Source: a bacterium
GTDB lineage: Bacteria > Zhuqueibacterota > QNDG01 > JABMRT01
Length of the DNA: 64,000 nucleotides
Assembly (NCBI GenBank): GCA_011046415.1
Contig: DSAP01000089.1
Location: forward strand, 4,064-68,063
Direction of reading: 5' to 3'
Shown here: one piece after another, positions 1-64,000 of the stretch
How the letters are laid out: each line of letters opens with the position of its first letter
Numbering within the stretch: position 1 is the stretch's first letter
Program-made: the position numbers and the translations under genes
The notes under the pieces: model-generated
Told to the model about the DNA's origin: nothing
Database searches by the model: none
The model's input: the letters and a program-made list of their open reading frames with translations, nothing else

Positions 1-574
1 TGTCAAAAGTTCTTATGGAATAGCAACTCTTCGAGTGACTATCCTCCAATATTCCATCTTTCTTTTTCATCGATTCCAAAAGCTGCGGATAAGCTTTAAA
101 ATATTTCTCTGCGTAAAAGGAATCCAACTGTTTTTCTTTTCCGTATTTTGACAATAATATTAAAGAAAATCCATATCCAAGTTGCCCGATTTCATTATCA
201 CCGTATCCATCATTGTATGCCCAATTAAAATGGGTTGTGAAAGTCTTAAAAATGGTTTTTAGGCATTTTTCTTGATCGAAAACCGTTTTTTCTCCAGATT
301 TGGTCAAGGAGAGTTTGCCGTTCCTTTTTTTGGTGAATCCGGATAATTCAAGAAGAATCCGGGACAGATGAACGGTCAACGAATCGGTCTCTTTGTACAA
401 TTGATAATCAGAATCCGATAGTGTTTGCAATTGAACCGGACTCTTTGCGTCAAAGGTAAAATGTAAAATCTGATGCATCTCAGAAGGTGAATACCCTTCG
501 AAATCGGGTATCCCTTGATAATTATGTTCATGCATCACTTGGTTGATCTGTCTCTTTAAATCTTCTAGGTTCAT
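1..574 (-). CDS. Hypothetical protein encoded in a strongly AT-rich segment, probably horizontally acquired. The 3' end runs off the window edge, so the gene is partial.
   Basis: ATG at about 572-574 on the minus strand, preceded by GAGGAAAA 5 nt upstream. The frame stays open to position 1 and translates MNLEDLKRQINQVMHEHNYQGIPDFEGYSPSEMHQ...NWAYNDGYGDNEIGQLGYGFSLILL. GC is far below the flanking genome. No recognisable family. Absent from the ORF track because no stop lies inside the window. Confidence 0.5.
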   Translation of the reverse strand, partial: MNLEDLKRQINQVMHEHNYQGIPDFEGYSPSEMHQILHFTFDAKSPVQLQTLSDSDYQLYKETDSLTVHLSRILLELSGFTKKRNGKLSLTKSGEKTVFDQEKCLKTIFKTFTTHFNWAYNDGYGDNEIGQLGYGFSLILLSKYGKEKQLDSFYAEKYFKAYPQLLESMKKKDGILEDSHSKSCYSIRTFD

Positions 575-637
575 AACCGTTTTCCTCAAGGGTTCGTCGT
601 GTATGCGACACAACGGTTACGCATATGGCCAGTGGCG

Positions 638-657
638 CCTGCCTGCCGGCAGGCAGG
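638..657. repeat. Perfect 20-nt palindrome CCTGCCTGCCGGCAGGCAGG in the intergenic region beside the AT-rich gene
   Basis: Seen directly in the sequence, lying 60-80 nt upstream of the AT-rich gene start. Confidence 0.3.
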
Positions 658-768
658 GTTTGCGGGGCGCATCCCTGTCCGCCGAGACAAACTCTGATGC
701 GGTGTAAAACGTTTCAAGGTACCACTACGCCCGCCAGTGTCAATATGCGATGTTGTGAAGCGTGTTAA

Positions 769-972
769 TTAGAGCTCCAAATAAACGCTTTCCGGAGGCC
801 CAAGATAACCCGGTCTCAAACCGCCTGCATCGATCACAAATTTCTGAAAAACAATCCCGGAGTCGATCATCCATATTTTAAGCGTGTGCCTGCCCGGTTG
901 ATCAAACACTTTTTCATCGTACTGAATGTTGCCTTCAGCCTTTGACAATAGTAAAAACGGGCAGAATGTCAA
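769..972 (-). pseudogene. Short 67-aa ORF, possibly a C-terminal remnant of a degraded gene next to the AT-rich insertion.
   Basis: Only 67 aa (..HTLKIWMIDSGIVFQKFVIDAGGLRPGYLGPPESVYLEL). It has no N-terminal domain and lies between the AT-rich gene and the cupin gene. Weak call. Confidence 0.2.
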
Positions 973-1036
973 GCGAAGAACACGGCGGCTTATTTTTCCC
1001 CGTTCCCGGCATGCCGCCCGGAACGGGAACCGGCAT

Positions 1037-1342
1037 TCATCCGCCCGGTTCCTTGATCGCCAGGATTTCGAGGGGATGTCTCCCCGGGTTTTCCCACGCC
1101 CGTTCGACGCCGGGTTCCGCCGCGGCCAGATCGCCCGCGGACAAGGTCACCTTTTCCCCGCCCAGGGTCATGACGCCCGTCCCGCGGAGGATGTAAAAAA
1201 CGGCCTGAACCGGTAGCGCGTGGGGTGCGATACCGCATCCAGGCCGGATCTTCAGCACGACCAGTGCGGGTGTTTTCTCGATGCCGGTCGCGCCGTCTTT
1301 CCGGAAGATCACCGTCCCTTCGTCCTTTCGGAGAATGGTCAT
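1037..1342 (-). CDS. Cupin-domain protein
   Basis: A 101-aa ORF with a cupin_2-like core (IRPGCGIAPHALPVQAVFYILRGTGVMTLGGEKVTLSAGD). Confidence 0.55.
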   Translation of the reverse strand: MTILRKDEGTVIFRKDGATGIEKTPALVVLKIRPGCGIAPHALPVQAVFYILRGTGVMTLGGEKVTLSAGDLAAAEPGVERAWENPGRHPLEILAIKEPGG

Positions 1343-1366
1343 GTTCTTTCCCTCTCTTTCGCCCCC

Positions 1367-2428
1367 TCATTCCGGCTGCGGATACCGGTACGGCCTGCCG
1401 AGATAATTCCGGAACGTCCAGGCGGCCGCCTCTTTTTGGACGACGTAATCGGGACAGAGCGGCACCTTGCCGCCTCCGCCAGGCAGGTCCACCATCAGCG
1501 CGGGCAGGGCCAGCCCGGAAATCCGGCCGCGGAGCGCGCGCAGGATGCCGAGGCCGGTCTCGAGCGGCGTGCGGAAATGATCCGCGCCCCGGGCCAGGTC
1601 GCCCTGGAGCAGATAATAGGGGCGGATGCGCATGCCGATCAGTTCCGTGAACAGCCTTTCGAGGATCTCGGGCCGGTCGTTGATCCCGCGGAGGAGCACG
1701 GTCTGGCAGCCCAGGGGGATGCCCGCGTCCGCCAGTTTCTCCACTGCGGACCGCACCTCTTCCGTGATCTCTTCCGGATGGTTGAAATGCAGATTCATGA
1801 ACAGGGGATGCGCCTTTTTCAGCACCCGGATCAGCCCGGCCGTGATCCGCCGGGGGAGCACGCCGGGCATGCGCGTCCCGATCCGGATCACCCGGACGTG
1901 GGGAATCCGTCGGAGACTCTCGAGGATTCCGCCCAGTTTCGTGTCGGAGAGCATCAGGGGATCGCCGCCGGACACCAGCACGTCCCGGATTCCGGGATGC
2001 GCCGCGATGTAGGCGAGTCCGGCCCGGATCGTGTCATCCGTGACGCCGCCGGCCCGGCCGACCTTGCGCTTGCGGGTGCAGAACCGGCAGTACACCGCGC
2101 ATTCCAGCGTGACCACGAAGAGCACGCGGTCGGGATAGCGGTGCGTCAGATGCAGTACGGGGCTGTCTTTTTCCTCGCCCAGGGGATCTTCCAGTCCGGC
2201 CGTGTCGTCGAGTTCGCGGGGGTCGGGGATCACCTGGCGGGCGAGCGGTTCGCCCTTCTCAAGCAGGCGTTCCCAGAAATACCGGTTGATGCGCATCGGA
2301 TAGACGCGGGCCACTTCGCCCAGCGCATCGGGATCACCGGAAAATGAGGGGGGCAGATCGCCCGGATCGTGGATCCCGCTCCGGATGAGGCCGCGCCAGT
2401 CGCAGGGATGTAATTGCGTCGAAGCCAA
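1367..2428 (-). CDS. KamA-family radical SAM enzyme (lysine 2,3-aminomutase / EpmB-like)
   Basis: CAVYCRFCTRKRKVG radical-SAM CxxxCxxC motif, the VSGGDPL PLP-region motif, and length typical of EpmB-like proteins. The N-terminal start is uncertain and could be an internal Met. Confidence 0.85.
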   Translation of the reverse strand: MASTQLHPCDWRGLIRSGIHDPGDLPPSFSGDPDALGEVARVYPMRINRYFWERLLEKGEPLARQVIPDPRELDDTAGLEDPLGEEKDSPVLHLTHRYPDRVLFVVTLECAVYCRFCTRKRKVGRAGGVTDDTIRAGLAYIAAHPGIRDVLVSGGDPLMLSDTKLGGILESLRRIPHVRVIRIGTRMPGVLPRRITAGLIRVLKKAHPLFMNLHFNHPEEITEEVRSAVEKLADAGIPLGCQTVLLRGINDRPEILERLFTELIGMRIRPYYLLQGDLARGADHFRTPLETGLGILRALRGRISGLALPALMVDLPGGGGKVPLCPDYVVQKEAAAWTFRNYLGRPYRYPQPE

Positions 2429-2443
2429 GGCAATGGATTCGGA

Positions 2444-2758
2444 TCAAACCACCCGGTCCATGAAAGACACGATGACGCGTCCGGCCGAGGATTTGATCAG
2501 TTCAAAAACCGATTTGATCTGCGGGTCGTCGTGAATCAACCGGGTGATTTCATCCACGGATTTGTCCGTCAACAGCGTCTGAAGGAAACGGGTGCCCTGC
2601 GTTTTATCCTGATAGAGCGCGTAGGCGATGCCCTCGCGCTCCCAGAACGCCTTCAGGGTCTCGAGTTTCTGCACGAAAAGATCCTGATCCTCGCGATGGA
2701 CGTCGAATGTGAATGTCACCAGATGCATCTCGCTCCCGTTCCGTTGAATCGTGTTCAA
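2444..2758 (-). CDS. Small alpha/beta-barrel protein (ABM/Dabb-like), hypothetical
   Basis: A 104-aa ORF (MHLVTFTFDVHREDQDLFVQKLETLKAFWEREGI...) with a ferredoxin-like ABM pattern. The real start is probably at the internal MHLVTF. Confidence 0.35.
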   Translation of the reverse strand: MNTIQRNGSEMHLVTFTFDVHREDQDLFVQKLETLKAFWEREGIAYALYQDKTQGTRFLQTLLTDKSVDEITRLIHDDPQIKSVFELIKSSAGRVIVSFMDRVV

Positions 2759-2952
2759 TATATAAATTCGGAGAACAAATCAAAGGAAAAATTATATGTG
2801 ATCCAGCCTGGATTAATCATGAATTGCAGGAGGGAGGGTTCCAACGGATTTTAAAATAACGGCTTAGTTCACAAGGGCCGGCGGTTGGAGGCGAACGGCG
2901 AGAGGCAGCCGCCTTCCACCCGGTCCCGGTTCGTTCGAGGACATGGAATCCT

Positions 2953-4695
2953 TCAGTCCGATTCAAGAAACCGAACCACCCGCTCCGGGGGAAGGAATCC
3001 CTCGAACCGCCGCAATTCGCGTCGTTCCGCATCGAGCAGAACGACGGTCGGCATGCCGACGATCCGGTACCGCGCCTGGATCTCCCGGGAGCGGGCGTCG
3101 GTCCGGGTCAGGTCGATGCGCAAGGGGACGACGTCCTTCAGGGCGTCCCGGACGGCGGGATCCGGCCACGTTTTCTCGTCCAGCTCATGACAGGCCGCGC
3201 ACCAGTCCGCGAAGAAATCGATCAGCACGGGACGCCCCGTGGACCGGGCCGTCCCGAAGGCCGTCTCCTCGTCCGTCAGCCAGTCCCCGAAATCCGGCGA
3301 GGGGGGCGCGGTTATCGTCCCGGATCCGGGTGACGGGGATAATGGAAATGCCTTTTGGCCGAGGATGCCGAGCACCAGGCCCGTCGATCCGGCGAGGATC
3401 AGGAGGAATCCGGCCGCCTTGGCCAGCCGGTCCTTCCAGGACGCCTCCGCCGCGAGAGGGGAGAATCCTCCCCAGAACGTCCCGAGTATCACGAGGAAGA
3501 CGGACCAGGCCATCCCATAATGAAAGCCGGACAGCACAGGCTTGAGGAACAGGATCGCGAGGGCGATCAGGATCCATCCGAAAGCACGCTCGATGTGCTC
3601 CGTCCAGCCGCCCGATTTCGGCAGGGTCTTGAGCACGCCCGAGAAGGTCCCCAGCACGATGAAGAGGACGCCGATGCCCCAGGCGAACGCGAAGAGGAGT
3701 CCGAATCCGAGCAGGACGGAACCGGAACGGGCCACCCAGGTCAGGATGACGACGAGCAGCGGACTCACGCAGGGCGACACCACCAGCCCGGCCACGATCC
3801 CGGTCAGGACCGCGCCGATGAAACCGCCCCGACGCCGGCCGTGCAGTTTCATGCGCCATGCGGAAGGCAGCTGGATGACGAAGGCGCCGAGCATGGACAG
3901 CCCCATCAAAAGGAATATCGCGGCGATCACGGCCTGGATGACGGGATGCTGGGTGAACGCGCCGAACAGGGCGCCGGTCCTGGCGGCGATCACGCCGAGG
4001 GTGGAGAACGTGAGGGAGATGCCGAGCACATAGAACAGGGAGAGGACAAACCCCTTCAGCCGGCCGCCCGTGGCCTGCGCGCCGATCACGGCGATGGTGA
4101 TGGGGATCATCGGATACACGCAGGGCGTCAGGCTGGTGAGCAGCCCGCCGAGGAAGACGAAGAGGAAGGCCAGCGCCGAACCCCGTTCCAGCGCGGATGA
4201 GAGCCGGGCGGTCATCCCCCCGCCGTCCGGCGCGGGGGATGCCGGCGGGGCGGCATGGGATAGTTCGATGACGGTTTCCACCGTTTGAGTCGAGGGGGGA
4301 TAGCAGAGATCCCGGACCTCGTCACAGGGCTGCATCATGACGTCGAGCCGGACGGGATAGACGCCGGGTTTGGCATCCGGCTGCGTGCGGAAAGCGAGCG
4401 AAACGCTGATCCGGCCCCGGTACACCGACCCCCATTTGTCCCGCTCGCCCGGGGGATAGGCCGGCGCGCCGAAGGTGAACACCGGATCGTCCGGAGGCGT
4501 CACCGAGAACAGTCCTTCCGACGCGTCGCTGATGTGAAATCCATCCGGAACGGACACTGATACCCGGATCCGTCCCCCGTCGCCCGGCCGGACGGCGGAC
4601 GGACCGGCCGCAGCCTCGATCCGGATTCCCGTTTCCGTCCGGGCCGGACCGGCCGCGAAAAGAGTAAGAATCAGCAGAAATACGCGAATACGCAT
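2953..4695 (-). CDS. dsbD: Thiol:disulfide interchange protein DsbD (N-terminal periplasmic domain, TM core, C-terminal thioredoxin domain)
   Basis: Signal peptide MRIRVFLLILTLFAAGPART, a polytopic central region with paired Cys, and a C-terminal thioredoxin motif FADWCAACHELDEKTW. Confidence 0.85.
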   Translation of the reverse strand: MRIRVFLLILTLFAAGPARTETGIRIEAAAGPSAVRPGDGGRIRVSVSVPDGFHISDASEGLFSVTPPDDPVFTFGAPAYPPGERDKWGSVYRGRISVSLAFRTQPDAKPGVYPVRLDVMMQPCDEVRDLCYPPSTQTVETVIELSHAAPPASPAPDGGGMTARLSSALERGSALAFLFVFLGGLLTSLTPCVYPMIPITIAVIGAQATGGRLKGFVLSLFYVLGISLTFSTLGVIAARTGALFGAFTQHPVIQAVIAAIFLLMGLSMLGAFVIQLPSAWRMKLHGRRRGGFIGAVLTGIVAGLVVSPCVSPLLVVILTWVARSGSVLLGFGLLFAFAWGIGVLFIVLGTFSGVLKTLPKSGGWTEHIERAFGWILIALAILFLKPVLSGFHYGMAWSVFLVILGTFWGGFSPLAAEASWKDRLAKAAGFLLILAGSTGLVLGILGQKAFPLSPSPGSGTITAPPSPDFGDWLTDEETAFGTARSTGRPVLIDFFADWCAACHELDEKTWPDPAVRDALKDVVPLRIDLTRTDARSREIQARYRIVGMPTVVLLDAERRELRRFEGFLPPERVVRFLESD

Positions 4696-4753
4696 CGTAA
4701 CATCCTTTTTTTATTGGAAACAGGACTCTTCCTGAACGCGAATTGTGGAACGG

Positions 4754-5194
4754 TCAGGACGACATAAAACCCGTCCGGAGCGCGGTTTCCCAGTCCGGGC
4801 GCCCGTTCCTGCGGGCCTGTTCCGCCGATCTCTCGAAGTCGTAGGGGACGGCGATTCCTTCCGTCTGCCACTGATCGTTCATCTTCTCCAAAATCGCGTA
4901 CCGCGCATGAGGCGACCCGGTTTCCATCACATGATATTCCGGGAAATCATCCTCATAGGCCGGGAGCCCCACGCTGACCGGATTCACGATCAGCATGTCC
5001 CCGGACAGGTTCACCACCCTGGGGACATGCGTATGGCCGCACAGAACGACGTGGTTTTTTGTTTCTCCGAGCCGGTCCCGGATCTCTTCCGGTGTCGCGA
5101 GCCGCGCCCGGCCGTGCTCCACCGTTTCCAGAAAGAGACCGTGAAGTCCGGTTGACCCCTTGTCGTGCAAACGGATTCCGACACCCGTGATCAC
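4754..5194 (-). CDS. Metallophosphoesterase-family protein (YfcE-like), N-terminal metal motifs degenerate
   Basis: C-terminal motifs VLCGHTHVPRV and LIVNPVSVG are present. The N-terminal DxHG and GDxxD motifs are not recognisable (IRLHDKGSTG). It is 146 aa, against about 160-180 aa typical. Confidence 0.5.
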   Translation of the reverse strand: MITGVGIRLHDKGSTGLHGLFLETVEHGRARLATPEEIRDRLGETKNHVVLCGHTHVPRVVNLSGDMLIVNPVSVGLPAYEDDFPEYHVMETGSPHARYAILEKMNDQWQTEGIAVPYDFERSAEQARRNGRPDWETALRTGFMSS

Positions 5195-5237
5195 ACCGAC
5201 GGGAGGACAGGCACCGACTTTTTGGGTGAGATCCGGA

Positions 5238-8200
5238 TTAGAAATCCGCCCCCAAAGACCAGTAATGCATCGGCCTTTTTTGGGTGGACACCAGATCCGT
5301 CGGCCAGGCTATATCATACCGGAGCAGCAAAAACCCCATGTTGACCCGGGCGCCGAATCCGAGTCCGCCGCGCGCCTGGTTCAGCCGGGGGAGAAGACCC
5401 GGCCCGTCCGTGAACGGCCTCCATTGCCGGTTGCTGCTCCACGCCGAGCCGACGTCGAGGAACACCGAGCCGCGAATGTTCTGAAACCCGATGCCCAGGG
5501 GTCCGCCGAGAATCAGGTACCGGATCATCGGAAACCGGAGTTCCAGATTCATCAGTGCGAAACGGGTTCCGATCATCTCGTAGAACGGCGTCCCGCGGAG
5601 CGGCCCCTCGAACGAGGAGAAGAAAAACAGGTCCTCGTAGAGGATCTCGTCGAAGACATCACGATATTTGTAATTGATCCAGTTCGTCATGCCGCCGAGC
5701 AGGAAACGCTGGGGATTCCGGCCGTTCGAGAACCCGGTAGAAAGGCGAATGGCGAGGGTATGATCCCGGACGAGCCGCAGGTATTTGCGCCAGTCTGCCC
5801 GCGCGGAATAAAAGGAAAATCCGCGATCCTCGCTGATCAGCGGGCTGTAAGTCAGGGTGATATTGGAACGGCCGCCGTTGACCGGTCCGGTCATGCCCCA
5901 GAGTACGGTATCGGTCGTGTATCCCAGGCTGAAAAAGACCGTCCGTTTTTTATAGATGGAACCGAGACTGTAGGAATAATCGCCTCCGTAATAGGGATAA
6001 TACCAGTTCAGGGCTTCCAGGTCGCGGTCGATCGCGAGGCCCGTGGCCGAAAAATCGATTCGCCGGTACCGGCTCATCGGATGGGAGAGATACAGACTCA
6101 CCCCGTAATTCCGGTCCCGGAGATATCCGTAATACCACGAATTGTCATAAATGAAATAGGTGTAATACAAATAGGAATAGTGAAATAAAGAGATGCCGAT
6201 ATCCGTCTGCTTCGGAAGATAATAATATCCGGCCATGAAATTGGAGTTTTTCAGGCTGTAAAACAGATCCGTATACAGGTTGATCTGGTGATTTCCCAGG
6301 ATGTCCGAAAGCACGATCATGGAACTGCCCTGGAGCCCGAAAAACTGGCTGTATCCGGCGCCTCCCATGACCATGTCCGGGGTGAACCGGACTTTATATT
6401 TTTTGGAAATGTAATCTCCATCCTCCGTCTTGAATTCGCCGGAATCAGGAAACGCCCGGCTCCTCAGATCCTGACCCTCGATGCGTCCCTCCCTGAAATT
6501 GCGGTCGAAGACGAAATTCTGGAACCGGCCGGCGGGCTGTTCGGCGGACGGCGAGGGGGGGGGCTCTTCAGGGTCGGCTTCTTTCTTCTGTTGCATGAAC
6601 GCGGTGTCCACGACCCGGACTTCATCCGGACGGATGTCGAGCGGATTGTTGATCAGGTAGAGATCATAGCCGGCATTCGAAAAAGCGGAGAAAACCAGGC
6701 GCGATCCTTCGCGGGACCACGAAAGCTGTGAGATGCCGGTCATGAGGTTGGTGACCGGGTAATGCGTCCCCTGGTTTCGATCATAGAGATAGATGTTGTC
6801 CACGCCGCTTTGGTCGGAGATATAGGCGATATGGCGACCGTCTGGGGAAAAAGCCGGACTCTTTTCATCGGCAGACGTGGCCGTGATCCGCGTAATCTGG
6901 CGTGAGGCGACGTCCATCACGTAAACGTCATTCTGACTGTAATCATGGGTCTGCATCCGGAAGCCGTCCGGAACAGTGCCTAAATAATCCTGCCGGTCCG
7001 AAACGAACACCAGCTCGGTGCCGTCCGCGGACCACGACGGATCCATGTCGCTGAACAGATCGTCTGTCAGGCGTTCTGTTTTTTCGCTTTCGATCTCGAG
7101 CAGGTAGATATCGGACTGGATGCCCTTGACCCCCATGAAGGCGATATGGCGTCCGTCCGGAGACCACGACGGCGAGTAGATGCCGTCCAGGTCAGGCATA
7201 AACTGACGCACGATCCTGCGTCTGCCCACATCGAGAATATAGAGACGGTCACCCCTTCCGGCCTTGGCTGCGAAGGTGATCCGGCGGCCGTCGGGAGACC
7301 AGCTCATCCCCGGCCTCAGCCAGTGCATCTGTTCGAAAAGTTCGGAACGCTGACCCTTGACGATCCGTCCCTTGTCCTTTCCATCCACCGTGCTCATCAA
7401 CCGGATGTCCATGTAATCGGATCGGTCCGAAAGATAGACCAGCTTGTCTCCCTTCGGGGAAAGCGCCGGGGCGGCGTTGAAGAAATGGTTCCGTTTTGCG
7501 TGATCCGTGAGCCGTTTCGCGATCTCTTCGGGCTCATTCCGGTCCTGGATGTCGGGCCAGTAGGTCCTCCGCAGATGCTTGTGCCAGCGGTCGGAAAGCT
7601 CCTCCAGGTCGATTCCGAGTGACTGCTTGATGCCCGTGTCGACATTGCGGTTCAGACGGATTTTCCCGAGGATCTCCCCGATCTTTTCCTGACCGTACCG
7701 GTCTGCGATATAATTGAGCAACGACTGTCCGCCCTTGTAGACCATGAACCCCGACATGTATTCGATCGGCGGCACATACCCGTTGATGACCGCGTCGCGC
7801 ATAAACATGTCGCTTTTCGTGTCCCAGCCGAGACTCTCGTATTCGGCCAGCCCTTCGGCCAGCCAGAGCGGAATCTGAAACCGGGCCATCCCGGTCACCG
7901 CCGCTCCCACACCCCCCCCGTAAAACATCTGAAATGTCACGGCGTGCGTCAGTTCATGGTGGATGACATGGCGGAAATCCTCATAGCTGCCCTGGAAGGG
8001 AAGGGCGACGCGGTTCTTGAAGATTTCGGTGAATCCGCCGACGGATTCGCCGATATCGGACAGCGTGACATTGGTCTGCTGGAAATCGTTGGCGCCGTTG
8101 TAGATGATGATCGGGACCCGCGATTCCAGATCATATCGGAAATTTTTCTTCAGCGCCACATAGCTGGATTCCGCCACATCGGCCGCGAACTCCGCCAGCC

Positions 8201-8384
8201 CCTTGCTGTCGTCGTAATAGTAGACATCGAAGTGTTTGGTCTGGATATACCGCCAGTTAAATTCCCTGTACTGGACCTTGTTCTTTCCGAATCCCTGGGC
8301 AAGGCCATGCCCCGAAATCATGAAGACGGACATCAGGATGATCCCGCCGGATGAAAGACGCTTCAGTCGCTTTCGTGATGCCAT
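5238..8384 (-). CDS. Outer-membrane Omp85/D15-family beta-barrel fused to a TolB-like (PD40) beta-propeller and an N-terminal HExxH-containing domain
   Basis: Signal peptide MASRKRLKRLSSGGIILMSVFMISGHGLAQ, with the start trimmed from the track start at 8516. HELTHA motif. Repeated SPDGR/SWSPDG PD40 blades. C-terminal about 430 aa with Omp85 motifs (LELRFP..LGGPLGIGFQNIRGSVFLDVGSAWS..GGLGFGARVNMGFLLLRYDIAWP) ending in ..WSLGADF. Confidence 0.75.
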   Translation of the reverse strand: MASRKRLKRLSSGGIILMSVFMISGHGLAQGFGKNKVQYREFNWRYIQTKHFDVYYYDDSKGLAEFAADVAESSYVALKKNFRYDLESRVPIIIYNGANDFQQTNVTLSDIGESVGGFTEIFKNRVALPFQGSYEDFRHVIHHELTHAVTFQMFYGGGVGAAVTGMARFQIPLWLAEGLAEYESLGWDTKSDMFMRDAVINGYVPPIEYMSGFMVYKGGQSLLNYIADRYGQEKIGEILGKIRLNRNVDTGIKQSLGIDLEELSDRWHKHLRRTYWPDIQDRNEPEEIAKRLTDHAKRNHFFNAAPALSPKGDKLVYLSDRSDYMDIRLMSTVDGKDKGRIVKGQRSELFEQMHWLRPGMSWSPDGRRITFAAKAGRGDRLYILDVGRRRIVRQFMPDLDGIYSPSWSPDGRHIAFMGVKGIQSDIYLLEIESEKTERLTDDLFSDMDPSWSADGTELVFVSDRQDYLGTVPDGFRMQTHDYSQNDVYVMDVASRQITRITATSADEKSPAFSPDGRHIAYISDQSGVDNIYLYDRNQGTHYPVTNLMTGISQLSWSREGSRLVFSAFSNAGYDLYLINNPLDIRPDEVRVVDTAFMQQKKEADPEEPPPSPSAEQPAGRFQNFVFDRNFREGRIEGQDLRSRAFPDSGEFKTEDGDYISKKYKVRFTPDMVMGGAGYSQFFGLQGSSMIVLSDILGNHQINLYTDLFYSLKNSNFMAGYYYLPKQTDIGISLFHYSYLYYTYFIYDNSWYYGYLRDRNYGVSLYLSHPMSRYRRIDFSATGLAIDRDLEALNWYYPYYGGDYSYSLGSIYKKRTVFFSLGYTTDTVLWGMTGPVNGGRSNITLTYSPLISEDRGFSFYSARADWRKYLRLVRDHTLAIRLSTGFSNGRNPQRFLLGGMTNWINYKYRDVFDEILYEDLFFFSSFEGPLRGTPFYEMIGTRFALMNLELRFPMIRYLILGGPLGIGFQNIRGSVFLDVGSAWSSNRQWRPFTDGPGLLPRLNQARGGLGFGARVNMGFLLLRYDIAWPTDLVSTQKRPMHYWSLGADF

Positions 8385-8409
8385 GATGAACCCCGATCCC
8401 TGAGTGAAG

Positions 8410-8994
8410 TTACAAATCCGACTCATCTTTCCAACGCGTGATACGCCACTTTTGATCCTTGTTTTTTTTAAACGTGAATACAGCTCTGCCGGTGACGGTG
8501 TATCCGGTCTGCTCACCCACCAGGGTCAACCCGAATCCCCGGCTGATGTCGCTCGTTGTTTCGCCCGCGTTCTCATAAATGGTCTCATTCCAGACCAGAT
8601 CGATGACCTGGAAATGGCGGAACATCCGGCCCGTGGTGAGGAGGTCTTCGTGCCGTCCCCAGGATACGAACCGGCTCTCGTCCGGATTGAAGTAGACGAA
8701 AAGAAAGCCCGTATCGAGCACGTCGCTGTAGAGCAGGGAGTCGCGGAAGGTGTACGCGATCTTGAAATTCTGCAGCACCTCCTGCGGTGTCGCCTGGGAC
8801 GTGATGATCATGTCCGTCGCCTCCAGGTTGTCGGTCAGTCTGGGCGCGAAGGGGTTGAGACAGCCGGAAGAGAGGACGAGACCGGCGCAGACCGCAGCCA
8901 TCACCGCGAACCGGGTCGTGACGAACCGCATCCGTTTCTTTCGGCTCCCGGATGTCTTTCCGGGAACGATTTTATGGTTCCCACCCCGTTTCAT
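8410..8994 (-). CDS. Lipoprotein, hypothetical
   Basis: Lipobox LVLSSGC after a basic N-terminus. There is a 25-nt gap to the downstream Omp85-fusion gene. Confidence 0.5.
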   Translation of the reverse strand: MKRGGNHKIVPGKTSGSRKKRMRFVTTRFAVMAAVCAGLVLSSGCLNPFAPRLTDNLEATDMIITSQATPQEVLQNFKIAYTFRDSLLYSDVLDTGFLFVYFNPDESRFVSWGRHEDLLTTGRMFRHFQVIDLVWNETIYENAGETTSDISRGFGLTLVGEQTGYTVTGRAVFTFKKNKDQKWRITRWKDESDL

Positions 8995-9215
8995 CCTGTT
9001 TTCCTGCCCATTCCGCCATTCGGAAAGCCCTGGGGAACGGGGAAAAATGCGTCCAGGTTTTTACCCGGTCCGTGCGTTCCGCATATCGGACAGGACCGTA
9101 AAGCCATCATAATCATTTTCACGGACAAAGTCCAATGGTTCTTTTTGGGTGTCCCATGATTAGACAATTTGAATCGCGGATTCAATCCCGTCGCATCGAA
9201 ATCTCGCGTCGGCGA

Positions 9216-9906
9216 TCATGTCTCCGCGTCGGCATGCGCGAGCGCCGAGGGGGTGCGGCATCCGACGATGGCCGGAGCTTCGTGGATCAGCGCGTCGTTT
9301 TGGAGGGCCTCGACCATGAAGAGGGCGAAGTCGACTCGGCGTGTCCGGTTGCTCTTGAGTATGGGATCGCCCACATGACGGCTCCACACGGGCAGGCCCT
9401 GGCTTTCGCCCTCTTCGAGGTCGCTCCCCCGGACGACCGTCCACAATGCATCGCTGGCGAAGATGCGGCGGCAGGCTTCCACCTGGTCGTGGATGTCGAT
9501 CAACCGGGTCAGCCGACCGATCCATTCGGCCAATTTTTCCTGGACTTTCAAGGTGCGGGAATACCTGTCATGCCCGTCCCGCGTGATGTGCCAGCCGCAG
9601 GAAAAGATGAGGCGCGCGCCCGGACGCGCAAAGTCGAGAACCGCCTGCGCCGTTCCCGAAGAGTAATTCTTAACGCCCCAGGGGACCAAGACCGTGAGCA
9701 CGCCGTCGCATCCTTCGACCGCCTGTTGAATCACCCCGCGATCGTTCGTCGCGCCCGGGACGATCGTGATGCGTCCCTTGAACGCATTGAGCTTGCCGGC
9801 GCTCTTTTCCCGGCAGACCCCGACCACCTCGTACCCCCGATCCAGTGCGTGCCGCACCATGTACCGGCCGAGCTTTCCGGACGCCCCGATGATGCAGACT
9901 TTCATA
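9216..9906 (-). CDS. NAD(P)H-binding oxidoreductase (NmrA/SDR-a like)
   Basis: MKVCIIGASGKLGRYMV Rossmann GxxGxxG motif. Start trimmed to the MKV codon, which has AGAGGAAA 8 nt upstream. The track start at 9950 is less likely. Confidence 0.7.
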
Positions 9907-10097
9907 GAATCGTTTCCTCTTTTTAAAGGTTTGTGGCTATATAGTTCCATCCCGGACGGATGTCCGGAAAAAAATTATACCGTCTTAGAGCATACCCCGC
10001 ACCTGAAACATCCAAGGGACCGACAGCTATTAAAAAATAAGTGAGATTATGTTCTCTCCTGCCAAGTTCGAGGATCTCGCCGCACATGAAAAACCGC

Positions 10098-10337
10098 CTA
10101 TACCACGATTTGCGTCTCTTCGACAATATAGAAAACAACATAAGGAAAGCGACGTATCAAAGCCCGGCGTACGTTTTTGTAGACATGTTTATGGAAATCG
10201 GGATTACGCTGAATAGAACGAAATGCTTCGTCGATGCACGACAGAAAATCAGAACCCAATCCGGACAGACAATCGTTATACCATAAAACACTCTCTGTGA
10301 TATCTGCCTCTGGACGGACGACGATTTCTTTAATCAC
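10098..10337 (-). CDS. ParE/RelE-family type II toxin
   Basis: A 79-aa protein with a GTG start overlapping the upstream stop (GTGA). The C-terminal RRALIRRFPYVVFYIVEETQIVV is typical of ParE/RelE. The local GC is low. Confidence 0.65.
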   Translation of the reverse strand: MIKEIVVRPEADITESVLWYNDCLSGLGSDFLSCIDEAFRSIQRNPDFHKHVYKNVRRALIRRFPYVVFYIVEETQIVV

Positions 10338-10546
10338 AGATTTTTCCTGATTATCTCCCGGACCAACCCCCAGGGCGAACCGGCTTCGGGATTCCGATGA
10401 TATGAATCAAGCCGCCTGTCGAGTTCTGCTTTCTGAGATTCAGTCAAACAAGAAAAGGCAGACCGGGATCTGCCTTTTCTGTTGGATGTTTCGGAACGGA
10501 AACCTCTTACAGATTCTCGATAACCGCCTGCCCGAATTCGGAACAC
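10334..10546 (-). CDS. Putative addiction-module antitoxin (TIGR02574-like C-terminus). The N-terminus is uncertain and may be truncated.
   Basis: C-terminal [37 protein letters not shown] matches the addiction module component family. The N-terminal 30 aa of the track ORF overlap the icd 3' end and look unlike the family. Confidence 0.5.
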
Positions 10547-11856
10547 TTCAGCTTGGTCGCCCCTTCCATCTGGCGTTCGAGGTCATAGGTGACCCGCTTC
10601 TGGCCGATGGTCTTTCCCATCGCACGGATGATCCTCTCCGCCGCCTCGCCCCATCCCAGATGCTCCAGCATCATCGTACCGGAGAGAATCACGGAGCCGG
10701 GATTCACCTGATCCTTGCCCGTGTATTTCGGAGCCGTGCCGTGTGTCGCCTCGAACAGCGCGATCCGGTCGCTCATGTTGGCGCCCGGCGCGAGCCCCAG
10801 CCCGCCCACCTGGGCGGCGCAGGCGTCCGACAGATAATCCCCGTTGAGATTGGGAAGCGCGACCACATCGTACTCGTCCGGGCGAAGGAGTACCTGCTGG
10901 AACATCTGATCCGCGATCCGGTCCTTGATCACGATCCGGCCGGCCGGCTTCTTCCCGTCGTATTGATCCCACAACTCCTTTTCCGTCACGATCCGGTCCC
11001 GGAATTCCTCCCTGGCCAGCTCATATCCCCAGTCGCGGAAGGCGCCCTCGGTGAATTTCATGATGTTGCCCTTGTGGACGAGCGTCACGGACTCACGGTT
11101 GTGATCGAGCGCATACTGGATGGCCTTGCGCACCAGCCTTTTCGTGCCCGTGATGCTGATGGGTTTGATGCCCACGCCCGAATCCGGGCGGACCGTCTTG
11201 CCCATTTCCTCGGAGAGGAAGCGGATCATCTTTTTCGCCTCCGGGGTGCCCTGTTCGAATTCGATGCCGGAGTAGACGTCCTCCGTATTTTCCCGGAAAA
11301 TCACCACATCGAGCCTTTCCGGCTCCTTGACGGGACACGGCACGCCCTCGAACCAGCGTACAGGCCGGACGCAGGCATACAGATCGAGCTGCTGACGCAG
11401 CCCCACGTTCAGGCTGCGGAAGCGCCGGGTGACCCATTTCGAGCCGCATTTGACACAGGCCGCGGGCCGGGCGTCTCCCTCTCCGTTCTGTTCCGCCGCG
11501 CATTCCAGACAAACATAGTGGAAACCGCCGACCGGCGTGGTGAGCGGCCCCTTGATGGCTACGGCATATTCCCGGATGGCGGCCAGGGTGTCTCCGGGCA
11601 GGACGGTGTCGATTCCGTATTTCTGAATGGCCTTGAGTCCCGCGAAAATTTCGAACCAGACGATCTTCTTTTTGCCGCCGTAGGCCTTCGCGACCGCCGC
11701 ATCGAGCACGGGTTGTGTCGCGCGCCAGATATCGGGACCGGTCCCGTCTCCCTCGATGAAGGGGATGACGGGATGATCCGGAACCCGGATCTGATCGCCT
11801 TCGAATGAGATTTTTTCTCCCGCGGCCGGTGGGACCAGTTTTTCAAACGCCGCCAT
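10507..11856 (-). CDS. icd: NADP-dependent isocitrate dehydrogenase (prokaryotic homodimeric type) carrying a Cys4 insertion
   Basis: Alignable end to end with E. coli Icd ([57 protein letters not shown]), except for a 32-35 aa insertion. Confidence 0.9.
11419..11523 (-). other. In-frame insertion in icd encoding a CxxC-(N16)-CxxC zinc-ribbon-like knuckle immediately N-terminal to the conserved regulatory Ser (RSLN)
   Basis: PVGG-[[35 protein letters not shown]]-RSLNV here, against PVGG-GI-RSLNV in E. coli. The codons were read directly from the DNA. Confidence 0.8.
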
Positions 11857-11882
11857 AAAGACCTCCCGGAGTAATGGATATT

Positions 11883-13814
11883 TCAGTCGGTAATCTGCTG
11901 TTTCGCAAAAGCCAGTGCCCCGCCTGCCCGCAGGATCCGGACGTCCCGTCCGGACAAATTGTGAAGGACGCGAATGTCGGTTCCCTGTGTCTCGTTTCTC
12001 AGCATCATCCTGCCGGAATCCAGGCCGGAGGTGTCGATCGTCACGGTGTCGTCCTGTGCGATCGTTTCGTAGTCTCCCTCGTCCTCGAACACGAGAGGGA
12101 GGATACCGAAATTAATCAGATTGGCCAGATGGATCCGGGCGAATGATTTGACGACGACCGCCTTCACGCCGAGCGCCATGGGGGCCAGTGCCGCGTGTTC
12201 CCGGCTCGATCCCTGTCCGTAATTGGCGCCGCCCACGACGATGCCGCCTCCGGCTTCCCGTGCCCGTTTGGGGAAGGTGGGGTCCACCGCCTCGAACACA
12301 TATTCGGATATCGCGGGGATGTTGGACCGCAGCGGAAGGATTTTCGCCCCCGCGGGCATGATATGATCGGTCGTGATGTTGTCGCCGACCTTGAGGAGCA
12401 CCGTTCCCCGGACCGGATCGGACAGGGGTCCCTTGATCGGCAGCGGCTGGATATTCGGCCCGCGCTGGATGACGACCCTCTCCGGCGCATCAGACGGGAG
12501 GAGGATCATGGCATCGTCCACGGGAAAAGTTTCGGGGGTGCGGACCTGAACCGGCTCCATGCCCAGGTCGCGGGGATCCGTAATTTCACCGGTCAGGGCC
12601 GCCGCGGCCGCCGTCTCCGGGCTGCACAGATAAACCCTGGCGCTCTTGGTGCCGCTGCGTCCCGAGAAATTCCGGTTGAAGGTGCGCAGCGAAACCGAAT
12701 CGGTCGGGGGCGAGAACCCCATGCCGATACACGGGCCGCACGCGTTCTCAAGGATGCGGACGCCCGAGGCGACGATGTCTTTCCACTGACCGCCGTCGAT
12801 CAGGGCGGTCAGGACCTGCCGGGATCCGGGAGACAGCGCGGCCGAGACACCGGGATGGATTTTGCGTCCTTTCAGCATGGCGGCGATCATGGCCACGTCC
12901 CGGAAGCTTGAATTGGTACAGCTGCCCATGGCCACCTGATGAACCTTCGTCCCCTTGAGAGAATGCACAGGCACCACGTCATCCGGTGAATGCGGCCGGG
13001 CGATCAGGGGCTCCACGGCGGACAGATCGATTTCGAGTACCTCGTCATAGTCCGCATCCGGGTCCGCCCCCAGCGGGAGGTAATGTTCGTCCCGGCCCTG
13101 GGCCCTGAGAAAGATCCGCGTCATCTCGTCGCTCGGAAAAAGCGAGCTGGTGGCTCCGAGTTCGGCCCCCATGTTCGTGATCGTGGCGCGCTCGGGAACG
13201 GTCAGCGTCTCCACACCGGGGCCGGAATACTCCATCACTTTACCGACACCGCCTTTGACGGTGAGCCTCAGGAGGATTTCGAGGATGACGTCCTTGGCCG
13301 AAACGAACGGCCGGAGCCTGCCGGTCAGACGGACATTCACGATCTTGGGCATGACGAGGTGAAACGGCCGTCCGGCCATGGCCAGGGCGATGTCGAGTCC
13401 GCCCGCGCCGATCGCCAGCATGCCGAGTCCGCCGCAGGTCGGGGTGTGGCTGTCGGATCCGAGCAGCGTCTTTCCGGGAAGTCCGAACCGCTCGAGATGG
13501 ACCTGATGGCACACACCATTTCCGGGACGCGAAAAGCGTATCCCGTATCGGGATGCGATGGTCTGGAGGAACAGATGATCGTCCGCATTTTCGAATCCGG
13601 ACTGGAGGGTGTTGTGATCGACGTAGCTGACTGAAAGCTCTGTGCGTATCCGGTCGAGCCCCATGGCCTCGAACTGAAGATAAGCCATGGTGCCGGTCGC
13701 GTCCTGGGTCAGGGTCTGATCCACACGGATAGCAATCGGGGAACCCGCAATGGATTCCCCGCTTATCAGATGACCCGTGATGATTTTCTGTGTCAGATTC
13801 TGTGGTATCATCAT
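11883..13814 (-). CDS. Aconitase-family hydratase (fused catalytic and swivel domains, about 640 aa). It is probably an aconitate hydratase, given the adjacent icd.
   Basis: Motifs [33 protein letters not shown] and [17 protein letters not shown]. Start trimmed to MMIPQNL, where the ATG overlaps the upstream TGA as ATGA. Confidence 0.75.
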
Positions 13815-14482
13815 CCATTTCCGCGGCCTGCGATGGCCTCGCGTTGTTTTTGGGAATTCAGATGCATCTTGCGCAGCAGTTTCCAGATCGTCAGCTTCCC
13901 GACCCGGATAAATCCGTACCGGTCCGTGTCGAGTTCCCGGGCGATCTGGCCGTGTCCCCATGAAGGGTGATCCAGCGCGATCTTGCGGATTTTTTCTTCG
14001 AGTCCTTCAGGAACATCCTCATCGGCTCCCTCCGAAGTCCGGATTTCCGTTTCCGCGTTTTCGGGTTCCTCTTGAACGGAATCAAGCTCTGCGGACTCTT
14101 CCTCGATGAAAGTTCGTGCTCCGTCCGCGCGATTGAAATCCCGGATCGCCGCCTCGACCGAATCATAGGCTTTGAGTATATAATGGAATTCGAGGAGTTC
14201 GAATACTTCGTATACGTCCGGAATCATGTTGGCCAGCTTGAGGTCACCGCCGCGCTCCCGGATTCCTTTGATCTCGCTGATGAAGATTCCCCAGCCGGCG
14301 CTCGAAATATAATCCACGTTCCGGAGATCGATGATGACGCGGAAGACACCCGATTTGAGCAGAGAATCCAGAGCGCGTTCGAGCTCTGAGGATGTGGTGG
14401 TGTCGATGTATCCGCCCACCTTGATGATCGAAATATCCTTTTGGGTCCCCGTTTTCTCTACAGAAACTTGAATGCCTTCCAT
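13811..14482 (-). CDS. STAS-domain anti-sigma-factor antagonist (SpoIIAA/RsbV-like) with a C-terminal transposase-type HTH extension
   Basis: STAS core with the phosphorylatable-Ser motif NVDYISSAGWG. Then an acidic linker and ALDHPSWGHGQIARELDTDRYGFIRVGKLTIWKLLRKMHL, an HTH_32-like sequence. Start taken at MEGIQVSV. Confidence 0.75.
   Translation of the reverse strand: MEGIQVSVEKTGTQKDISIIKVGGYIDTTTSSELERALDSLLKSGVFRVIIDLRNVDYISSAGWGIFISEIKGIRERGGDLKLANMIPDVYEVFELLEFHYILKAYDSVEAAIRDFNRADGARTFIEEESAELDSVQEEPENAETEIRTSEGADEDVPEGLEEKIRKIALDHPSWGHGQIARELDTDRYGFIRVGKLTIWKLLRKMHLNSQKQREAIAGRGNG
13814..13993 (-). other. HTH_32-like (IS3/IS481 transposase N-terminal type) DNA-binding module appended to the STAS protein
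   Basis: About 45% identical over about 55 aa to the HTH segment of the neighbouring kinase/phosphatase protein (the HPxYG..I..EL..xKYGF signature). Confidence 0.6.
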
Positions 14483-14556
14483 TTTCATCTCCTTAAAAAA
14501 ATTATCATTATATAACATAATGACACAACGAAATTTAATAGAAAATCACACCATTG

Positions 14557-17500
14557 TCAACTTTTTTTCTGATAAACCGCCCTCTGCCGGATAAGCCGCT
14601 GCATCCGTTTAATGCGTTCCACGATATCGCCGCGCATGGGATCGCGCTTTAAAACCTCTCCCCACTGCCAAACCGCCCTCTTATAATCTCCCTGATTGGC
14701 GTAGATGACCCCCAGATTTTCGAGGATATGGACATTGTCCGGCATCAGCTCGCGGGCGGCCGTATACGCACGCTTGGCCTTTTCGAGCTGCCCCAGACGA
14801 AAATAGGCATCGCCCTGGGCATGGTAGGCTGCACCGAATTTCTGGTCGCATGCGATGGCCTTGTTGAACTCTTCGATGGCCCGAGCAAAGAGACCTTCCT
14901 GGTAAAACCACTGGCCGGATTCCAGAAACCGCATCCGGTTGAGCCGCCGGGCATTCTCCGGGTTGGCCTCCAGGATGGCCGGTTGCCGAGTCTCCAGATC
15001 CGACCCTTCACCGAGAAGGGAATCCGTCCATATCTCCATGTCCGTCTCGTCGAAAATCTCTCCGGTTATTCCGGATTCTTTCCGGCCCGAATCCTGGTTT
15101 TCCTCGCCGATCAATTCATCTATCAGAGATTCCTGCGAACCATCGGATAAAAACCCGGACATCAGGGGAAAAAACGCCGGATCATCCCCGGATTCTGTAA
15201 CCGCTTCCGGCAATACATCGCCACTGTCGTCTCCTGCGGCGAGCGGGTCGTCAAACGAGTCATCCATCCGTATCAGGAGACCGGAAGAATCATCAACGAG
15301 TGATTCAAACGAGAAGTCATCCCGGGGATCAGAGGACGGCTCACCCATCCTCTCAGTCAGCGCCTCGTCGATGTTTTCGGGGTGGGGCTGCTCGGATTCG
15401 GATTCGACGTCCAGTTCTTCCCAATCGGCTTCCATGGCTGAAATTTCCTCGTCATCGCCGGCGGACTCTCCGTCGTCTTCGGATGCGATGCCGGTGAAAT
15501 CGCGTTCGATCGCTTCCGCAAGGTCCTTGTCTCCGGGCGGCTGGACGGTCACTTCCGGTGTCTCCTGCACGGAAGGATGTTCTTCTGCTTCCTTATGTTC
15601 GGGTGGGGCGCCGCGTGAAACGGCGATCTCAGGTTGTTTTTCGGCCGGTTTTCCCTGGAGGTGATCCGTTTCGGGCGTCTTCTTTTCGGGCAGAGACGTT
15701 CCGGGCGACGGTTTCGAAGGGGCGGGCTTGCGGAGTGTCGGCGAAATAATAACCCGACCGTCCAGCGTCAGCATGGGCGTCCCCGGTGTTTTCATCCGTT
15801 TTCCGCGTCCGCCCCGCTCCACGAAGGCCATGCGGAGTTCCTTGGTATTGAGACGGTTTCGCACCAGTTCTTCGTATAACCGGGCTTCATCGATCTGGAA
15901 AAAGCCGTATTTTTCCGTGTTGAGCTCGTCACGGATCCGTTTCGGTCCGTACTCGGGATGGGTCTTGATTACATCAAAAATCTTGGCCTTGTCTTCGATG
16001 GCGATGTGTTTTTCTTCGATGAGGGAGCGGCCGACCCGGTCTTTCATTCCCTGCTCGCCGTTTTTTTCATAGAGTTTTTTATATTTATAATAAGTCGACG
16101 TGGAAACGCCCGCCTTCTCACAGGCCTCCTTGACTGTCATGCCTTCCTTCTGCACCATGCGAAGCAGATCCGTATGGATATTCAGAAACACCTCTTCCAC
16201 GCTCATCTTCTCGCGGATCGCAACCAGGGTGATGTCATCGCTCTGCGGCTCCCCGCCCGTAAAGGTATAGATCTCCTGTTTGATGCTCTCGACGAGGGGT
16301 TCCACCTTCTGATCGCCCGCCTTGCGGATCACGGACAAAAACCGCTCGTCTCCGAACCGGTTCCGGTTGATGTCCATCGCCTCGGTGATGCCGTCCGTAT
16401 AGACGATCAGCACATCATCCGGACGAAGCTGAAGCGTGTCCGACTCGATGGAATTTCTGAACAAAGTCTGGTCGGGCAGGTTGATTCCGATCGGAAAACC
16501 GCGCGGGTTCAGATAGTAGCTTTTCTGGCTTTGACCGCGGTAAAGAATCATGGGATTATGACCCGCGCTGGCATAGTTGATCGTCCTGCGTTTCGAGTCG
16601 AGGATGATGTAAAACACGGTGACGAACATGCCGCGCTTCATGTCGTTGATCACGAAATCATTGACTTTGGACAGCACATCGGCCGCATTCTTGTTGCCCC
16701 GCGCCTCCGTCCTGAGCGCCGTCCGAATCATGGTCATGACCAGTGATCCGGGCACCCCTTTGCCGGACACATCCGCGACCACGATTCCCAATGAATCCCT
16801 GTCCACCCTGAAAAAATCGAAATAGTCACCGCCCACCTCCTTGGCGGCCTCGTAGCAGGAGGCGATCTCATAGCCATCGATTTCAGGGAAGGTCGCCGGA
16901 AGCAGGGTGTGCTGGATTTCCTGGGCCACCTGCATTTCTTTCTGGAGCCGTTCCTGTTCCGCCAGATTTTCCTGGGATTTTCTGAATTTCTCCGTGATCT
17001 CGTTGAAGGCCTGGGCGATCTCGCCAATCTCGTCGTTCCCATCGAATTCCATCTCGTCCCGGACCTCGCCGTGGCCCAGATCGCGGACCCATTTGGAGAG
17101 TTTCTTGAAGGGACTCATGGTAAGATAGACGAGTCCGAATGTGAAGAGATATCCGAAAGCAAGCGCGAGAATCGCCTTGATAAGAGTAAATTGACGTTCC
17201 GATTTGATCGTTGCATCGATCATCTGTTTGTTCATCAACACATGGACGGTACCCAGGCGGATATTCCGGTTGTCCACCTGCTTGAGGGCCGGTTCGACGA
17301 CATCATACACCCTGACCCCGTCATGCTGAAACTGATACACATGATCACGGATCGGGTTCGCCCCGGCCGGCAAGATGAATTCATTGTGAAGCGCTTCGAG
17401 GTTGACGACTCCCTGAATTACGTTGATCGTATCCACGACGATGATCTCGACGATGCGGGGATGATATTCCCTGTGAATATCGGTCACGATCGTGGACAAG

Positions 17501-18153
17501 TCCCACCAGTTTGGGGGGTCGTAAGAAAGATACTCGATACTCTGGTGGCCGACGGACCTGGCCAGCGTTTCACCGGAAGCGAGCGCATCATTCCTGATTT
17601 TATTGTCAAGATGAAGATAGGTCCAGATGAACCAGATCAGCATCAACGCCGTCAGGAGCACCGAAGCGAGCGCGGAAAACCGGGTTTTCATGGAAAACGG
17701 AATCTCCGGAGTACGGAGCCGTTTCATGCCGGTCTTTCTCGATTTGGTGAGCCGGAGTTCATTGCCTTCCGGAAGTTTCCGGTAATCGATTTTGTCGATC
17801 ACACGCCGGATAATAAATATCCCGAGGCCGCCTTTCTTGCCGATATGCACGTAACGCTGGAGATCCGGGTCTTTCACCTGTCTGGGATCAAAGGAGTGCC
17901 CCTGGTCCACCAGCGACACCGTCACGTCCTTATCCCGGATTATCATCCGCATGGTGATCGCGCCTTCCCAGTCGCGGTAGGCGTGCCGGATGATGTTGGT
18001 GCCGGCCTCGTCGATTGCCAGTTTGAAGGCGTTGATCACCTGCTCTGAGATCCCGTGTTTCCGTCCGAAATGCATCACGGAATCGCGCATTTCACCCAGA
18101 TGATCGATCTCGGCAGGGAAGGTCCATTCTTCTTTGATGACGCGTTTGAACAT
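14557..18153 (-). CDS. Multidomain partner-switching regulator: RsbW-like GHKL Ser kinase, TM, periplasmic sensor, TM, HAMP, PP2C/SpoIIE phosphatase, transposase-type HTH (HTH_28 plus HTH_32), polyacidic region, TPR repeats
   Basis: Residues 1-145 are HATPase_c-like (AIDEAGTNIIRHAY, GGLGIFIIRRV). There are two hydrophobic helices. HAMP is NDEIGEIAQAFNEITEKF. PP2C is GGDYFDF..VADVSGKGVPGSLVMT..GHNPMILY..IVYTDGITEA. HTH is MTVKEACEKAGVSTSTYYKYKK followed by THPEYGPKRIRDELNTEKYGFFQ. A D/E-rich stretch of about 170 aa follows, then C-terminal TPRs. Confidence 0.8.
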   Translation of the reverse strand: MFKRVIKEEWTFPAEIDHLGEMRDSVMHFGRKHGISEQVINAFKLAIDEAGTNIIRHAYRDWEGAITMRMIIRDKDVTVSLVDQGHSFDPRQVKDPDLQRYVHIGKKGGLGIFIIRRVIDKIDYRKLPEGNELRLTKSRKTGMKRLRTPEIPFSMKTRFSALASVLLTALMLIWFIWTYLHLDNKIRNDALASGETLARSVGHQSIEYLSYDPPNWWDLSTIVTDIHREYHPRIVEIIVVDTINVIQGVVNLEALHNEFILPAGANPIRDHVYQFQHDGVRVYDVVEPALKQVDNRNIRLGTVHVLMNKQMIDATIKSERQFTLIKAILALAFGYLFTFGLVYLTMSPFKKLSKWVRDLGHGEVRDEMEFDGNDEIGEIAQAFNEITEKFRKSQENLAEQERLQKEMQVAQEIQHTLLPATFPEIDGYEIASCYEAAKEVGGDYFDFFRVDRDSLGIVVADVSGKGVPGSLVMTMIRTALRTEARGNKNAADVLSKVNDFVINDMKRGMFVTVFYIILDSKRRTINYASAGHNPMILYRGQSQKSYYLNPRGFPIGINLPDQTLFRNSIESDTLQLRPDDVLIVYTDGITEAMDINRNRFGDERFLSVIRKAGDQKVEPLVESIKQEIYTFTGGEPQSDDITLVAIREKMSVEEVFLNIHTDLLRMVQKEGMTVKEACEKAGVSTSTYYKYKKLYEKNGEQGMKDRVGRSLIEEKHIAIEDKAKIFDVIKTHPEYGPKRIRDELNTEKYGFFQIDEARLYEELVRNRLNTKELRMAFVERGGRGKRMKTPGTPMLTLDGRVIISPTLRKPAPSKPSPGTSLPEKKTPETDHLQGKPAEKQPEIAVSRGAPPEHKEAEEHPSVQETPEVTVQPPGDKDLAEAIERDFTGIASEDDGESAGDDEEISAMEADWEELDVESESEQPHPENIDEALTERMGEPSSDPRDDFSFESLVDDSSGLLIRMDDSFDDPLAAGDDSGDVLPEAVTESGDDPAFFPLMSGFLSDGSQESLIDELIGEENQDSGRKESGITGEIFDETDMEIWTDSLLGEGSDLETRQPAILEANPENARRLNRMRFLESGQWFYQEGLFARAIEEFNKAIACDQKFGAAYHAQGDAYFRLGQLEKAKRAYTAARELMPDNVHILENLGVIYANQGDYKRAVWQWGEVLKRDPMRGDIVERIKRMQRLIRQRAVYQKKS
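15814..16161 (-). other. Transposase-derived HTH_28 plus HTH_32 module embedded in the kinase/phosphatase protein
   Basis: Residues about 665-780 of the 1198-aa protein. No DDE catalytic domain follows. Confidence 0.6.
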
Positions 18154-18172
18154 GATTGCCCCGCGGCGATGA

Positions 18173-20092
18173 TTACGGTTTCCTGAACGTTTGCAGCTTC
18201 TGCTTGGCGCCTTCGATCGCCTGAATCAGATTCACGTTGTGAGGATCTAGGATTAACGCCTCCTCCCAGACCTGAAGCGCCTCTTCATACCGTCCGTCGC
18301 GATATAGCCGGAGGCCCTCGTTCATTTTTCCGCGCACCTCTCTTTGTTCTTCTTCTGAGAGCGGTCTTTCATCCTTCGCGGAACGGGCCATGGCATTGCG
18401 GTACAGAGTCAGGATCCTGTCATTGTCCGGCTGATACTCCAGCGCCCTCTTGAAGAACGGGACCGCCTCCTCAAACTGTCCCCTGTTGAATCTCTCGATA
18501 CCGGCCTGGACATTGGATACATAATCCACGGCCTGGGCAAGACGGCGGATTTCCTGGTTCAACAGGTTTTCAAGGGAAGGAATGCCGACCGCCTGAGACC
18601 GGGCCTGTTCGAGTACGTTCCTGGCTTCAGACAGGTTTTCCTGCTGTACGAGGTTTCGGGCCCGCGAGATCGCCCGGTTCACCTGGCGTTCGAGTTCACC
18701 CCGGGCCTGCTGAATATAACGGATCAGGATTGCATTTCCGGGATCCACGGCCAAGGCCTCACGCCATCTTTCTATGGCCCGCTGATAATCGCCCCGCTCC
18801 ATGGCCTGATTGCCCTCCTTGAGTCGGGCGTTGACCAGTTCAAGATTCTGCCTGATTTCCAGCCTTTCCCGTTCCTCCCGGAGGATGGAATCCTGGCGTG
18901 CCTGCTGCCATTCCAGTTCACGCTCTTCCGTTATCCGAAGGAATTCCTGAGCCCGGGTATTGTTCCGGTCTTCCCTGAGCACACGGTTGAATTCGATTCG
19001 CGCGTTAAAATAGTCGCCCTTGTGGAGGTACTCCTGTCCGGACTGCAGGGCGTCGCGGATCCGTTTCCGGCGGTCCTGTTCCATCTTTTCCTGCAATTGG
19101 ACTTGCATTTCTTCCTCATGCCGGAGGCGTAATTCCTCCCTCGTTTCGGGGAGGCTCTTTCCGATATGGACGCTGAGTGAAAACAGATGGCTTCGCCTGA
19201 AAAAATCGGATTCGGACATTTTTGCCGTGGCATAATCAAACTGAATCGCTCGGTACCGAATGCCTCCCCCGAATGAGAGGCTGCCCTGATCGACTCCCAT
19301 GCGGAAGAAAACCAGGTGGTCGAAGGCATATTCACCGCCGAGGTGATAATGCAGTTTGCGGTTTTTAAGCCAGTCGACATCAGAGAGGAATACCAGCCTG
19401 TCCTGTCCGTCCCTCAATGAAAAAGCCTTGGCGAGGCCGATACGGGTCACGGTCGGCAGGGTTTCCGTGCGTGTCCCGAGTTTCATGCGCGGATTCACGG
19501 CATGCACGAGATTCATACCCAGGTGCAGCCCGTCCAGAAATCCTCCATTCCCGGGGAATGTATAATGGATCCCCGTGTCCAGGCCAAAGCCGTTTGTCGC
19601 ATACTGGCTACCCATCACCTGTCTGTTGACCTCCAAATTGAGGCCGACGGCGAGCCCGCGATAAACCGGGAGGGCGTAAGCCAATGAAAGTTTTCCCCAC
19701 CAGTAATCAAAATCTCCCGTGGACACCGGGACGCCCTGGATCTCCTCATATCCCGGGATACCGTCCGTGCCGACCCGTGAGAATCCGAATCCGAAGACAC
19801 CCGCATTCAGGGTCGGATGGACATATCCGATAAAATGGTATTGAACTCCCTCGAACAGCGTGGTCTGACTGAACAGGGCGTTTTTGCTCTGAACCAGCAG
19901 CATCCCCGCCGGATTCCAGGAAAAAGCGGAGGCATCTTCAGGAAAGGCGACGGATGCTCCGCCCAGACCCAGGCCGCGGGCGCCGATCCCGATGGAAAAC
20001 GGGCTTTCCCTGCCGGCGTCTCCATTTACTTCGGCCTCGGAAACACCCGTCAGCAGCCCAAAAAGACAGACAAAGACAAGTTTCAAACGCAT
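18173..20092 (-). CDS. FadL/PorV-family outer-membrane beta-barrel (about 310 aa) fused to an about 330-aa TPR / coiled-coil C-terminal extension
   Basis: Signal peptide, then GARGLGLGGASVAFPEDASAFSWNPAGM, a FadL/PorV N-terminal hatch-like motif with NPAG. There are alternating-hydrophobic beta strands and the barrel ends ..GGIRYRAIQFDYA. The C-terminal half is rich in TPR-like and charged coiled-coil repeats. Confidence 0.55.
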   Translation of the reverse strand: MRLKLVFVCLFGLLTGVSEAEVNGDAGRESPFSIGIGARGLGLGGASVAFPEDASAFSWNPAGMLLVQSKNALFSQTTLFEGVQYHFIGYVHPTLNAGVFGFGFSRVGTDGIPGYEEIQGVPVSTGDFDYWWGKLSLAYALPVYRGLAVGLNLEVNRQVMGSQYATNGFGLDTGIHYTFPGNGGFLDGLHLGMNLVHAVNPRMKLGTRTETLPTVTRIGLAKAFSLRDGQDRLVFLSDVDWLKNRKLHYHLGGEYAFDHLVFFRMGVDQGSLSFGGGIRYRAIQFDYATAKMSESDFFRRSHLFSLSVHIGKSLPETREELRLRHEEEMQVQLQEKMEQDRRKRIRDALQSGQEYLHKGDYFNARIEFNRVLREDRNNTRAQEFLRITEERELEWQQARQDSILREERERLEIRQNLELVNARLKEGNQAMERGDYQRAIERWREALAVDPGNAILIRYIQQARGELERQVNRAISRARNLVQQENLSEARNVLEQARSQAVGIPSLENLLNQEIRRLAQAVDYVSNVQAGIERFNRGQFEEAVPFFKRALEYQPDNDRILTLYRNAMARSAKDERPLSEEEQREVRGKMNEGLRLYRDGRYEEALQVWEEALILDPHNVNLIQAIEGAKQKLQTFRKP

Positions 20093-20119
20093 GATCTCAC
20101 CCGGCCCTGTTCGGCTTTT

Positions 20120-20362
20120 TTATTTTACGAAAGCCATTTTGAATTTAAATATCTCTCCATTTCCGGTCTGCATGATCAGATGGTAGACGCCGTTCAAGAC
20201 CTCCCAGCCCCTGTCATTGCAGCCGTCCCATGTCCAGCGGTTCACCTGGCCGGCCGACACCTCCGATTCGGCGACGTCATATGACTTGACGAGCTGGCCG
20301 ACAAGGGTATAGATTCTAAAGGAAACGGAGGTCGGTTCCGGAATGTAGTAATAGATCGTGGC
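20120..20362 (-). other. Coding segment for the T9SS-type (Por_Secre_tail / FlgD-Ig-like) C-terminal sorting domain of the giant protein
   Basis: Matches the general TIGR04183-type pattern (NPF...I.Y.I..V..IY.L.GQLV....G...W.G.....G..GVY.......K...K). Confidence 0.55.
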
Positions 20363-23300
20363 GGTCTCCCTGCCCGGCTCACCGAACGGATTGGGACTGC
20401 TCCACAATCGGGCTTCTTCGTTTGGATTGAAAATCCGGAGTGGCGCCGAAGGAATGCTTTCCAGTTCGTCTCCTGTCGGACTCTTGACGAGTACGTCACG
20501 GTCTGAAGCGGCTTCTCTCGCCGAAATGGCCTGTCCGTCCGGCACGCTCACCCTGAAAAAGGGGACGGTCTGTGACTCCGCGATGCGTCCGCGAATCAGA
20601 ATTTTTTTGCTCTGATTGTAAGGAATTTCGAGACCGGACAGGGAAATCCGGACCGGGTTGGCCTCCGGAATCTGGGCCGTCGTTCCGTAAATGTCCGGCC
20701 CATTCATCTCGACCGCCTCGAGACGGGACACCGCCGACCGTGGCCCGATATCTTCGCCTTCCCGTCCCGTGAGGGTCAGCCAAATCTCGCGGATGATGAT
20801 GGGATAGGCACCGGTTTCTCCCCGGTTCTGAAACTCCAGGCCGAGCAGGGGGACGTTGCTTTGCCCGGGCGTCAGGGACTGATTTGCCCCGGACAAGACC
20901 AACGGCGTCACAGAGAGCCAGGTTGATTGTAACCGGACGGCGACGGCATGATAATCCCGTCCGACAAATGCAGGTTGATCGGTATTCTCATCAACGGGAA
21001 TCTTCGTGAGCCGGGATTCGATCTGGGCGGCCGCGGTGGAAGGTTGTGACGGGGCTTTAATCGTCCAGAAGGCCTCGCCGCCGGAGAGTGTTTGCGCCAG
21101 GACCTCCCGTGTGGTATATTGAGGTGGAAGCGCGAGGAGCGAGACTTCGATGTCACCGATGGTTTGGGCTTCCCCGGAATTCTGAACCGCGGCCCGGACC
21201 ACGAATTCCTGTCCCAAAGAAACCGTGCCGTATTGTGCAGCCTCCGGCGGACTGTCGATCGTCAAGAATAGCGCAAGATCGGCCTTGGAAACGGTGTTCA
21301 GGGGGAGTGCATTCGGTACTCCTCCGATGGGAACCGCGGGTTGCAATGCATCAACACCCCTTGCCGTAACGATGAGAGTGCCTTCGGATACAGGCGTCGT
21401 CGGAGCCGTGACCAGCCAGGTCACCGTATCTCCGCTCGCGCTCTGGGTCAGGTTGTTTTTGGTGTGATATCCGAAGGGGAGTTCGATCCGTGCCGTGATT
21501 TCCGTGACATTGTCGGAAATCATTTCTGTCCGGACCACGAAGGACTGTCCCGTGGACAGGATACCGTCCGAGGCGCCCGACGGTGCGGAAATGGACGTGA
21601 CGGATCTCAGCCGGCTGGCGATGGTGGTAATCGGCGCCTCGGCAAATTGATCTGTGACGACAACCCGGACATCCGTGTTTTTATCGATCGGATACTGGAT
21701 CAGATCGACGCGGACCTTGTCGTTTGTCGAAGGTTCATTCGGGGCCCTGAGTCGCCATTCTGCCGGAACCTCAGGAGTGATACCGGCCGAATCCGACGCC
21801 GAGATCAACTGGTATCGATCGGGCCAGCGTATCCTCACGCGTCCCTCATTCTTTAATGCGGAAGATCCCTGCTTGAGCAGTCTGCCCTTCACCTTGAATT
21901 CCTGATTGACAGAAACCACACCGTCGGCCGGTTCGGTTTCTATACTCAGAGAGAGAGAGGCTGGACTCTGGACAAATACCACGGCGGTGGGATCGCTGGC
22001 CTCTCCGATGGGTGCGTCATCCGTTCCGTTCTCCCGTTTAGCCCCCTGAATCCGGGACGTAAAGGTTTCTCCGGAGAGGTTTTCCTGATTTGCCGCCAGT
22101 ACGTCAAACCACACCGAGTCACGTCTGGAGGGTTCAAGGCGGGTTAACAGGACCTGCGGATTTTCGATGGCCGAAAGGCCATTGGATTCCATCCGGACGT
22201 CGATGTTGCGGATCGTGAAACTCAAACCGTTCTCGACGATCACCAAGACACGAAAAGCCTGTCCGGTATTCACGAAGCCGTTTTTTGACTCGGTGGTGTT
22301 TACTGTCGCGATTTCCGTCGAGATAATCCGGAAATCCGGTTTGGACTCGATAAAGACCTGCGCCTCGTTCTCTGCCCTGAGCGTCCGCAGGTCGTTGCGG
22401 TCTTTGCCCCCGGCCCGGACGCGGATCCGGACATCTCCTCCGTAGGTACCGGTCGTATTCACATGATAGATCAGCGAATCGGTCACCCCGGGGGCGAGGA
22501 TCAGGCCGCCTCCTTTCAATGCGTTCGGGGGAACGACTTTATAATCCGTCTGATAAATGCCGCCCACGAAGAAGGCGACGCTGTCGGCAGAGGGTCTCGA
22601 GAGTTCGATCGCCGACCCGCCTGTGTTGCGGACGGCGACCTTGATGTGCCACGGATCGGTTTGACCGCCGAGAAGAAGAGTCTGTGAAGTCGAGACGGAC
22701 AATACCTGAAAGACCGCAGGATTCTGGATGGTCGCCGTGGCCGTCTTGTCTGGAGAATTCCCGTCCTCCAGGAAAAGGGCCGTGTTTTCGGCAAATCCGC
22801 TTGCAGAAACGGTGAATGTCTCCGATCCGGGAAGGGTCGACGCCGTCACCGGAACGGTCAGAGAATGAACCTGCCCACCGGATAATGTTCCGATATAATG
22901 TGCCCTGACAAAAGATGAGGTGCCGGAACTTCCGATTTCCACCTCCACATCCCGCATGGCGTCTTCGCCGAGGTTTTCGACCTGGAGGAAGAGATCGAAA
23001 ACCTGCCCGCGGTTCACATACGGGCTGTTCGGGGCGCGGTTGGTGACTTGCCGGACGATCAGATTGGCCGGTGCTTCGATCAGGACTTGCCCGTGACCGC
23101 CGTCGCGCGTGTCTGTCTCGAGTCGCCGCCCTGTAGTCATTTCGAGGCCTGCAACATAGGCGTCGATCCTGCAAAGACCGGCGGCCTGATCGGTCGTCCG
23201 TGTCACTTCAAATATCAGACTGTCGGTTTCACCTCCCTCAAGAACCCAGTCACCGGTCCAGGAAGGCGGATAGGTCAACTCCCATGTCTGGGGAGCGCCC

Positions 23301-26300
23301 AGAGAAAATTCCAGATAGCTCGCGGTCGTACTCGAGTCGATCGCCGTCGCGCTTCCTCCGGTGTTGGTGGCCACGACGGCCACACGCCAGGGCATGACCT
23401 GGCCCCGAGAGACCTCGGCCTGGGACGGCTTGACCATATGGATCACCAGATTCGCCGGCGTCTGTACCAGGAGGTTGGTAAATGCATCATCCGACAGGGT
23501 GACCCCGGAGCCCAGCAGATACACGAAAAGCCGAATCGTGGCGCCCCCCGCATCGCTGCCGGTGTGAAGAACGGGAATCAGGAGCGAATCGATCCCGTTT
23601 CCGGGCAGCGTCTCCTCGGCGCTGCCCCAGAACGCCGTCGGCAGCTGGAGGGTGTAATCGTGGCGCACGATACCGGCCACATTGAATTGAAGCCGGACAC
23701 TGTCGAGACGGACCTCTGATCCGCTGAAATTGCGGACGGTACAACGGAGATACCAGACCGAATCCTGATCGGTTGTGACGGATTGAATGCCGGTGGCCCT
23801 GTCTTTCCCGACCGCCCTGAAATCGGAGACCAGAATGCCCGGAGAAAGCACCACATCGAACAAATTGGATTCCGAAAAAATAAAACCGCCTGTCTGAGTC
23901 ACTCGCATTCGGTTGGCCGTCCTGGCCTGATGCACCGTGACGCCGGTCGTCAACACGCCGTTGCTGAAATTCGGGCTGACATCGGGTCTGATCGTGCCTG
24001 TCAGATCCGAAATATCCACGGTTTGGGTGAAATTGGTCTTGACATTGCCGTAAGCGTCTTCTGCGGTAAGCGTGGTTGAAAAGGGAACCCCCACGATCTG
24101 ATCCCCGATATGCTGGATCGCAAATCGGTTCAACGCCGCGGGCAGCACGTTGAACAGATTGGAACTTCCCCTTTGCACGCCCCCCTGGTAAACCATGATT
24201 CTCACATCATTCCTGGCCCCTGTAATTCGAACCGTTTGTGTGAGGAGGCCGGCGCTGAACGATCCGGTCGCAGCCGGCGTCAGCGTGCCTGTGCTGTCGG
24301 AAAGGGAAACCTGTCCCGCAAACTGGGTCACGATATTCTGATATGTGTCGAGCGCGGTCAGGTATATCTGGAAGTCTGTACCCGCCATCTGCGGACTGGC
24401 CACCGGGGCCACAGAAATGGTCTGAACCGACCCCGGATTGACATTGAAGACCTCCGAGACGCCGCTTTTCCCGAGTCCGCTCACGGTAAGCCGGTTCTGT
24501 GACTGGCTCTTCGTGATGGTTACCGTGGCGGTCCCCACACCGGATGAGAAGGTGATCTGTTTCACATCATTGGTCCCGGTAAGGTCTGCGAGATTGACCG
24601 TTTCATTGAAGCCGGTGACGAGATTGTTGTTCACGTCATAGGCGCGGACGGTCACGGAGAATCCCTGACCCGCGGTCTGCGGCGTCGATATCGGATCAAA
24701 TGTGAAATGGTCCACGGTCGTCGGGATCACGTTGAAGGTATTCGAGATGGCGCTTTGCGTACCACCGTCCCGGACGACCGTGATCCGGTCATTCGTTTGG
24801 GTCTGGGTCACCGAAATCGTGCCAGACCAGATGCCGCTTTGAAAATCATCGCTCTGAGACCGTGAAAGCGATCCCGTGCCGGTATGGCCGATGTTGACCC
24901 GGTTTCCCGGTCCGCTAAACCCTGTCACGGTGTTGTCATACGCATCCTGCGCGGTCACGGTGAGGCTGAAGGGCACGCCCGGCGTCTGGGTGGCGATCTG
25001 TGCGATGGCGAAATGATCCAGTGTATTGGGCGCCACGTTGAAGGCGTTCGATGTCCCCGTATGGCCGGCGCCGTCGTCCGCCGTGACCCGGACATCGTTG
25101 ACCGCCTGTGTAATCGTCAGGGTGACCGTACGGGTGCCGTTCGAAAAGGCGCCGGAAACAGACGGCGAGATCACGACGGGAGAGGAACCCGACGCGGCTG
25201 AAAGCGGAACCGTGCCGTTAAACGACTGTGAGACATTTCCGAAGGCGTCGCGTGCCGTGATCGTGACCGGAAAACCGGTTCCCGCCGTTCGCGGACTGGG
25301 GACTGCCGAAAACTCAAACCGGCTGACGCCCGCTCCGGCCACATTGAATGGGTTGGAAGTCCCGCTTTTACCCAGCGCCGTCGCGGTCAGGACATTGCTG
25401 TTCATGGCTTGCGAGATCGAAATCGTACCCGTCCATGTCCCGTCGACGAGGGTGACCTGCTGCGGCGAATGCGTTCCCGTCTCATCACGGATATTCACCA
25501 CCTGGTTGGTGAAACCGGTCACAATATTGTTGTTGACATCTTCGGCGCGGATTGTTACGGAAAAACCGACGCCCGCCGTCTGGTTCACGGGAATCGCGGA
25601 AATCACGAAATGGTCGACCGTACTCGAAATCACATTGAAGGCGTTCGACTGGCCGGTGTGTCCGGACCCGTCGTTCACCGTAATCCGGTCATCCGTCTGG
25701 ATTTGATTGATACGCAGGTTTCCGGTCCAGACACCGCCAGTAAAATCGCCGCTCTGGGTGGGAATGAGGGTTCCCGTACCCGTATGGGAAATGTTGACCC
25801 GCCGGCCTGAGCCGGAGAAGGAAGCGGCCGTGTTATCGAAGGCATCCCTCGCCGTGATGGTCACCAGAAAAAATTCTCCCGCCGACTGGGTGCTGATGTT
25901 GGACAGGGTGAAATGATCCACGGCCGCGCCGTTGACATTGAAGGGACCGGATGTCCCGGTGCGGCCGCCTCCGGAAGCCTGGATATATATGTCCGTGTTC
26001 GCCTGGGTAATCCGGACATTCCCCGTCCAGACGCCCGAGGAGAAATTTTCTGTGCTCGCCGAAGATGTGGCATCAACCGTGACCGTACCCGTCTTCTCGC
26101 TGAGGGTCGCCGGATTCGTATAATCTGTCTTGATATTGTCGTAACCGTCATAGGCCGTGATGGTCAGGCTGAACGGAACACCGGCCGTCTGCGGACTGGA
26201 GATGGGGCCGAATACAAATTGATCCAGGGCTCCCGGTAACACATTGAATGCGGCGGATGATCCGGAACTCGTACCGGATGTCGCCAGGATCGCATTGGAA

Positions 26301-27025
26301 GCGGCCGTTTTCGTCACACGCACGTTACCGCTCCAGATGCCCGAAGAAAATGCGGTGGTCTGATTCGTCCCGGTCCCGGTCACGATGACCGTACCGGTTT
26401 GGTCCGATAGGGTCACGGCGCCGGAAAAGCCATCAGCCCGGTTGCCGAACGCATCCCGCGCTTCGATGTCGGCCTGAAAGTCCGTCCCGGCGACCGCGCC
26501 GGTCCCCGTAACCGAAGCCGGAAGCGAGACCTGAAATGTTTGTACGGGCCCCGGATCAAGCGTGGCGGACGCGGAGGTCCCCCGTTCAATGGGTGTATTA
26601 TCGGCCTCCCGGGTGGTGACGATTACCTGGAAATTACCCGAAGCGGCCCGGTTGGTCACCACCGCGAACTGGATCGTTTCTGCGCCGGCCGTCGCCGGAC
26701 TCCCTGTTCCGTTCCTCTGAGCGATCAGGGAGTCACCTGCGGATGTGACAGACAGGCCGCCATCCAGGGTAGCCGACGAAACGATGCTGACCGTCGAAAG
26801 ATCGAATCCTGATGGATAGCGGACGACAATCCGTCCGTCGGAGGGGATGGTGTCGGCATGGTTGAAAGAGACGGTGTGTATGCTCCGTTGACCCACCGTC
26901 GCATCATCGAGGGTGATCTGCACGGCTGTCAGTGTCTGGGCCAACACACCGACAGGAAACAGGAGGAGAAAGGTGGTTAAGGACAGCCCGATTTGTGTTT
27001 TCGCAGTCATTTTCATAAATGTCAA
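20120..27025 (-). CDS. Giant (2301 aa) secreted cell-surface protein with at least 9 tandem about 100-aa Ig-like repeats, further CARDB-like repeats and a T9SS-type C-terminal sorting domain
   Basis: TTG start, then a signal peptide (MTFMKMTAKTQIGLSLTTFLLLFPVGVLAQ). Repeat units end in ..FNV and share the pattern DHF..I..QTAG.PFS.T.TA.D..NN.VTGF. Later repeats read ..APANLIV..V.N.GG.A. The C-terminus reads PNPFGEPGRETATIYYYIPEPTSVSFRIYTLVGQLVKSYDV..WDGCNDRGWEVLNGVYHLIMQTGNGEIFKFKMAFVK. Confidence 0.8.
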   Translation of the reverse strand: MTFMKMTAKTQIGLSLTTFLLLFPVGVLAQTLTAVQITLDDATVGQRSIHTVSFNHADTIPSDGRIVVRYPSGFDLSTVSIVSSATLDGGLSVTSAGDSLIAQRNGTGSPATAGAETIQFAVVTNRAASGNFQVIVTTREADNTPIERGTSASATLDPGPVQTFQVSLPASVTGTGAVAGTDFQADIEARDAFGNRADGFSGAVTLSDQTGTVIVTGTGTNQTTAFSSGIWSGNVRVTKTAASNAILATSGTSSGSSAAFNVLPGALDQFVFGPISSPQTAGVPFSLTITAYDGYDNIKTDYTNPATLSEKTGTVTVDATSSASTENFSSGVWTGNVRITQANTDIYIQASGGGRTGTSGPFNVNGAAVDHFTLSNISTQSAGEFFLVTITARDAFDNTAASFSGSGRRVNISHTGTGTLIPTQSGDFTGGVWTGNLRINQIQTDDRITVNDGSGHTGQSNAFNVISSTVDHFVISAIPVNQTAGVGFSVTIRAEDVNNNIVTGFTNQVVNIRDETGTHSPQQVTLVDGTWTGTISISQAMNSNVLTATALGKSGTSNPFNVAGAGVSRFEFSAVPSPRTAGTGFPVTITARDAFGNVSQSFNGTVPLSAASGSSPVVISPSVSGAFSNGTRTVTLTITQAVNDVRVTADDGAGHTGTSNAFNVAPNTLDHFAIAQIATQTPGVPFSLTVTAQDAYDNTVTGFSGPGNRVNIGHTGTGSLSRSQSDDFQSGIWSGTISVTQTQTNDRITVVRDGGTQSAISNTFNVIPTTVDHFTFDPISTPQTAGQGFSVTVRAYDVNNNLVTGFNETVNLADLTGTNDVKQITFSSGVGTATVTITKSQSQNRLTVSGLGKSGVSEVFNVNPGSVQTISVAPVASPQMAGTDFQIYLTALDTYQNIVTQFAGQVSLSDSTGTLTPAATGSFSAGLLTQTVRITGARNDVRIMVYQGGVQRGSSNLFNVLPAALNRFAIQHIGDQIVGVPFSTTLTAEDAYGNVKTNFTQTVDISDLTGTIRPDVSPNFSNGVLTTGVTVHQARTANRMRVTQTGGFIFSESNLFDVVLSPGILVSDFRAVGKDRATGIQSVTTDQDSVWYLRCTVRNFSGSEVRLDSVRLQFNVAGIVRHDYTLQLPTAFWGSAEETLPGNGIDSLLIPVLHTGSDAGGATIRLFVYLLGSGVTLSDDAFTNLLVQTPANLVIHMVKPSQAEVSRGQVMPWRVAVVATNTGGSATAIDSSTTASYLEFSLGAPQTWELTYPPSWTGDWVLEGGETDSLIFEVTRTTDQAAGLCRIDAYVAGLEMTTGRRLETDTRDGGHGQVLIEAPANLIVRQVTNRAPNSPYVNRGQVFDLFLQVENLGEDAMRDVEVEIGSSGTSSFVRAHYIGTLSGGQVHSLTVPVTASTLPGSETFTVSASGFAENTALFLEDGNSPDKTATATIQNPAVFQVLSVSTSQTLLLGGQTDPWHIKVAVRNTGGSAIELSRPSADSVAFFVGGIYQTDYKVVPPNALKGGGLILAPGVTDSLIYHVNTTGTYGGDVRIRVRAGGKDRNDLRTLRAENEAQVFIESKPDFRIISTEIATVNTTESKNGFVNTGQAFRVLVIVENGLSFTIRNIDVRMESNGLSAIENPQVLLTRLEPSRRDSVWFDVLAANQENLSGETFTSRIQGAKRENGTDDAPIGEASDPTAVVFVQSPASLSLSIETEPADGVVSVNQEFKVKGRLLKQGSSALKNEGRVRIRWPDRYQLISASDSAGITPEVPAEWRLRAPNEPSTNDKVRVDLIQYPIDKNTDVRVVVTDQFAEAPITTIASRLRSVTSISAPSGASDGILSTGQSFVVRTEMISDNVTEITARIELPFGYHTKNNLTQSASGDTVTWLVTAPTTPVSEGTLIVTARGVDALQPAVPIGGVPNALPLNTVSKADLALFLTIDSPPEAAQYGTVSLGQEFVVRAAVQNSGEAQTIGDIEVSLLALPPQYTTREVLAQTLSGGEAFWTIKAPSQPSTAAAQIESRLTKIPVDENTDQPAFVGRDYHAVAVRLQSTWLSVTPLVLSGANQSLTPGQSNVPLLGLEFQNRGETGAYPIIIREIWLTLTGREGEDIGPRSAVSRLEAVEMNGPDIYGTTAQIPEANPVRISLSGLEIPYNQSKKILIRGRIAESQTVPFFRVSVPDGQAISAREAASDRDVLVKSPTGDELESIPSAPLRIFNPNEEARLWSSPNPFGEPGRETATIYYYIPEPTSVSFRIYTLVGQLVKSYDVAESEVSAGQVNRWTWDGCNDRGWEVLNGVYHLIMQTGNGEIFKFKMAFVK
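24030..26580 (-). repeat. Intragenic tandem array of diverged about 300-nt units encoding Ig-like repeats (protein identity about 35-50% between units)
   Basis: Repeats are evident in the translation. The DNA copies are diverged rather than exact. Confidence 0.55.
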
Positions 27026-27169
27026 CCTTCAATTTTGCGGATTGAATAAGCACTCGCAAATTAAGTACCAGCTAATCATAGGAAAGAACAAAAAGCCTTA
27101 AACCTTTAAAATACAATAACATAACAGATGCTTGTCCCTGTCATGAATCCTCCGGGCGATGGCCAGAAA

Positions 27170-28453
27170 TCAGCCACCCTGCTTGAAGTATTGCTTGATC
27201 AGATCGCCGGTTTTCATATAAATCTCTGCGACTTTCTCTTTCGAAAAAGGGAGGAGGAGACGTTTTCCCGAATCGTTTTCCGCGTCGTTCAGTATTTGCA
27301 TTACGGTTCTCAGGTTGTCATGCGCCCGGACGAGACCGGTCATCGCGGATTCGCTCAGCCGGTCAACTTGCCCCGGATTCCTGGCAAGTTCTTGGTTGAT
27401 CCATGCCTGAAAACGCCGCAACGACTCCCCGTCTCTTTTTCCCTCTCCGTACAGATAATTGAGAAAAAAGAAATCCGACTCCGCAGGTAATAAAAGGCGC
27501 GTTCTGTCGTACATCCCCTCGAGGATATTCAAAGCGGATCCATGATCACCGGCATCGATGCGTTGAAAAGCCTCTACGATGGTTTTACTGCGAAACTCCG
27601 GGGAGAGCGCGACGGCCTTTTTCAAGGCAGCCATCGTTTTTTCAGACCCTGTCTGGTCATTTTTTATCGCCTGTCCCCGCAACAGTTGTATTCCTAAAAA
27701 GAGATACGCCCGTGGAGAATCCGGGCGGAGACGCAACGCCTCTCGTATCGCATCCTCCGCCTGATCCGTTTCGGACATCCGATGGTAAATCCATCCGAGC
27801 TGCAGCCTGAGATCCGCATTTTCCGGGGCCTTCCCGACGGCCCTGCGGATGAGAGCCTCTGCCTCTGCGTACAGGCCCAGTCTGAGATATATCTCGGACA
27901 ACAGAAACGCATTGTCAGGGAGCAGAGGATGATTTCCGTCAACCGGTTCCAGAACGGCGCGGGCGTCATCGTAAAAATGCCAAGCCAGAAGCAGCCGACC
28001 GAGGCGGAAGAGGCTTGGGCCGTGGCGGAGCCGTATGATTTCTGCCAGGATCCGGTCGAGAAAAAGGATTTCCTGCTTCCGCGTATGGTGAACGGCCACG
28101 ACCGTGGAATGCACGATATCCGGCGAAGTATCGATGTCGATGTCCCGCTCCCTTCGGTCAATCACCCTGCCCCGGTCAAAAAGCGTCGAGACGATATGCT
28201 TTGCATCGCTCAGGGTGTGGGTTTGCAGATGCAGGATCCTGCCTGAGAAATGCACATTGTCGCTCAAATTGTGTTTTTTCATCGATGGCATCGGAATCCG
28301 GGGGGAACATCGCCGGACAAATAAAGGCATGTCGCCCGTGCATCCTGTTCGGATGCCGGGTCGTAAATAAGGCATGTTTTCCCCCAAGGCGTTCTTGATA
28401 TTACAAAAACACTCCCGTCTATTTTCCGAGGAGACAACAAATGGCCGCGACAT
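27170..28453 (-). CDS. TPR-repeat protein, hypothetical
   Basis: Multiple TPR-like helices (AYLFLGIQLLRGQA.., LRLQLGWIYHRMSE..). The real start may be the internal MKKHNL near 28282. Confidence 0.5.
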   Translation of the reverse strand: MSRPFVVSSENRRECFCNIKNALGENMPYLRPGIRTGCTGDMPLFVRRCSPRIPMPSMKKHNLSDNVHFSGRILHLQTHTLSDAKHIVSTLFDRGRVIDRRERDIDIDTSPDIVHSTVVAVHHTRKQEILFLDRILAEIIRLRHGPSLFRLGRLLLAWHFYDDARAVLEPVDGNHPLLPDNAFLLSEIYLRLGLYAEAEALIRRAVGKAPENADLRLQLGWIYHRMSETDQAEDAIREALRLRPDSPRAYLFLGIQLLRGQAIKNDQTGSEKTMAALKKAVALSPEFRSKTIVEAFQRIDAGDHGSALNILEGMYDRTRLLLPAESDFFFLNYLYGEGKRDGESLRRFQAWINQELARNPGQVDRLSESAMTGLVRAHDNLRTVMQILNDAENDSGKRLLLPFSKEKVAEIYMKTGDLIKQYFKQGG

Positions 28454-29399
28454 CCATGATGTCCTGCGCGGTGCATCCCCGCGAAAGATCCATGGCCGGT
28501 TTTTTTAATCCCTGAATCAAGGGTCCCAGTGCCGTGGCATTGGCCAGGCGTTGTGTCAGTTTATAGGCGATGTTCGCCGCGTCGAGATTGGGAAAAATCA
28601 GGACATTCGCATGTCCGGCAACCGGACTCTCCGGCGCCTTTTTCCGGCCCACGGACCGGACGAGCGCCGCATCACCCTGCAGCTCGCCGTCCACCTTGAG
28701 TCCGGGGGCCTGCTCTCTGATCCGGCGCGTCGCCTCCCTCACCTTGTCGACGAGAGGATGCTCGGCGCTGCCTTTCGTCGAGAAGGAAAGCATGGCTACG
28801 ACCGGTTCTTCTCCTGTCAGTTTATGATGTGTCTGCGCCGATGCGATGGCGATGCTCGCCAACTGTTCCGGGTTCGGATCGGGCACCACCCCGGCATCCG
28901 CGTAAGTCAGGGGACATGGCCATCCGGGGACAAGCATGAGGAAACAGCTCGAAACAACGGCCAACCCTTCGGCCATGCCGACACACTGGATGCCGGCGCG
29001 CAGGACGTCTCCGGTGGTGTGGACGGCGCCGGCCACGCTCCCGTCGGCATCACCGGAACGGATCATCATGGCGCCGAAATAGAGCGGCTGGCCCATCAGC
29101 CGAAAAGCCTCTTCGGGCGTCATTCCTTTTTGTTTTCGTAGTGCATAATAGGCCTGCGCGTAGGTCTCCCGCTTCGATGAGGCTTCGGGATCGATCATGT
29201 CGATCTGATCCAGAGACAATCCGAGCGAGGAGGCTTGCTCATGCATTCGCCCGGAATCGCCCAGCACCGTGATCCGGCATATTCCGTTTTGCGTCAAACC
29301 TGAAGCGGCTTCGAGGGTGCGAATATCCGACCCTTCTGGAAGGACGATTCGGCTTCGCCGTTTTGTCGCCTCATCCCGGATGCGTTCCAGTAGCGTCAT
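28419..29399 (-). CDS. pta: Phosphate acetyltransferase
   Basis: 326-aa PTA domain (RIVLPEG.D, GxxHTTGD). The start ATG overlaps the coaD stop (ATGA). Confidence 0.85.
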   Translation of the reverse strand: MTLLERIRDEATKRRSRIVLPEGSDIRTLEAASGLTQNGICRITVLGDSGRMHEQASSLGLSLDQIDMIDPEASSKRETYAQAYYALRKQKGMTPEEAFRLMGQPLYFGAMMIRSGDADGSVAGAVHTTGDVLRAGIQCVGMAEGLAVVSSCFLMLVPGWPCPLTYADAGVVPDPNPEQLASIAIASAQTHHKLTGEEPVVAMLSFSTKGSAEHPLVDKVREATRRIREQAPGLKVDGELQGDAALVRSVGRKKAPESPVAGHANVLIFPNLDAANIAYKLTQRLANATALGPLIQGLKKPAMDLSRGCTAQDIMDVAAICCLLGK

Positions 29400-29899
29400 C
29401 CGGGGTAAACTCCGGATTCACCGCGATTCAGTTTTTCCATCAGGGCGGTTGCCGCAGCGGCAGGCAGGAAACAACGGACCTCGCCTCCGAGCCGGGCCAC
29501 TTCCTTCACGATGGAGGAGTTGATATAGGTATATTCTTCGCTGGGCATCAAAAAAACGGTCTCCATATCGGGATTGAGTTTTCGGTTCATCAGCGCCATT
29601 TGAAATTCATATTCAAAATCGGAAACCGCACGCAGGCCGCGGATCACAGCCACCGCCTTCATCTTCCCGGCATAATTTGCCAGAAGCCCTTCAAAGACCC
29701 GGACTTCCACATTTTTCAAATCCAGTACGGTCTCCTCAAGCAGTCGCTTCCTTTCTTCCCGTGAAAACAGGGGGCGCTTGTTCTCGTTCTCGGCCACGGC
29801 CACCACGATACGATCAAACAGGCTGGCGGCCCGTTGAATGATGTCCACATGTCCCTTTGTGACCGGGTCAAAGGTTCCTGGGTAGATGGCCGTACGCAT
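29396..29899 (-). CDS. coaD: Phosphopantetheine adenylyltransferase
   Basis: MRTAIYPGTFDPVTKGHVDIIQRA.., the canonical CoaD N-terminus. The track ORF has an unlikely 24-aa N-terminal extension. Confidence 0.85.
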   Translation of the reverse strand: MRTAIYPGTFDPVTKGHVDIIQRAASLFDRIVVAVAENENKRPLFSREERKRLLEETVLDLKNVEVRVFEGLLANYAGKMKAVAVIRGLRAVSDFEYEFQMALMNRKLNPDMETVFLMPSEEYTYINSSIVKEVARLGGEVRCFLPAAAATALMEKLNRGESGVYPG

Positions 29900-29967
29900 C
29901 GGTTTGTATCTCTTCCGCTTCAGACAGAAGGAAGAAATCTCCTTTCCTCCCAAACAATCGTTTTTGT

Positions 29968-30546
29968 TCACGGCATGGAGCCGTTGCGTTCATCCTCGTC
30001 GATCCGATAAATGCTGATCACACAATGGCCGAACTTCCGTTCCCGGTGTTTTCTGAATCCCCGAGTATCGTCTGCCCGGTCATGGGCTTCATGCTCGATG
30101 AGCAGTTCGCCCGCGGCTTCCAAAACCGGATTGCGTTCGAAAACCTCAATAATCCGACCATGAAGCGCTTCACTGAAAGGGGGATCCGCTATGACATAAT
30201 CGTAACGGGAAGCCGAGTCCACGAGTCCCGCCAGTCTTGAAAACACATCCCCCCGTATGACCCTCGCCCTGTCCTGAAAGCCGCACAATCTCAGATTTTC
30301 CCGGATCAGTTGCGACTGGGTCCTCCCGATTTCGATGAAGGTCGCCTCGGCAGCCCCCCGGCTCAGGGCCTCGATACCCAGTGAGCCGCTGCCTGCAAAA
30401 CAATCGAGGACGCTGGAACCTGCGATATCCGGGCCGATATAGGAAAAAATAAACTCTTTAACCCGTCCTGTTGTCGGACGAAACACGCTTCCTTTCGGGC
30501 CGGGCAGTCTTCGTCCCTTGGCGGTGCCGCCGATGACGCGTATCAC
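29968..30546 (-). CDS. rsmD: 16S rRNA (guanine966-N2)-methyltransferase RsmD
   Basis: LDCFAGSGSLGIEALSRGA SAM motif, and a DPPF motif (IADPPFSE). Confidence 0.8.
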   Translation of the reverse strand: MIRVIGGTAKGRRLPGPKGSVFRPTTGRVKEFIFSYIGPDIAGSSVLDCFAGSGSLGIEALSRGAAEATFIEIGRTQSQLIRENLRLCGFQDRARVIRGDVFSRLAGLVDSASRYDYVIADPPFSEALHGRIIEVFERNPVLEAAGELLIEHEAHDRADDTRGFRKHRERKFGHCVISIYRIDEDERNGSMP

Positions 30547-30593
30547 TCATGCCTGCCCGTTAAAGTCATCTCCAAGGTTATCAAACGCCGCAT

Positions 30594-31673
30594 TCAGCCG
30601 ATTTCCACCCAGAAGGTGATGCCCATTTTAACCCGGGATGCATGGAAATCTGCAATATCGGCCGGAGCCAGGAGTAATTTACTCACGCCCCAATGGCCTT
30701 CGATTTGTTTCAGGTCATGCATGAAAGCAAACACATTTTTTTTCTCACCCTCGATGATCATGTGTCCCGATGAGTGCTGTTTCGGCTGCTGAACGATGCC
30801 CGCCGGCTTCGCAATGCTCTGTAAAGCAATTCCGTGTTGAGCGCAGAGGGTTTTGATCCGCCCATGAAAGCTTGTCATCGTGGGATAAGGATTGGCGCCC
30901 GGTGACGGTGCATGTGCACTGAAAGGGGGGAGGGTCCCTGAGACGACCCCCCAGTAGTTGTCCTGGCCTGCCGTCCTGTGTCTCTCTTCGGGAGATACCG
31001 CATAATTGTCCGCACCAAAAAGGGTCTGAATCCGCTGCCCCATGGCATCGGCGACACCGGGGGTCTTCGAGACATACTCAACCAGATACCGGTTATTGTT
31101 GATGATGACGACACCGGCCTGACCCTGGGCGCTCAGGTTTTCAAAAACCGTCCGGGTTCCTGCGAGAACGTCATAACGTCCCTCGACGGCCGGCCGGATC
31201 GTCTCCGGTGTTTGTTCCTGGTCCGTTGGCTGAGCGGGAGCCGTTTCTGCCGGTTGCACGGGACGCACCGCAACCGGTTTCGTTGCCGGAGGTTTGGGCT
31301 TCGGTAATTTGATTGCTACGGGCTTGTTCAATGTGGGATAGATGACATATATAAACAACACAGCGGCCACGGCAAACAACCCGACCCCGATGAGTAGCCA
31401 GGGAGGAGATTTCTTCGGTCCGGACCCTTCGAACGTATAATCATCATCCAGACCCTCTTCTTCCTCTTCGAAATCAGGAAGGGTTTCGTCACCATCCAGC
31501 AGTGTATCTCCCCCCAGCCCGGCATCGTCCGACAAATCATCCCCCAGGTTCAGATCGCCTGAGAAATCATCATTATCCCGTCTGCCAGCGTCCGATGACC
31601 CCGAAGGCCGTTGTTCAGGGGAACTGTCGCTTTGGTCTTCGAAGCCTTCGTCAAATAAATTAATATCTACCAT
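30594..31673 (-). CDS. Bitopic membrane protein with a polyacidic cytoplasmic N-terminus, one TM helix, a Pro-rich linker and a periplasmic domain (PilN/O/P-like role possible)
   Basis: D/E-rich N-terminus (DFEEEEEGLDDDY), TM helix PPWLLIGVGLFAVAAVLFIYVIY, linker LPKPKPPATKPVAVRPVQPAETAPAQP, and an about 180-aa C-terminal domain. Confidence 0.45.
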   Translation of the reverse strand: MVDINLFDEGFEDQSDSSPEQRPSGSSDAGRRDNDDFSGDLNLGDDLSDDAGLGGDTLLDGDETLPDFEEEEEGLDDDYTFEGSGPKKSPPWLLIGVGLFAVAAVLFIYVIYPTLNKPVAIKLPKPKPPATKPVAVRPVQPAETAPAQPTDQEQTPETIRPAVEGRYDVLAGTRTVFENLSAQGQAGVVIINNNRYLVEYVSKTPGVADAMGQRIQTLFGADNYAVSPEERHRTAGQDNYWGVVSGTLPPFSAHAPSPGANPYPTMTSFHGRIKTLCAQHGIALQSIAKPAGIVQQPKQHSSGHMIIEGEKKNVFAFMHDLKQIEGHWGVSKLLLAPADIADFHASRVKMGITFWVEIG

Positions 31674-31690
31674 GTGACGACTCCTCCATG

Positions 31691-32704
31691 CTATCGGTTT
31701 GGGTTAACCGTCATCTCCATAGAGAGAGAGGGCAGACGTTTCAAAGCCAACCCCATCGACGCCATATAACGTTCGGGACGATGGACAAAATCCTCGGTCC
31801 CGGTCAATGAATCGACAGTTCGTACCCGATAAAACGGATTTACTTTTTTTATGGGTACGGTCAAAGATGAAGATAACGCCTGAAGAACACCCTCCGGATC
31901 ATTCTCCCCGCAAAGAAATACAGCACTGAATGCCGCCATGTCATTTCCGAGACGGTGCGCGAAAACAAGACGCTTAACTTCTTTCTGGATTAATTCAGCC
32001 ATATCTTGCGCCGGCATCCGGTTGTTTGCCCTGTTTGCCGGTTTTTGTAGTGTTACACGATGGCAGAGAAAAAAGTCACGTCGTTTGATCACCGTCAATG
32101 AAAGGGCATCAGCCTCGATTTTGGCAAGCAATACCAGATCATTTTGGGAAATATCGTAATTACCGAGAACCGCATGGATTTGTGTGAATACATCCACGTC
32201 GATGTCGTTGAGCCGATAACCGGCCCTTTCGATAAGCCGTCGCGTCGCCGTAACGATCCACTTGCGCACGAGAACAGTCACATAGAGAGGGTCTCCTGAA
32301 GCCTGTTGTGCGGGCAATCGGCTGCTGACGCGGGTGTAACCGTCGATATCCGATATGCAGGCCTGTCTGGCCTCCCACTCAATCTGTTGTTCAAGGAAGG
32401 TCTTATCCATGCCCAGAGCTATGGGAAACCGTTTGATCTGGACCATCTCCTGGCCGAGAACGACTCCGACTTGCTTGCCGCTGCATTTGACCGTGTTGCA
32501 TAATTTCCGAACGACATCAACAAGATTGCCGAAAGCCACCTCCTCTGAACGGAGGGTGTCTATGCCGAAAGGATGCACCATTTCCTGTGAACCGATCGCG
32601 TGGACTTTACCGTTTTCAATCGACACCACGCTCGCCCGTTCTTTCTGAAATGTCAGGGCAAGAAACGATCTTCCTTCGTTCGTGGATGGCACAGGCATTC
32701 CCAA
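31691..32704 (-). CDS. PilM-like actin-fold protein (type IV pilus/competence inner-membrane platform component). The first ATP-binding motif is degenerate.
   Basis: VGVVLGQEMVQIKRFPIALGMDKTFLEQQIEWEARQ follows the PilM consensus (V.v.lp...v..k.i.lP.m...el..ai.fEA.q). Confidence 0.5.
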   Translation of the reverse strand: MGMPVPSTNEGRSFLALTFQKERASVVSIENGKVHAIGSQEMVHPFGIDTLRSEEVAFGNLVDVVRKLCNTVKCSGKQVGVVLGQEMVQIKRFPIALGMDKTFLEQQIEWEARQACISDIDGYTRVSSRLPAQQASGDPLYVTVLVRKWIVTATRRLIERAGYRLNDIDVDVFTQIHAVLGNYDISQNDLVLLAKIEADALSLTVIKRRDFFLCHRVTLQKPANRANNRMPAQDMAELIQKEVKRLVFAHRLGNDMAAFSAVFLCGENDPEGVLQALSSSLTVPIKKVNPFYRVRTVDSLTGTEDFVHRPERYMASMGLALKRLPSLSMEMTVNPNR

Positions 32705-32713
32705 TCAAAAACG

Positions 32714-34588
32714 TCAGCGGCCAATTTGTTCCCAGCTTTTCTTGCCGTCTTCATCGATCATGCCGTGCGATCGAATCGAGGCCCCTCCGAATATTTTCTG
32801 AAAAGCCGGGACATGGAGTTTGACTTTGCTCGTATCTTTCGTTGACGGATCAACGACCAGGGTAACGACATGGGTCTCCCTGGATTTCGGGATGTCTGTT
32901 TCCTCCTTTGGGGGTACAATCTCAAGGGTGTCTGCGACACCGGTCTCGCCCTCTATGAACTCGGGAATCGGAAATTTGTAGGGACTGATGGATAAATCAC
33001 GGGTCTCCTCGATCGGACATCGGATCGAAAACTTTTTGATTGCGGCCGTATCCACGATTTGAATCAGATAGGGGGTTTTCGCCACCGGGCAGAGATCCAG
33101 AGAATCGATCAGTTGTCCACGAAACAGACCGACGATTCCATACCGGTACAGGCCCGATCCTTTTTCATCGGTTTTCTCCGACACGTTTCGCCACACCGTG
33201 TCAGCCTCAGGCAGGGAAAGGCCGCGGACAATGGAAGCCGTGGCTTTCCGGCCCAGTACCGCATCCCATTTCACGGCGAGATCGAGCGCCCGGAGGCCGG
33301 CCTGTTTTTCTTCATTTTTTTCTTCTTCCTGTTTCCACAATTCGATCCATTCTGTGTTCCACAATTCTTCCTTCAGTTCCACCCACCTGGCGGCCTTGTT
33401 AATGCTTTTTTGTTCGTTCCATCGCCTGTGAGCGTCATCTTCCCATTCAACCCGTCTGTCAGACTGCCACAAAGCCTCGATGATATCTTCAATGTGCTTT
33501 TTGTTGTTTCGTTCCCAATCGGCGTATTCGACATGACGAATCGAATCGGAAACGGTACGCCAGAGCGAATCCCGGTTCGCCTTGAAAAAAACCAGGGCGC
33601 TGTCAGTCGGCTGGGATTTTTCCTGATTATCGATCCATTGTTTCTTGCGATCGAGCTCCCACTGCTGTGAAATATTCCGCCGCCATAAGGCTTCGTTCTC
33701 GGCCGGCCAGGTGTCTTTTTCCTTTTTCCACAGAGATCTGCTTTCCTGTCGCCAGACCACTTCCTTGGTTTTATCCCACAAAGTTTTTTCATGAATCATC
33801 CACAATGAATCGCGCTGGGCGGTACTCAGGGTGTCCATATCGGCTTCCCAGGCTGCCCGTTTCATTTTCTTCCAGGTATCCTGATCGGCTTTGTCCCAAA
33901 TATCGGAACGGGTGGCCGTTTCAATAATCTCGGAAAGTTTCTCATAAAAAAGAGGATAGAGTGCACCCCAATCACGAGTTCTGTGAACGGGGATCCCGCG
34001 CCTGAGCTCCTGTCGCATTCGGCTTTTTCGGTACATGGGAATGGGGGCGTTTTCCACAAGGCTCTGGAAAAGACGGTTGCCGAATAAAGCCGTCCATACG
34101 ATACCGGTATCGATTTCTGCGACGGCATCCGTGCCTGCCGAGTCCAGTTTTTCCTCAAGTGCGGCGATCAGTTTGTATCCCAGTGAATCCCAGCGTGTCA
34201 GGTTTCTCAGGGACCGGCTCTCCGTAAGCGTTGTTGTGATGAGGTTCCGCAAGGATTCAGGAAACGGGCGTGAGTAAACAATCGGCTTTAGATTCTTTTC
34301 AAGGGTCAGGCCGTTCCAGTTGATCGCGCTGTCGATCGCCACAATCGCCGCGTCATCGGCCAGGACCACCTCCTTGAGCCTGTCCAGGCTGTCCGTATAA
34401 TTTAAGACCAGGTTGATATACTGTAGTTCGAGATGGTTGATCGCATCCATACGTGCCCGGCAAACCGATTCGAGCGCGTTTTCTTTTTGCCAGACCGTTT
34501 TGGGATACAGGATGGTCCCGATCAGCGCGATCGCAAGGACGCAAATTGCAATTTTAAACAAGATGTTTCCCTTTGATTTCTCTGCCAT
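32714..34588 (-). CDS. Membrane-anchored protein with a long array of periodic Trp-containing charged helical repeats, hypothetical
   Basis: N-terminal TM helix (ILFKIAICVLAIALIGTILY), then more than 25 Trp residues spaced about 7-12 aa apart (..DTWKKMKRAAWEADMD..SLWMIHEKTLWDKTKEVVWRQESRSLWKKEKDTW..). Confidence 0.5.
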   Translation of the reverse strand: MAEKSKGNILFKIAICVLAIALIGTILYPKTVWQKENALESVCRARMDAINHLELQYINLVLNYTDSLDRLKEVVLADDAAIVAIDSAINWNGLTLEKNLKPIVYSRPFPESLRNLITTTLTESRSLRNLTRWDSLGYKLIAALEEKLDSAGTDAVAEIDTGIVWTALFGNRLFQSLVENAPIPMYRKSRMRQELRRGIPVHRTRDWGALYPLFYEKLSEIIETATRSDIWDKADQDTWKKMKRAAWEADMDTLSTAQRDSLWMIHEKTLWDKTKEVVWRQESRSLWKKEKDTWPAENEALWRRNISQQWELDRKKQWIDNQEKSQPTDSALVFFKANRDSLWRTVSDSIRHVEYADWERNNKKHIEDIIEALWQSDRRVEWEDDAHRRWNEQKSINKAARWVELKEELWNTEWIELWKQEEEKNEEKQAGLRALDLAVKWDAVLGRKATASIVRGLSLPEADTVWRNVSEKTDEKGSGLYRYGIVGLFRGQLIDSLDLCPVAKTPYLIQIVDTAAIKKFSIRCPIEETRDLSISPYKFPIPEFIEGETGVADTLEIVPPKEETDIPKSRETHVVTLVVDPSTKDTSKVKLHVPAFQKIFGGASIRSHGMIDEDGKKSWEQIGR

Positions 34589-34618
34589 TTTAAAACCTCC
34601 CGTTAATGCTTCTCTGTG

Positions 34619-35044
34619 TTATCTAGAGACTTCGCTCGATGAATGAATCTGGATGTGAGTCCTTATATGTTCTAATTTTTTTGAACCGATTCCCTGAACT
34701 TTCAATAAATCTTCCGGGTTTCTGAACGGTCCGTTCTCTGTCCGGAAATTGACAATCCGATGGGCCAGGACAGGCCCGATTCCGGGCAATCCGGCCAACT
34801 CATCCGCTCCTGCATGGTTGATCGACAGCACGCCGACCAATTGCGGGCGCTTCTGACTTTGTTCATCTCTTCTGTCCGGTTCTCCCGCAACGGTGGAATC
34901 CGGTGTCGCAAGAGCAGGCGAAAAACCCTCAGGCTCAGGCAACGCAGCAAATCGATTCTGATAAAACCGAATGCCCGATCCGACCAAAAAACAGACGATT
35001 AGAAACCAAAAGAACCGTTGCTCTCTCTCGGTGAATCCAAGCAT
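34619..35044 (-). CDS. comEA: ComEA-family helix-hairpin-helix DNA-binding (competence) protein
   Basis: N-terminal TM helix, then the C-terminal HhH pair INHAGADELAGLPGIGPVLAHRIVNFRTENGPFRNPEDLLKVQGIGSKKLE. Confidence 0.8.
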   Translation of the reverse strand: MLGFTEREQRFFWFLIVCFLVGSGIRFYQNRFAALPEPEGFSPALATPDSTVAGEPDRRDEQSQKRPQLVGVLSINHAGADELAGLPGIGPVLAHRIVNFRTENGPFRNPEDLLKVQGIGSKKLEHIRTHIQIHSSSEVSR

Positions 35045-35062
35045 ACGATACCGCCGTCCGGT

Positions 35063-36151
35063 TTAGTCGGGGAAAATCTCCGGATGTCCGGCCAGCTGCT
35101 TTAAAATCCCCTTGACCTCCCTGGATACATTGACCGGTGTCCAGACATGGACCCGGATCAGTTGGTCTCCCCGGCCGCTACCGTGAAGATGCGGGACACC
35201 CTTTCCTTTCATGCGCAGAATCTTGCCGGACTGGGTTCCCGGTTCGATGACCAGTTTTGCCTTCCCGTTGATCGTCGGGATCTGGATTTCATCACCCAAA
35301 ACGGCCTGGGTATATCCCACATTCAAATTGTAAAGGATGTCGTCGCCATGCCGTTCGAAACGTTCATCCGGGATCTCTTCGATCAGGACGACCACATCCC
35401 CGCACGCCCCGCCCTTGGGTCCCGCGTCACCTTCTCCGCGCAGGGTCAGGTAATTGCCCGTCGAAACACCCGCCGGGATTTTCACCTGCACGGTCGATTC
35501 CCCCTTTTTTCTGCCGCTGCCCGTGCACGACCGGCAGGGTTCCGTGATGACACGACCCGACCCCCCGCAACGCGGACAGGTCGTGATATTGACAAACTGG
35601 CCGAACAACGACCGGCTGACCTGTCTGACCTGTCCGGCGCCGCCGCAGTCCGGGCAGGATTTCAGGGCTTCCGCGTTGGCCGCCCCGGATCCCTGGCACG
35701 CCTCACAGGGAAGCCACCGTTTGATCTTGATCCGCTTTTCGACCCCGCCGGCGACCTCCTCAAGGGTCAATTTAAGCCGGACCTGGAGATCCTGACCGCG
35801 CTGGGGTCCCGTTTTCTGGCCGGATTCGCCGAAAATATCACCGAATCCGCCGAATCCGCTCATGAACGTGCGCAATGCGTCGGAAAGATCGAAATCGAAA
35901 CCGCCGAATCCGCCCATGCCGCCGCCTCTGACGCCCTCATGGCCGAACCGGTCGTACCGTTGCCGTTTTTCAGGATCGCTCAGCACCTCATAGGCTTCTG
36001 CGGCTTCCTTGAACTTGTCCTCGGCCTCCCGGTCGCCCGGGTTGCGGTCAGGATGGTATTTCATCGCAAGCTGGCGGTAGGATTTTTTAATCTCATCCGC
36101 CGACGCATCGCGAGAAATTCCGAGCACGTGATAATAATCCTCTTTCGGCAT
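35063..36151 (-). CDS. dnaJ: Chaperone DnaJ
   Basis: J domain ([32 protein letters not shown]), a G/F region, and four CxxCxGxG zinc-finger repeats. Confidence 0.9.
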
Positions 36152-36168
36152 CCGAAGTCATGTCCCCA

Positions 36169-36750
36169 TTACTTGCTGATCACTACCCTGGCATGCCTCA
36201 GGACACTACCGTGGAGGGTATACCCTTTTTCATGCTCCTGGACCACCACGCCGGAGGGCGTTTCCGGATCTTCGACCAGCATCAGCGCATCGTGTTTGGA
36301 TACATCGAAAGGCTTCCCCAGGGAATCCATGGGTTCCAGTCCGTTGCTCCTCAAAATACCCGTGAACTTCTGATAAATCAATTCGATTCCCTGGCGAAAC
36401 AATTCCGGATCATAATCCTGCTCCGATGATGTTTTCAATGAACGTTCCAGATCATCCACCACAGGCAGCAAATCGAGAATCAGCCTCTTGTTTGCCCCCA
36501 GGATGGTCTGAGTGCTTTCGCGCTCGGTTCTTTTCTTCGTATTATCAAGCTCCGCGGCCGTTCTGAGCAGCCGATCTTTCAGCGTCTCATTTTCGGTTTC
36601 GGCGTGTTGAAGCGCCTCCTTTAATACGATGACTTCCCTCGAAAGACACCGGTCTTTCTCTCCCTTCCGGGATTTTTCTTTTTTAGTTTGCGGTACGCCT
36701 TTGATCGAAGACTCCCTTGATGCATGCGGATTCATTTCTTTTCCGGACAT
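36169..36750 (-). CDS. grpE: Nucleotide exchange factor GrpE
   Basis: LLRTAAELDNTKKRTERE, and a C-terminal GrpE beta domain. Confidence 0.85.
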   Translation of the reverse strand: MSGKEMNPHASRESSIKGVPQTKKEKSRKGEKDRCLSREVIVLKEALQHAETENETLKDRLLRTAAELDNTKKRTERESTQTILGANKRLILDLLPVVDDLERSLKTSSEQDYDPELFRQGIELIYQKFTGILRSNGLEPMDSLGKPFDVSKHDALMLVEDPETPSGVVVQEHEKGYTLHGSVLRHARVVISK

Positions 36751-36773
36751 TTTTATAAGTGCTTACCCATGAA

Positions 36774-37793
36774 TTACCGGCCGAGATGGGTGCTCATGAT
36801 TGCGGCCATGTGTTCGACAAGGGGGACGATCCGGCGATAGGGCATGCGAATGGGCCCGATGACCCCGATCGACCCCGTCTCTTTTCCCACGGAATAGGTC
36901 GCCTTGACGACACTGAAAGCCTGCAGTCGTTCGGTCGGGTTCTCGCGGCCGATCGAGATGCCGGGCGAAGGCGTAACGTCCTTCAATGCTTCGAGCAGGT
37001 CTTGTCGCTCTTCGACGAGTAAAAGCACTTCCCGCATCATACTCGGGTTTGCAAATTCCGGCTGCATGAGCATGTTTTGTGTGCCGCTCGTATGCACATC
37101 GAGCGGTTCGGCAAAATTAAAAAGGTCTTCGGCCGCCCCGACCATCCTGCGGATCAGTTCCGGGTGGCCGCCCGCGACTTCCTTCATCCGCTCCGAAATG
37201 GAATTTCGGATTTCCTCCAGCCGCAGTCCGTTCAGACGTTCGTTTAAAAGCGCCGCGGTTTTATCGAGATCCTCCTGCTTCAATTCGGATTCGATTTCAA
37301 GAATGACCGTCTTCGCCTGCCTGCTTTCCGCTCGAATCACGACGAGGACCTTGTTGTCGGACAGGGCGACAAATTCGAGCCGGTCGAACACCCAGTTACA
37401 CATCCAGGGGGTCAGCACCACCCCAAGCTCCCTCGAGATCTCTCCGAGTATCCGGGAGGCTTCTCCGAAAAGGCGTCTCAGGTTTCCCTGCTCCCGGCGG
37501 ATTCTCTCTTCGATCCGGATGCGTTCCTCCGGGCTCAACGCTTCACGCCGCATGAGCGACGTCACGTATGCACGGTATCCAAGATCGCTCGGTATCCGTG
37601 CGGAAGAGGTGTGCGGCTGTTTCAGATATCCCGTCTCTTCCAGGGCCATCATATCGTTCCGGACCGTGGCCGAACTGTAACCGAGGCGGTATTGTTTAAC
37701 GAGTTGGTCGGAGCCGATCGGCGTGGCCGTCTCGATATAATTCCGCACGATACAGCGCAACAATGTCTTATGCCGTCCTGAGAGTTCTTGCAT
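36774..37793 (-). CDS. hrcA: Heat-inducible transcription repressor HrcA
   Basis: N-terminal winged-HTH LLRCIVRNYIETATPIGSDQLVK, and HrcA-like overall length. Confidence 0.85.
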   Translation of the reverse strand: MQELSGRHKTLLRCIVRNYIETATPIGSDQLVKQYRLGYSSATVRNDMMALEETGYLKQPHTSSARIPSDLGYRAYVTSLMRREALSPEERIRIEERIRREQGNLRRLFGEASRILGEISRELGVVLTPWMCNWVFDRLEFVALSDNKVLVVIRAESRQAKTVILEIESELKQEDLDKTAALLNERLNGLRLEEIRNSISERMKEVAGGHPELIRRMVGAAEDLFNFAEPLDVHTSGTQNMLMQPEFANPSMMREVLLLVEERQDLLEALKDVTPSPGISIGRENPTERLQAFSVVKATYSVGKETGSIGVIGPIRMPYRRIVPLVEHMAAIMSTHLGR

Positions 37794-37824
37794 AACCTTA
37801 CAAAATTATCACAATAAACCGAAT

Positions 37825-37846
37825 AAATGTAAAGATTTTTACATTT
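37825..37846. promoter_or_regulatory. AT-rich inverted repeat (AAATGTAA-N6-TTACATTT) about 35 nt upstream of hrcA. It is not a canonical CIRCE.
   Basis: Seen directly in the sequence. No TTAGCACTC-N9-GAGTGCTAA element is present in the hrcA upstream region. Confidence 0.25.
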
Positions 37847-37871
37847 TGTGTCAAGCTAAAACATTTATGTA

Positions 37872-38732
37872 TCAGGATTTAAAAAAATACTTGAGCGCCC
37901 ACCGGCTTCCCGCATAACCCAGGAACAACGAAAAAACGAGCGGCAGAGGCCAGACCGGCAAAGAAAAGGTGAACAGACCCGGGAAGCGGGACTTCAGGAA
38001 AACATGCGCAATCAGGAGGATTCCCGTGGCGATGGCTCCCCCGATCCCGCCCTCAAGGAAACCCTGGATGAGATACGGACGCCGTATGAACGCCTTCGTG
38101 GCGCCGACGAGTTTCATGACTTCGATGTTGCGTGTCTGCGCATGGATGGTGAGACGGATGGTATTTGCGATCAGGAACACGGAAGAAAACAGGAGCAGAA
38201 TGAAAAGGCCGAGACCCACGGCCAGGATGATCAGGCCGTATTCACGAACGAGCCGAATGAGATTCTTGTGATAGACCACCTCGTCGACCCCATCCATAAT
38301 CTGTACGGCTGCGGCTATTTTCTCGATTTCTTCCACAGAGCCTTTCTGTGTATGTATCCGGATCTGAAGAGACGCGGGCAACGGATTTTCCCCGATCAGC
38401 TCCTGGATGTCCTCCCCGAATTCTTCCTGAAACCGCTGAAGTGCGGCCTCTTTCGAAATATAAAGGATGGATTCCACGGCGCTGTCCCGCCGGATTTTTT
38501 CCTCGAGGGACCTGACCGCTTCCGCAGCGAGCCCGTCGTTCAGAAACGCTTCCAGATAGATCCGGCTCCTGAGGTTGCCTAGAGTCTGACCGATATTCAC
38601 CATGAGGAAGAAAAAGAGTCCGGCCAGGGTCAGCGTCACGGCCACCGTGGAGACGGTGATGACCGTAGCCACACGGGCGCGGGACAGACCCCGGTATCCT
38701 TCCCGGAAGGCATATTTCAGATTGAGACTCAT
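37872..38732 (-). CDS. ftsX: Cell division permease FtsX
   Basis: Four TM helices with a large periplasmic loop, and an FtsX-like C-terminus. Confidence 0.85.
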   Translation of the reverse strand: MSLNLKYAFREGYRGLSRARVATVITVSTVAVTLTLAGLFFFLMVNIGQTLGNLRSRIYLEAFLNDGLAAEAVRSLEEKIRRDSAVESILYISKEAALQRFQEEFGEDIQELIGENPLPASLQIRIHTQKGSVEEIEKIAAAVQIMDGVDEVVYHKNLIRLVREYGLIILAVGLGLFILLLFSSVFLIANTIRLTIHAQTRNIEVMKLVGATKAFIRRPYLIQGFLEGGIGGAIATGILLIAHVFLKSRFPGLFTFSLPVWPLPLVFSLFLGYAGSRWALKYFFKS

Positions 38733-39379
38733 GGCAGAATCTTTCCTTCAAGCAGCCGGATCAGACGTGCGTCTTTCCGGTCGATTTCATATTCCTTGTG
38801 GGTGGCCATGAGTATGGCCGTACCGCGGCGGTGTATACGCCCGAGAAGCGTCATGAGCTCACGGCTCGACTCCTGATCGAGATTGCCGGTCGGCTCGTCC
38901 GCCAACAGGATAAAAGGTTCGTTGGCCAGGGCACGCGCCATGGCGACGCGTTGTTTCTCTCCGCCCGAGAGTTCGGGTATCGGGGTATACCGCTTGTGGC
39001 TCAGCCCCACATCCGCCAGGACCTGGAACACCCGTTTCTTGATTTTCCGGCCGGGGACGCCGGTCGCCCAGAGCGCGAAGGCCACGTTTTCATAGACATC
39101 ACGGTCTTCAAGCAGTTTGAAATCCTGGAAGACCATGCCCACCTTACGCCGGAGAAAGGGAATATCCTTCGGTTTGATACCGGAGGAGTCGAAATCGGCC
39201 ACCCGGATTCTTCCCCGTGTCGGCAGGATCGCCATATGCACCAGATTGAGCAGCGTGCTCTTTCCGGCGCCGCTCGGACCGACGACAAATACAAATTCTC
39301 CCCGTCCGATTTTGAGACGGATGTCGCACAAAATCGGCCTGCCGCCCGCGAGGTACCAGACGTCCTGAATGTCGATCAT
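38729..39379 (-). CDS. ftsE: Cell division ATP-binding protein FtsE
   Basis: Walker [13 protein letters not shown] signature [14 protein letters not shown], Walker [13 protein letters not shown]. Confidence 0.9.
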
Positions 39380-40143
39380 ACGGCCTCCGCCCTGAAGACG
39401 AAGTGGATCCGGTCGGCATCCTCCCCCGGCGGTTCATATGTGAATTCCCCGAACCGTCCGGCAAGGGAAAACCGGTTGTGTTCCGCGATTTCAGGAATCA
39501 TGTCGAGTTCAAAAAGCCACTGCCTGTGATGTTCCGTATAGGTACGGTCTTGTGAATCGTTATGCACCCGGATTTCCGTGTGCTGGCACCGGTTCGCAGG
39601 GTCAAACCAGCTTCGCCGGGAATAGTCATATTCTTTCACCCGGTCCCATTCGGAGAAGTCGGCCCAGTAACCCCTGAGAAAGCCCTCGGTAATGACATCG
39701 AAAATCAGGACGCCTCCCGGGTTGAGGAGGTTTCGGGCCGTCTGAAAAAAAACACCGAGTTCCCCGGGTTCGAGATAGTGAAGGGTGTCGTACAGGCAGA
39801 CGACTGCATCCGCCGGCCGGCGCAGGGCCATGTTTCGGATGTCTCCCTGCCAGACGCCGTCGTCTCCGCGCCGCCTGCATTCGGCGAGCATGTCGAAGGA
39901 AATATCCGTGCCGAACGCCCTGTAGCCTCTTTGGCGTAGGGCCCGGAGAAACCGGCCCGTCCCGCATCCGGCATCGACCAGACGGCGTCCGCCGTTCCCG
40001 AATTTCGCGATCAAAGACGCGATGTATTCCGCCCACGCCTCATAATCGACGTGAGACATCATGTGATCATATACCGGGGCGAGACACGAATATGGGTCCC
40101 GTTGCCCCGATTTTCGCAACGCTTTCATGGAAAACGTCCTCAT
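39376..40143 (-). CDS. Class I SAM-dependent methyltransferase
   Basis: LVDAGCGTGRF motif I. Start trimmed to MRTFSM, where ATG overlaps the thiL stop as ATGA. Confidence 0.7.
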   Translation of the reverse strand: MRTFSMKALRKSGQRDPYSCLAPVYDHMMSHVDYEAWAEYIASLIAKFGNGGRRLVDAGCGTGRFLRALRQRGYRAFGTDISFDMLAECRRRGDDGVWQGDIRNMALRRPADAVVCLYDTLHYLEPGELGVFFQTARNLLNPGGVLIFDVITEGFLRGYWADFSEWDRVKEYDYSRRSWFDPANRCQHTEIRVHNDSQDRTYTEHHRQWLFELDMIPEIAEHNRFSLAGRFGEFTYEPPGEDADRIHFVFRAEAV

Positions 40144-41135
40144 TCCCGAAAATGATCCCATCCCAAGACGGAAAGCGGCTTCTCACCCTGCGGCGTCCTC
40201 CGTTTCTGTCCCTCGGAGGCGGGCCGCATCTCGCCGATCACGGCGAGGGGACATGCTTCGGCCTGCAGGGCGGCGATCCGGCCTTCCCGATCCCGGGGGA
40301 CCGTGAACAGCAACTCGTATTCTTCGCCGCTTCCGAGGATGAAATCTTCGGGATCCTGATGTGTCCGGGTCATCCACCGGACTGCCTCGGGATGGATGGG
40401 GAGGGCCGACCCGTCGATCCGGCATCCCAGCCCCCCGGCCCGGCAGAGATGGCCCAGATCCGCGGCCAGACCGTCGCTGATGTCGATCATCGCCGTGACG
40501 GACAGTTTCGATACGACTTGCTTTGCCAGATCGAGCCGCGGCTCAGGCCGGAGAAAATGTCGGACCGATTCCGGGTATGCGTCCCGCTCCGATCCGGCGG
40601 ACAAGACCTCGAATCCCGTCCTGGCCCGTCCGAGCCGGCCGGTGACGCAGATCAGGTCGTCCTGCCCCGCCCCTGATCGGAGGACGGCTTTTCCCTCCGG
40701 GGCCTCGCCGACCACGGTGAGAGAAATGAAGCCCGCGCCCGGTGACCGTGCCGTATCGCCTCCTGCGACGGGACACCCGTGGGTCTCGCCGCAGGCATGA
40801 AGACCCTGACAGAGGGCCTCGATATCTTCGACGGTCCATCCGTCCGGGAAAGCCATGGAGACCACCGCGCAAACCGGATCCGCCGCCATGGCCGCCAGGT
40901 CGCTCAGATTGACGGCGAGGGCCTTCCACCCCAGGGCGTCCAGGGGTGTATAATTGAAATCAAAATGGACGCCTTCGACCAGCGCGTCCGTGGACAGGAC
41001 CGTTTCATGACCCGGCCGCACGGAAAACACGGCGGCATCGTCTCCGATACCGACACGGATGCGTCCTGTCTGAGGCTGGAGAATGTTCCGAATCCGTTCG
41101 ATCAGCCCGAATTCACCCAGCTGCCCGATTCTCAT
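40140..41135 (-). CDS. thiL: Thiamine-monophosphate kinase
   Basis: GEFGLIERI, GIGDDAAV, and the AIR-synthase-related fold pattern. Confidence 0.85.
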   Translation of the reverse strand: MRIGQLGEFGLIERIRNILQPQTGRIRVGIGDDAAVFSVRPGHETVLSTDALVEGVHFDFNYTPLDALGWKALAVNLSDLAAMAADPVCAVVSMAFPDGWTVEDIEALCQGLHACGETHGCPVAGGDTARSPGAGFISLTVVGEAPEGKAVLRSGAGQDDLICVTGRLGRARTGFEVLSAGSERDAYPESVRHFLRPEPRLDLAKQVVSKLSVTAMIDISDGLAADLGHLCRAGGLGCRIDGSALPIHPEAVRWMTRTHQDPEDFILGSGEEYELLFTVPRDREGRIAALQAEACPLAVIGEMRPASEGQKRRTPQGEKPLSVLGWDHFRE

Positions 41136-41534
41136 CTATCCCTCGAGGACTTTCATCAGCAGCCTGCGCCGCCGGGGTCCGTCGAATTCGCAGAAATAGA
41201 TGGATTGCCAGGTTCCCAGCACGGGCCGGCCGCCGCAAATGATGAGGGTGAGTGACGGACCGAAAAGGCTGGATTTGATATGGGCCGCGGAGTTTCCTTC
41301 CATGTGATGGTATCCGTCTTCGAAAGGAATGATTTTTCCGGTCTCGTGGAGGATGTCCCGCACCACGTCGGGATCGGCGTTCTCGTTGATCGTCAGGGCC
41401 GCGGTGGTGTGCGGCACCCACAATACACAAAGGCCTTCTTCGATACCGCTTTCTTGGATCGCCCCCCGGACTTCGGAGTCGATGAGGACGAGCTGGGTCC
41501 GGACTTCGGTCTGGACTGTCATTTCTTTAAACAT
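41136..41534 (-). CDS. yjbQ: YjbQ/UPF0047-family protein (secondary thiamine-phosphate synthase-like)
   Basis: 132-aa protein with TINENADPDVVRDI.., a YjbQ signature. Directly abuts thiL. Confidence 0.8.
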   Translation of the reverse strand: MFKEMTVQTEVRTQLVLIDSEVRGAIQESGIEEGLCVLWVPHTTAALTINENADPDVVRDILHETGKIIPFEDGYHHMEGNSAAHIKSSLFGPSLTLIICGGRPVLGTWQSIYFCEFDGPRRRRLLMKVLEG

Positions 41535-41551
41535 GCAATGAATTTAACCAG

Positions 41552-41595
41552 CCCCCCCCTGATTTCCAAATTTTTTTTGGGGACTTCAAAAAAAA
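41552..41595. promoter_or_regulatory. Divergent promoter spacer containing C8, T8 and A8 homopolymer tracts (potential slipped-strand sites)
   Basis: gCCCCCCCCt..aaaTTTTTTTTgggg..tcAAAAAAAAtg seen directly, lying between yjbQ (minus) and the abgT-family gene (plus). Confidence 0.3.
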
Positions 41596-41646
41596 TGCGT
41601 ATACTTAAATTTTAGACATTATAACCCTTTAATAAGGATGTAATCG

Positions 41647-43377
41647 ATGGATAAATTTCTTGCCTGGATCGAACGTGTCGGAAACAGATTGCCCCATCCC
41701 TTCTGGCTTTTTACCTATTTGGCGGTCATCATCCTGTTCGCATCCCTGGTGTCCGGACTGACGGGGGTCTCCGTCACCCACCCCGTGACAGGGGAGACCG
41801 TCGTGGCGGAAAACCTCCTTTCCCAACAGGGGCTGCAGCGGTTTGTGCTGGAAATGGTCGACACGTTCGCCCATTTCCCGCCCCTGGGCCTGGTCCTTGT
41901 CATGCTGATGGGCGTGTCCCTGTCCGTCCATTCCGGACTCATGGAAACGGTGCTCGGACGCCTCATCCGCGTGCCTGAATTTCTGATCCTGCCTGTTATT
42001 GTCGTGGCGGGCATCATGGGAAACCTCGCCTCGGACGCCGGCATCGTCGTGGTGCCGCCTTTGGCGGCCGTCGCCTTTAAAAAAGCCGGCAAGAATCCGC
42101 TGGCGGGCATCATCCTGGCTTACGGCGCGTGCACGGCGGGTTTCACGGCCACCCTGATCCCCCGGGGTACGGATGTGCTTCTTGCGGGCTTCACCAACGC
42201 CGCCCTGGAAGATCCCCGGCTCTATGTGGGCGCTTCGGCCAATCTGTATTTCATGATCGCCTCCGTATTCCTGCTGGCCGTTGTCATGTCCTGGGTCGGC
42301 AAGCGTTTCACCCTGCCGGCGTGCGGCGATATCGAAGCCGTCCCGCAGGAAGAGGAAGAAACGATCGATGGCAGGGCTCAGAAAAAAGGGCTGATCGGTG
42401 CGGGAATCGCGATGGTTTTGTACACCCTCCTCGCGCTGATGACCGTGCTGCCGGAAAACGGACTTTTGCGATATGACACCGGCGACATTCAAACCCTGAT
42501 CCTGAACGAAAAACCCGGTCCGGTCAAAACGACCCGCAGGATCGGCAGAACCGTTTCGGAAGAGGAGCAGGATCGCAGGAGATATGCCGTGACCCTGAAC
42601 GGACAACAAATCGTCCTGGATTCCGTCGATGAATCCCGGTGGATGGACGGCGCCACGGCCCGCATCTATCTGCCTGAAGGCGAGACCCGGATGGATCGAG
42701 ACCGGGTATTGCGGATCGAACTGATGCCGAGCGTCGTCCGCGGCCCCTTTTTCCGGGGCATGGTGGCCATCCTTTTCTTTTTCTTCGCCATTCCGGGGAT
42801 CGTGTTCGGCATCTCTGTCGGCAGGATCCGGGGGTTGTCGGATATCCCCGCCATGATGGTCAAGAGCGTGAAGGGCATTTCCGGCATGGTCGTGCTGGTT
42901 CTGGTCATCGCGCATTTTATCGCGTTCTTCCAGTGGTCGAACCTGGACCGTATCGTGGCCATCTCCGGGGCCAATCTGTTGAATCAACTCCGGTTTCAGG
43001 GGCCGATCCTGATGGTGACCACGGTACTCATCGTCATGGTGCTCAACCTCTTCCTGGGTTCCAGTGCGGCCAAATGGGGCATGCTGGCGCCGATCATCGT
43101 GCCCATGTTCTTGTATCTCGACTCACCCATTTCACCTGCGGTTTCACAGCTTGTCTACCGGATCGGCGATTCCACCACCAACGGCATTTCGCCTCTCTAT
43201 CCCTATTTCCCGCTGGCCCTGGGCTGGCTTCGGGAATATAGAAAGGATGCCGGCATCGGCACGCTGATCCGGCTGCTTTTGCCCTATGCCCTTTTTACCG
43301 GCATCGCCTGGATTCTGCTGCTGCTGGTATGGTATTTTATCGGCATTCCCGTGGGACCCGCAGAAGCCATCCGGTGA
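41647..43377 (+). CDS. AbgT-family transporter (p-aminobenzoyl-glutamate transporter family) with an about 90-aa charged central insertion
   Basis: WLFTYLAVIIL, GNLASDAGIVVVPPLAAVAFK and other AbgT-like hairpin regions. The insert spans about residues 275-365. Confidence 0.8.
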   Translation: MDKFLAWIERVGNRLPHPFWLFTYLAVIILFASLVSGLTGVSVTHPVTGETVVAENLLSQQGLQRFVLEMVDTFAHFPPLGLVLVMLMGVSLSVHSGLMETVLGRLIRVPEFLILPVIVVAGIMGNLASDAGIVVVPPLAAVAFKKAGKNPLAGIILAYGACTAGFTATLIPRGTDVLLAGFTNAALEDPRLYVGASANLYFMIASVFLLAVVMSWVGKRFTLPACGDIEAVPQEEEETIDGRAQKKGLIGAGIAMVLYTLLALMTVLPENGLLRYDTGDIQTLILNEKPGPVKTTRRIGRTVSEEEQDRRRYAVTLNGQQIVLDSVDESRWMDGATARIYLPEGETRMDRDRVLRIELMPSVVRGPFFRGMVAILFFFFAIPGIVFGISVGRIRGLSDIPAMMVKSVKGISGMVVLVLVIAHFIAFFQWSNLDRIVAISGANLLNQLRFQGPILMVTTVLIVMVLNLFLGSSAAKWGMLAPIIVPMFLYLDSPISPAVSQLVYRIGDSTTNGISPLYPYFPLALGWLREYRKDAGIGTLIRLLLPYALFTGIAWILLLLVWYFIGIPVGPAEAIR

Positions 43378-43579
43378 CTTCCGGTCGGCAGGCGGGTCTA
43401 CTCCCGGACGTATCCGGCGGGATGAGACCGTGGAAAGACCGTCTTTCCGGGAGTCGGCGCGGAAACCCGGAGAAGTCGGGGAATTCCAGAGATTTTCCTT
43501 GCCTTTCTTGTCGATTCACTGTATGTTCGTAAAGGTTTCTTTCTCGGATACCGTCGCATAATCAATCCGTGGAGGAAAG

Positions 43580-44779
43580 ATGGAAAATCATGAACCGGTC
43601 CGGATCGGTCACAGCCAGCTTCCCGACTCTGTGCACGCGGCCGCGGAGGCCGCAGGGATGATCCTGGAGCAGATGGGCCCATCCGGAAAAGCGGGCTGGG
43701 CCCTGGTCTTTTGCGGCGGGAGACACGACCGGAACCGGATCCTGCAGACGCTCCGCGCCGAACTCGGCGATATCGACATGATCGGCGGCGCGGCGGTCGG
43801 CACCATCACCCGTGACTCCCTCGGCTACGGCGGATACGAATGCGCCGTGGCCGCTTTTCCGGCGACATTTCCGACCCCCCGGGTAATCGCGGATCATGGG
43901 CTGGATGCGGGTGAATTTGAGGCGGGATGCCGGCTGGGTGAGCGGATCGGGGATGCCGCGAGGGACGGAGATACGGTTCTGCTCTTCTACGATTCGGTCC
44001 GGGGAGGACCGCCTCCCGTTCTCTATATCGGCAGCCGGCTCGTGGACGGAATACATCGGGGTCTCGGGAATAAAACCGTCACCCTGATCGGCGCCGGCAC
44101 CGTCGCTGATTTTCATCTCTCGGACAGTTTTGTGTTTGACGGCCGGGATGTCGCAAAACACGCCGCCGTTGCCGTCGTACTGCCCTCCAATTTTCTAAGC
44201 CGCACCACGATCATGCACGGGTGTATCCCCCTGAGCGCTTTTCTAGAGATCACCCGGATCGACGGGGCCGTCCTCTATGAACTGGAAGGGCGTCCCGCCC
44301 GCGATCTGCTCCTCGAAATGGCCGGCACGGACGACGTGTCGATGTCCCTCACCATCGGAGAAAAACACGGGGATCCGTTCGCCCCGTATGACGAATCCGC
44401 TTACGCCAACCGGCTCATCCTGCGCACCGATCCGGAAAACGGATCGGCGACCCTTTTCGAGGCGGATTTCAGGGAGGGAACGCGCGTGCAAATCATGGCG
44501 CGCGACAACCGCCTGATGCTCGAATCGGCCGCGAAACGGACCCGGGAGTTACTGGACGCGCTGCAGGGCACGAATCCTGTCTTTGCCCTTTATATTGATT
44601 GTGCGGGGCGGTCCCGCGCATTCAGCGGCGCGGAGAGCGAAGAGGCCGGTATTGTGCGGAACGAAATCGGCGGCCGAATCCCCCTTTTGGGATTCTATTC
44701 CGGGGTCGAGATCGCCCCGCTTTTGGGGAAAAGCCGCCCCCTCGACTGGACCGGCGTATTGACGGTATTCACGGTATAG
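43580..44779 (+). CDS. FIST-domain sensor protein (FIST_N plus FIST_C)
   Basis: ALVFCGGRHD, IGGAAVGTIT, and C-terminal FYSGVEIAP, a FIST_C-like sequence. Confidence 0.7.
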   Translation: MENHEPVRIGHSQLPDSVHAAAEAAGMILEQMGPSGKAGWALVFCGGRHDRNRILQTLRAELGDIDMIGGAAVGTITRDSLGYGGYECAVAAFPATFPTPRVIADHGLDAGEFEAGCRLGERIGDAARDGDTVLLFYDSVRGGPPPVLYIGSRLVDGIHRGLGNKTVTLIGAGTVADFHLSDSFVFDGRDVAKHAAVAVVLPSNFLSRTTIMHGCIPLSAFLEITRIDGAVLYELEGRPARDLLLEMAGTDDVSMSLTIGEKHGDPFAPYDESAYANRLILRTDPENGSATLFEADFREGTRVQIMARDNRLMLESAAKRTRELLDALQGTNPVFALYIDCAGRSRAFSGAESEEAGIVRNEIGGRIPLLGFYSGVEIAPLLGKSRPLDWTGVLTVFTV

Positions 44780-44785
44780 GACACA

Positions 44786-47011
44786 GTGGAAGCATCCCTT
44801 CAAGACGAACGCGATTTTTATCGCGGACAATGCAATGAACTGGGAACGCGTCTTTTCCGTCTTCAGGACGAGCAGACGCAGGCCCGGCGCGATATCCGGC
44901 GCTGCCGGGTGATCGCCACGATGGTCCGCGAGGTGTATCGCCGGACCGATGCCACGGTATCGCTCGACGAAATCGGAAGGCGATTCCTCTATGTGCTGCT
45001 GGAAACGCTTCATGTAGATCGTACCGCGCTTCTGGAATACGAACCGGAAAAAAACCAATTTCTCGTCCGTCAGCACCTGGGGTACACCCGTTCCGTTCCG
45101 CAAACCTTTCACCTGCCGGAACCTCCCATGGATTTTTTGTATGCGAACACAGACACTGATTCGACGCCTCAGCTGAACAGTCTGCGCCGAATCGCCGGGG
45201 GGGGCGCGCTACTCTGGGCATTCCGCCGGGAGGCTGGACTGGCCCTGCTGTTGAGCAACAGCACGCAGGATCCACATCTGCATCGGCCGTTCGAGGAAGG
45301 GGACCGGGAAATCATCGAAGCCGCCCTGAGCATATTCATCGAAATCAGCGCACGGGAAAAAACGCAGAAACTCGCCGCCCTGGGACGTCTGGCCCTCAGG
45401 CTCTCGGAGGCGGAACCGGAGGGCGATCTGCCCGATCTGATCGCCGAAGAAGTGAGACATCTCACGGGCGCCGTGGCCGCATGCCTATCCATATTCGACC
45501 CCGGAAACAGCGAGATCATCATCTCGCATATCGCGTGCGACCCCCCGGCCATGGACATCTTCAGGCGGTATCTCGGACGGGACCCCGTCGGGATGCGCAT
45601 CCCGGTGAATCCCGACATGCGGGAACGCATGTTGCACGACGTGATCAGCGATCTTTCCAGCCTTTCGGAGGCTTCCCTGGGGGTGCTTTCGGAAAAGGCG
45701 GCGTCCCTGATCCAGGAGGAGCTGGGCATCGCCCATATCAAAGGGCTGACACTCCGCTACGGCGGCGAGCTGATCGGCGTATCCGGCGTTTTCCTGCCCC
45801 GGAGAAGTTCTCCGCTTTCCGACGAGCTGATGAAAATTTTCGTTCACATCGCCTCCGTGGCGCTGATGCGGAAAAGGGCGGAGGACGCGCTCAGGAAGAA
45901 CGAATTACGGTATCGGACACTGGTCGAAAATTTCCCGAACGGCGCGGTGATCCTGTTCGACCATACCCTGCGCCATACCATCGTCGACGGCGCCGGCCTC
46001 GAAACTTTCGGCCTCTCCAGGGCGATACAGGGAAAAACCCTGGCGGAGAGTTTCCCGCCCGAAATCGGTGTCCTGCTGAAGCCGCAGTATGAAGCGGCCC
46101 TCTCCGGAAAGTCCAGTGTATTCGAGATGCAGTTCGGCGAACTGATCTGCGAAATCCGGCTCACCCCCATACGGGATGAAGAAGGCCGGGAGGCGGCCGG
46201 CGTGATGATGATGCAGAACATCACGGACCGGAAGCGGGCGGAAGAAGCCCTCTGGAGGGCATATGACGAAATGGAAATCCGGGTGCGTGAACGAACGGCC
46301 GAACTCAAACAAATCAACCTGGCGCTCCAGCAGGAAATCTCCGACCGCAGGCAGGCGGAAGAACGGCTCACGGCCTCGTTGAATGAGAAAGAGGTGTTGT
46401 TGCGTGAGCTGTATCACAGGACCAAGAACAACATGCAGGTCATCCGGTCGATGCTCGCGCTGCAGGCCCATTATTCGAACGATCAGACGGTTCGGAAGAT
46501 TTTCCGGGATACGCAAAACAGGATCGACGCGATGGCCCTGGTGCACCAGAAACTGTATCAGTCTCAAAACCTGTCGCGCATCGACCTGAAGGAATACATC
46601 CTGGAGCTCACCGGCCTCCTGGTACAGAGTTTCGGCGTGCTGTCCACGCGAATCACGCCTGTTCTGGAACTCGAACCCATCCATGTTCTCATCGACACGG
46701 CCATTCCATGCGGGCTGATCCTCAACGAGCTGTTGTCGAATGCGCTGAAGCATGCATTTCCGGGAGACAGACAAGGCGAAATCCGGATCCGGCTTTCGAG
46801 GACGGGTGAGGACGGAATCGCACTCGATTTTTCGGACAACGGCGTGGGTGCGCCGAAAGGATTCGATCCGAGGAACCAGGAAACCCTCGGCCTCCAGAGT
46901 GTCTTCACCCTCGTGGAACATCAGCTCCAGGGCGAGGCTGAATTCCGTAATGAAAACGGACTCGCCTTCCATTTCCGGTTCAGGGAAGCGTTGTATTCAT
47001 CCCGGGTATGA
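44786..47011 (+). CDS. Cytoplasmic sensor histidine kinase with GAF/PAS-like domains, a HisKA_2-type dimerisation domain and HATPase_c
   Basis: LLRELYHRTKNNMQVIRSMLALQA (HisKA_2 H-box), LNELLSNALKHAF (N-box), PAS-like LVENFPNGAVILFD, and coiled-coil linkers. Confidence 0.8.
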   Translation: MEASLQDERDFYRGQCNELGTRLFRLQDEQTQARRDIRRCRVIATMVREVYRRTDATVSLDEIGRRFLYVLLETLHVDRTALLEYEPEKNQFLVRQHLGYTRSVPQTFHLPEPPMDFLYANTDTDSTPQLNSLRRIAGGGALLWAFRREAGLALLLSNSTQDPHLHRPFEEGDREIIEAALSIFIEISAREKTQKLAALGRLALRLSEAEPEGDLPDLIAEEVRHLTGAVAACLSIFDPGNSEIIISHIACDPPAMDIFRRYLGRDPVGMRIPVNPDMRERMLHDVISDLSSLSEASLGVLSEKAASLIQEELGIAHIKGLTLRYGGELIGVSGVFLPRRSSPLSDELMKIFVHIASVALMRKRAEDALRKNELRYRTLVENFPNGAVILFDHTLRHTIVDGAGLETFGLSRAIQGKTLAESFPPEIGVLLKPQYEAALSGKSSVFEMQFGELICEIRLTPIRDEEGREAAGVMMMQNITDRKRAEEALWRAYDEMEIRVRERTAELKQINLALQQEISDRRQAEERLTASLNEKEVLLRELYHRTKNNMQVIRSMLALQAHYSNDQTVRKIFRDTQNRIDAMALVHQKLYQSQNLSRIDLKEYILELTGLLVQSFGVLSTRITPVLELEPIHVLIDTAIPCGLILNELLSNALKHAFPGDRQGEIRIRLSRTGEDGIALDFSDNGVGAPKGFDPRNQETLGLQSVFTLVEHQLQGEAEFRNENGLAFHFRFREALYSSRV

Positions 47012-47409
47012 CCATGACACGGCCACTCGACATCCTTTTGGTCGAAGACGAAGCCATCACCGTGATGGCCCTCAGAATCGAACTCAGACAGGCCGGTTTC
47101 AATGTGCTCAGATCCGTCGCCACCGGCGAAGATGCGGTCGGGAGTCTGGAGGACGCCGTTCCGGATGTGATCCTCATGGACATGAGGCTGGCCGGCCGCT
47201 TGACCGGGATGGACACCGCCGTCCTGATCCGTGAAAAGCATCCCATTCCGATCGTTTTCATGACCGGGTATCCGGATGCGGCGCTCCTCGAGAAGGCGAA
47301 ACGGATGGATTCGGTCGGGTATGTGGTGAAGCCCGTCAGCGCCTCTTCCATCAAGGCCGCGGTGGAGGGCGTGCTGGGCTCCGGACCGGATTCAAAGAGT
47401 ACCGGATGA
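47008..47409 (+). CDS. Single-domain response regulator (CheY-like receiver)
   Basis: ILLVEDE, a phospho-acceptor D in VILMDMRL, and T/K motifs. The ATG overlaps the kinase stop (ATGA). Confidence 0.8.
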   Translation: MTMTRPLDILLVEDEAITVMALRIELRQAGFNVLRSVATGEDAVGSLEDAVPDVILMDMRLAGRLTGMDTAVLIREKHPIPIVFMTGYPDAALLEKAKRMDSVGYVVKPVSASSIKAAVEGVLGSGPDSKSTG

Positions 47410-47618
47410 TCCGCACCGGTGATTTTTGCCCGCCCGTCCGGCCGGAAAGGGATCCCGCGGCCGGGGGGTGGGGGATTCCCTGTAATTTCCAACCTGTCGA
47501 AAGGGGGTGATTTCCGGGACAAAAAAATGGCGGTTTCATTCCGCTTTATTTTAATCCATTCCTGCGCTGACGACTCCGGGCTTGCATCCGTGTGGAAAAC
47601 AAAGAAAGGAGTACACGG

Positions 47619-50210
47619 ATGAGTCGGAAACACACCTTCAAACCCCTGACGATCCTGACCTTCATCATGCTGGCGTTCCTCGTCGGGAGGACATTTTCAC
47701 AGGTCCTGATCAATGAACTCGATTCGGATACGCCTGGCACGGACACCCTCGAATTCATCGAATTGTACGACGGCGGGACGGGCAATACCCCGCTCGACGG
47801 TCTGGTGTTGGTCTTCTTTAACGGAAGCGGGGATGTCTCATACCGCACGATCGGTCTGGACGGCCACGCCACGGATCCGGACGGGTATTTCGTGGTGGGC
47901 AACCCGGATGTGGCGGAAGCCGGTCTGCACTTTCCGGCCGGCGGGCTTCAGAACGGTCCCGATGCGGTTGCCCTCTACCGGAGGAATGTGCCGGACTTTC
48001 CGAACGGCACGGCGCCGACGACGGAGGGGTTGATCGACGCCCTGGTCTACGGCACAAACGATCCCGAGGCCGCGGGCCTGATGGGGCTCCTCAATCCGGG
48101 GCAGAGCCAGGCCGATGAGCAGGGTCTCGGCGACAAAGACAACCATTCGCTCCAGCGCTTCCCGAACGGAAGCGGCGGTTTGCGCAACACCGCGACATTC
48201 ATGCCGCGTCCGCCCACGCCCGGTCGGTCGAACGGCGGGGAAACGCAGCACCTCGAAATCCACGACGTGCAGGGCAACGGACTGGTTTCACCGAAAACCG
48301 GCGGGCGGGCCCTGCTCGCCGGGAACATCGTCACCGGGGTGGCTGCAAACGGTTTTTTCATCCAGACGCCGGACGACCGGCAGGACGACGATCCGGAAAC
48401 CTCGCAGGGTGTTTTTGTCTATACGAACGCCACGCCGTCTGTCCGAATCGGGGATCTGGTCGACATCGAGGGAGAGGTGCGGGAATATCATGGCCTGACG
48501 GAGATCATCGCCGCCGCCCCGCCTTCTGTGCTGTCCTCGGATCATCGGCTTCCCGCGCCGGTGTTGTTCGACGGGACGTTTCCGCCTCCGGAACCCGGCT
48601 GGCCGGAAAGCCTGCTCGAACGATTCGAAGGGATGCGCGTCCTGATCCGGGACGGCGTGGTGTGCCAGCCCTCCGATGCCCGCGGTGAGGCCTGGATCTC
48701 AGCCTCGTACCGCCGCATTTTCAGGGAACCGGGAATCACCCATCCGGGCCGGGCCGGGTTGCCGGTCTGGGACGGGAATCCCGAACGTCTCGTCCTCGAT
48801 CCGGATGGCCTGGGCCTGGATGTCCCGCCGCTCTGCGCCGGCACCCGGATCGATTCGCTGGCGGGCGTGCTGACCTGGCGTTTCGGACAATACCAGATCC
48901 AGCCGACCCATCTGTCCGTTTCGGGAAACTCTTGCCTGTCACCCGTGCGCAGCCGCGCCGGGGACGAATTCACCGTCGGCACACTCAATCTTCACCGGCT
49001 GATGGACGATGCGGACGACCCGCTCATCGAGGAGGTGGTGGTGGACGCGTCGGTTTTTCGACGGCATCTCAGGAAACTGTCCCGGTACATCCGTGAAGCG
49101 ATGGACTGCCCGGACATCCTGGCCGTCCAGGAGGTGGAAAACGAGTCGGCGCTCGCGGCGCTGGCCGCACAGATTCAGGACGATGATTCGTCCGTCCGGT
49201 ACACGGCCTTTCTCCGCGAGGGCAATGACATATCAGGCATCGATGTCGGGTATCTGGTACGCGGGACCATCGATGTCGATTCGGTCGTCCAGAGAGGAAA
49301 GACGGACCGGTTTGAGTTTGGAGGCGCGATGCACACCCTGCATGACCGGCCGCCGTTTTATTTGTATTTTCGTTACGGCGGGCGGGCGTTTGCCGCACTC
49401 AACGTCCACATGCGCTCCCTGTCGGGAATGGACGGACCCGATTCGCTGCGCATCCGGCAGAAGCGGCACGCACAGGCTGAAGACGTCGCCCGTAGGATCC
49501 GGGACATGCGGCTCCGGGACCCGGACATCCGGCTCCTCGTCCTCGGCGATTTCAACGCCTTCCAATTCACGGACGGATATGTGGACGTGCTGGGCCAGAT
49601 CACGGGCAGTCCGGATCCGGCGGGATCGCTCATCCCGGTGACGCCGATCGTGGATCCCCCCCTCCTTAATCCGGTTTTTTCTCTCGATCCGGAAGAACGC
49701 TATTCCTATGTCTATGAGGGATCGGCCCAGGTGCTGGATCACATCCTGATCACGGAGGGCACGGCGCGGGTCATGCAGGATTTTGCCTTCGCGCGCGGCA
49801 ACGCGGATGCGCCTTTTACTTTCGGGGAGGATGAGGACAGCCCGCTCAGGGCGAGCGACCACGACGGACTGGTCCTGTTCCTTGATTCCGAACGGCTCGA
49901 CGGCGTCGGCGCGAATTCCGGGCGCATGCCGTCCGAAATCGTCCTGTACGGCAACTTTCCGAATCCCTTCAATCCCGCCACGCAGATCGATTTTTTCCTG
50001 CCCTGCGGCGGAATGGCGGTCCTTTCGGTTTACAATGTCCTGGGCCGGAAAGTGAAGACGCTTTATTCCGGGTTCATCACGGCGGGTTCGCACGCGATCC
50101 GCTGGGAAGGCCGGGATGAAACCGGACGCGACGTTCCTTCCGGGATCTATGTGATGTGTCTGGAATCGGAATCCGGGACCCGCGTCCGAAAAATGGTCTT
50201 GCAGAGATAA
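47619..50210 (+). CDS. Secreted ExeM/NucH-like extracellular nuclease: lamin-tail domain, endonuclease/exonuclease/phosphatase (EEP) domain and a T9SS-type C-terminal sorting domain
   Basis: RBS AAAGGAG before the MSRKHTF start. LTD: LINELDSDTPGTDTLEFIELYDGG..DGYFVVG. EEP: TLNLHRL..DILAVQEVEN..VLGDFNAF..SDHDGLVLF. CTD: YGNFPNPFNPATQIDFFLP..LSVYNVLGRKVKTLYSG..SGIYVMCLES. Confidence 0.75.
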   Translation: MSRKHTFKPLTILTFIMLAFLVGRTFSQVLINELDSDTPGTDTLEFIELYDGGTGNTPLDGLVLVFFNGSGDVSYRTIGLDGHATDPDGYFVVGNPDVAEAGLHFPAGGLQNGPDAVALYRRNVPDFPNGTAPTTEGLIDALVYGTNDPEAAGLMGLLNPGQSQADEQGLGDKDNHSLQRFPNGSGGLRNTATFMPRPPTPGRSNGGETQHLEIHDVQGNGLVSPKTGGRALLAGNIVTGVAANGFFIQTPDDRQDDDPETSQGVFVYTNATPSVRIGDLVDIEGEVREYHGLTEIIAAAPPSVLSSDHRLPAPVLFDGTFPPPEPGWPESLLERFEGMRVLIRDGVVCQPSDARGEAWISASYRRIFREPGITHPGRAGLPVWDGNPERLVLDPDGLGLDVPPLCAGTRIDSLAGVLTWRFGQYQIQPTHLSVSGNSCLSPVRSRAGDEFTVGTLNLHRLMDDADDPLIEEVVVDASVFRRHLRKLSRYIREAMDCPDILAVQEVENESALAALAAQIQDDDSSVRYTAFLREGNDISGIDVGYLVRGTIDVDSVVQRGKTDRFEFGGAMHTLHDRPPFYLYFRYGGRAFAALNVHMRSLSGMDGPDSLRIRQKRHAQAEDVARRIRDMRLRDPDIRLLVLGDFNAFQFTDGYVDVLGQITGSPDPAGSLIPVTPIVDPPLLNPVFSLDPEERYSYVYEGSAQVLDHILITEGTARVMQDFAFARGNADAPFTFGEDEDSPLRASDHDGLVLFLDSERLDGVGANSGRMPSEIVLYGNFPNPFNPATQIDFFLPCGGMAVLSVYNVLGRKVKTLYSGFITAGSHAIRWEGRDETGRDVPSGIYVMCLESESGTRVRKMVLQR
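49953..50210 (+). other. Coding segment for the T9SS-type C-terminal sorting domain of the nuclease
   Basis: Strong Por_Secre_tail / FlgD-Ig-like pattern. Confidence 0.6.
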
Positions 50211-50235
50211 AAACGGAATCCTATATTGTCGTATA

Positions 50236-50318
50236 GACCGCCTCAGGCGGTCAGGGGCCTGATTCCAGTCCCCGGGGTGTTCATTCCGGGACGAAATTTC
50301 CCGGAACGGACACCCCGG
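50236..50318 (+). other. Two GC-rich hairpins downstream of the nuclease gene: a 7-bp stem GACCGCC-TCA-GGCGGTC, and a nested hairpin with a 9-bp outer stem (CCGGGGTGT..ACACCCCGG) and an 8-bp inner stem (TTCCGGGA-cgaaatt-TCCCGGAA)
   Basis: Seen directly in the sequence. No U-tract follows, so it is not a classical intrinsic terminator. Confidence 0.35.
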
Positions 50319-50442
50319 ATTTCAGCAAGCTGCAGGAGATTTGCGAAAATCCTGCGCGACGGAAAACGGGGTCACGCAAAAACACCTGTCAGGAATGTCC
50401 CGTGAGACATGAATCCCCATCACGCATCCAGGGAGCGGCCGC

Positions 50443-50742
50443 ATGGAAATCCACCTGTTTTGTCATGCCTGCGGAAAGGAAATTACCTTCCGGGACAGGG
50501 TATACCGTCAGGAAACCTGCGCCCGTTGCGGACGGCCCGTACACTGCTGTAAGAACTGCCGGTTTTACGACACCGGCGCCCATCAGCAGTGCCGTGAGCC
50601 CCAGGCCGAATGGGTTAATGACAAGGAGGCTGCGAATTTCTGCGATGAGTTTTTCCCGGCCGCAGGCGGGGCATCCGGGGCGCGCCTGGAAAGGGAGGCG
50701 GCGGCCCGGAAAAAACTTGACGAATTATTCAAAAAGCGATAG
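50443..50742 (+). CDS. Small Cys-rich (zinc-ribbon-like) protein, hypothetical
   Basis: CHACG..(15)..CARCG..CCKNC pattern. GGGAG is 7 nt upstream of the ATG. Confidence 0.5.
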   Translation: MEIHLFCHACGKEITFRDRVYRQETCARCGRPVHCCKNCRFYDTGAHQQCREPQAEWVNDKEAANFCDEFFPAAGGASGARLEREAAARKKLDELFKKR

Positions 50743-50797
50743 ACTCTGATCACCCAGATTGTCGATTTCCGGGAATTCCTGCAGAAGGAGGTCGGGG

Positions 50798-51151
50798 ATG
50801 CGGGACATTCAGAAGGTTTACCTGAAGATTTTGCGGATTGAACTCGGAGACCTCGAGGAAGATCTGGCGTTGCTTATCCGGCAGTGCGATGAGGCCCGGC
50901 ACGCACACAGGGCGACCGAACGGGTTTCACTGAGCAACCGGATGGTGTATGAAAACGAGCTTCTGGGCATCCGTGATTTCCGCCGGCTTCTCCGGGTTTT
51001 CCGGCCGAACCGGTACGGAACCCTGGAGGAGATGATCGCCCGGTTGAAATCCGATTTTTCAGGCGTCGTCCGGAGTCACGGGCTGGCCGAGGCCATTACC
51101 ATCTGCGTCAACCGCAAGATCGACAAGGTCGCTCGGTACGTGACGCAATGA
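50798..51151 (+). CDS. Hypothetical protein
   Basis: A 117-aa ORF from the internal MRDIQKVY start. No recognisable family. Confidence 0.35.
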   Translation: MRDIQKVYLKILRIELGDLEEDLALLIRQCDEARHAHRATERVSLSNRMVYENELLGIRDFRRLLRVFRPNRYGTLEEMIARLKSDFSGVVRSHGLAEAITICVNRKIDKVARYVTQ

Positions 51152-51283
51152 TTGGGGGCCGTGCCGGGATGTGTGATTTTCCGGACGGATGTCCTTGCAC
51201 GTCCCGGAGACATTCATCATGATCCGTTCGTTCTGCAGGATCATCCCATTATTTCAGGAGTTCCTATCTCTGACGGAGCACGC

Positions 51284-52459
51284 ATGCACAGATACCCGCT
51301 GAATACGACGCGGTTGAAAAAACTGCTTTCCGATCTCATCCGGATCAATTCGGTCAACCCCTCCCTCGCTATCAACCGACAGGGTGAATCGGGAATCGCC
51401 CGCTATGTGGGGAATTATCTCAAGGACCTCGGTGTCTCCGTCAACTACCAGACGCTGAAGACCAACCGCGTCAATGTCATCGCGAAAATTCCCGGACAGG
51501 GGGGCGGTCCCTCCCTGCTCCTCAACGGCCATACCGATACGGTCGGCGTGGACCGCATGGCCATCGATCCCTTCGAACCCAAATTCGAAAACGGGAAAAT
51601 GTACGGCCGCGGATCGCTCGACATGAAGTCCGGGATCGCGGCACAGATCATGGCGGTCGAGACGCTTCTCGAATCGGGGATTACTTTGAAAGGCGACCTG
51701 ATTTTGACGTTTGTCTGTGATGAGGAATATGCCAGCATCGGCACGGAGGAGACGCTGAAGACCCTCCGGGTGGATGCGGCCATCATCTGCGAACCCACCC
51801 ATCTCGAACTCATGATCGCCCATAAAGGGTTTGCCTGGGCGCGGATCGAGGTGTTCGGCCGGGCCGCCCACGGCAGCCTCCCGGAAGAAGGGATCGACGC
51901 CATCGTGAAGGCGGGCAGGCTGTTGACCCGGCTGGAGACGCTCTCGAGGAGAAAATTAAGCACCAAACAACACCCTCTCCTGGGATCGCCCTCACTCCAC
52001 GCCTCATTGATTCAGGGCGGGACCGAACTGAGCACCTATCCGGATTATTGCAAGATCGAACTCGAACGGCGCACACTGCCCGGCGAAGACAGGTCCACGG
52101 TCGAACGCGAACTGCAGAAACTGATCCATGCGGCCGGGAAAAACGACCCCTGTTTCCATGCGGACCTGGATGTTTTTTTCTACAGGCCGGCGTATGAGAT
52201 TTCCAGAGATCAGCCGATTGTCCGTTCGATGAGCCGGGCCGTCCGGGAAACAGGCAAGTGTCCCCTCAAGTACAGCGGCATGGGAGGCTGGATCGAATCG
52301 GCCCTGCTGGCCGGGGCCGGCATTCCGACCGTGATTTTCGGCCCCTCCGGCGAGGGATTGCACGCCGCGGTGGAATATGTGGATTTCGATTCGGTCGTGA
52401 CCACGGCCGAAATCCTGATCCGGACCCTGTGCGATTATTGCGGTGTGGTTGGACAATAA
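51284..52459 (+). CDS. M20-family metallopeptidase (ArgE/DapE-like deacylase)
   Basis: LLLNGHTDTVGVD, GRGSLDMKSGIAAQ, DEEYASIGTE, EPT metal-ligand motifs. Start trimmed to MHRYPLN. Confidence 0.75.
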   Translation: MHRYPLNTTRLKKLLSDLIRINSVNPSLAINRQGESGIARYVGNYLKDLGVSVNYQTLKTNRVNVIAKIPGQGGGPSLLLNGHTDTVGVDRMAIDPFEPKFENGKMYGRGSLDMKSGIAAQIMAVETLLESGITLKGDLILTFVCDEEYASIGTEETLKTLRVDAAIICEPTHLELMIAHKGFAWARIEVFGRAAHGSLPEEGIDAIVKAGRLLTRLETLSRRKLSTKQHPLLGSPSLHASLIQGGTELSTYPDYCKIELERRTLPGEDRSTVERELQKLIHAAGKNDPCFHADLDVFFYRPAYEISRDQPIVRSMSRAVRETGKCPLKYSGMGGWIESALLAGAGIPTVIFGPSGEGLHAAVEYVDFDSVVTTAEILIRTLCDYCGVVGQ

Positions 52460-52612
52460 CCGGCTGACCGCCCGCCGGACGACCGCATCCCCCCGGCATG
52501 TAAAGACGGACGCATCTCTTTATCGGAATGGAAAGACGCCGAAGACGGCATCCCGGAGACGAGATAAAACGGGATAAAGACCGGATACCGGCAAATCGGA
52601 TGGACACAGCCC

Positions 52613-54175
52613 ATGGCGCATCAGGAACCGTATGACAACATGACCGTACAGGCCCGGTACATGCCCCCCTGTGGCCGGAAAGAGGATGAAGTCCCACCCC
52701 CTTTTATCCTCGTGATTTTCGGCGGGGCGGGCGACCTCGGCCTGCGCAAGCTGCTGCCCGCCCTGTATCACCTGTTTATCGATGAACGCCTTCCCGACAC
52801 ATTCTGCATCCTCGGACTCGGACGCCGAGAAAAGACGGATGTGATTTTCCGTAAAGAGGTGAGGGCGGCCCTGAAACAGTTTGCCTCCACGTTTTACGAG
52901 AGCAGCAAGGCGGAAACGTTCATCCGGCGGCTTCACTATCTTTCCATGGATGCCGGGGATGCAAACGCCTATACGGAGTTGCGCAGCCGGATCCGGGATC
53001 TGAACCCGGCCGGATGTGACAATTTCCTCTTTTATCTTTCCGTGCCGCCTCATGTTCTGCCTGCGATCGTGCAAAATTTGCATCAGGCCGGTCTTTCCCG
53101 GGGTGAAGGTGCGCGAAAAATCGTGGTGGAAAAACCCTTCGGCCGGGACCGGGAATCCGCCCGGGAGCTCAACCGGATGCTTCTCGATGCGTTCGATGAA
53201 AACCAGATCTGTCGAATCGACCATTATCTGGGACGGGAGACCGTCCAGAATATCCTGTTTTTCCGGTTCGGAAACAGCATCTTCGAACCGCTCTGGAACC
53301 GGCGCTATGTCGATCACGTACAGATCATGGTGTCCGAAGAACTGGGCATCGGAACGCGGGCCGACTTTTACGAACAGGCCGGCGTGGTCCGGGATATCGT
53401 TCAGAATCACGCGCTTGAGCTGCTGGCCCTGGTGGCCATGGAACCGCCGGTGGGATTCGATCCGGACCTCATCCGGGATGAAAAAGTCAAGGTCTTCCGT
53501 ACTTTGCGCATCCTCGAACCGAAGGAAATCGACCGGTGGATGGTGCGCGGACAGTACGGGCCGGGGGTCGTCCGCGGTGAAAAGGTTCCGGGTTACCGCG
53601 GAGAGGAAGGGGTCGATCCCGGATCGAACACCCCCACGTTTTTCGCCGGCCGGTTCATGATCGACAACTGGCGATGGGCCGGGGTGCCGTTTTATATCCG
53701 AACCGGCAAGCGGATGTCGAGGCGGCAGAGCGAGATCTATGCCGAATTCCGTCAGCCCCCGTTGCGCCTTTTCGGGCGCACCTGCGATAGGATCGCGCCG
53801 AACGGCCTCGTCTTCGGGATTCAGCCGGACGAAGAAATCTCGCTCCGCCTCAGCGTCAAGACGCCCGGGATGGGGAACATTCCGCGCGCCGTGGACATGG
53901 ATTTCAATTACGAAGAAACGTTCTCCGTGAAACAGGACGCGCCCTATGAGCGACTCCTGCTCGATGCCATCCGCGGCGACCTGACGCTGTTCGCACGGCA
54001 GGACGGCGTCGAGGCCATGTGGGATGTGGTCGATCCGGTCACCCGTCACTGGGAGACACACCCTGCGCGGGATTTTCCAAATTATCCGGCCGGTTCCTGG
54101 GGTCCCGGCGCAGCGGAGGAACTACTCCGGAACGAAGGCAGAGTCTGGCGATATTCTTCCGAAGGAGTTGAATGA
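52613..54175 (+). CDS. zwf: Glucose-6-phosphate 1-dehydrogenase
   Basis: VIFGGAGDLGLRKLLPALY, RIDHYLGRE, EKPFGRD. Confidence 0.9.
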   Translation: MAHQEPYDNMTVQARYMPPCGRKEDEVPPPFILVIFGGAGDLGLRKLLPALYHLFIDERLPDTFCILGLGRREKTDVIFRKEVRAALKQFASTFYESSKAETFIRRLHYLSMDAGDANAYTELRSRIRDLNPAGCDNFLFYLSVPPHVLPAIVQNLHQAGLSRGEGARKIVVEKPFGRDRESARELNRMLLDAFDENQICRIDHYLGRETVQNILFFRFGNSIFEPLWNRRYVDHVQIMVSEELGIGTRADFYEQAGVVRDIVQNHALELLALVAMEPPVGFDPDLIRDEKVKVFRTLRILEPKEIDRWMVRGQYGPGVVRGEKVPGYRGEEGVDPGSNTPTFFAGRFMIDNWRWAGVPFYIRTGKRMSRRQSEIYAEFRQPPLRLFGRTCDRIAPNGLVFGIQPDEEISLRLSVKTPGMGNIPRAVDMDFNYEETFSVKQDAPYERLLLDAIRGDLTLFARQDGVEAMWDVVDPVTRHWETHPARDFPNYPAGSWGPGAAEELLRNEGRVWRYSSEGVE

Positions 54176-54924
54176 TGGCGAAGAAGAACGGGGTTCCATC
54201 GAGACATCAGGAGATCGTTGTCTTCGACGATGCGGATCTCATGATCCGCGCCTTCGTGGAGCGGTGGATCGCATCCGCCAGAAAGGCCCTCATCCGGGAA
54301 GGGAAATTCACGGCCGCCCTGTCTGGAGGCCATACGCCCGTCCCGTTTTACCGGGCGCTGGGCCGGTCCGTCGCGGAGATCATCTGGCAGAATTCCCATC
54401 TGTTCCTGGCCGATGAACGGCATGTCGCCCCGGATCATCCGGACAGCAACTGGGGCATGATTCGGCGAGAAATCCTCACGTCCGTCTTCCTCGACGAAGG
54501 CCACCAACATCCCGTGTCCATCGGTGAAACGGCTGAGGCCTCCGCGTCGCAATATGAAAAGGAATTGAAGCGGTTTTTTTCTCATGTCTCCGGTTTTCCC
54601 GCAATCGACCTGCTTGTCCTCGGCCTCGGCACGGACGGCCATGTCGCTTCCCTCTTTCCGGGCGATGCGGCGCTCGCGGAAAAGAGACGCTGGTGTGTCG
54701 CCGCCGGGACTCAGGACGTGAAGCACCGCCGGATTTCCCTGACCTTTCCCGTGATCCGGCATGCGAGGGAAATCCTGTATCTCATCCGCGGGGAAGAGAA
54801 GGCCGGGCGGGTCAGGCAGATCCTCGTCGATCGCGACCGCGGACTTCCGGCGACCAGGGCGCAGTCCCGAAAAGGCCAGACCGTGTATTTGCTCGACCGG
54901 GCGGCGGCGTCCCGGCTTCCCTGA
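54172..54924 (+). CDS. pgl: 6-phosphogluconolactonase
   Basis: ALSGGHTP, LVLGLGTDGHVASLFPG. ATGA overlap with zwf. Confidence 0.85.
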   Translation: MMAKKNGVPSRHQEIVVFDDADLMIRAFVERWIASARKALIREGKFTAALSGGHTPVPFYRALGRSVAEIIWQNSHLFLADERHVAPDHPDSNWGMIRREILTSVFLDEGHQHPVSIGETAEASASQYEKELKRFFSHVSGFPAIDLLVLGLGTDGHVASLFPGDAALAEKRRWCVAAGTQDVKHRRISLTFPVIRHAREILYLIRGEEKAGRVRQILVDRDRGLPATRAQSRKGQTVYLLDRAAASRLP

Positions 54925-54968
54925 AGCGATGCATCGGGCAGGCGGTCATTGAAACAGGTTGATTGTCG

Positions 54969-55000
54969 GAGACCGCGGAGTTCTCGCGCCTTTTTTTCTT
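54969..55000 (+). terminator. Putative intrinsic terminator after pgl (imperfect GC hairpin followed by T7)
   Basis: GACCGCGGAGTTCTCGCGCC followed by TTTTTTTCTTCTTTT. Confidence 0.45.
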
Positions 55001-55330
55001 CTTTTCAACCGATCCTTTTTCGTGTTTTCCGTGTCTTTCGCGGGAGTTATTTTTTCAGCCTCCCCGGACGCCGTGTTCCCAGGTTTTTTATGCCATTCGC
55101 AATGTGCCCCCTTCCTGAATGATCCGGGTTGATATTTTTATATTCTCCTCATCCTCTCTTGGAAATTTATTAAAATTGTTTATATTTTGTTTATTCCGGA
55201 CACTTCGATCGGATGATTTTCCAACCGGGATCTTTTCCATGTCACGAAACAAACGGCATGACATAAAATCACGTTTTTATTTTGTAACCGGAAGAGTCAT
55301 CCGGGATTCCATTCATTCTCAGCGAGGGAA

Positions 55331-57616
55331 ATGACTCTCATGTCCTCTTTGATCACCCGCATTCTGCTTGCGCTTTTTTTTCTTTCGGGATTCGCCGGCC
55401 TGATCTATGAGATTCTCTGGATCAAGACCTTTTCCTTTGTCCTGGGCAATACGGTTTATACCCTCTCGACCGTGCTCGCGGCCTATATGGCCGGCCTGGC
55501 TCTCGGCAGTTACCTGATCGGGCGATGGACGCTGAGAAACCGGAACCCCCTCCTTCTTTTCTCGGGACTCCAGCTTGGAATCGGTCTGGCCTGTTATGTG
55601 TTGCATGAAATTTTCCAGGTCCACTTGAAAAATCTCGGGGCCATCGGCGTGCTGGATCCCTCACAGACGGGTGCGATCCTGATCCGTTTTTTGCTTTCTT
55701 TCGCGCTGCTTTTACCGCCGACATTTCTCATGGGCGGCACGCTTCCGGTCCTTTCGAAATTCCTTGCACGGCGAAGGGAAACCCTGGGAAAGACAATCGG
55801 CATGCTCTACGGGTTCAACACACTCGGAGCGGCCTGCGGCAGTTTCGTCACGGGTTTTTTTCTCATCCGTCTGTTCGGGCTGAACGCGACCAACGGGATC
55901 GCCGTGGCGATGAACGGCGTGGTCGCCGCGGGCGGACTCGTCCTGGCCGTTCTCGTTCCGAAACAGGAGGACGGGCCGGTGGAACGGCCGTCTTCCCCGG
56001 CCCGCACCCCGGGGTTGCCCGGGCGCGTCCGGCTTCTCTTGATCCTCCTGATGTTCTCTGGATTCACGGCGTTCTCATACGAAGTCGTTTACGCGCGTCT
56101 CGCTTCTTTTCTCCTCGGAGATCGGATTTTCGCGGCCACGACCATGGTCACCGCCTTCATACTCGGCATCGGACTGGGCAGTCTGCTTATCGCCCGATGG
56201 ATCGACAGGGACGGGAAGGAATGGCTCTGGTTTTCCGGGCTCCAGGCGCTCATCGGACTCTCCGCCGCGATAACCATGATCTTTTTTTCTGATTACCTCG
56301 CCGCGTTGTCCCGGTTTGAATCCCGGTTTGTCTTCGGGACACCCTGGCACATCGTGACTTTCCGTTTTATCCAGACCCTCATTTTAATCGGCCTGCCCGC
56401 AGCCGCCTTCGGTGCGATAATCCCCTGCGTGGTAAAATATATCTCTTCGGTACGCGGAACGGTGTCGATGGATGTGGGGCTGACCTATGCATTAAACACC
56501 GTCGGCTGTGTATCGGGCGCCCTCGTGACCGGTTTTGTCTTCATCCCGGTTTTTGGGACCTACGACAGCATGATCGGAACCGCTTTGTTGTCCCTGTTAT
56601 TGTCGGGTATCGCGATTGCGATCTGGGCATGCCATCGTCCGGTCCGGATCCGTGCCGTCTTCGCCGCGGGATGGGCTTGCGCTTTTGCGGCGGTAATGCT
56701 CTGTTCGATCCACTTCAAAACCTATCCATGGCCACGCGAGGGGAAACGGCTGATCTTTTCCGAAGAGGACGCCTCGGCCCTGATCACGGTTTATGAAGGG
56801 CCCGCCGGTTTTTATCTCTACGGCGGCAATTCCATGCTTTCCTTTCCCATCGGGCGAACCACCGCGGAATCGGTGCAGCGGTTTCAGGCGCATCTGCCGC
56901 TTATGCTCCATCCGAATCCGAAAGATGTGCTCGTGATCGGACTGGGTTTCGGAGTGACATCGGGGGCGTTTACCACGTACGACGCCATCGAGTCGGTCGA
57001 ATCGGTCGAACTCTTCCCCGGCGTCGTGAACGCAACACCCCTATTCCATGCCTTCAACAACGATCTGGCGCGTCAGCCCGCATCCACCCTCTATGTGGCC
57101 GATGGACGTTATTTTTTGAAACAGACGCCCAAACGGTATGACATCATCGTCTCAAATGTCTGCCAGTCCGACGTGCCCGGCAGCGCCGGATGCTATACGC
57201 TTGAATATTTCGAGCTGGCGCGAAGCCGGCTGAAACCGGACGGCATTTTTCTCGTCCACCTTTTCGGGGCCGGCGGCCGGATGCTTTTCAAGACATTGCG
57301 GGAAGTTTATCCTTTTGTCGAAGGATTCCTCGGATACCGCGGCACGGTGTTCATGGCCGCCTCGCAGCGCACGATCCGGCCGGATGCAGTCCGGATCGCG
57401 GAAAAGCTGGCGGCTTATCCGGAGTTCCGTGCAGACCTAGAGCACGGACTCGTCCGGAATTATGAGGAACTGGCGGCCCATCATGTGTTTGATCAAAATT
57501 ATGTGGATCGTTTGCACGCGGATCCGGCGATCCGTCTGCTGACCGACGATCATCCGATCCTGGAATACGCCCTTCAATCCAGCGGCCCGGATATGTATCG
57601 ATCGGCCTTTGAATGA
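55331..57616 (+). CDS. Polytopic membrane protein fused to a spermidine-synthase-like (PABS-fold) domain
   Basis: About 12 TM helices (FFLSGFAGLIYEILWIK..), then VLVIGLGFGVTSG..YDIIVSN..LKPDGIF, a SpdS-like Rossmann fold. GAGGG is upstream of the ATG. Confidence 0.7.
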   Translation: MTLMSSLITRILLALFFLSGFAGLIYEILWIKTFSFVLGNTVYTLSTVLAAYMAGLALGSYLIGRWTLRNRNPLLLFSGLQLGIGLACYVLHEIFQVHLKNLGAIGVLDPSQTGAILIRFLLSFALLLPPTFLMGGTLPVLSKFLARRRETLGKTIGMLYGFNTLGAACGSFVTGFFLIRLFGLNATNGIAVAMNGVVAAGGLVLAVLVPKQEDGPVERPSSPARTPGLPGRVRLLLILLMFSGFTAFSYEVVYARLASFLLGDRIFAATTMVTAFILGIGLGSLLIARWIDRDGKEWLWFSGLQALIGLSAAITMIFFSDYLAALSRFESRFVFGTPWHIVTFRFIQTLILIGLPAAAFGAIIPCVVKYISSVRGTVSMDVGLTYALNTVGCVSGALVTGFVFIPVFGTYDSMIGTALLSLLLSGIAIAIWACHRPVRIRAVFAAGWACAFAAVMLCSIHFKTYPWPREGKRLIFSEEDASALITVYEGPAGFYLYGGNSMLSFPIGRTTAESVQRFQAHLPLMLHPNPKDVLVIGLGFGVTSGAFTTYDAIESVESVELFPGVVNATPLFHAFNNDLARQPASTLYVADGRYFLKQTPKRYDIIVSNVCQSDVPGSAGCYTLEYFELARSRLKPDGIFLVHLFGAGGRMLFKTLREVYPFVEGFLGYRGTVFMAASQRTIRPDAVRIAEKLAAYPEFRADLEHGLVRNYEELAAHHVFDQNYVDRLHADPAIRLLTDDHPILEYALQSSGPDMYRSAFE

Positions 57617-60600
57617 CGGATCCCTTCATGGTCGGCAAAACACCCCAATCCGTCCCTGACACCCTTTCTTCGCGCATGGCAGGGGGATTGCACCTGATTT
57701 TTTTCCTGTCCGGTGCGGCGGTGCTCATCTATCAGCTGGTCTGGCTCCGCATTCTCGAGCTGGTCTTCGGCGTCACCGTGTATGCGGTCGGCACCGTGCT
57801 GGCGGCCTTCATGGCCGGCATGGCGCTGGGCAGCCTCATATTCGGACAACTCGCCGACCGCATGCGCAGACCCCTCCTGCTACTCGTGCTTTTCGAGACG
57901 GGACTGATGCTGTACGCGCTGGCATTCCCGTCCTGGCTCCGTCTCATCATGACGCTTCTTACCGACATCATGCCGGATCCGGCCACGCCGTTTTTTGGAC
58001 GGAATATCTTCCGGTTCGGGCTGGGCTTTTGCCTGTTGCTGCCTCCGGCCGCACTGGCCGGAGGCGGCCTGCCCGTTGTGGGCAAGACACTCATCCGCAG
58101 CCGCAGCCGTCTGGGCGGCCAGGTCGGAGGCCTGTACGCCGCATGCAACGCCGGGGCGTTTCTGGGATGCGTTTTGACGGGATTTTTCCTCGTCCGTATG
58201 CTCGGTGCGCGGGGCGCGACCCTCGTCGGGGCGGCGCTGAACGGCGTGAATCTCGTCCTGCTCGTTTTCTGGATTCTTCGCAAACATCCGGCGATTTCGC
58301 CTCAAGAAACCGTTGCCGCCGTCCCATATGATGGCGGCGACCATGCCGCGGGAACGCGGCGCGGGATACCGGCCTGGATCGGGGTGATCCTGGCCGCCCT
58401 GGTCTTCGAGGGATTCTGCGCCGCCGCATACGAACTCGTCTGGATGCGGATGCTCAATCATTTCTCCGCGGACAAGAGTCTGGCGCTGACGGGAACTGTA
58501 TTCGCCGCCTTTCTTTTCGGTCTCTCCGCCGGGAGCCTGGCCGTCCGGAGGTGGATCGACCGAACCGGCCGTCCGCTGGCGGTCCTGGGTGTCATCGAAA
58601 TGGCGATCGGGCTGGCCGGACTGGCCGTGCCGTTCGTCCTCCGGCATCTGGGAGGGCGGTTCATGCAGCTCAGGGCCGGCTATTCGGAGAACTGGTGGAA
58701 TACGATCGGGGCCGAATATGCCGTTTTCTTTCTGATTCTCGCGGCGCCGGCCACGCTGATGGGCATGACCTTCCCGATATTCGGGCGGCTGCTCTGTGAT
58801 TCGATCCCGCATCTGGGCGGACGGCTCGGACGGCTCGGGTTTCTGGACACGGCGGGATCCATCCTGGGCGCATTCGCGGCGGGATTTTTCCTGATTCCCG
58901 CCTTCGGGCTGATCCGGACCGGGACGGCGACGGCCGTGATCAGCCTCGCCGTCGGCGCGGCGTTGATCCTGATTCAGCCGGACCTGCGGCCCAAAACCCG
59001 GACGGCCTTCCTCATCGCTTTCTTCCTCGCGGGCACCGGACTGGCCTGCGTTCTGCCCGTTTCGTCCGCAATGACCGGGTGGCAGGGCCGCAGACCGGAA
59101 GACCGGGTGGTTTTTCATGCCGAGGGCCCCTCGGCGACCGTGACGGTGTTCGAGACGCTGGAAGGCGAACGCCGCATGGCCATCAACGGTTCGATTTCGG
59201 CCTTCGGCGAGAGCGACCTGGAGATCGACAAAATGCGGGGACTGGTTCCGGCGCTGCTTCATCCCGGCCCGAAAACGGCGCTGGCGGTCGGTCTCGGCAT
59301 GGGCGTGGCCGCCCGGTCTCTCCTGACACCCGGACTCACCCGGCTCGACTGCGTCGAACTCAGCGAAACCGTCGCCCTGGCTTCCGATTCCTGTTACGGC
59401 GGGGTCAACGGCCGGGTCATGCGCGATCCGCGGTTTCATCTGATCGTCGAAGACGGCCGCAACTTTCTCCTTCTCACCCCCGACACCTATGACGTCATTT
59501 CCTCCAATTCCATCCATGCCCGGCTGAGTGGTTTTCTCTACACGCGCGAGTTCTATGCGCTCTGCAGGAGCCGTCTCAATCCCGGCGGCGTCGTATGCCA
59601 GTGGCTGACCACCAACTGGCTGACGGAAGAGGAGTTCAAGCGCCTCGTGGCCGCTTTCCTGGTGGAATTTCCCCATACCCGGCTCTGGGCGAGCGGCGTG
59701 TCGAATCTGATTCTGGTCGGATCCGAAACGCCCCTGAAGGTCGATGTCGCGCGGCTGGAATTCCTTTTCCGACACCCGGAGGTGACACCGCTTCTCACGG
59801 ATCCGTTGCTCATGGATCCGCTGGACGAACTGCCGCGTTTTCTGTCCCGTTTTGTCTGCGCGGAAGACGCCCTTCGGGATTATGTCCGGGGAACGCCGCC
59901 CGAGACGGACGACCGGACGGCCGCGGAATTCAGCCGGGTGGTGAAACCGGCCTGCAATCCGGCGATTATCGGGGCGCTCGCCGCGATGAAGACCGACATC
60001 GGCCCGTGGCTGATCGTCGAGGACGGCGCGGACCGGGACGGATTTCGGCGGGACATCCTCGCCTCCGCCGCAGCGGAAAAAGCCTGCATGGAGGGCATCC
60101 TGGCGTTCAACTATCTGGACGACCGGGAAAGGGGTGCGGGTCTCCTGAACGAGGCGGTGAAACGGGACAGCCTCTCTTTCCGTTACCGCGACCTGCTTTC
60201 CAGTTTTTACCGGTTCGACGGACGACCGGATGACGCGATCGGGACGCTCCTGCCCCTCATGTCCGTCCGGCCCGGGGATATCCGGCTCCTTCGCCGTCTG
60301 GGCATGCTCTATCTCGAAAACGGAGAGACGGACCGTGCCGTTCAAATGTTAACCTTTCCGGCGGACCGGGGGGACGTGCTGAGCCTGTATTTTCTCGGGC
60401 TGGCCTGGATGCAGGCCGGCCGGCCGGACCGGGCGCTCGACCGGATGTCCCGCGTGGTCTCGCACCGGCCCGAATTCCTGGACGCCCGGATGCAGCTCGG
60501 ACTCCTCCTGACCGTATTCGGCCGGTACGGGGAAGCGGCCGTCCATCTGCAGTACTGCCGGGATCGGGGTTACGGGACGGAAGAGATTCGCCGGATCGCG

Positions 60601-60630
60601 GCGCAATTCCCGGAACTCCGGATCCGGTGA
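57613..60630 (+). CDS. Paralogous polytopic membrane / spermidine-synthase-like fusion protein with an about 250-aa C-terminal TPR extension
   Basis: Same architecture as the upstream gene (FFLSGAAVLIYQLVWLR.., ALAVGLGMGVAA.., YDVISSN.., LNPGGVV), plus TPR helices (LGMLYLENGETDRAVQML.., LGLAWMQAGRPDRALDRM..). ATGA overlap with the upstream gene. Confidence 0.7.
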   Translation: MTDPFMVGKTPQSVPDTLSSRMAGGLHLIFFLSGAAVLIYQLVWLRILELVFGVTVYAVGTVLAAFMAGMALGSLIFGQLADRMRRPLLLLVLFETGLMLYALAFPSWLRLIMTLLTDIMPDPATPFFGRNIFRFGLGFCLLLPPAALAGGGLPVVGKTLIRSRSRLGGQVGGLYAACNAGAFLGCVLTGFFLVRMLGARGATLVGAALNGVNLVLLVFWILRKHPAISPQETVAAVPYDGGDHAAGTRRGIPAWIGVILAALVFEGFCAAAYELVWMRMLNHFSADKSLALTGTVFAAFLFGLSAGSLAVRRWIDRTGRPLAVLGVIEMAIGLAGLAVPFVLRHLGGRFMQLRAGYSENWWNTIGAEYAVFFLILAAPATLMGMTFPIFGRLLCDSIPHLGGRLGRLGFLDTAGSILGAFAAGFFLIPAFGLIRTGTATAVISLAVGAALILIQPDLRPKTRTAFLIAFFLAGTGLACVLPVSSAMTGWQGRRPEDRVVFHAEGPSATVTVFETLEGERRMAINGSISAFGESDLEIDKMRGLVPALLHPGPKTALAVGLGMGVAARSLLTPGLTRLDCVELSETVALASDSCYGGVNGRVMRDPRFHLIVEDGRNFLLLTPDTYDVISSNSIHARLSGFLYTREFYALCRSRLNPGGVVCQWLTTNWLTEEEFKRLVAAFLVEFPHTRLWASGVSNLILVGSETPLKVDVARLEFLFRHPEVTPLLTDPLLMDPLDELPRFLSRFVCAEDALRDYVRGTPPETDDRTAAEFSRVVKPACNPAIIGALAAMKTDIGPWLIVEDGADRDGFRRDILASAAAEKACMEGILAFNYLDDRERGAGLLNEAVKRDSLSFRYRDLLSSFYRFDGRPDDAIGTLLPLMSVRPGDIRLLRRLGMLYLENGETDRAVQMLTFPADRGDVLSLYFLGLAWMQAGRPDRALDRMSRVVSHRPEFLDARMQLGLLLTVFGRYGEAAVHLQYCRDRGYGTEEIRRIAAQFPELRIR

Positions 60631-60717
60631 GTCGCGAAAGGGGGGAGATTCCGGTCTTCCGGATCGGAAGGATGGTCGTGGACAAATATCTTTTATCATA
60701 GGAATGGATGAGGTCAT

Positions 60718-61932
60718 ATGGCGCCTGAAACCCTGAAAAACCTGCGTGACGAACTCCGCCGCGAATTGACGGAAAACATCCTGCCTTTCTGGATGGAGAA
60801 GACCCTGGACGAGACAAACGGCGGATTCATCGGCGAGATGTCGAACGACCTGACGGTCAAACCGGACGCGCCGAAAAGCCTCGTGGTGACCACGCGCATC
60901 CTGTGGACCTTTTCCGCGGCCGCGCGCATCCTCCGGGACGGCCGGTATCTCGGGATGGCGGAACGCGCACTGGATTTTCTGAAGACCCGTTTCGCGGATC
61001 CCGAATACGGCGGGTATTTCTGGTGGCTGGATTCCAGAGGTGAGCCGCTCGAGACGGACAAGAAAATCTACGGCCAGGTGTTCACGGTGTACGCCCTAGC
61101 CCAACATCATCGGACGACGGGACGGAAAGAGAGCCTGGACGCGGCGCGATCCCTGTCCGGTCTGATCGAAGAAAAGGCGCTGGACCGGGAAGGCGTCGGA
61201 TATCACGATTTCTGCGGCCGGGACTGGTCTTTATTGGGAAATTTCGCCCTAGGCGATGGGGAGATCCCGGCGGAGAAGACCATGAACACGCATCTTCACG
61301 TACTCGAGGCCTACACGAACCTCTATCGGGTCTCCCCCTCGGAGAAGCTGGCCCGCCGGCTGAGGATGCTGATCGAAATCCATCTGGACCGCATCCTCGA
61401 TGTCCGGACCGGCCACCTGAACCTGTTTTTCGATCGGGAGTGGAAGGCCTTGACGGACGAGGTTTCCTACGGCCATGACATCGAGGGATCCTGGCTCCTG
61501 TGCGAAGCCGCGGATCTCCTCGGGGATCCGGGCCTTTCGGACCGCGCGCGCGACACCGCCGTACGGATGGCCGGGGCCGTGCTCGCCGACGGCGTCGATC
61601 CGGACGGCGGGATGATCTATCATGCGAACCCGCGCGGCGTGGTCGATCCGAACAAGCACTGGTGGCCGCAGGCCGAGGCGGTCGTGGGCTTCCTGAACGC
61701 ATGGCAGATCGGCGGCGATCCCAGATTCCTGGACGCCTCCCTGAATGCGTGGCGTTTCATCCAAAAGAAGCTCATCGACCGGCGCCACGGCGAATGGTTC
61801 TGGTCTGTGACCCGGGACGGCCGGGTCAATGCGCATGAACCCAAGGTCTCGCCCTGGAAATGTCCCTATCACAACGGACGGATGTGCATGGAGGTGATCG
61901 AACGGGTGGATCGGCTGGAAAAAGAGGGATAG
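60718..61932 (+). CDS. AGE-family (N-acylglucosamine 2-epimerase / cellobiose 2-epimerase-like) sugar epimerase/isomerase
   Basis: (alpha/alpha)6-barrel pattern, with GGF, YGQVFTVYALAQ and HLHVLEAYTNLY. Confidence 0.8.
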   Translation: MAPETLKNLRDELRRELTENILPFWMEKTLDETNGGFIGEMSNDLTVKPDAPKSLVVTTRILWTFSAAARILRDGRYLGMAERALDFLKTRFADPEYGGYFWWLDSRGEPLETDKKIYGQVFTVYALAQHHRTTGRKESLDAARSLSGLIEEKALDREGVGYHDFCGRDWSLLGNFALGDGEIPAEKTMNTHLHVLEAYTNLYRVSPSEKLARRLRMLIEIHLDRILDVRTGHLNLFFDREWKALTDEVSYGHDIEGSWLLCEAADLLGDPGLSDRARDTAVRMAGAVLADGVDPDGGMIYHANPRGVVDPNKHWWPQAEAVVGFLNAWQIGGDPRFLDASLNAWRFIQKKLIDRRHGEWFWSVTRDGRVNAHEPKVSPWKCPYHNGRMCMEVIERVDRLEKEG

Positions 61933-62030
61933 AAGATGATTCCGATGGGGAGGGATCTCTCGAATCCCCATAAATTGAGGAAAGATTCAGAAAGGTGGAG
62001 TCAAAAAGATCCTTCGGATCGGGGGGAACC

Positions 62031-62591
62031 ATGAACCGGAAAACGTTCTTCAAAAATTTCGTTCACGGCGGGGTATGGGCCGCCCTTCCGGGCGGATGGA
62101 ACATACCCGTTTCATTCGCGCAAGACGGCGGAGATGCGTCTTCGCCGTCCAGGGACGACCGGTTCCTCCACCGTTGGATCGGGTCGCTGCTGGAGAACTT
62201 CAGGAAAATGAAAAACCCCGAGGAAGCCGTTTCTCTGCTCGAATCGTGCGGGCGGGACTGCGCCAAACGCGGATCCATTCAAATGGCGCATGAGGCCGGA
62301 GAAAATGTGGATAACTTGTTGAAGGCGCTCGAAACCCATCTCGGGGCAGGAAACGCGGTGCGTGACGGGGATCGGATCACCCTCCGGTATCCGGAATGCT
62401 ATTGTCCGCTCGTTTCGGGCATGCCGCCGCAGAAAGACAGCGCCTGGTGCGATTGCTCGCGCGGCTGGCTGCTCGAGATGTTCGAAACGGTGACCGGAGA
62501 AGCCGTCCAGGTCCGGCTGGAACAATCCATTCTGCGCGGGGATCCGCAATGCCGTTTCACGATCCGGATCCCGCCCGGGTCGGTGCCGTGA
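62031..62591 (+). CDS. Secreted Cys-rich protein, possibly ATC-hydrolase-like (PF14196-like)
   Basis: Signal-like N-terminus MNRKTFFKNFVHGGVWAALPGGWNIPVSFA. Cys pattern C..C..CYC..C.C..C. The family assignment is tentative. Confidence 0.4.
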   Translation: MNRKTFFKNFVHGGVWAALPGGWNIPVSFAQDGGDASSPSRDDRFLHRWIGSLLENFRKMKNPEEAVSLLESCGRDCAKRGSIQMAHEAGENVDNLLKALETHLGAGNAVRDGDRITLRYPECYCPLVSGMPPQKDSAWCDCSRGWLLEMFETVTGEAVQVRLEQSILRGDPQCRFTIRIPPGSVP

Positions 62592-62673
62592 AGAGATAAG
62601 CTCAATATTTTGAAAGAAATAGGAATAGAATTGTCCGCCCGGCCGATGGGATGATCTCCCGAAAGGAAGCGCC

Positions 62674-63996
62674 ATGAAAACCTTTGCCGTCTATCTCGGC
62701 ACCTGTTCCGCATATGACCCCACGGGAATCGCCGGACTCATCCGGCGGGCGCTTGAGGTTATCCCGCTTTCAAGACCCATGACCGGCCGGATTGTCGTCA
62801 AGCCCAATCTCGTGATGGCGCATCCGAAAATCGCGACCGAAAGCTTTACGCGAAAAGAGGTTATCGAGGGAATTCTCCGGACCGTCGCCGAAAAAGGCGC
62901 GGCCGTGGAATGTGTACAACTTGTGGAAAAGTCCGGCCTGGGCGTGACGACCGCCTCGATGTTCCGGTGGGCCGGATACAACACCCTGGCGCGGGAATAC
63001 GGCGTCCGGCTGTGGGCGATGGAAGAAAATCCGCGCGTCCGGGTGGTGCTGGAAAACGGCAGAATCCACCGCCATGTTTCCGTGGCACGGCCCATGGCCG
63101 AACGGGATTTCCTGATCTTCGCGCCGAAACTCAAGACCAACGTGCTGACCCAGGGATTTTCCGGCGCCCTGAAACTGAATGTCGGCACCATCGATTCCCG
63201 GGAGCGGCTCCATCATCATGACCGCGACCTGCCGGTCAAGATCGTGGACCTGCTCGGGGCCGCAGATCCGGATCTGATCGTGACGGACGGGATCCGCTTC
63301 GCATTCGGCGGCAATCAGATGACCCAGGGCGGAACGGATCTCGGCGTCGTGATCGTGGCGAACGACGCCGTGGCCCACGACATGGTCGCGGCCCGCCTCC
63401 TCAACCTCGACCCGCTCCGGATCGACCACATCCGCGAAGCCGTGGACCGCGGCTACGGCCCGGCCCGCCCGGAGCAAATCCGGATCCTGGGCGACTATCC
63501 GGTCGAACGGGCGCAGGCCGTCACCTCCCGCCTCGATTTCGGATACATGCCGGTCGAAAAATTCCCCTGTAACTTCCGGATCCGAAGCGGCACGCCGTAC
63601 TGCACCGGAGGCTGCCAGGGCATTTTCCTCGACTGGCTGCACATGATCCGGGACCGCAAACCGGGCGTCCTCGGACGCTTCCCCCGGATCCCGGTGCTGA
63701 TCGGCAAGGTGACGGACCGGGTCGAAGCGAAGAGGATCCTTTTGGTCGGAGACTGTGCGGCGGCCTCGCCGGACCTCCGCGCCGGGCGCATCGTCCGGAT
63801 CCCGGGCTGCCCGCCGACCCACAAGCGGATCATTTTGTCGATGATGCTGCGATTTTTCCTCATCGCCCCGCTGGTGCGTCCTTCCCTGATCTGGGACGGC
63901 TTCGTCCTCTATCCGGTCAAATGGCTCAAAGGCCGGCTCGTGAATCTTAAATTCCGTCCTTCCCGGTGGTTTCCAATTCCTGATTCGGGAGAGTGA
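62674..63996 (+). CDS. DUF362-domain protein with C-terminal Cys clusters
   Basis: IVVKPNLV, FAPKLKTN and VVIVANDAVAHDMVAARL are typical of DUF362. C-terminal CTGGCQG and GDCAAASPD..IPGCPP. Confidence 0.65.
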   Translation: MKTFAVYLGTCSAYDPTGIAGLIRRALEVIPLSRPMTGRIVVKPNLVMAHPKIATESFTRKEVIEGILRTVAEKGAAVECVQLVEKSGLGVTTASMFRWAGYNTLAREYGVRLWAMEENPRVRVVLENGRIHRHVSVARPMAERDFLIFAPKLKTNVLTQGFSGALKLNVGTIDSRERLHHHDRDLPVKIVDLLGAADPDLIVTDGIRFAFGGNQMTQGGTDLGVVIVANDAVAHDMVAARLLNLDPLRIDHIREAVDRGYGPARPEQIRILGDYPVERAQAVTSRLDFGYMPVEKFPCNFRIRSGTPYCTGGCQGIFLDWLHMIRDRKPGVLGRFPRIPVLIGKVTDRVEAKRILLVGDCAAASPDLRAGRIVRIPGCPPTHKRIILSMMLRFFLIAPLVRPSLIWDGFVLYPVKWLKGRLVNLKFRPSRWFPIPDSGE

Positions 63997-64000
63997 CCCA

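Follow-up and report, generated by a model that had tools for sequence, protein, structure and literature searches.

A WD40-like Omp85 protein from a KSB1 bacterium with a predicted zinc-peptidase domain and a TolB-type propeller in place of POTRA domains

The gene described here lies at positions 5238..8384, on the minus strand, of a 64,000-nucleotide stretch of bacterial DNA (GCA_011046415.1 DSAP01000089.1:4064-68063; the window) and encodes a WD40-like Omp85 protein of 1048 aa made up of a peptidase domain, a propeller, a linker and a barrel. A lipoprotein gene lies upstream, and a small Metallophos_2 ORF and a gene for the thiol:disulfide interchange protein DsbD follow downstream. All coordinates below are those of the window, and all features are on the minus strand.

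Translation gave a 1048-aa product from an ATG at 8384 to a stop codon at 5240..5238, and Pfam and NCBIfam domains were assigned along it. The mechanical ORF reaches further 5′, to a GTG at 8516; this start was rejected because it overlaps the upstream gene. The ATG at 8384 is the supported start, since the public gene call (P0001) has the identical 1048-aa product and homologues of 1020 to 1060 aa align from its residue 1. A first-pass annotation of the window had reported the 1048-aa ORF at these positions, which holds, without mentioning the strand; the plus-strand reading of 5238..8384 contains many stops and was rejected. The same annotation had proposed, in order, a signal peptide, a zinc-peptidase-like domain around HELTHA, four to six PD40/TolB-type blades, a Pro/Glu linker and a C-terminal Omp85 barrel with an aromatic end, all in place of the usual POTRA repeats, and each of these elements was recovered. 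It had also offered a conjecture on function, an outer-membrane insertase or secretion pore with a built-in protease. The profiles that it named for checking (Bac_surface_Ag, PD40 and a peptidase family) are represented by matches to PF01103, PD40 and Peptidase_MA_2, all above curated cut-offs.

The signal peptide (aa 1-30, MASRKRLKRLSSGGIILMSVFMISGHGLAQ; 8295..8384), read directly from the sequence, has a basic n-region, a hydrophobic core and an LAQ-type site at which the pre-protein is presumably cleaved. The conserved mature N terminus, FGKNKVQY, directly follows the signal peptide in all homologues. The next segment (aa 31-282; 7539..8294) is a gluzincin (clan MA) peptidase domain that matches Pfam Peptidase_MA_2 (PF13485) with 56.9 bits against a cut-off of 32.4 (E=3.2e-15), as do 26/26 family members. 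The motif HELTH (aa 143-147; 7944..7958) supplies the predicted zinc ligands H143 and H147 and the predicted catalytic base E144, and it is invariant in both alignments made (34/34 and 38/38 sequences, with identity down to 30%). The predicted third zinc ligand, E177, lies in LWLAEGLAE (aa 173-181; 7842..7868) and is invariant in both alignments, as is E181. E177 is located 30 residues after the second His, within WLAEGLAEY; the corresponding spacing in M9 collagenases is about 28. Two further motifs were recognized. GGFTE (aa 116-120; 8025..8039) is predicted from conservation and the AF2 model to be a substrate-binding edge strand, with G117 and E120 conserved in at least 95% of sequences and residues 118-120 modeled as a strand, and it may resemble the GxMEN motif of M1 aminopeptidases. 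YKGGQS (aa 216-221; 7722..7739) contains Y216, which by analogy with M1 and M9 enzymes is a candidate for the Tyr that stabilizes the transition state. H143, E144, H147, E177, E181 and Y216 are each invariant in 38/38 sequences. Because the zinc ligands, E144 and Y216 persist at 30% identity, the site is read as a working active site and not a relic, and the peptidase is, judging from these residues, very probably active.

Modeled alone, the peptidase domain has a pLDDT of 79.8. In the PDB, Foldseek matched its fold best (TM ~0.5, E=2.5e-4 to 1e-2) to peptidase domains of M9 collagenases and to M1 aminopeptidases, among them 4ar1 (collagenase H), 1z1w (tricorn factor F3) and PepN. The domain thus combines an HExxH motif and a downstream Glu with fold matches to M9 and M1 catalytic domains, as clan MA(E) members do, and the third ligand that the first-pass annotation had suggested seeking in a structure prediction appears to be E177, in a gluzincin catalytic context. 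The Pfam match, the fold matches and the invariant catalytic residues led us to reject the alternative that the HExxH region is a set of degenerate POTRA repeats. A sequence search of the PDB with the domain, both alone and as a 26-sequence profile, found no meaningful relative.

A six-bladed TolB/PD40-type beta-propeller follows (aa 300-585; 6630..7487). It matches PD40 in 5 stretches (E=4.6e-33), carries six SP(D/K)G-type blade motifs (aa 309, 363, 408, 452, 513 and 557) and is modeled by AF2 as 6 blades of 4 strands. TolB structures in the PDB match it in sequence (E=2e-18) and in fold (Foldseek, E=5e-13). The TolB model TIGR02800 matches in part (148.6 bits against a cut-off of 343), the best stretch being profile positions 197-300 of 418, and the PDB TolB sequence matches begin at chain residue 175 or later; it is therefore the propeller part of TolB alone that is matched. 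The other propeller profiles with matches were Tricorn_N and Tricorn_2nd (both precomputed), DPPIV_N and Peptidase_S9_N.

The propeller is joined to the barrel by a charged, Pro/Glu/Lys linker of about 77 aa (aa 586-662; 6399..6629), which is predicted to be disordered, with pLDDT <50 over aa 605-647 in the AF2 model. The linker is poorly conserved, and its length ranges from 75 to 92 aa among close relatives and from 35 to 196 aa in the family at large; this disorder and spread of lengths fit what is expected of a tether. Neither Pfam (at E≤0.1) nor the AF2 model revealed a POTRA domain; in the model, the stretch that connects propeller and barrel is disordered.

The C-terminal part of the protein (aa 663-1048; 5241..6398) is an Omp85 barrel that ends in HYWSLGADF, an aromatic beta-signal. 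PF01103 matches aa 716-1048 with 44.2 bits (cut-off 24, E=2.4e-11), and the alignment takes in profile positions 26-325 of 325. DSSP applied to the full-chain AF2 model (pLDDT 76.9, pTM 0.70) gave 16 long predicted strands in aa 667-1045, with a long loop 6 between strands 11 and 12, and BamA barrels were matched by Foldseek at E ~1e-11. Loop 6 bears PLRG (aa 928-931; 5592..5603), the counterpart of the Omp85 motif (V/I)RG(Y/F), in which R930 is invariant (38/38) and G931 nearly so (37/38). The (F/G)xDxG motif of Omp85 proteins is present as FLDVG (aa 975-979; 5448..5462) on strand 13 (965-982 in the model), with F conserved in 36/38, D in 37/38 and G in 35/38 sequences. The two seam strands are also conserved, beta1 approximately as KFTPD..GYSQFFG and beta16 as P..HY.SLG..F, and the C-terminal residue, F in this protein, is F, Y or W in 33/34 and 35/38 sequences. 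The BamA equivalog model TIGR03303 scored 39.1 bits against a cut-off of 297, over the barrel part only, so the protein falls below the threshold for BamA.

Domain architecture and fold classes place the protein in the WD40-like Omp85 subfamily, which Heinz and Lithgow catalogued by bioinformatics in 2014 (PMC4104836). Like the proteins of that subfamily, it has an Omp85 barrel (PF01103) preceded by PD40 repeats (5 stretches) and lacks POTRA domains, and the aminopeptidase/collagenase-like region at their N terminus is represented here by Peptidase_MA_2 and by the fold matches to 4ar1, 1z1w and PepN. The suggestion in the first-pass annotation that this architecture is new was therefore overstated: there is no difference in kind between this protein and those catalogued. 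Table S2 of the 2014 study lists combinations of PF01103 with PD40 (PF07676) whose architecture counts sum to 62, and Table S3 gives 1z5h, 4kxd and 4ar1 in its “best aminopeptidase hit” column and 2w8b and 2ivz as TolB entries (PMC4104836). Our searches independently returned TolB 2w8b and 2ivz and collagenase H 4ar1 exactly, and factor F3 as 1z1w rather than 1z5h. The 2014 cluster comprised several dozen proteins, whereas the present member comes from KSB1, which was hardly sampled at that time. In a survey of related genomes, as the first-pass annotation had proposed, the architecture proved widespread: the family occurs in at least 590 species genomes, most of them from the FCB group (KSB1, Calditrichota, Ignavibacteriota, Bacteroidota and Zixibacteria), and forms 857 clusters at 50% identity with the N-terminal peptidase domain, its proteins being mostly about 1000 aa long. 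Genomes of Calditrichota, Ignavibacteriota and Bacteroidota contain full-length relatives with 40-48% identity. The KSB1 copy is a clean, full-length and typical example of its subfamily and adds no new principle to it. A literature search for functional studies of the peptidase-propeller-Omp85 architecture found only the 2014 classification and later one-line mentions, and papers from 2024 still call the subfamily uncharacterized.

The lipoprotein gene upstream (8410..8994) encodes 194 aa with no assigned family; no relative was found in Pfam, NCBIfam or the PDB. Its TAA ends exactly 25 nt before the ATG at 8384, as the first-pass annotation had noted, and the two genes are probably cotranscribed. 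The lipobox Cys is conserved (SSGC-LNPFAP, with the Cys at residue 45; [GS]C-(L/I/V)NPFAP in relatives). Downstream, as context, are the Metallophos_2 ORF (4754..5194; Pfam E=2.2e-6) and the gene for DsbD (2953..4695; Pfam DsbD_TM, E=8e-49). Neighbors were surveyed in 80 related loci by tblastn with the neighboring genes of the window and by de novo ORF clustering. The lipoprotein gene is directly upstream in 10/80 loci, all from close KSB1-type relatives. DsbD lies close downstream at >45% identity in 10/80 loci and is immediately downstream (+1) in 9 by ORF map, whereas the Metallophos_2 ORF recurs in 0/80 and is not conserved. The lipoprotein and DsbD genes are thus conserved in close KSB1 relatives only. 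Elsewhere, a tightly packed tamB-rnr-target arrangement, with TamB at most about 2.4 kb upstream, was found in 13-14 Ignavibacteriota or Bacteroidota loci, and in 11-12 loci from Calditrichota, LCP-89 or Marinimicrobia the target is followed, at a distance of 3 nt, by MlaE and an ABC ATPase. Neighbors therefore vary by lineage and are mostly genes of envelope biogenesis (DsbD, a CcsA-like protein, MlaE with the ABC ATPase, TamB and the lipoprotein). The 80 loci contain no universal operon partner, the largest nontarget cluster being present in 14/80, and no conserved partner gene that would hint at a substrate.

We propose, with a probability of roughly 0.6, that the protein is a zinc peptidase anchored in the outer membrane, facing the periplasm and gated by its propeller, and that it processes or degrades proteins of the envelope. 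The signal peptide would export the pre-protein, and the peptidase and propeller would then hang in the periplasm as one module on the disordered tether of about 77 residues. As a general rule, the N terminus of an Omp85 barrel faces the periplasm. The module is assigned to that side because of this rule and the precedent of PlpD from Pseudomonas aeruginosa, whose enzyme domain was located experimentally in the periplasm (PMC11116518). In the proposed mechanism, H143, H147 and E177 would coordinate zinc, E144 would act as the general base, Y216 would probably stabilize the transition state, and a substrate chain in extended form would bind to the GGFTE edge strand. The propeller might admit only unfolded chains or oligopeptides, like those of tricorn protease and the S9 peptidases, or it might dock partner proteins. 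The likeliest task of the protein would be a housekeeping one, in which envelope proteins are processed or degraded along the inner face of the outer membrane; the data are equally compatible with a nutritional oligopeptidase.

Several known systems bear on this proposal. Tricorn protease, S9 prolyl oligopeptidase and the DPP-IV family likewise join a PD40-type propeller to a peptidase, but their catalytic domains are serine peptidases and they have no membrane barrel, and gating by the propeller is suggested here by that analogy. TolB shares the six-bladed PD40 propeller, and nothing matched aa 300-585 better in sequence or in fold; the N-terminal alpha/beta domain of TolB, however, is unmatched in the sequence and profile searches, and TolB is soluble whereas the present protein is barrel-anchored. 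PlpD also has an enzyme domain N-terminal to an Omp85 barrel, a reuse of the Omp85 scaffold for purposes other than assembly, but its domain is a patatin (lipase), and it has one POTRA, forms homodimers and lacks a propeller and a peptidase (PMC11116518). The proposed functional analogue is BepA, a zinc protease that works in the periplasm at the site of outer-membrane assembly and degrades stalled outer-membrane proteins at BAM (PMC13067283). BepA is not homologous (it is an M48 peptidase with a TPR domain) and is a soluble BAM partner with no Omp85 fusion, whereas the WD40-like protein would unite these functions in one polypeptide. The length of the tether suggests that the barrel may be an anchor only, which would weaken the analogy with quality control at BAM.

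A different role, as a factor for the assembly or translocation of outer-membrane proteins, was suggested by Heinz and Lithgow (PMC4104836) and would have a BamA/TamA-like barrel, the propeller as a BamB-like scaffold and the peptidase as an accessory that trims or clears substrates. We consider it unlikely. The barrel does share 16 strands, the loop-6 RG, the beta13 FxDxG and an aromatic C terminus with BamA and TamA, which are its best fold matches (BamA foremost), and these motifs and both seam strands are strongly conserved; the same motifs, however, are required for the folding of any Omp85 barrel. The protein differs from BamA and TamA in its added peptidase and propeller, in its score on the BamA model (39 against 297 bits) and in having no POTRA, the substrate handler in BamA, TamA and TpsB, and the flexible tether, 35-196 aa long in the family, leaves the module uncoupled from the barrel. 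The propeller, moreover, is six-bladed and of the PD40/TolB type, whereas BamB is described as eight-bladed (PMC11358297).

It is quite unlikely that the protein is a surface-exposed or secreted protease with a nutritional function, its N-terminal module moved through or alongside its own barrel in a type V-like manner. Many FCB bacteria are proteolytic; TolB-type propellers, on the other hand, are periplasmic modules. The mature protein has no Cys and its relatives have 0-5, as is common in passengers exported unfolded, but it has neither a POTRA nor an autocleavage site, and the distribution of the family is broad and housekeeping-like. PlpD was first assumed to act in this way, and experiment overturned that passenger model (PMC11116518). 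Loop 6 and its RG motif are kept here, and the solved BamA and TamA barrels are closed to the outside (PMC4104836).

A version in which the barrel is the active part seems similarly improbable. A BamA-like beta1/beta16 seam would pair with the edge strands of stalled or misfolded barrels, or would dock TamB-like lipid-transport bridges, and captured substrates would be passed to the tethered peptidase. If this were true, the protein would be a self-contained machine that extracts and degrades outer-membrane proteins, and it would address the ATP-free removal of defective proteins integrated in the membrane, an open question.

The neighboring genes raise a further alternative, a partner in lipid homeostasis that docks TamB/AsmA-like bridges or the Mla system and in which the peptidase is regulatory; this is very unlikely. 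TamB docks on a POTRA domain of TamA, and the 1048-aa protein has no POTRA for such docking. TamB upstream and MlaE with the ABC ATPase downstream are lineage-specific arrangements that may reflect history alone, the gene between TamB and the target encodes the unrelated RNase R, and neither TamB nor Mla neighbors occur within the window. Membrane lipid composition reportedly changes when PlpD, which also fuses an enzyme to an Omp85 barrel, is lost (PMC11116518), but the peptidase has no obvious lipid substrate. An inactive peptidase relic in a purely structural protein, such as a TolB-like tether between outer membrane and cell wall whose propeller could bind Pal-like proteins, is highly improbable, as the zinc-binding and catalytic residues are invariant in 38/38 sequences at 30% identity, unlike those of pseudo-enzymes.

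Omp85 proteins are central to the building of the outer membrane in bacteria, mitochondria and chloroplasts, and to our knowledge nearly all members studied use POTRA domains. In the WD40-like subfamily, a complete predicted zinc-peptidase active site and a propeller of the TolB type take their place. Knowing what this subfamily does would indicate the extent to which the Omp85 scaffold has been put to new uses, as the work on PlpD lately did, and might reveal how outer-membrane protein quality is controlled in FCB-group bacteria.

The peptidase domain shares with the M9, M1 and M61 gluzincins the zinc site of HExxH and downstream Glu and a thermolysin-like fold, but, at about 250 aa, it is a minimal catalytic domain with a generic Peptidase_MA_2 match only, and it has GGFTE rather than GxMEN. 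The Pfam profile Peptidase_M1, which spans the GxMEN exopeptidase motif, does not match the 1048-aa protein, and 3/26 relatives match it weakly (best E=0.076). M1 enzymes carry flanking domains beside the catalytic domain; in the model and the sequence, the peptidase region here is bounded directly by the signal peptide and the propeller and leaves no space for them. Peptidase_M9 does not match the 1048-aa protein at E≤0.1 and matches 9/26 relatives weakly (best E=5e-4), so that the likeness to M9 collagenases appears, from the model, to be at the level of fold only. Some family members also show weak Pfam matches to M9, M61 and M1.

Translation of the minus strand from an ATG at position 8384 to a stop codon at 5240..5238 gives a protein of 1048 aa. 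The first-pass annotation had placed a gene at 5238-8384, and this ORF is real, on the minus strand; reading the interval on the plus strand was rejected because that translation is interrupted by stops. A start at GTG 8516, the mechanical limit of the ORF, was rejected because it overlaps the upstream gene and because both the homologues and a public gene call (P0001) support ATG 8384. P0001, on an 84-kb metagenome contig, encodes the same 1048-aa product, which aligns from residue 1 with homologues of 1020 to 1060 aa. All of the motifs named earlier are present in the translation: HELTH (aa 143 to 147), six SP(D/K)G-type blade motifs (aa 309, 363, 408, 452, 513, and 557), a Pro/Glu-rich linker, and a terminal aromatic residue, Phe. 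The native sequence contains no Cys.

In order, the protein has a peptidase domain, then a PD40 propeller of six blades, and a flexible tether leading into a canonical Omp85 barrel that carries a beta-signal. Pfam matches over the curated cut-offs were obtained for Peptidase_MA_2 (aa 72 to 271; E=3.2e-15), PD40 (five stretches; E=4.6e-33), and Omp85 PF01103 (aa 716 to 1048; E=2.4e-11). The NCBIfam models for TolB (148.6 bits; cut-off, 343) and BamA (39 bits; cut-off, 297) matched only partially and below their cut-offs, so the protein is not a TolB or a BamA. Built from 34 homologues, an AF2 model (pLDDT 76.9, pTM 0.70) begins with a helical and beta peptidase domain, followed by a propeller of six four-stranded blades (aa about 300 to 585) and a barrel of sixteen long strands (aa 667 to 1045), in which a long loop joins strands 11 and 12. 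Foldseek searches of the PDB with this model returned TolB (E=5e-13) and BamA barrels (E about 1e-11). The stretch that links the propeller to the barrel is disordered (pLDDT below 50 at aa 605 to 647), weakly conserved, and variable in length, with 75 to 92 aa in close relatives and 35 to 196 aa in the wider family. No POTRA family appeared among the Pfam matches at E≤0.1, which, with the disordered segment before the barrel, agrees with the earlier claim that POTRA repeats are missing. The proposed C-terminal Omp85 barrel was likewise recovered through PF01103, the BamA fold match, and both signature motifs: PLRG in loop 6 (R930 in 38/38 sequences and G931 in 37/38) and the conserved FLDVG on strand 13. 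An aromatic residue ends the protein in 33 of 34 close relatives and 35 of 38 wider ones.

The zinc site of the peptidase domain is of the gluzincin type, intact, and strongly conserved. The HExxH lies within HHELTHA, and WLAEGLAEY comes 30 residues further on. No substitution of H143, E144, H147, E177, E181, or Y216 occurs in 34 close relatives or in a set of 38 relatives that reaches down to 30% identity. Foldseek matches a model of the domain alone (pLDDT 79.8) to clostridial M9 collagenase peptidase domains (E=2.5e-4 to 1e-2, TM about 0.5) and, in the same range, to many M1 aminopeptidases, among them PepN, ERAP, IRAP, and tricorn factor F3. Peptidase_MA_2 was matched by all 26 family members tested, some of which also weakly match M9, BSP, M61, or M1. 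Sequence searches of the PDB, profile search included, returned no relative of the domain, which therefore lacks a close relative of known structure. About 23 residues ahead of the HExxH, a conserved GGFTE strand may resemble the edge strand that bears GxMEN in M1 enzymes. The HExxH, first noted as a possible zinc-peptidase-like motif, is thus predicted to be catalytic on the basis of the downstream E177, the invariant residues, the M9/M1 fold match, and Peptidase_MA_2. Since the C-terminal region proved to be an Omp85 barrel, and the HExxH region neither a set of degenerate POTRA repeats nor, by conservation and modelling, a noncatalytic context, the structural interpretation stands.

A search of 5.8 billion proteins gave more than 5800 matches, the best 120 of which are all full length (about 1020 to 1060 aa) with the same architecture. 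These 120 bear generic names ("PD40 domain-containing protein," "biopolymer transporter Tol," "BamA/TamA family outer membrane protein," and "peptidase MA family metallohydrolase"), and among the matches listed, candidate division KSB1 supplies the closest named ones. In one-genome-per-species data, relatives are encoded in at least 590 species, the best 80 of which belong to KSB1, Calditrichota, Ignavibacteriota, Bacteroidota, Zixibacteria, Marinimicrobia, LCP-89, and Kryptonia. With the peptidase domain alone as the query, 857 clusters at 50% identity were found (E≤1e-30), in which the domain is almost always N-terminal in a protein of about 1000 aa.

Heinz and Lithgow (2014) split the Omp85/TpsB superfamily into ten subfamilies, including a "WD40-Omp85" or "WD40-like" subfamily in which a TolB-like propeller replaces POTRA and which was likened to a BamA-BamB fusion (PMC4104836). 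Their Table S2 lists PF01103 plus PF07676 architectures, and the "best aminopeptidase hit" column of Table S3 gives 1z5h, 4kxd, and 4ar1 (PMC4104836); our fold matches hit identical or equivalent proteins, namely 4ar1 itself, and factor F3 under the entry 1z1w. According to papers published in 2024, there are subfamilies with "WD40 and peptidase domains," and these "have not been well characterized" (PMC11358297, PMC11116518); full-text literature searching found no functional study of the peptidase-propeller-Omp85 architecture. This kind of architecture is thus already known and catalogued, and the protein typifies it in a newer lineage. It is a clean representative of a subfamily that specialists would recognise at once.

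We favor, at a probability of roughly 0.6, an outer-membrane-anchored, periplasm-facing, propeller-gated zinc peptidase for envelope proteins; any specific substrate class would merit far less confidence. The peptidase-propeller module would stay in the periplasm, reaching several nanometres on its tether, an orientation supported by the general rule that the N terminus of Omp85 barrels is periplasmic and by PlpD, the patatin-like Omp85 of Pseudomonas aeruginosa, whose enzyme domain was demonstrated to be periplasmic (PMC11116518). By analogy with tricorn protease and S9 peptidases, both of which are matched by parts of the propeller, the propeller would admit only unfolded chains or oligopeptides, or else would dock partners. 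The most likely role, again by analogy, would be to process or degrade envelope proteins at the outer membrane. BepA, an M48 zinc protease acting at BAM, offers a functional analogy and is not homologous (PMC13067283). A role in assembly or translocation, with the propeller as a BamB-like scaffold, appears unlikely, given the missing POTRA, the long tether, and a propeller of the six-bladed TolB type rather than the eight-bladed BamB type. That the protein is a surface-exposed or secreted protease seems distinctly unlikely in light of the PlpD precedent, the retention of loop 6, and the solved BamA/TamA barrels, which are shut to the outside.

Neighboring genes, whose associations are lineage specific, lend weak support to an envelope housekeeping role for the putative peptidase. 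The minus-strand order in the window is a lipoprotein gene, the Omp85 gene, a small Metallophos_2 ORF, and DsbD, with one promoter-like site upstream of the lipoprotein gene and no terminator-like sites in the intergenic gaps of the lipoprotein-Omp85-DsbD stretch. The lipoprotein gene (8410..8994, minus strand; 194 aa) precedes the Omp85 gene by the 25-nt gap noted previously and encodes a conserved lipobox (SSGC45-LNPFAP). In 7/7 homologues with N termini read, the mature protein begins C-(L/I/V)NPFAP and then shows a conserved TPxEVLQNF segment; the window copy ends WRITRWKDES. The family has no Pfam, NCBIfam, or PDB relatives, is small, and among 80 related loci is limited to KSB1-type lineages. 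It lies directly upstream of the Omp85 homologue in just 10 loci, each from a close relative (L001 to L005, L007, L009, L010, L012, and L013); DsbD (>45% identity) is close downstream in 10 of the 80, also all close relatives. The Metallophos_2 ORF (4754..5194, minus strand), directly downstream of the Omp85 gene, matches only the C-terminal part of its profile and is carried by none of the 80 loci. We take PF00149 to be the Pfam Metallophos (calcineurin-like phosphoesterase) family. A "Metallo" Omp85 subfamily fused to PF00149, called a metalloprotease domain, appears in the scheme of Heinz and Lithgow (PMC4104836). The adjacency here is probably coincidence.

Neighbors of the homologues are mostly envelope-biogenesis genes, and no cluster other than that of the Omp85 protein occurs in more than 14 of the 80 loci. 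The order tamB (PF04357), RNase R, Omp85 gene is found in 13 to 14 Ignavibacteriota or Bacteroidota loci (including L047, L049, L052, L070, and L073; position about 1 to 6000, upstream of the Omp85 homologue), with gaps of just a few nucleotides in L049, L070, and L073; L075 and L078 lack RNase R and keep the TamB position. In Calditrichota, LCP-89, and Marinimicrobia, an MlaE permease gene directly follows (L032, L035, L041, L042, L043, L045, L053, L065, and L069; position about 9050 to 10650), starting 3 nt after the Omp85 gene in L041 and L043 and lying a little further downstream in L033; an ABC ATPase gene is usually next. This suggests cotranscription with an Mla-type lipid transporter in those loci. 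A GWxTD (PF20094) protein of about 430 aa is encoded by the first downstream gene in 11 loci (L014 to L021, L023, L038, and L061) and lies no more than a few genes away in 3 others, for a total of 14 loci; a CcsA-like protein adjoins in other loci. That the protein partners TamB or the Mla lipid machinery at the outer membrane is very improbable, as the sole basis for this reading is the lineage-specific synteny. An inactive, purely structural relic is barely credible, given the invariant catalytic residues.

Elsewhere in the window, an ORF of 2301 aa that starts with TTG (20120..27025, minus strand) matches no Pfam family at E≤1e-5 and has a subthreshold FlgD_ig-like match at its extreme C terminus (aa 2219 to 2289; 23.5 bits; cut-off, 27); it may represent a giant protein, either secreted or at the surface, from a family without a match. 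A 624-aa ORF (32714..34588, minus strand) has no Pfam match at E≤1. At 13811..18153 (minus strand), a 1198-aa protein contains HATPase_c_2 kinase-like, HAMP, SpoIIE/PP2C phosphatase, HTH, and TPR domains, and with an adjoining STAS-domain protein bearing an HTH_21 tail it looks like an unusually fused partner-switching module. Two overlapping tandem genes on the plus strand (55331..57616 and 57613..60630) encode proteins of 761 and 1005 aa, each an MFS_1 transporter-like region plus a spermine/spermidine synthase domain, the latter additionally with C-terminal TPR repeats.

Follow-up and report, generated by a model that had tools for sequence, protein, structure and literature searches.

The isocitrate dehydrogenase (Icd) encoded in the 64-kb stretch of DNA analysed here (64,000 nt; hereafter the window) is a normal-looking NADP-dependent isocitrate dehydrogenase (NADP-IDH) with an additional small, strictly conserved module of four cysteines (Cys4) in an active-site loop. 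The insert, which is predicted to fold as a zinc ribbon, defines a large, undescribed IDH clade in uncultured bacteria, and we found no description of it in solved IDHs, in Pfam or NCBIfam models, or in the searchable literature.

The icd gene (10507..11856, minus strand) is a 449-aa open reading frame whose product (NCBI HDQ44895.1) matches Pfam Iso_dh (PF00180) with E=1.3e-88 and 298 bits (cut-off 27), and scores 665.1 bits with TIGR00183 (cut-off 567.3) and 638.1 bits with NF005425 (cut-off 490). In a phmmer search of all PDB chains, the top match was the P. aeruginosa ICD (E=3.6e-165). AlphaFold2 models the whole protein with a pLDDT of 90.1 and a pTM of 0.90, and Foldseek assigns the model to the three-domain IDH fold, with TMq values of 0.82-0.86 and TMt values of 0.88-0.92 relative to solved prokaryotic NADP-IDHs. 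Core identity to the E. coli-type NADP-IDHs (TIGR00183/NF005425; PDB 3ICD, 5M2E and 3DMS) is 61-63%; the fold is held in common (TM 0.85/0.91), and the catalytic, Mg/substrate and NADP-specificity residues are kept.

All 13 catalytic and substrate/metal residues (E. coli K100, T104, T105, S113, N115, R119, R129, R153, Y160, K230, D283, D307 and D311) are present in the window Icd and conserved across 161 ribbon-bearing Icd sequences. The NADP-specificity determinants are conserved as well, E. coli K344, Y345, V351, Y391, R395 and R292' corresponding to K377, Y378, V384, Y424, R428 and R325. A check of 22 catalytic, metal, substrate and NADP-specificity positions found all 22 conserved, 18 of them invariant in 161/161 ribbon-bearing sequences; at the remaining four, the sole deviations are one gapped sequence or an exchange of V and I. 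Judged from its residues, the enzyme is thus catalytically intact, homodimeric in type and NADP-dependent. Directly upstream on the minus strand lies a gene for aconitate hydratase (acn, 11883..13961; Pfam Aconitase and Aconitase_C), whose product scores 960 bits with NF005558 (cut-off 612) in a match that begins at aa 53; its true start is probably near 13817. A GGGAGG ribosome-binding site (11862..11867, minus strand) is located 5 nt upstream of the icd ATG within the 26-nt acn-icd spacer, and the two genes are probably co-transcribed. Most likely, Icd would work in the ordinary oxidative direction together with this aconitase.

The insert comprises 34 aa (residues 112-145; 11422..11523, minus strand) and takes the place of E. 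coli Gly110 in the C-d, or "phosphorylation", loop. Every solved IDH aligns to the window Icd as two blocks (phmmer, all PDB chains), query residues 4-111 and 146-449, whose E. coli counterparts are residues 4-109 and 111-416. This alignment bears out the original observation: the insertion is in frame, about 34 aa long and Cys4 zinc-ribbon-like in pattern, and lies near a conserved serine of the C-d loop. Outside the insert, colinearity and conservation are maintained, as had also been proposed, with no sign of a frameshift or chimera in the alignments to solved IDHs and homologues or in the model. The span first given, 11419-11523, holds as the codons for residues 112-146, with the amendment that icd is on the minus strand. 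F146-R147-S148 (11413..11421, minus strand) correspond to E. coli I111-R112-S113, S148 being the substrate-binding serine. The insert had been placed in direct abutment to this residue; it is indeed close, and the serine lies three residues past its end, with K102, T106 and T107 within 5-10 residues of the insert.

Two CxxC pairs are present, as claimed. The first knuckle, C116-L-E-C119, is encoded at 11500..11511 (C116, 11509-11511; C119, 11500-11502), and the second, C134-V-K-C137, which is followed by G-S, at 11446..11457 (C134, 11455-11457; C137, 11446-11448), all on the minus strand; these codons were read directly and checked by eye. The proposed gap of 16 residues between the pairs is in fact 14, from C119 to C134, and 10 in a short variant. 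Most of the variation falls at the tip of the ribbon (residues 124-129, NGEGDA; 11470..11487, minus strand), where column entropy is 2.10 as against 0.71 in the rest of the insert. The tip is also the site of the four-residue deletion that gives a 31-aa variant in an Elusimicrobia subclade, and the module ranges over 31-35 residues in the clade. The GC content of the insert is 0.63, compared with 0.61 for the icd gene. An intein or mobile-element origin was considered and ruled out, the insert being only 34 aa long, devoid of splicing motifs, host-like in composition, ancient and fixed. A tblastn search of the 64-kb window found no internal duplication or paralogous ribbon.

Aligning the protein with its relatives, the check that had been proposed for the spread of the insert, gave 161 insert-bearing homologues that keep all four cysteines. 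They come from metagenome-assembled genomes (MAGs) labelled Elusimicrobiota, Cloacimonadota, KSB1, Caldithrix, Fibrobacteres and Armatimonadota, with core identity down to 64%. The four cysteines, V115, E122, P131 and F146 are invariant in 161/161, as is S148; R147 is listed with F146 and S148 as invariant among 94 aligned members. The insert occurs in all of the best 120 homologous clusters, and 47 of 49 returned genome loci have it too, the exceptions being one frameshifted locus (L048) and one false positive (L049). Without its tip, the insert has a column entropy of 0.71, and the core has 0.76; by this measure of sequence, the insert outside the variable tip is conserved on a par with the catalytic core. 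Several charged or polar surface residues (E122, Q123, R130, K136 and R145) show no variation or next to none. The feature is therefore common within one clade rather than unique to this genome, and it shows no sign of having been characterised before.

In a neighbour-joining (NJ) tree built from core columns only (81 ribbon-bearing and 108 ribbon-less representatives), the ribbon-bearing clade is monophyletic in 197/200 bootstraps, which implies that the insert was gained once. Its closest relatives are a ribbon-less sister clade from similar uncultured phyla (MAGs labelled WOR-3, Marinimicrobia, Eisenbacteria, Thermoanaerobaculia and some Cloacimonadota), with up to 73% core identity to the ribbon-bearing enzymes. 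In the sister clade the junction reads GG-G-[YFIH]-RS, and none of the closest 120 proteins has a ribbon, whereas the ribbon-bearing clade has the signature YVCLxC...RPxKCxKCGSxW[VI]TPRF-RS. In one sister-clade protein (L153), the loop equivalent to E. coli 259-275 contains another insertion, distinct from the ribbon and about 24 aa long, and the lengths in this clade (414-453 aa, mostly 425-439) suggest that other members contain insertions too.

The structure predictions proposed as a check give a confident fold for the insert, with pLDDT about 90 both in context and alone. Within the full AlphaFold2 model its pLDDT is 90-94, and as an isolated 35-mer it is modelled at 90.8 with the same strands (114-116, 121-122 and 142-144), which flank two CxxC knuckles, each at the turn of a beta-hairpin. 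The best Foldseek matches of the 35-mer in the PDB are Cys4 zinc ribbons (TMq 0.65-0.76), at E values of 0.1-2 that are not statistically significant. Its neighbours include Rpb12, archaeal Trf, the N-terminal Zn domain of MCM, PF0610, ValRS and the Zn module of Sir2, as well as small archaeal and eukaryotic ribosomal proteins and PhlB. With the generic zinc ribbons (Zn_ribbon_8, Zn_ribbon_SprT, Zn_ribbon_PF0610; Rpb12/ABC10-alpha) the insert shares the arrangement of two CxxC knuckles on beta-hairpins, but all of its Pfam zinc-ribbon scores are below the gathering thresholds, so that it is a member of no defined family. The top match, Zn_ribbon_8, reaches 18 bits against a threshold of 34.4, and only 19 of 45 ribbon members give E<0.1 for Zn_ribbon_SprT or Zn_ribbon_8. 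Zinc is not always bound by Cys4 motifs, and some CxxC proteins do not bind it (PMC11241148).

Acquisition of the ribbon was accompanied by few changes elsewhere in the enzyme. A first list of 31 "clade-specific" core residues, drawn up with three proteobacterial outgroups, mostly fell away against 185 ribbon-less sequences, leaving L74, L77, F200, L309, T379 and L436. As far as the compared sequences tell, the main core changes exclusive to the ribbon clade are L74 and L77 at the start of helix b (11626..11637, minus strand; E. coli E72 and T75). At the L74 position, 99% of ribbon-bearing sequences have Leu, while 177 of 185 ribbon-less ones have E, D or Q, including the sister clade; L77 is Leu in 88% of the former and 3% of the latter. 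These hydrophobic substitutions may form a docking patch, and the ribbon would contact this patch, NADP and the partner subunit. A scan for covariation between ribbon and core gave no robust contact signal. A contact between the ribbon and the clasp (E. coli 166-183), which supplied the top mutual-information pairs, was rejected, its p value of 0.03 being marginal and control windows behaving alike.

What, then, does the ribbon do? We lean, if only moderately, towards a structural role: as a constitutive zinc ribbon, the insert would cap the C-d loop next to the NADP site and make it stiffer. According to this scenario, the flexible, Gly-rich turn of the loop was replaced once in evolution by a self-folding two-CxxC module, whose four cysteines would bind one structural Zn2+. 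Carried by a two-stranded stalk (YVC and VTR), the ribbon would stand up from the lip that the large domain forms at the active-site cleft, and it may pack back on the hydrophobic patch at L74 and L77. The loop concerned lies along bound NADP(H) and bears the isocitrate-binding Ser148; with the ribbon as its permanent, rigid cap, a segment left mobile or disordered in other IDHs would be pre-ordered. The ribbon would not switch the enzyme on and off but would modulate its stability, its loop dynamics and its handling of the cofactor. There are precedents for such an organization in the Cys4-Zn LID of Gram-positive adenylate kinases, the ribbon of Sir2/sirtuins and the knuckles of class I aminoacyl-tRNA synthetases, all small, lineage-variable structural Zn(Cys)4 modules inserted in nucleotide-binding enzymes near an active-site cleft. 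The likeness is one of principle: Sir2 and ValRS are among the Foldseek neighbours, but the host enzymes are unrelated to Icd and sequence homology of the ribbons is not demonstrated.

The C-d loop is the textbook case of active-site phosphorylation, AceK phosphorylating Ser113 of E. coli Icd. We know of no AceK in the ribbon-clade lineages, the large ORFs scanned in the 64-kb window contain no AceK domain, and the AceK framing is probably irrelevant to ribbon-bearing Icd. Although S148, at the N-terminus of helix d, is invariant in the ribbon clade, this is not diagnostic of AceK regulation, because the serine is kept in nearly all IDHs for substrate binding. Unlike the E. coli-type enzymes, whose loop permits AceK docking, the window Icd has in place of Gly110 a predicted-folded stretch of 34 residues with four cysteines, which is absent from all solved IDHs; regulation by AceK is not expected, and the bulk of the ribbon would probably deny an AceK-type kinase access to the serine by steric exclusion. 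The C-d loop together with the d helix corresponds to the phosphorylation loop of the E. coli IDH; the C-d loop runs along NADP+, and part of the C-d loop/d helix segment in the apo S. tokodaii enzyme is disordered (PMC6313988). [quoted passage not shown] The insert of those enzymes is about 13 aa, has no cysteines and is elsewhere in the chain, in contrast to the ribbon, which is in the C-d loop itself.

An alternative that we regard as unlikely is a redox or zinc switch, in which oxidation of Zn(Cys)4 or loss of zinc unfolds the ribbon near Ser148 and the NADP site and reversibly alters IDH activity; such switching would replace phosphorylation as the means of tuning TCA flux and NADPH supply. 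Zn(Cys)4 redox switches are established for Hsp33 and RsrA, so that sites of this kind are capable of the chemistry, and the closeness of the insert to the substrate-binding serine and to K102, T106 and T107 is in keeping with the idea, as are the anoxic or micro-oxic habitats that record titles indicate for many hosts. Groundwater Elusimicrobia, on the other hand, include lineages that encode oxidative phosphorylation along with a TCA cycle, and the trait may thus extend beyond strict anaerobes, and no redox partner gene is conserved beside icd in the loci compared. Cys4 ribbons inserted in enzymes, such as those of the adenylate kinase lid, Sir2 and aminoacyl-tRNA synthetases, are mostly structural. 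The original suggestion of a metal- or redox-sensing element as a new mode of TCA regulation thus drew no backing, as nothing was found that is specific to switching or favours it over a constitutive structural role. We consider slightly less probable still the specific version in which the ribbon is a metal- or redox-gated lid, with Zn occupancy or thiol oxidation setting the order of the loop near Ser148 and the NADP pocket.

It is likewise doubtful, though conceivable, that the ribbon is a docking module that mediates a protein contact (in a higher oligomer, or with aconitase, another TCA enzyme or a regulator) or binds nucleic acid. Macromolecular contacts are common for zinc ribbons, and PhlB, Rpb12 and small ribosomal proteins are among the Foldseek neighbours. 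The high conservation of the five surface residues listed above hints at a specific interaction beyond structural need. The gene neighbourhood is suggestive in places: acn adjoins icd in 13 other loci (14 counting the window), and a STAS and SpoIIE-kinase gene pair is conserved upstream in six. Against this, no neighbour is conserved throughout the clade, the Elusimicrobia loci having unrelated neighbours, and the net charge of the ribbon is only about +2 by consensus count, which is weak for nucleic-acid binding. A profile search of 1.84 billion protein representatives likewise gave no stand-alone ribbon or ribbon in another context among the 150 matches listed; the sole genuine match among them was a 158-aa Icd fragment. 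A word-indexed protein search with a 45-column ribbon alignment yielded 37 candidates and zero matches. The other matches listed in the profile search were multi-repeat proteins, which we take to be C2H2-type zinc-finger arrays because the ribbon motif resembles a C2H2 linker.

Improbable, in our estimation, is a neutral passenger, that is, a self-folding mini-domain tolerated at a surface loop and kept only against misfolding, with no catalytic or regulatory effect. The unchanged catalytic machinery, the working ribbon-less sister clade and the small number of core positions altered along with the ribbon would all be compatible with neutrality. Yet, apart from the one frameshifted copy, there is no loss in 161 sequences over several phyla; conservation equals that of the catalytic core, exposed charged residues included; and the co-substitution of L74 and L77 suggests integration of ribbon and core. 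Conservation alone does not separate a functional cap from a module retained only against misfolding.

The two remaining explanations fare worst. A rubredoxin-like Fe(Cys)4 centre exchanging single electrons with the nicotinamide site is very improbable: the second knuckle is CxxCG-like, and Foldseek does list rubredoxin and rubrerythrin, at the low ranks of 34-50, but in rubredoxins an aromatic core is flanked by two CxxCG knuckles with a spacing of about 29 residues, whereas here the spacing is 14, the first knuckle (CLxCA) is without Gly, no flavin or other mediator links two-electron to one-electron chemistry, and zinc ribbons are the best structural neighbours. That the insert is an assembly, frameshift or annotation artefact, as the frameshift inside the insert of homologue L048 might intimate, is already refuted because the insert recurs across samples (159 distinct homologous sequences from many studies), in a continuous reading frame of normal composition; the mis-assembly raised as a concern at the outset is excluded by the identical protein on contigs from separate sources, NCBI/JGI (113,685 nt) and Logan/ENA (123,618 nt).

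Finally, we note that IDH is among the best-studied enzymes of central metabolism, and that a whole IDH clade in several poorly known phyla has nonetheless rebuilt the phosphorylation loop into a predicted cysteine-metal module. The proteins of this clade are at present labelled in databases as plain NADP-IDH, and the signature given above provides a simple marker for them. If the ribbon is structural, as we favour, the clade would offer a clean natural experiment on the influence of loop rigidity on induced fit and on the handling of the cofactor by IDH. A switch would represent a second, independent gating of the same IDH site; and were the lid version true, TCA flux and NADPH production would be under a post-translational valve that needs no phosphorylation, at the position that AceK modifies in enterobacteria.

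The icd ORF (10507..11856, minus strand) encodes a protein of 449 aa, in which the insert, together with F146, occupies residues 112-146 (11419..11523, minus strand). When all PDB chains are compared with this protein by phmmer, solved isocitrate dehydrogenases all align as two blocks, query residues 4-111 and 146-449, whose E. coli counterparts are residues 4-109 and 111-416. Thus, 34 residues (112-145) substitute for Gly110, and F146-R147-S148 corresponds to E. coli I111-R112-S113, the last being the AceK target of enterobacteria. The cysteines form two pairs, C116xxC119 and C134xxC137; the original prediction described the insert accurately overall, except that the gene lies on the minus strand and 14 residues separate the pairs. 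Only a few residues away from the insert are K102, T106 and T107 before it and S148 and N150 after it.

In a collection of 5.8 billion sequences, the 120 protein clusters nearest to this Icd, with identities from 100% to 69% and lengths of 439-477 aa, all have the insert, and some of them carry an Armatimonadota label. A ribbon-specific peptide pattern, run over a single genome for each GTDB species, picked out 49 loci, of which 47 have an intact ribbon-bearing icd. All are MAGs, most of them labelled Elusimicrobiota and the others Cloacimonadota, KSB1, Caldithrix, Fibrobacteres or left unclassified. One locus, L049 (Nonlabens), is a false positive of the pattern, and in another, L048, the icd is frameshifted within the ribbon. 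The latter, in an Elusimicrobia MAG (JACRNU010000014.1, about 5857..7005), has the insert in frame for its second half only, which means a pseudogene or else a sequencing error. For the window's own gene, an artefact is exceedingly improbable: the protein is recorded identically from NCBI/JGI and Logan/ENA contigs, the composition of the insert is like that of the whole icd gene, and homologues exist, which together exclude mis-assembly, frameshift and chimera.

Among 161 ribbon-bearing sequences (159 distinct), the four cysteines, V115, E122, P131 and F146 are invariant, and R145 is Arg in 160. Column entropy is 0.71 for the insert minus aa 124-129 versus 0.76 for the catalytic core, and rises to 2.10 at that six-residue tip. 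The tip is shortened by four residues in a 31-aa variant, FKFVCLDCAAEL-NDRP-AKCPKCSSEWITPRF, which also has Q123 replaced by L (loci L041, L042 and L044-L047) and is nested in a single derived Elusimicrobia subclade.

Ribbon-less relatives were sought in metagenome contigs through the junction TTP[VA]GG-x-FRS-x-NV, and the nearest protein found, L153, served as a query for others. The ribbon is missing from all 120 of its closest relatives; those named at source carry WOR-3, Marinimicrobia, Eisenbacteria, Thermoanaerobaculia and Cloacimonadota labels. Cloacimonadota-labelled MAGs occur on both sides, in the ribbon clade and in its ribbon-less sister clade. L153 has a different insertion of ~24 aa in the surface loop equivalent to E. 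coli residues 259-275, and protein lengths suggest that its relatives (P0286-P0405) carry smaller versions. In a neighbor-joining tree of 81 ribbon-bearing and 108 ribbon-less representatives, built from core columns with the insert left out, 197 of 200 bootstraps unite the ribbon-bearing Icds in a single clade, and the ribbon was therefore acquired once and has been retained since. Core identity is 64-100% within this clade, up to 73% to the nearest ribbon-less sequences, and 61-63% for the E. coli, P. aeruginosa and B. pseudomallei enzymes.

The host enzyme is otherwise a conventional NADP-dependent isocitrate dehydrogenase. It scores above the cut-offs of the curated equivalog models TIGR00183 and NF005425, and the ribbon clade retains each of the 22 positions examined for catalysis, substrate or metal binding and NADP specificity. 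Its AlphaFold2 model (mean pLDDT 90.1) matches solved prokaryotic NADP-IDHs in Foldseek with TM scores of 0.85 (normalised to the query) and 0.91 (normalised to the target), the targets all having ≤430 residues. Compared with 185 ribbon-less sequences, the clade has only six specific core positions, L74, L77, F200, L309, T379 and L436. Two of them stand out most, L74 (Leu in 99% of the ribbon clade; E/D/Q in 177 of the 185 others, as in E. coli E72) and L77 (Leu in 88% versus 3%), which lie a single helical turn from each other where helix b begins. From these substitutions we infer that the two leucines may form a new hydrophobic patch where the ribbon's aromatic stalk (F112, Y114, W141, F146) packs; a scan for covariation between ribbon and core columns produced no dependable sign of contact.

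Residues 111-150 are modelled with pLDDT 90-94 and strands at 114-116, 121-122 and 142-144. The isolated 35-mer, with its own alignment, gives the same elements (pLDDT 90.8) and is predicted to fold by itself. Its PDB matches in Foldseek are mostly Cys4 zinc modules, including Rpb12/ABC10-alpha, the Sulfolobus Trf zinc ribbon, the MCM N-terminal zinc domain and small archaeal/eukaryotic ribosomal proteins, as well as PF0610, ValRS, the Sir2 zinc module, PhlB and rubrerythrin; most reach a TMq of 0.65-0.76, and the E-values are high (0.1-2) because the domain is tiny. Pfam gives sub-threshold matches only, to several zinc-ribbon families, so the insert resembles a zinc ribbon in its pattern and predicted fold, and lies outside every defined family. 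Metal binding by the four cysteines is a prediction, and CxxC proteins do not all bind zinc (PMC11241148). The motif G-x-RP-x-KC-x-KCG-x-x-[WYF] resembles the C2H2 zinc-finger linker TGEKPYKCxxCGKxF, which is probably why a profile search with the ribbon (1.84 billion representatives) was swamped by proteins in which 5-28 repeats matched, a practical warning for HMM building on this insert.

The insert is found in no solved structure, by sequence or structure comparison with the PDB, and is captured by no Pfam or NCBIfam model; ribbon-bearing proteins are annotated at source as plain NADP-dependent IDH. Searches of openly accessible full-text literature turned up no account of an IDH with a cysteine or zinc module. 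The ribbon is common within its clade and uncharacterised, and ribbon-bearing IDH is provisionally undescribed, judged from the PDB, Pfam, NCBIfam and this open literature.

In the window, icd lies downstream of the aconitate hydratase gene, with a 26-nt spacer containing a GGGAGG ribosome-binding site. The pair recurs in 13 further loci and is absent from the Elusimicrobia loci, where the neighbors are unrelated to the TCA cycle. The mechanically called aconitase ORF (11883..13961, minus strand) is extended at its 5' end by ~50 codons too many, since the family model matches only from aa 53 (MMIPQNL...); translation probably begins near 13817, in which case its apparent overlap with the STAS gene disappears. 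Just upstream of acn-icd are this STAS-domain gene (13811..14518, minus strand) and a HATPase_c_2-HAMP-SpoIIE(PP2C)-HTH-TPR gene of 1198 aa (14557..18153, minus strand), whose combination resembles a partner-switching Ser kinase/phosphatase module and places a Ser-phosphorylation system beside an IDH. Homologues of the 1198-aa gene lie 1.4-3 kb upstream of ribbon-bearing icd in five loci (L005, L008, L011, L020 and L036), Caldithrix and KSB1 labels among them, and the proximity may be plain synteny. Elsewhere in the window, a 2301-aa ORF (20120..27025, minus strand), whose only Pfam match is a sub-threshold C-terminal FlgD_ig-like domain, may encode a giant secreted or surface protein. Two overlapping tandem genes encode fusions of an MFS transporter and a spermine/spermidine-synthase-like domain (55331..57616 and, with TPR repeats, 57613..60630; plus strand). 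Sizeable ORFs lacking a Pfam match are at 30594..31673 and 32714..34588 (minus strand), which flank a PilM-like gene (31691..32704), and at 1220..2347 and 8404..9159 (plus strand).

The insert lies in the C-d loop, which with the d helix is equivalent to the E. coli phosphorylation loop; a segment of this region is partly disordered in apo S. tokodaii IDH, and the loop runs along bound NADP+, its residues touching the nicotinamide and its ribose (PMC6313988). [quoted passage not shown] The best explanation, which we hold with modest confidence, is that the ribbon is probably a constitutive structural Zn(Cys)4 cap that would pre-order the loop and shut out an AceK-type kinase.

There are several other possible scenarios. 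A redox or zinc switch is unlikely, and a module for docking a partner is unlikely to a similar degree. A regulatory reading, as offered by the original prediction, is a minority possibility and rather improbable. It is more doubtful still that the ribbon is a neutral passenger retained for its foldability, and a rubredoxin-like iron centre is very improbable.

As a structural cap, the ribbon would place a rigid element at the large-domain lip of the cleft instead of a floppy Gly-rich turn. Its nearest functional analogues would be the Cys4-Zn lid of adenylate kinases of Gram-positives, the Sir2 zinc module and the zinc knuckles of class I aminoacyl-tRNA synthetases. We suggest that such a cap would pre-order a loop to which the cofactor and the gamma-carboxylate of isocitrate both bind, and that its bulk would keep a kinase of the AceK type away.

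Follow-up and report, generated by a model that had tools for sequence, protein, structure and literature searches.

An RsbW-like kinase and a PP2C phosphatase fused in a putative membrane sensor encoded next to a STAS-HTH protein

In the window, the 64-kb stretch of bacterial DNA analyzed here, a single minus-strand gene (14557..18153) encodes an 1198-aa protein that unites a serine kinase and a PP2C phosphatase, and the adjacent gene encodes a STAS protein with a C-terminal helix-turn-helix (HTH) domain. We propose, with a probability of roughly 60%, that the enzyme is a membrane-anchored bifunctional sensor resembling SypE, that it sets the phosphorylation of the neighboring STAS-HTH protein, and that the output runs via the HTH of the latter. 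Sequence and structure prediction support the layout and motifs of the enzyme as well as a SpoIIAA/RsbV fold with an invariant pair of serines in the STAS protein. An extracytoplasmic signal would be relayed through a HAMP domain and a helical linker and would shift phosphatase activity relative to kinase activity, and the balance of the two would raise or lower phosphorylation of the STAS protein at Ser60. Output would then depend on the basic C-terminal HTH of this protein rather than on the capture of a sigma factor encoded nearby. By analogy, it would most likely consist in phosphorylation-dependent DNA binding as in CapS from Enterobacter, a proven STAS-HTH repressor switched by the GHKL kinase CapK (EMBO J 2026, PMC13373217). 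The STAS HTH may cooperate or compete with its paralogue in the enzyme, which is tethered to the membrane.

Architecture of the fused enzyme

From its N- to its C-terminus, the enzyme comprises an RsbW-like kinase, a first transmembrane (TM) helix, a periplasmic PDC/Cache-like sensor, a second TM helix, HAMP, PP2C/SpoIIE, an IS481-type HTH, an acidic stretch, and TPRs. The first-pass annotation had listed an RsbW-like HATPase_c N-terminus, two TM helices around an extracytoplasmic segment of about 140 aa, HAMP, a central SpoIIE/PP2C domain, a transposase-type HTH, a D/E-rich stretch, and C-terminal TPRs, and all of these are borne out by the data below (all features on the minus strand).

The GHKL kinase domain (HATPase_c_2, residues 12-137, 17743..18120, Pfam E 4e-27) aligns with B. 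subtilis RsbW (6m36_A, E 1.4e-10) and keeps the N-box DEAGTN, G1 DQGHSFD, and G2 KKGGLG, positions that are invariant in alignment A2. Hydropathy analysis places the TM helices at residues 157-183 (17605..17685, Kyte-Doolittle maximum 2.16, K/R on the N-terminal side, also a helix in the AF2 model) and 322-347 (17113..17190, maximum 2.07, K/R after the helix), with K/R-rich cytoplasmic flanks and 138 external residues between them; no TM segment was predicted beyond residue 347. The external domain (residues 184-321, 17191..17604, pLDDT >90 in the AF2 model) yielded no Pfam match from its own sequence, and Foldseek paired it with the extracytoplasmic PAS/PDC domains of WalK, KinD, DcuS, and CitA, the best structural matches being WalK-type rather than CitA. 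At the same position, the distant homologue P0290 matches Pfam sCache_3_2. Because the sequence of this domain is poorly conserved, a single shared ligand is uncertain. The enzyme is thus a two-TM sensor protein with a HAMP domain (residues 344-388, 16990..17124, 33.7 bits against a Pfam gathering score of 25), followed by a helical linker, LAEQERLQKEMQVAQEIQ, that is invariant in alignment A2. Control of PP2C domains by HAMP and other sensors via a coiled coil has precedent.

The PP2C/SpoIIE domain (residues 452-647, 16213..16800, Pfam E 1e-50) carries the metal-binding aspartate motifs GGDYFD, DVSGKG, TDGITE, and DDIT, which are present in 118-120 of the 120 homologues listed; its relatives in the PDB are 3es2/3eq2, Rv1364c (3ke6, E 9e-12), and 6k4e (named 'Putative serine phosphatase'). 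Both catalytic domains are hence real and fused and, judged by their motifs, intact in their activities. The bipartite IS481/IS3-type HTH region (residues 663-800, 15754..16167) matches HTH_28, HTH_Tnp_1, and HTH_23 at residues 664-709 and HTH_32 at residues 687-749, and residues 663-771 match positions 5-110 of the NCBIfam IS481 transposase model (E 1.8e-15). It includes a conserved RMK(T/P)PGTPMLTLDG and is strongly conserved across homologues labelled KSB1, Calditrichaeota, and Cloacimonas in alignment A2. The acidic region (residues 851-1050, 15004..15603, 64 D/E versus 8 K/R) is poorly conserved, probably disordered, and variable in length and sequence in the same alignment, and the cytoplasmic C-terminus contains TPR repeats (about residues 1078-1175, 14629..14922, Pfam matches to TPR_2, TPR_16, and TPR_11 at about residues 1096-1170).

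The resemblance of the HTH region to a transposase could suggest that the ORF is an artefact, namely a mis-assembly, a gene pair hidden by a frameshift, or a gene interrupted by part of an IS element. We consider this practically negligible. The ORF is free of stops, and its Pfam domains, HATPase_c_2 and SpoIIE among them, lie in the same frame, as the first-pass annotation had described for one polypeptide with both activities; the NCBIfam matches fall in this ORF as well. Independent assemblies (Logan, JGI, and ENA) contain the identical protein, and the HTH region has neither an rve domain nor IS ends. The search of related genomes for the fused architecture, which had been suggested earlier, recovered the same domain set in 120/120 homologues among the matches listed (42-100% identity, mostly 1100-1470 aa), with the domain order including the HTH retained down to 42% identity. 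Since the architecture is common to more than 100 full-length orthologues, two ORFs split by an overlooked frameshift, the weak point named at the time, can be dismissed.

The STAS-HTH protein and its relation to the enzyme

Immediately downstream of the enzyme gene lies the gene of the STAS-HTH protein (13811..14482, on the minus strand like its promoter and the domains described below), which starts with the ATG at 14482 (MEGIQ), 7 nt downstream of an AAGGAG ribosome-binding site. All orthologues start at MEGIQ, and the protein is therefore 223 aa long instead of 235 aa; the earlier identification of the protein was right, but its start and length were not. The 120 orthologues among the matches listed have 207-236 aa. 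The gene has its own conserved, predicted promoter, a sigma70-like element (14532..14561, TTGACA-17-TAAATT, 10/12 matches) whose TTGACA shares nucleotides with the enzyme gene's stop codon. An equivalent element occurs in 60 of 67 orthologous enzyme-STAS spacers compared to a mean of 0.23 in shuffles.

The STAS domain (residues 1-120, 14123..14482, Pfam E 3e-18) is modelled by AF2 with a fold for which SpoIIAA (1th8_B, TM 0.86) and RsbV (6m36) are the top Foldseek matches. The motif D[YF][IVL]SS[AS]G is found in 120/120 listed orthologues, and the DYISSAGWG noted in the first-pass annotation is present as VDYISSAGWG, in which Ser60 (codon 14303-14305) is the candidate phospho-serine according to its position relative to S56 of SypA. 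An acidic, disordered linker follows (residues 121-160, 14003..14122, 15 D/E versus 2 K/R; pLDDT <50 for residues 121-156). It leads to a four-helix HTH_21/HTH_32-like domain (residues 161-220, 13823..14002, pLDDT about 88) with a net charge of about +6 as counted from the translation. When the C-terminal 74 aa were scanned alone, they passed the HTH_21 gathering score (29.9 versus 28.1 bits), in agreement with the HTH reported before. HTH_21 is itself only a predicted DNA-binding family. Sequence comparison identifies this HTH as a paralogue of part of the HTH of the enzyme: hhalign aligned it with enzyme residues 717-779 at a probability of 98.4% (E 5e-15; controls <1%), and tblastn with the STAS protein produced cross-matches inside the enzyme gene.

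That the STAS protein encoded next door is the substrate of the enzyme, as assumed in the first-pass annotation, is very probable. Among 73 loci with labels KSB1, Calditrichota, or just 'bacterium', 67 have the STAS gene as the downstream neighbor of the enzyme gene and 6 have no adjacent STAS gene, and in the variants P0297 and P0305 three STAS domains with the YISSxGWG signature are fused onto the same enzyme backbone. These fused variants have no second HTH module, which fits a tethering role of the module as well as a role in DNA binding. The HTH-like modules might thus serve protein-protein docking, with the C-terminal domain of the STAS protein pairing with the related module of the enzyme and tethering the substrate, and with the output passing to another STAS-binding partner as for SypA and HsbA, both of which work via protein partners. 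The paralogy of the modules and the long flexible linker between STAS domain and HTH are compatible with this idea, as is the absence of the module where the substrate is covalently attached. However, the families that both modules match are DNA-binding HTHs from transposases, the STAS module has a net positive charge, and CapS sets a precedent for direct DNA binding by a STAS-HTH protein (PMC13373217). We therefore regard docking as the sole role of the modules as possible but rather doubtful, and note that docking and DNA binding are not mutually exclusive.

Genomic context

Four genes travel together, those of a giant T9SS-cargo protein, a PorV/PorQ-like barrel with TPRs, the enzyme, and the STAS protein. 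The gene of the outer-membrane barrel (18173..20092, minus strand, 639 aa, NF033709 95.7 bits versus a cut-off of 90, TPR matches in a C-terminal TPR/coiled-coil domain) directly precedes the enzyme gene in 74/74 loci. Further upstream, in 63 of 64 loci, lies the gene of the giant secreted protein (20120..27016, minus strand, about 2298 aa), whose C-terminal 110 aa match the T9SS type A sorting domain TIGR04183 with 23.3 bits (cut-off 23), as do 21 of 22 orthologues. Because of this conservation of cargo and barrel genes, the sensed signal is probably tied to the giant surface protein or to its secretion or anchoring, and the regulated genes probably include the cargo/barrel cluster. With cargo, PorV-like barrel, and sensor encoded in this order, the locus suggests an arrangement analogous to PorA-PorY of the Porphyromonas T9SS, in which the cargo PorA stays associated with PorV, and its CTD is the periplasmic ligand of the inner-membrane sensor PorY. 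PorY differs in being a histidine kinase that acts via PorX and SigP.

Downstream, the stop codon of the STAS gene overlaps the ATG of an aconitate hydratase gene (11883..13814, minus strand, PRK07229 961 bits) in an ATGA at 13814-13811. The gene of NADP isocitrate dehydrogenase, icd (10507..11856, minus strand, TIGR00183 665 bits), starts 26 nt after the aconitase gene without overlap. Of the coupling proposed earlier, an overlap is seen at aconitase but not at icd. One could picture the module as a dedicated regulator of the TCA cycle, for example with the PDC domain sensing external carboxylates and adjusting aconitase and icd expression or activity. The tight spacing would fit, the PDC fold is common to the carboxylate sensors DcuS and CitA, and one or the other gene follows STAS in several lineages. 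Yet aconitase is present in only 14 and icd in only 15 of the 61 loci with enough downstream sequence, and the overlap is not kept even in close relatives (gaps of 62 nt in L004 and 49 nt in L005). Moreover, the external domain is closest to WalK-type structures, and the T9SS-related genes upstream are far more tightly linked. We thus judge such a dedicated role quite improbable. The link that the first-pass annotation drew to aconitase and icd does not hold in that form: both genes are lineage-specific neighbors, and the STAS gene has a conserved promoter of its own. The adjacency would represent an operon arrangement of some lineages that is transcribed from this promoter and lies outside the core system.

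Comparison with known systems

The union of kinase and phosphatase in one polypeptide, which the first-pass annotation had implied to be novel, is already known from SypE, HsbR/CrsR, and Rv1364c. Among the closest systems is SypE/SypA from Vibrio fischeri, in which an N-terminal RsbW-like serine kinase and a C-terminal PP2C domain flank a regulatory input within one polypeptide; its substrate, the STAS protein SypA, has a gene of its own and becomes phosphorylated on the conserved serine, and no sigma factor is involved. In contrast to the TM-PDC-TM-HAMP enzyme, SypE is soluble with a REC input and lacks HTH, acidic region, and TPR; SypA consists of a STAS domain alone, and the locus is concerned with polysaccharide instead of a T9SS cargo/PorV-like pair. 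HsbR/HsbA and CrsR/CrsA from Pseudomonas and Shewanella likewise fuse PP2C to a GHKL kinase/anti-sigma domain controlling a STAS antagonist, but they are soluble, are ordered REC-PP2C-kinase, and have FlgM, HsbD, and RpoS as outputs. Rv1364c from Mycobacterium tuberculosis carries sensor, PP2C, kinase, and STAS in one chain, reminiscent of the distant STAS-fused variant P0297, and its PP2C domain is the sequence relative detected above; it differs in being a cytoplasmic protein with a PAS input, in having PP2C before the kinase, and in regulating SigF.

A rival explanation is classical partner switching, in which the RsbW-like domain would act as a membrane-tethered anti-sigma factor, unphosphorylated STAS protein would displace an unlinked sigma factor, and the HTHs would be accessory. 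In its favor, the kinase domain most resembles RsbW and SpoIIAB, the STAS domain is folded like antagonists whose structures come from complexes with anti-sigma factors, and the RpoS bound by HsbR and CrsR is encoded elsewhere. Nevertheless, this explanation appears unlikely to us. No sigma-factor family matched among about 40 ORFs scanned of the window, in line with the first-pass annotation, nor did any sigma-factor Pfam family among the called genes of four neighborhoods from relatives, and the strongly conserved HTH modules in both proteins would be left unexplained.

For an output through the STAS HTH, CapK/CapS is the relevant parallel: a GHKL kinase phosphorylates a STAS serine and thereby switches DNA binding, as we propose here, and the kinase protein itself carries an HTH (PMC13373217). 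The HTH on which the first-pass annotation had based a direct DNA-binding output is thus present, but the idea has this experimental precedent. In CapS, a MarR/ArsR-type winged helix directly follows the STAS domain, whereas here a transposase-type HTH_21/HTH_32 domain follows a 40-aa acidic linker; the two proteins gave no sequence-level match. CapK is soluble, activated by ssDNA, devoid of a phosphatase, and part of an immune operon (PMC13373217). The three catalytic or partner domains also make up RsbU/RsbV/RsbW and SpoIIE/SpoIIAA/SpoIIAB, and Chlamydia RsbU and SiaA (of SiaA/SiaB/SiaC) are PP2Cs in the membrane whose input domains are periplasmic and/or HAMP, but in all of these the kinase is a separate protein and HTH modules are missing. 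SiaA is the best NCBIfam match for the TM-HAMP-PP2C part of the enzyme, although its 78.5 bits fall far short of the 700 required for the family. New with respect to the known fusions is the histidine-kinase-style TM-PDC-TM-HAMP input between the two catalytic domains. Also new are the HTH paralogy between enzyme and STAS protein and the conserved four-gene set with T9SS cargo and barrel; the upstream partners and the paralogy had not featured in the first-pass annotation.

Architecture and conservation of the fused enzyme

The gene for the fused kinase/phosphatase (14557-18153, minus strand) is a single open reading frame of 1198 aa that contains no internal stop and holds all domains in frame. 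Pfam places HATPase_c_2 at residues 12-137 (E 4e-27), HAMP at 344-388 (above the gathering score), SpoIIE at 452-647 (E 1e-50), HTH_28/HTH_Tnp_1/HTH_23 at 664-709, HTH_32 at 687-749 and TPRs at about 1096-1170, while residues 9-140 align to the RsbW models of NCBIfam. Hydropathy analysis identified two TM segments, at 157-183 and 322-347, each bordered by K/R-rich sequence on the cytoplasmic side, and an external segment of 138 aa between them. Residues 851-1050 form an acidic stretch (64 D/E versus 8 K/R). These domain matches and the hydropathy profile show that the first-pass annotation, which had put a kinase and a phosphatase together with HAMP, HTH, acidic and TPR parts into one membrane polypeptide, had the anatomy right; its interpretation was borne out in part. 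The case that would have undone it, two ORFs split by an overlooked frameshift, did not hold. We found at least 120 homologues with an identical domain list (42-100% identity, mostly 1100-1470 aa) in a search of 5.8 billion proteins, and the identical protein was recovered from independent assemblies, which rules out a frameshift or assembly artefact as the source of the long ORF.

In alignments of the kinase domain with B. subtilis RsbW (6m36_A, 1.4e-10) and SpoIIAB, the N, G1 and G2 boxes are in register, and against 6m36_A the enzyme keeps E49/N53, D83xG85 and G108GLG. When the enzyme was aligned with homologues labelled KSB1, Calditrichaeota and Cloacimonas, the N-box residues D48, E49 and N53, the G1 residues D83xG85 and the G2 segment G105-G111 were invariant, as were the PP2C aspartates D443, D446, D461, D587, D639 and D640. 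A motif census agrees with this alignment: the PP2C motifs were found in 118-120 of the 120 homologues among the matches listed. Sequence relatives of the PP2C domain include the REC-PP2C regulators 3es2 and 3eq2, Rv1364c (3ke6) and a putative serine phosphatase (6k4e). At the sequence level, the enzyme thus carries the features expected of both the kinase and the PP2C phosphatase of RsbW/RsbU/RsbV-type partner switching.

The family is uncharacterised yet widespread: GTDB species-representative genomes gave 300 confirmed matches. The best 80 of these 300 all come from metagenome-assembled genomes, most of which bear the label 'bacterium' or 'uncultured bacterium', KSB1, 'uncultured Cytophagia' or Calditrichota. 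JGI names the homologues "serine phosphatase RsbU / anti-sigma regulatory factor"; at NCBI they are merely a "SpoIIE family protein phosphatase" or a "tetratricopeptide repeat protein".

The periplasmic input module

An AF2 model of enzyme residues 150-400 (mean pLDDT 86.9) shows TM1 running into a long periplasmic helix, followed by a second helix, a six-stranded sheet, TM2 and HAMP. Foldseek matched this model to the extracytoplasmic PAS/PDC domains of WalK, KinD, DcuS, DctB and CitA, with TM scores of at most 0.76 on the target, and weakly to the periplasmic domain of Chlamydia RsbU. The sequence of the periplasmic domain is poorly conserved across the family, and the enzyme's own segment, scanned alone against Pfam, gave no meaningful match, the Cache model included. 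A Pfam sCache_3_2 match was obtained at the equivalent position of P0290, a distant homologue. The model predicts the organization of a PDC/sCache and HAMP input, namely two TM helices around a PAS-like alpha/beta domain with a long N-terminal helix. The TM-PDC-TM-HAMP topology and the structural matches therefore indicate an input like that of a typical sensor histidine kinase, here placed with the kinase domain before it and the phosphatase domain after it.

An invariant helical segment (LAEQERLQKEMQVAQEIQ) connects HAMP to PP2C. A coiled-coil linker mechanism has been proposed for sensor-linked PPM phosphatases, HAMP-linked ones among them. The helical segment fits this mechanism, which by analogy might apply to the enzyme.

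The STAS-HTH protein as probable partner of the enzyme

The gene directly 3' of the enzyme gene, listed as 13811-14518 on the minus strand, starts at the ATG at 14482 (MEGIQ), ends at 13811 and encodes 223 aa. This start is supported by an AAGGAG ribosome-binding site 7 nt 5' of the ATG, by independent gene calls that also give 223 aa, and by the MEGIQ N-terminus common to every orthologue. In an AF2 model built on a 42-sequence alignment, the protein consists of a STAS domain (1-120), a disordered acidic linker (121-156; 15 D/E versus 2 K/R over residues 121-160) and a four-helix domain (161-220, pLDDT ~88). The best structural matches of the STAS domain were SpoIIAA and RsbV from their kinase complexes, and the whole model retrieved STAS structures only in Foldseek.

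The claim of a STAS protein with a phosphorylatable serine immediately downstream of the enzyme stood up, with a Pfam STAS match at E 3e-18 and the motif D[YF][IVL]SS[AS]G in 120 of the 120 family members listed. By position, Ser60 is the likely counterpart of SypA S56 and SpoIIAA S58, and the protein would qualify as a STAS antagonist with a conserved phosphorylatable serine on the basis of this motif. The HTH attributed to its C-terminus was likewise recovered: scanned alone, the last 74 aa matched HTH_21 (29.9 versus a gathering score of 28.1) and HTH_32, and they coincide with the confidently modelled four-helix domain.

Our survey covered 84 loci, of which GTDB species-representative genomes contributed 80. 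Genomes with the cluster include a closed MAG (OY843751.1, L084) and a Caldithrix sp. MAG. In 73 loci the sequence extends far enough to show which gene comes next 3' of the enzyme gene, and in 67 of these 73 it is the STAS-HTH gene. Of the six exceptions, L061 and L071 are additional copies, and the cluster is complete elsewhere in their genomes. Some KSB1 genomes have two giant-barrel-enzyme clusters (L035/L061 and L034/L071), and since the second copy is without an adjacent STAS gene, a single STAS protein may be shared by two sensors. When the HTH region was used in an exhaustive HMMER search, relatives also emerged, P0297 (1511 aa) and P0305, in which this enzyme backbone is extended at its C-terminus by three STAS domains, again with the signature YISSxGWGxF. 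Such fusions are classical gene-fusion evidence for a functional pair and, together with the adjacency, argue for the earlier proposal that the STAS protein is the probable substrate of the enzyme.

The distant variants (P0297, P0305, P0290 and P0299) are diverse in themselves. Some have no TPRs and measure about 850 aa, and others carry three STAS domains after the HTH. The fused-STAS variants end in a basic tail, GW(A/S)xYGxxLxRxxKK, and have no HTH_21-like module.

Paralogous HTH modules on the enzyme and its probable substrate

A profile-profile comparison aligned STAS residues 159-219 to enzyme residues 717-779 with a probability of 98.4% (E 5e-15), compared to less than 1% for the STAS C-terminal domain against the kinase, periplasmic and TPR regions of the enzyme. 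Tblastn searches with the STAS protein also cross-matched inside enzyme genes at about 36% identity. The enzyme's HTH region (residues 663-771) aligns to positions 5-110 of the IS481 transposase model NF033577 (E 1.8e-15) and, with the invariant motif RMK(T/P)PGTPMLTLDG that follows it (residues 787-799; 15757-15795, minus strand), shows some of the strongest conservation in the protein. This motif presumably recalls the start of the rve core of IS481 transposases (PGELxHxDxK), in which case the HTH region would be a truncated transposase N-terminus.

The N-terminal HTH region is what the enzyme has in common with IS481/IS3 transposases, whereas the DDE (rve) core is absent: neither Pfam nor NCBIfam detected it in the enzyme or the STAS protein. 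We therefore consider the HTH in both proteins, judged by sequence, to be a domesticated binding module and not a transposase. An active transposase or IS insertion is ruled out by the missing rve domain and by the conservation across homologues labelled KSB1, Calditrichaeota and Cloacimonas. The HTH region is rare, matching only 455 of 1.84 billion cluster representatives at E <= 1e-3, and ten lower-ranked matches that we scanned were variants of the same enzyme family or small tandem-HTH transposase-like proteins. A sequence search of the PDB with this region gave only one marginal match (2lvs_A, E 0.024).

Genomic neighbourhood and proposed signalling route

Six co-directional minus-strand genes with short spacers encode the giant protein of about 2300 aa (ORF 20120-27025, gene to 27016), a barrel protein of 639 aa (18173-20092), the enzyme, the STAS protein, aconitase (real start 13814, end 11883) and NADP isocitrate dehydrogenase (icd, 10507-11856). 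The barrel protein scores 95.7 against the PorV/PorQ-family model NF033709 of NCBIfam (cut-off 90), and its C-terminal half consists of TPR/coiled-coil sequence. At the C-terminus of the giant protein, a conserved domain of the pattern PNPF...WDGxN...NGVY...KIAVVK matches the T9SS type A sorting domain TIGR04183 at 23.3 bits (cut-off 23); 21 of 22 orthologues match this model as well. The two upstream genes are accordingly predicted to encode a T9SS cargo and its adjoining dedicated PorV/PorQ-family barrel.

The tightest linkage of the enzyme gene is upstream, not downstream, and involves two genes that the first-pass annotation had left out. A PorV-like gene lies directly 5' of it in 74 of 74 loci, and the giant gene lies 5' of the PorV-like gene in 63 of 64, compared to 14 of 61 loci with aconitase and 15 of 61 with icd. 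These counts do not bear out the aconitase/icd link as a core feature. The claim that the STAS gene is translationally coupled onward into both genes fits aconitase, the start of which overlaps the STAS stop codon (ATGA, 13814-13811), and not icd, which begins 26 nt 3' of aconitase without overlap. Even the ATGA overlap is limited to this genome, as two close relatives (L004 and L005) have gaps of 62 and 49 nt. The overlap might suggest that the enzyme and the STAS protein are dedicated to regulation of the TCA cycle, but the low occurrence of both genes makes this unlikely.

We found a predicted sigma70-like promoter, TTGAC(A/T)-N13-19-TAxxxxAT, in the enzyme-STAS spacer of 60 of 67 loci, compared with 0.23 on average in shuffles. 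In the window it lies at 14532-14561 (minus strand), and its -35 element overlaps the enzyme stop codon. Because of this conserved element, the STAS gene, here together with acn and icd, is probably transcribed separately. An extended block at the promoter, GATTTTCTATTAAAT, is common to close relatives and might hold an operator. At the other end of the cluster, a 9-bp stem-loop followed by a T-rich tail lies at 27120-27145 (minus strand), in the gap between the giant gene and the TPR gene 5' of it (27170-28453). It is the sole intergenic intrinsic-terminator candidate on the coding strand of the cluster and could be a terminator marking the start of the transcription unit, or an inverted-repeat operator.

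We propose that a periplasmic signal, which may be the condition of the giant surface protein or of its barrel, would act through HAMP and the linker on the PP2C domain, and that the balance of kinase and phosphatase would set the level of phospho-Ser60 on the STAS protein. The phosphorylation state may then govern the basic C-terminal HTH of this protein through direct DNA binding in a CapS-like manner. Alternatively, the paralogous module of the membrane enzyme may capture the STAS HTH and let it go again. In its full form, this reading makes the four genes a trans-envelope surface-signalling device built on a sigma-independent partner switch between two transposase-derived HTH modules, to which we assign a chance of roughly one in five. 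The CTD of the giant protein or the periplasmic TPR arm of the barrel would serve as ligand or co-sensor of the PDC domain, the signal would tip the kinase/phosphatase balance, and the phospho-state of the STAS protein would determine where its HTH resides, retained by the enzyme at the membrane or free on DNA. If this is true, the circuit would be a characteristic feature of those lineages, labelled KSB1/Calditrichota, that carry it.

A classical anti-sigma role is possible as well, with the enzyme acting on a sigma factor encoded elsewhere in the genome. In such a role the kinase would sequester a cognate sigma factor, which is usually co-encoded, but none of the approximately 40 ORFs scanned across the 64-kb window matched a sigma-factor family, and none is listed in the four neighbourhoods of relatives that we inspected, in agreement with what had been noted from the sequence before. 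Should the system prove to be of the ordinary anti-sigma kind, its sigma factor unlinked, recognizing the family would still be a useful annotation correction.

Comparison with known systems

The first-pass annotation had contrasted the fused enzyme with systems in which kinase and phosphatase are separate proteins. As a general rule this is outdated: SypE (kinase-REC-PP2C, controlling the STAS protein SypA at S56), HsbR and CrsR (REC-PP2C-kinase) and Rv1364c (PAS-PP2C-kinase-STAS) combine both. The enzyme resembles SypE in its N-terminal RsbW-like kinase, C-terminal PP2C, separate STAS protein and central input domain; in contrast to the REC domain of SypE, it has no Response_reg match and carries TM-PDC-TM-HAMP in that place. 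On the output side, CapS is a STAS-wHTH repressor that is freed from DNA upon phosphorylation by the GHKL kinase CapK, which itself has an HTH (PMC13373217). CapS and the STAS-HTH protein share a STAS domain followed by a C-terminal HTH, but this is a MarR/ArsR-type winged HTH in CapS and of the HTH_21/HTH_32 type here. CapK (HTH-STAS-GHKL kinase) also differs from the enzyme in architecture, and CapK/CapS belong to an immune operon, whereas the neighbours here are T9SS-related and TCA genes. The STAS-HTH family profile matched only single-domain STAS proteins in the PDB and not CapS, so that membership in the CapS family was rejected. The enzyme's score against the SiaA family (78.5) is far below the cut-off of 700. 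Given the missing REC domain, the other HTH class without a CapS match and this low SiaA score, the family belongs to none of these known systems. By analogy, the enzyme would work SypE-like on its input side and plausibly CapS-like on its output side.

A T9SS cargo, a PorV-like barrel and an inner-membrane sensor encoded side by side bring to mind PorA, the CTD of which binds the sensor PorY in the periplasm, and the giant/PorV-like gene pair recalls T9SS cargos that are genetically linked with dedicated shuttle barrels; both likenesses are analogies. A literature search for the exact architecture, or for partner switching tied to T9SS, KSB1 or Calditrichaeota, retrieved nothing specific.

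Few bacterial signalling devices are as widespread as partner-switching modules. To our knowledge, their outputs other than sigma factors are poorly understood, and SypA has no known target. The family described here joins SypE-like fused antagonists, a histidine-kinase-style TM input and a CapS-like STAS-HTH output, with two unexplained additions, the paralogous transposase-derived HTHs on enzyme and substrate and the near-invariable linkage to a giant T9SS cargo and PorV-like barrel, which on the sequence comparisons appear to be its most interesting aspects. If surface or secretion status is indeed passed on to transcription, this would be a new form of envelope monitoring in mostly uncultured lineages (KSB1, Calditrichota and those labelled 'bacterium') and a clean system in which to learn how a single polypeptide keeps an antagonistic kinase and phosphatase in balance.

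Other loci in the window

A protein of about 1050-1090 aa with Peptidase_MA_2, Tricorn-like and PD40 domains (5238-8516, minus strand) is kept a few genes 3' of icd in close relatives (L001, L004 and L005), and the L001 gene call adds an Omp85 domain. At 30594-34588 (minus strand), a PilM-like protein (31691-32704) lies between two ORFs of 359 and 624 aa, neither of which matched a family. A FIST-domain protein followed by a PAS-HisKA_2-HATPase_c histidine kinase (43580-47011, plus strand) forms a signalling pair unrelated to the enzyme and the STAS protein. Finally, two tandem large genes at 55331-60630 (plus strand) encode proteins of 761 and 1005 aa, each with an MFS-like membrane domain and a spermine/spermidine-synthase-like domain, and the second of these also has TPRs.
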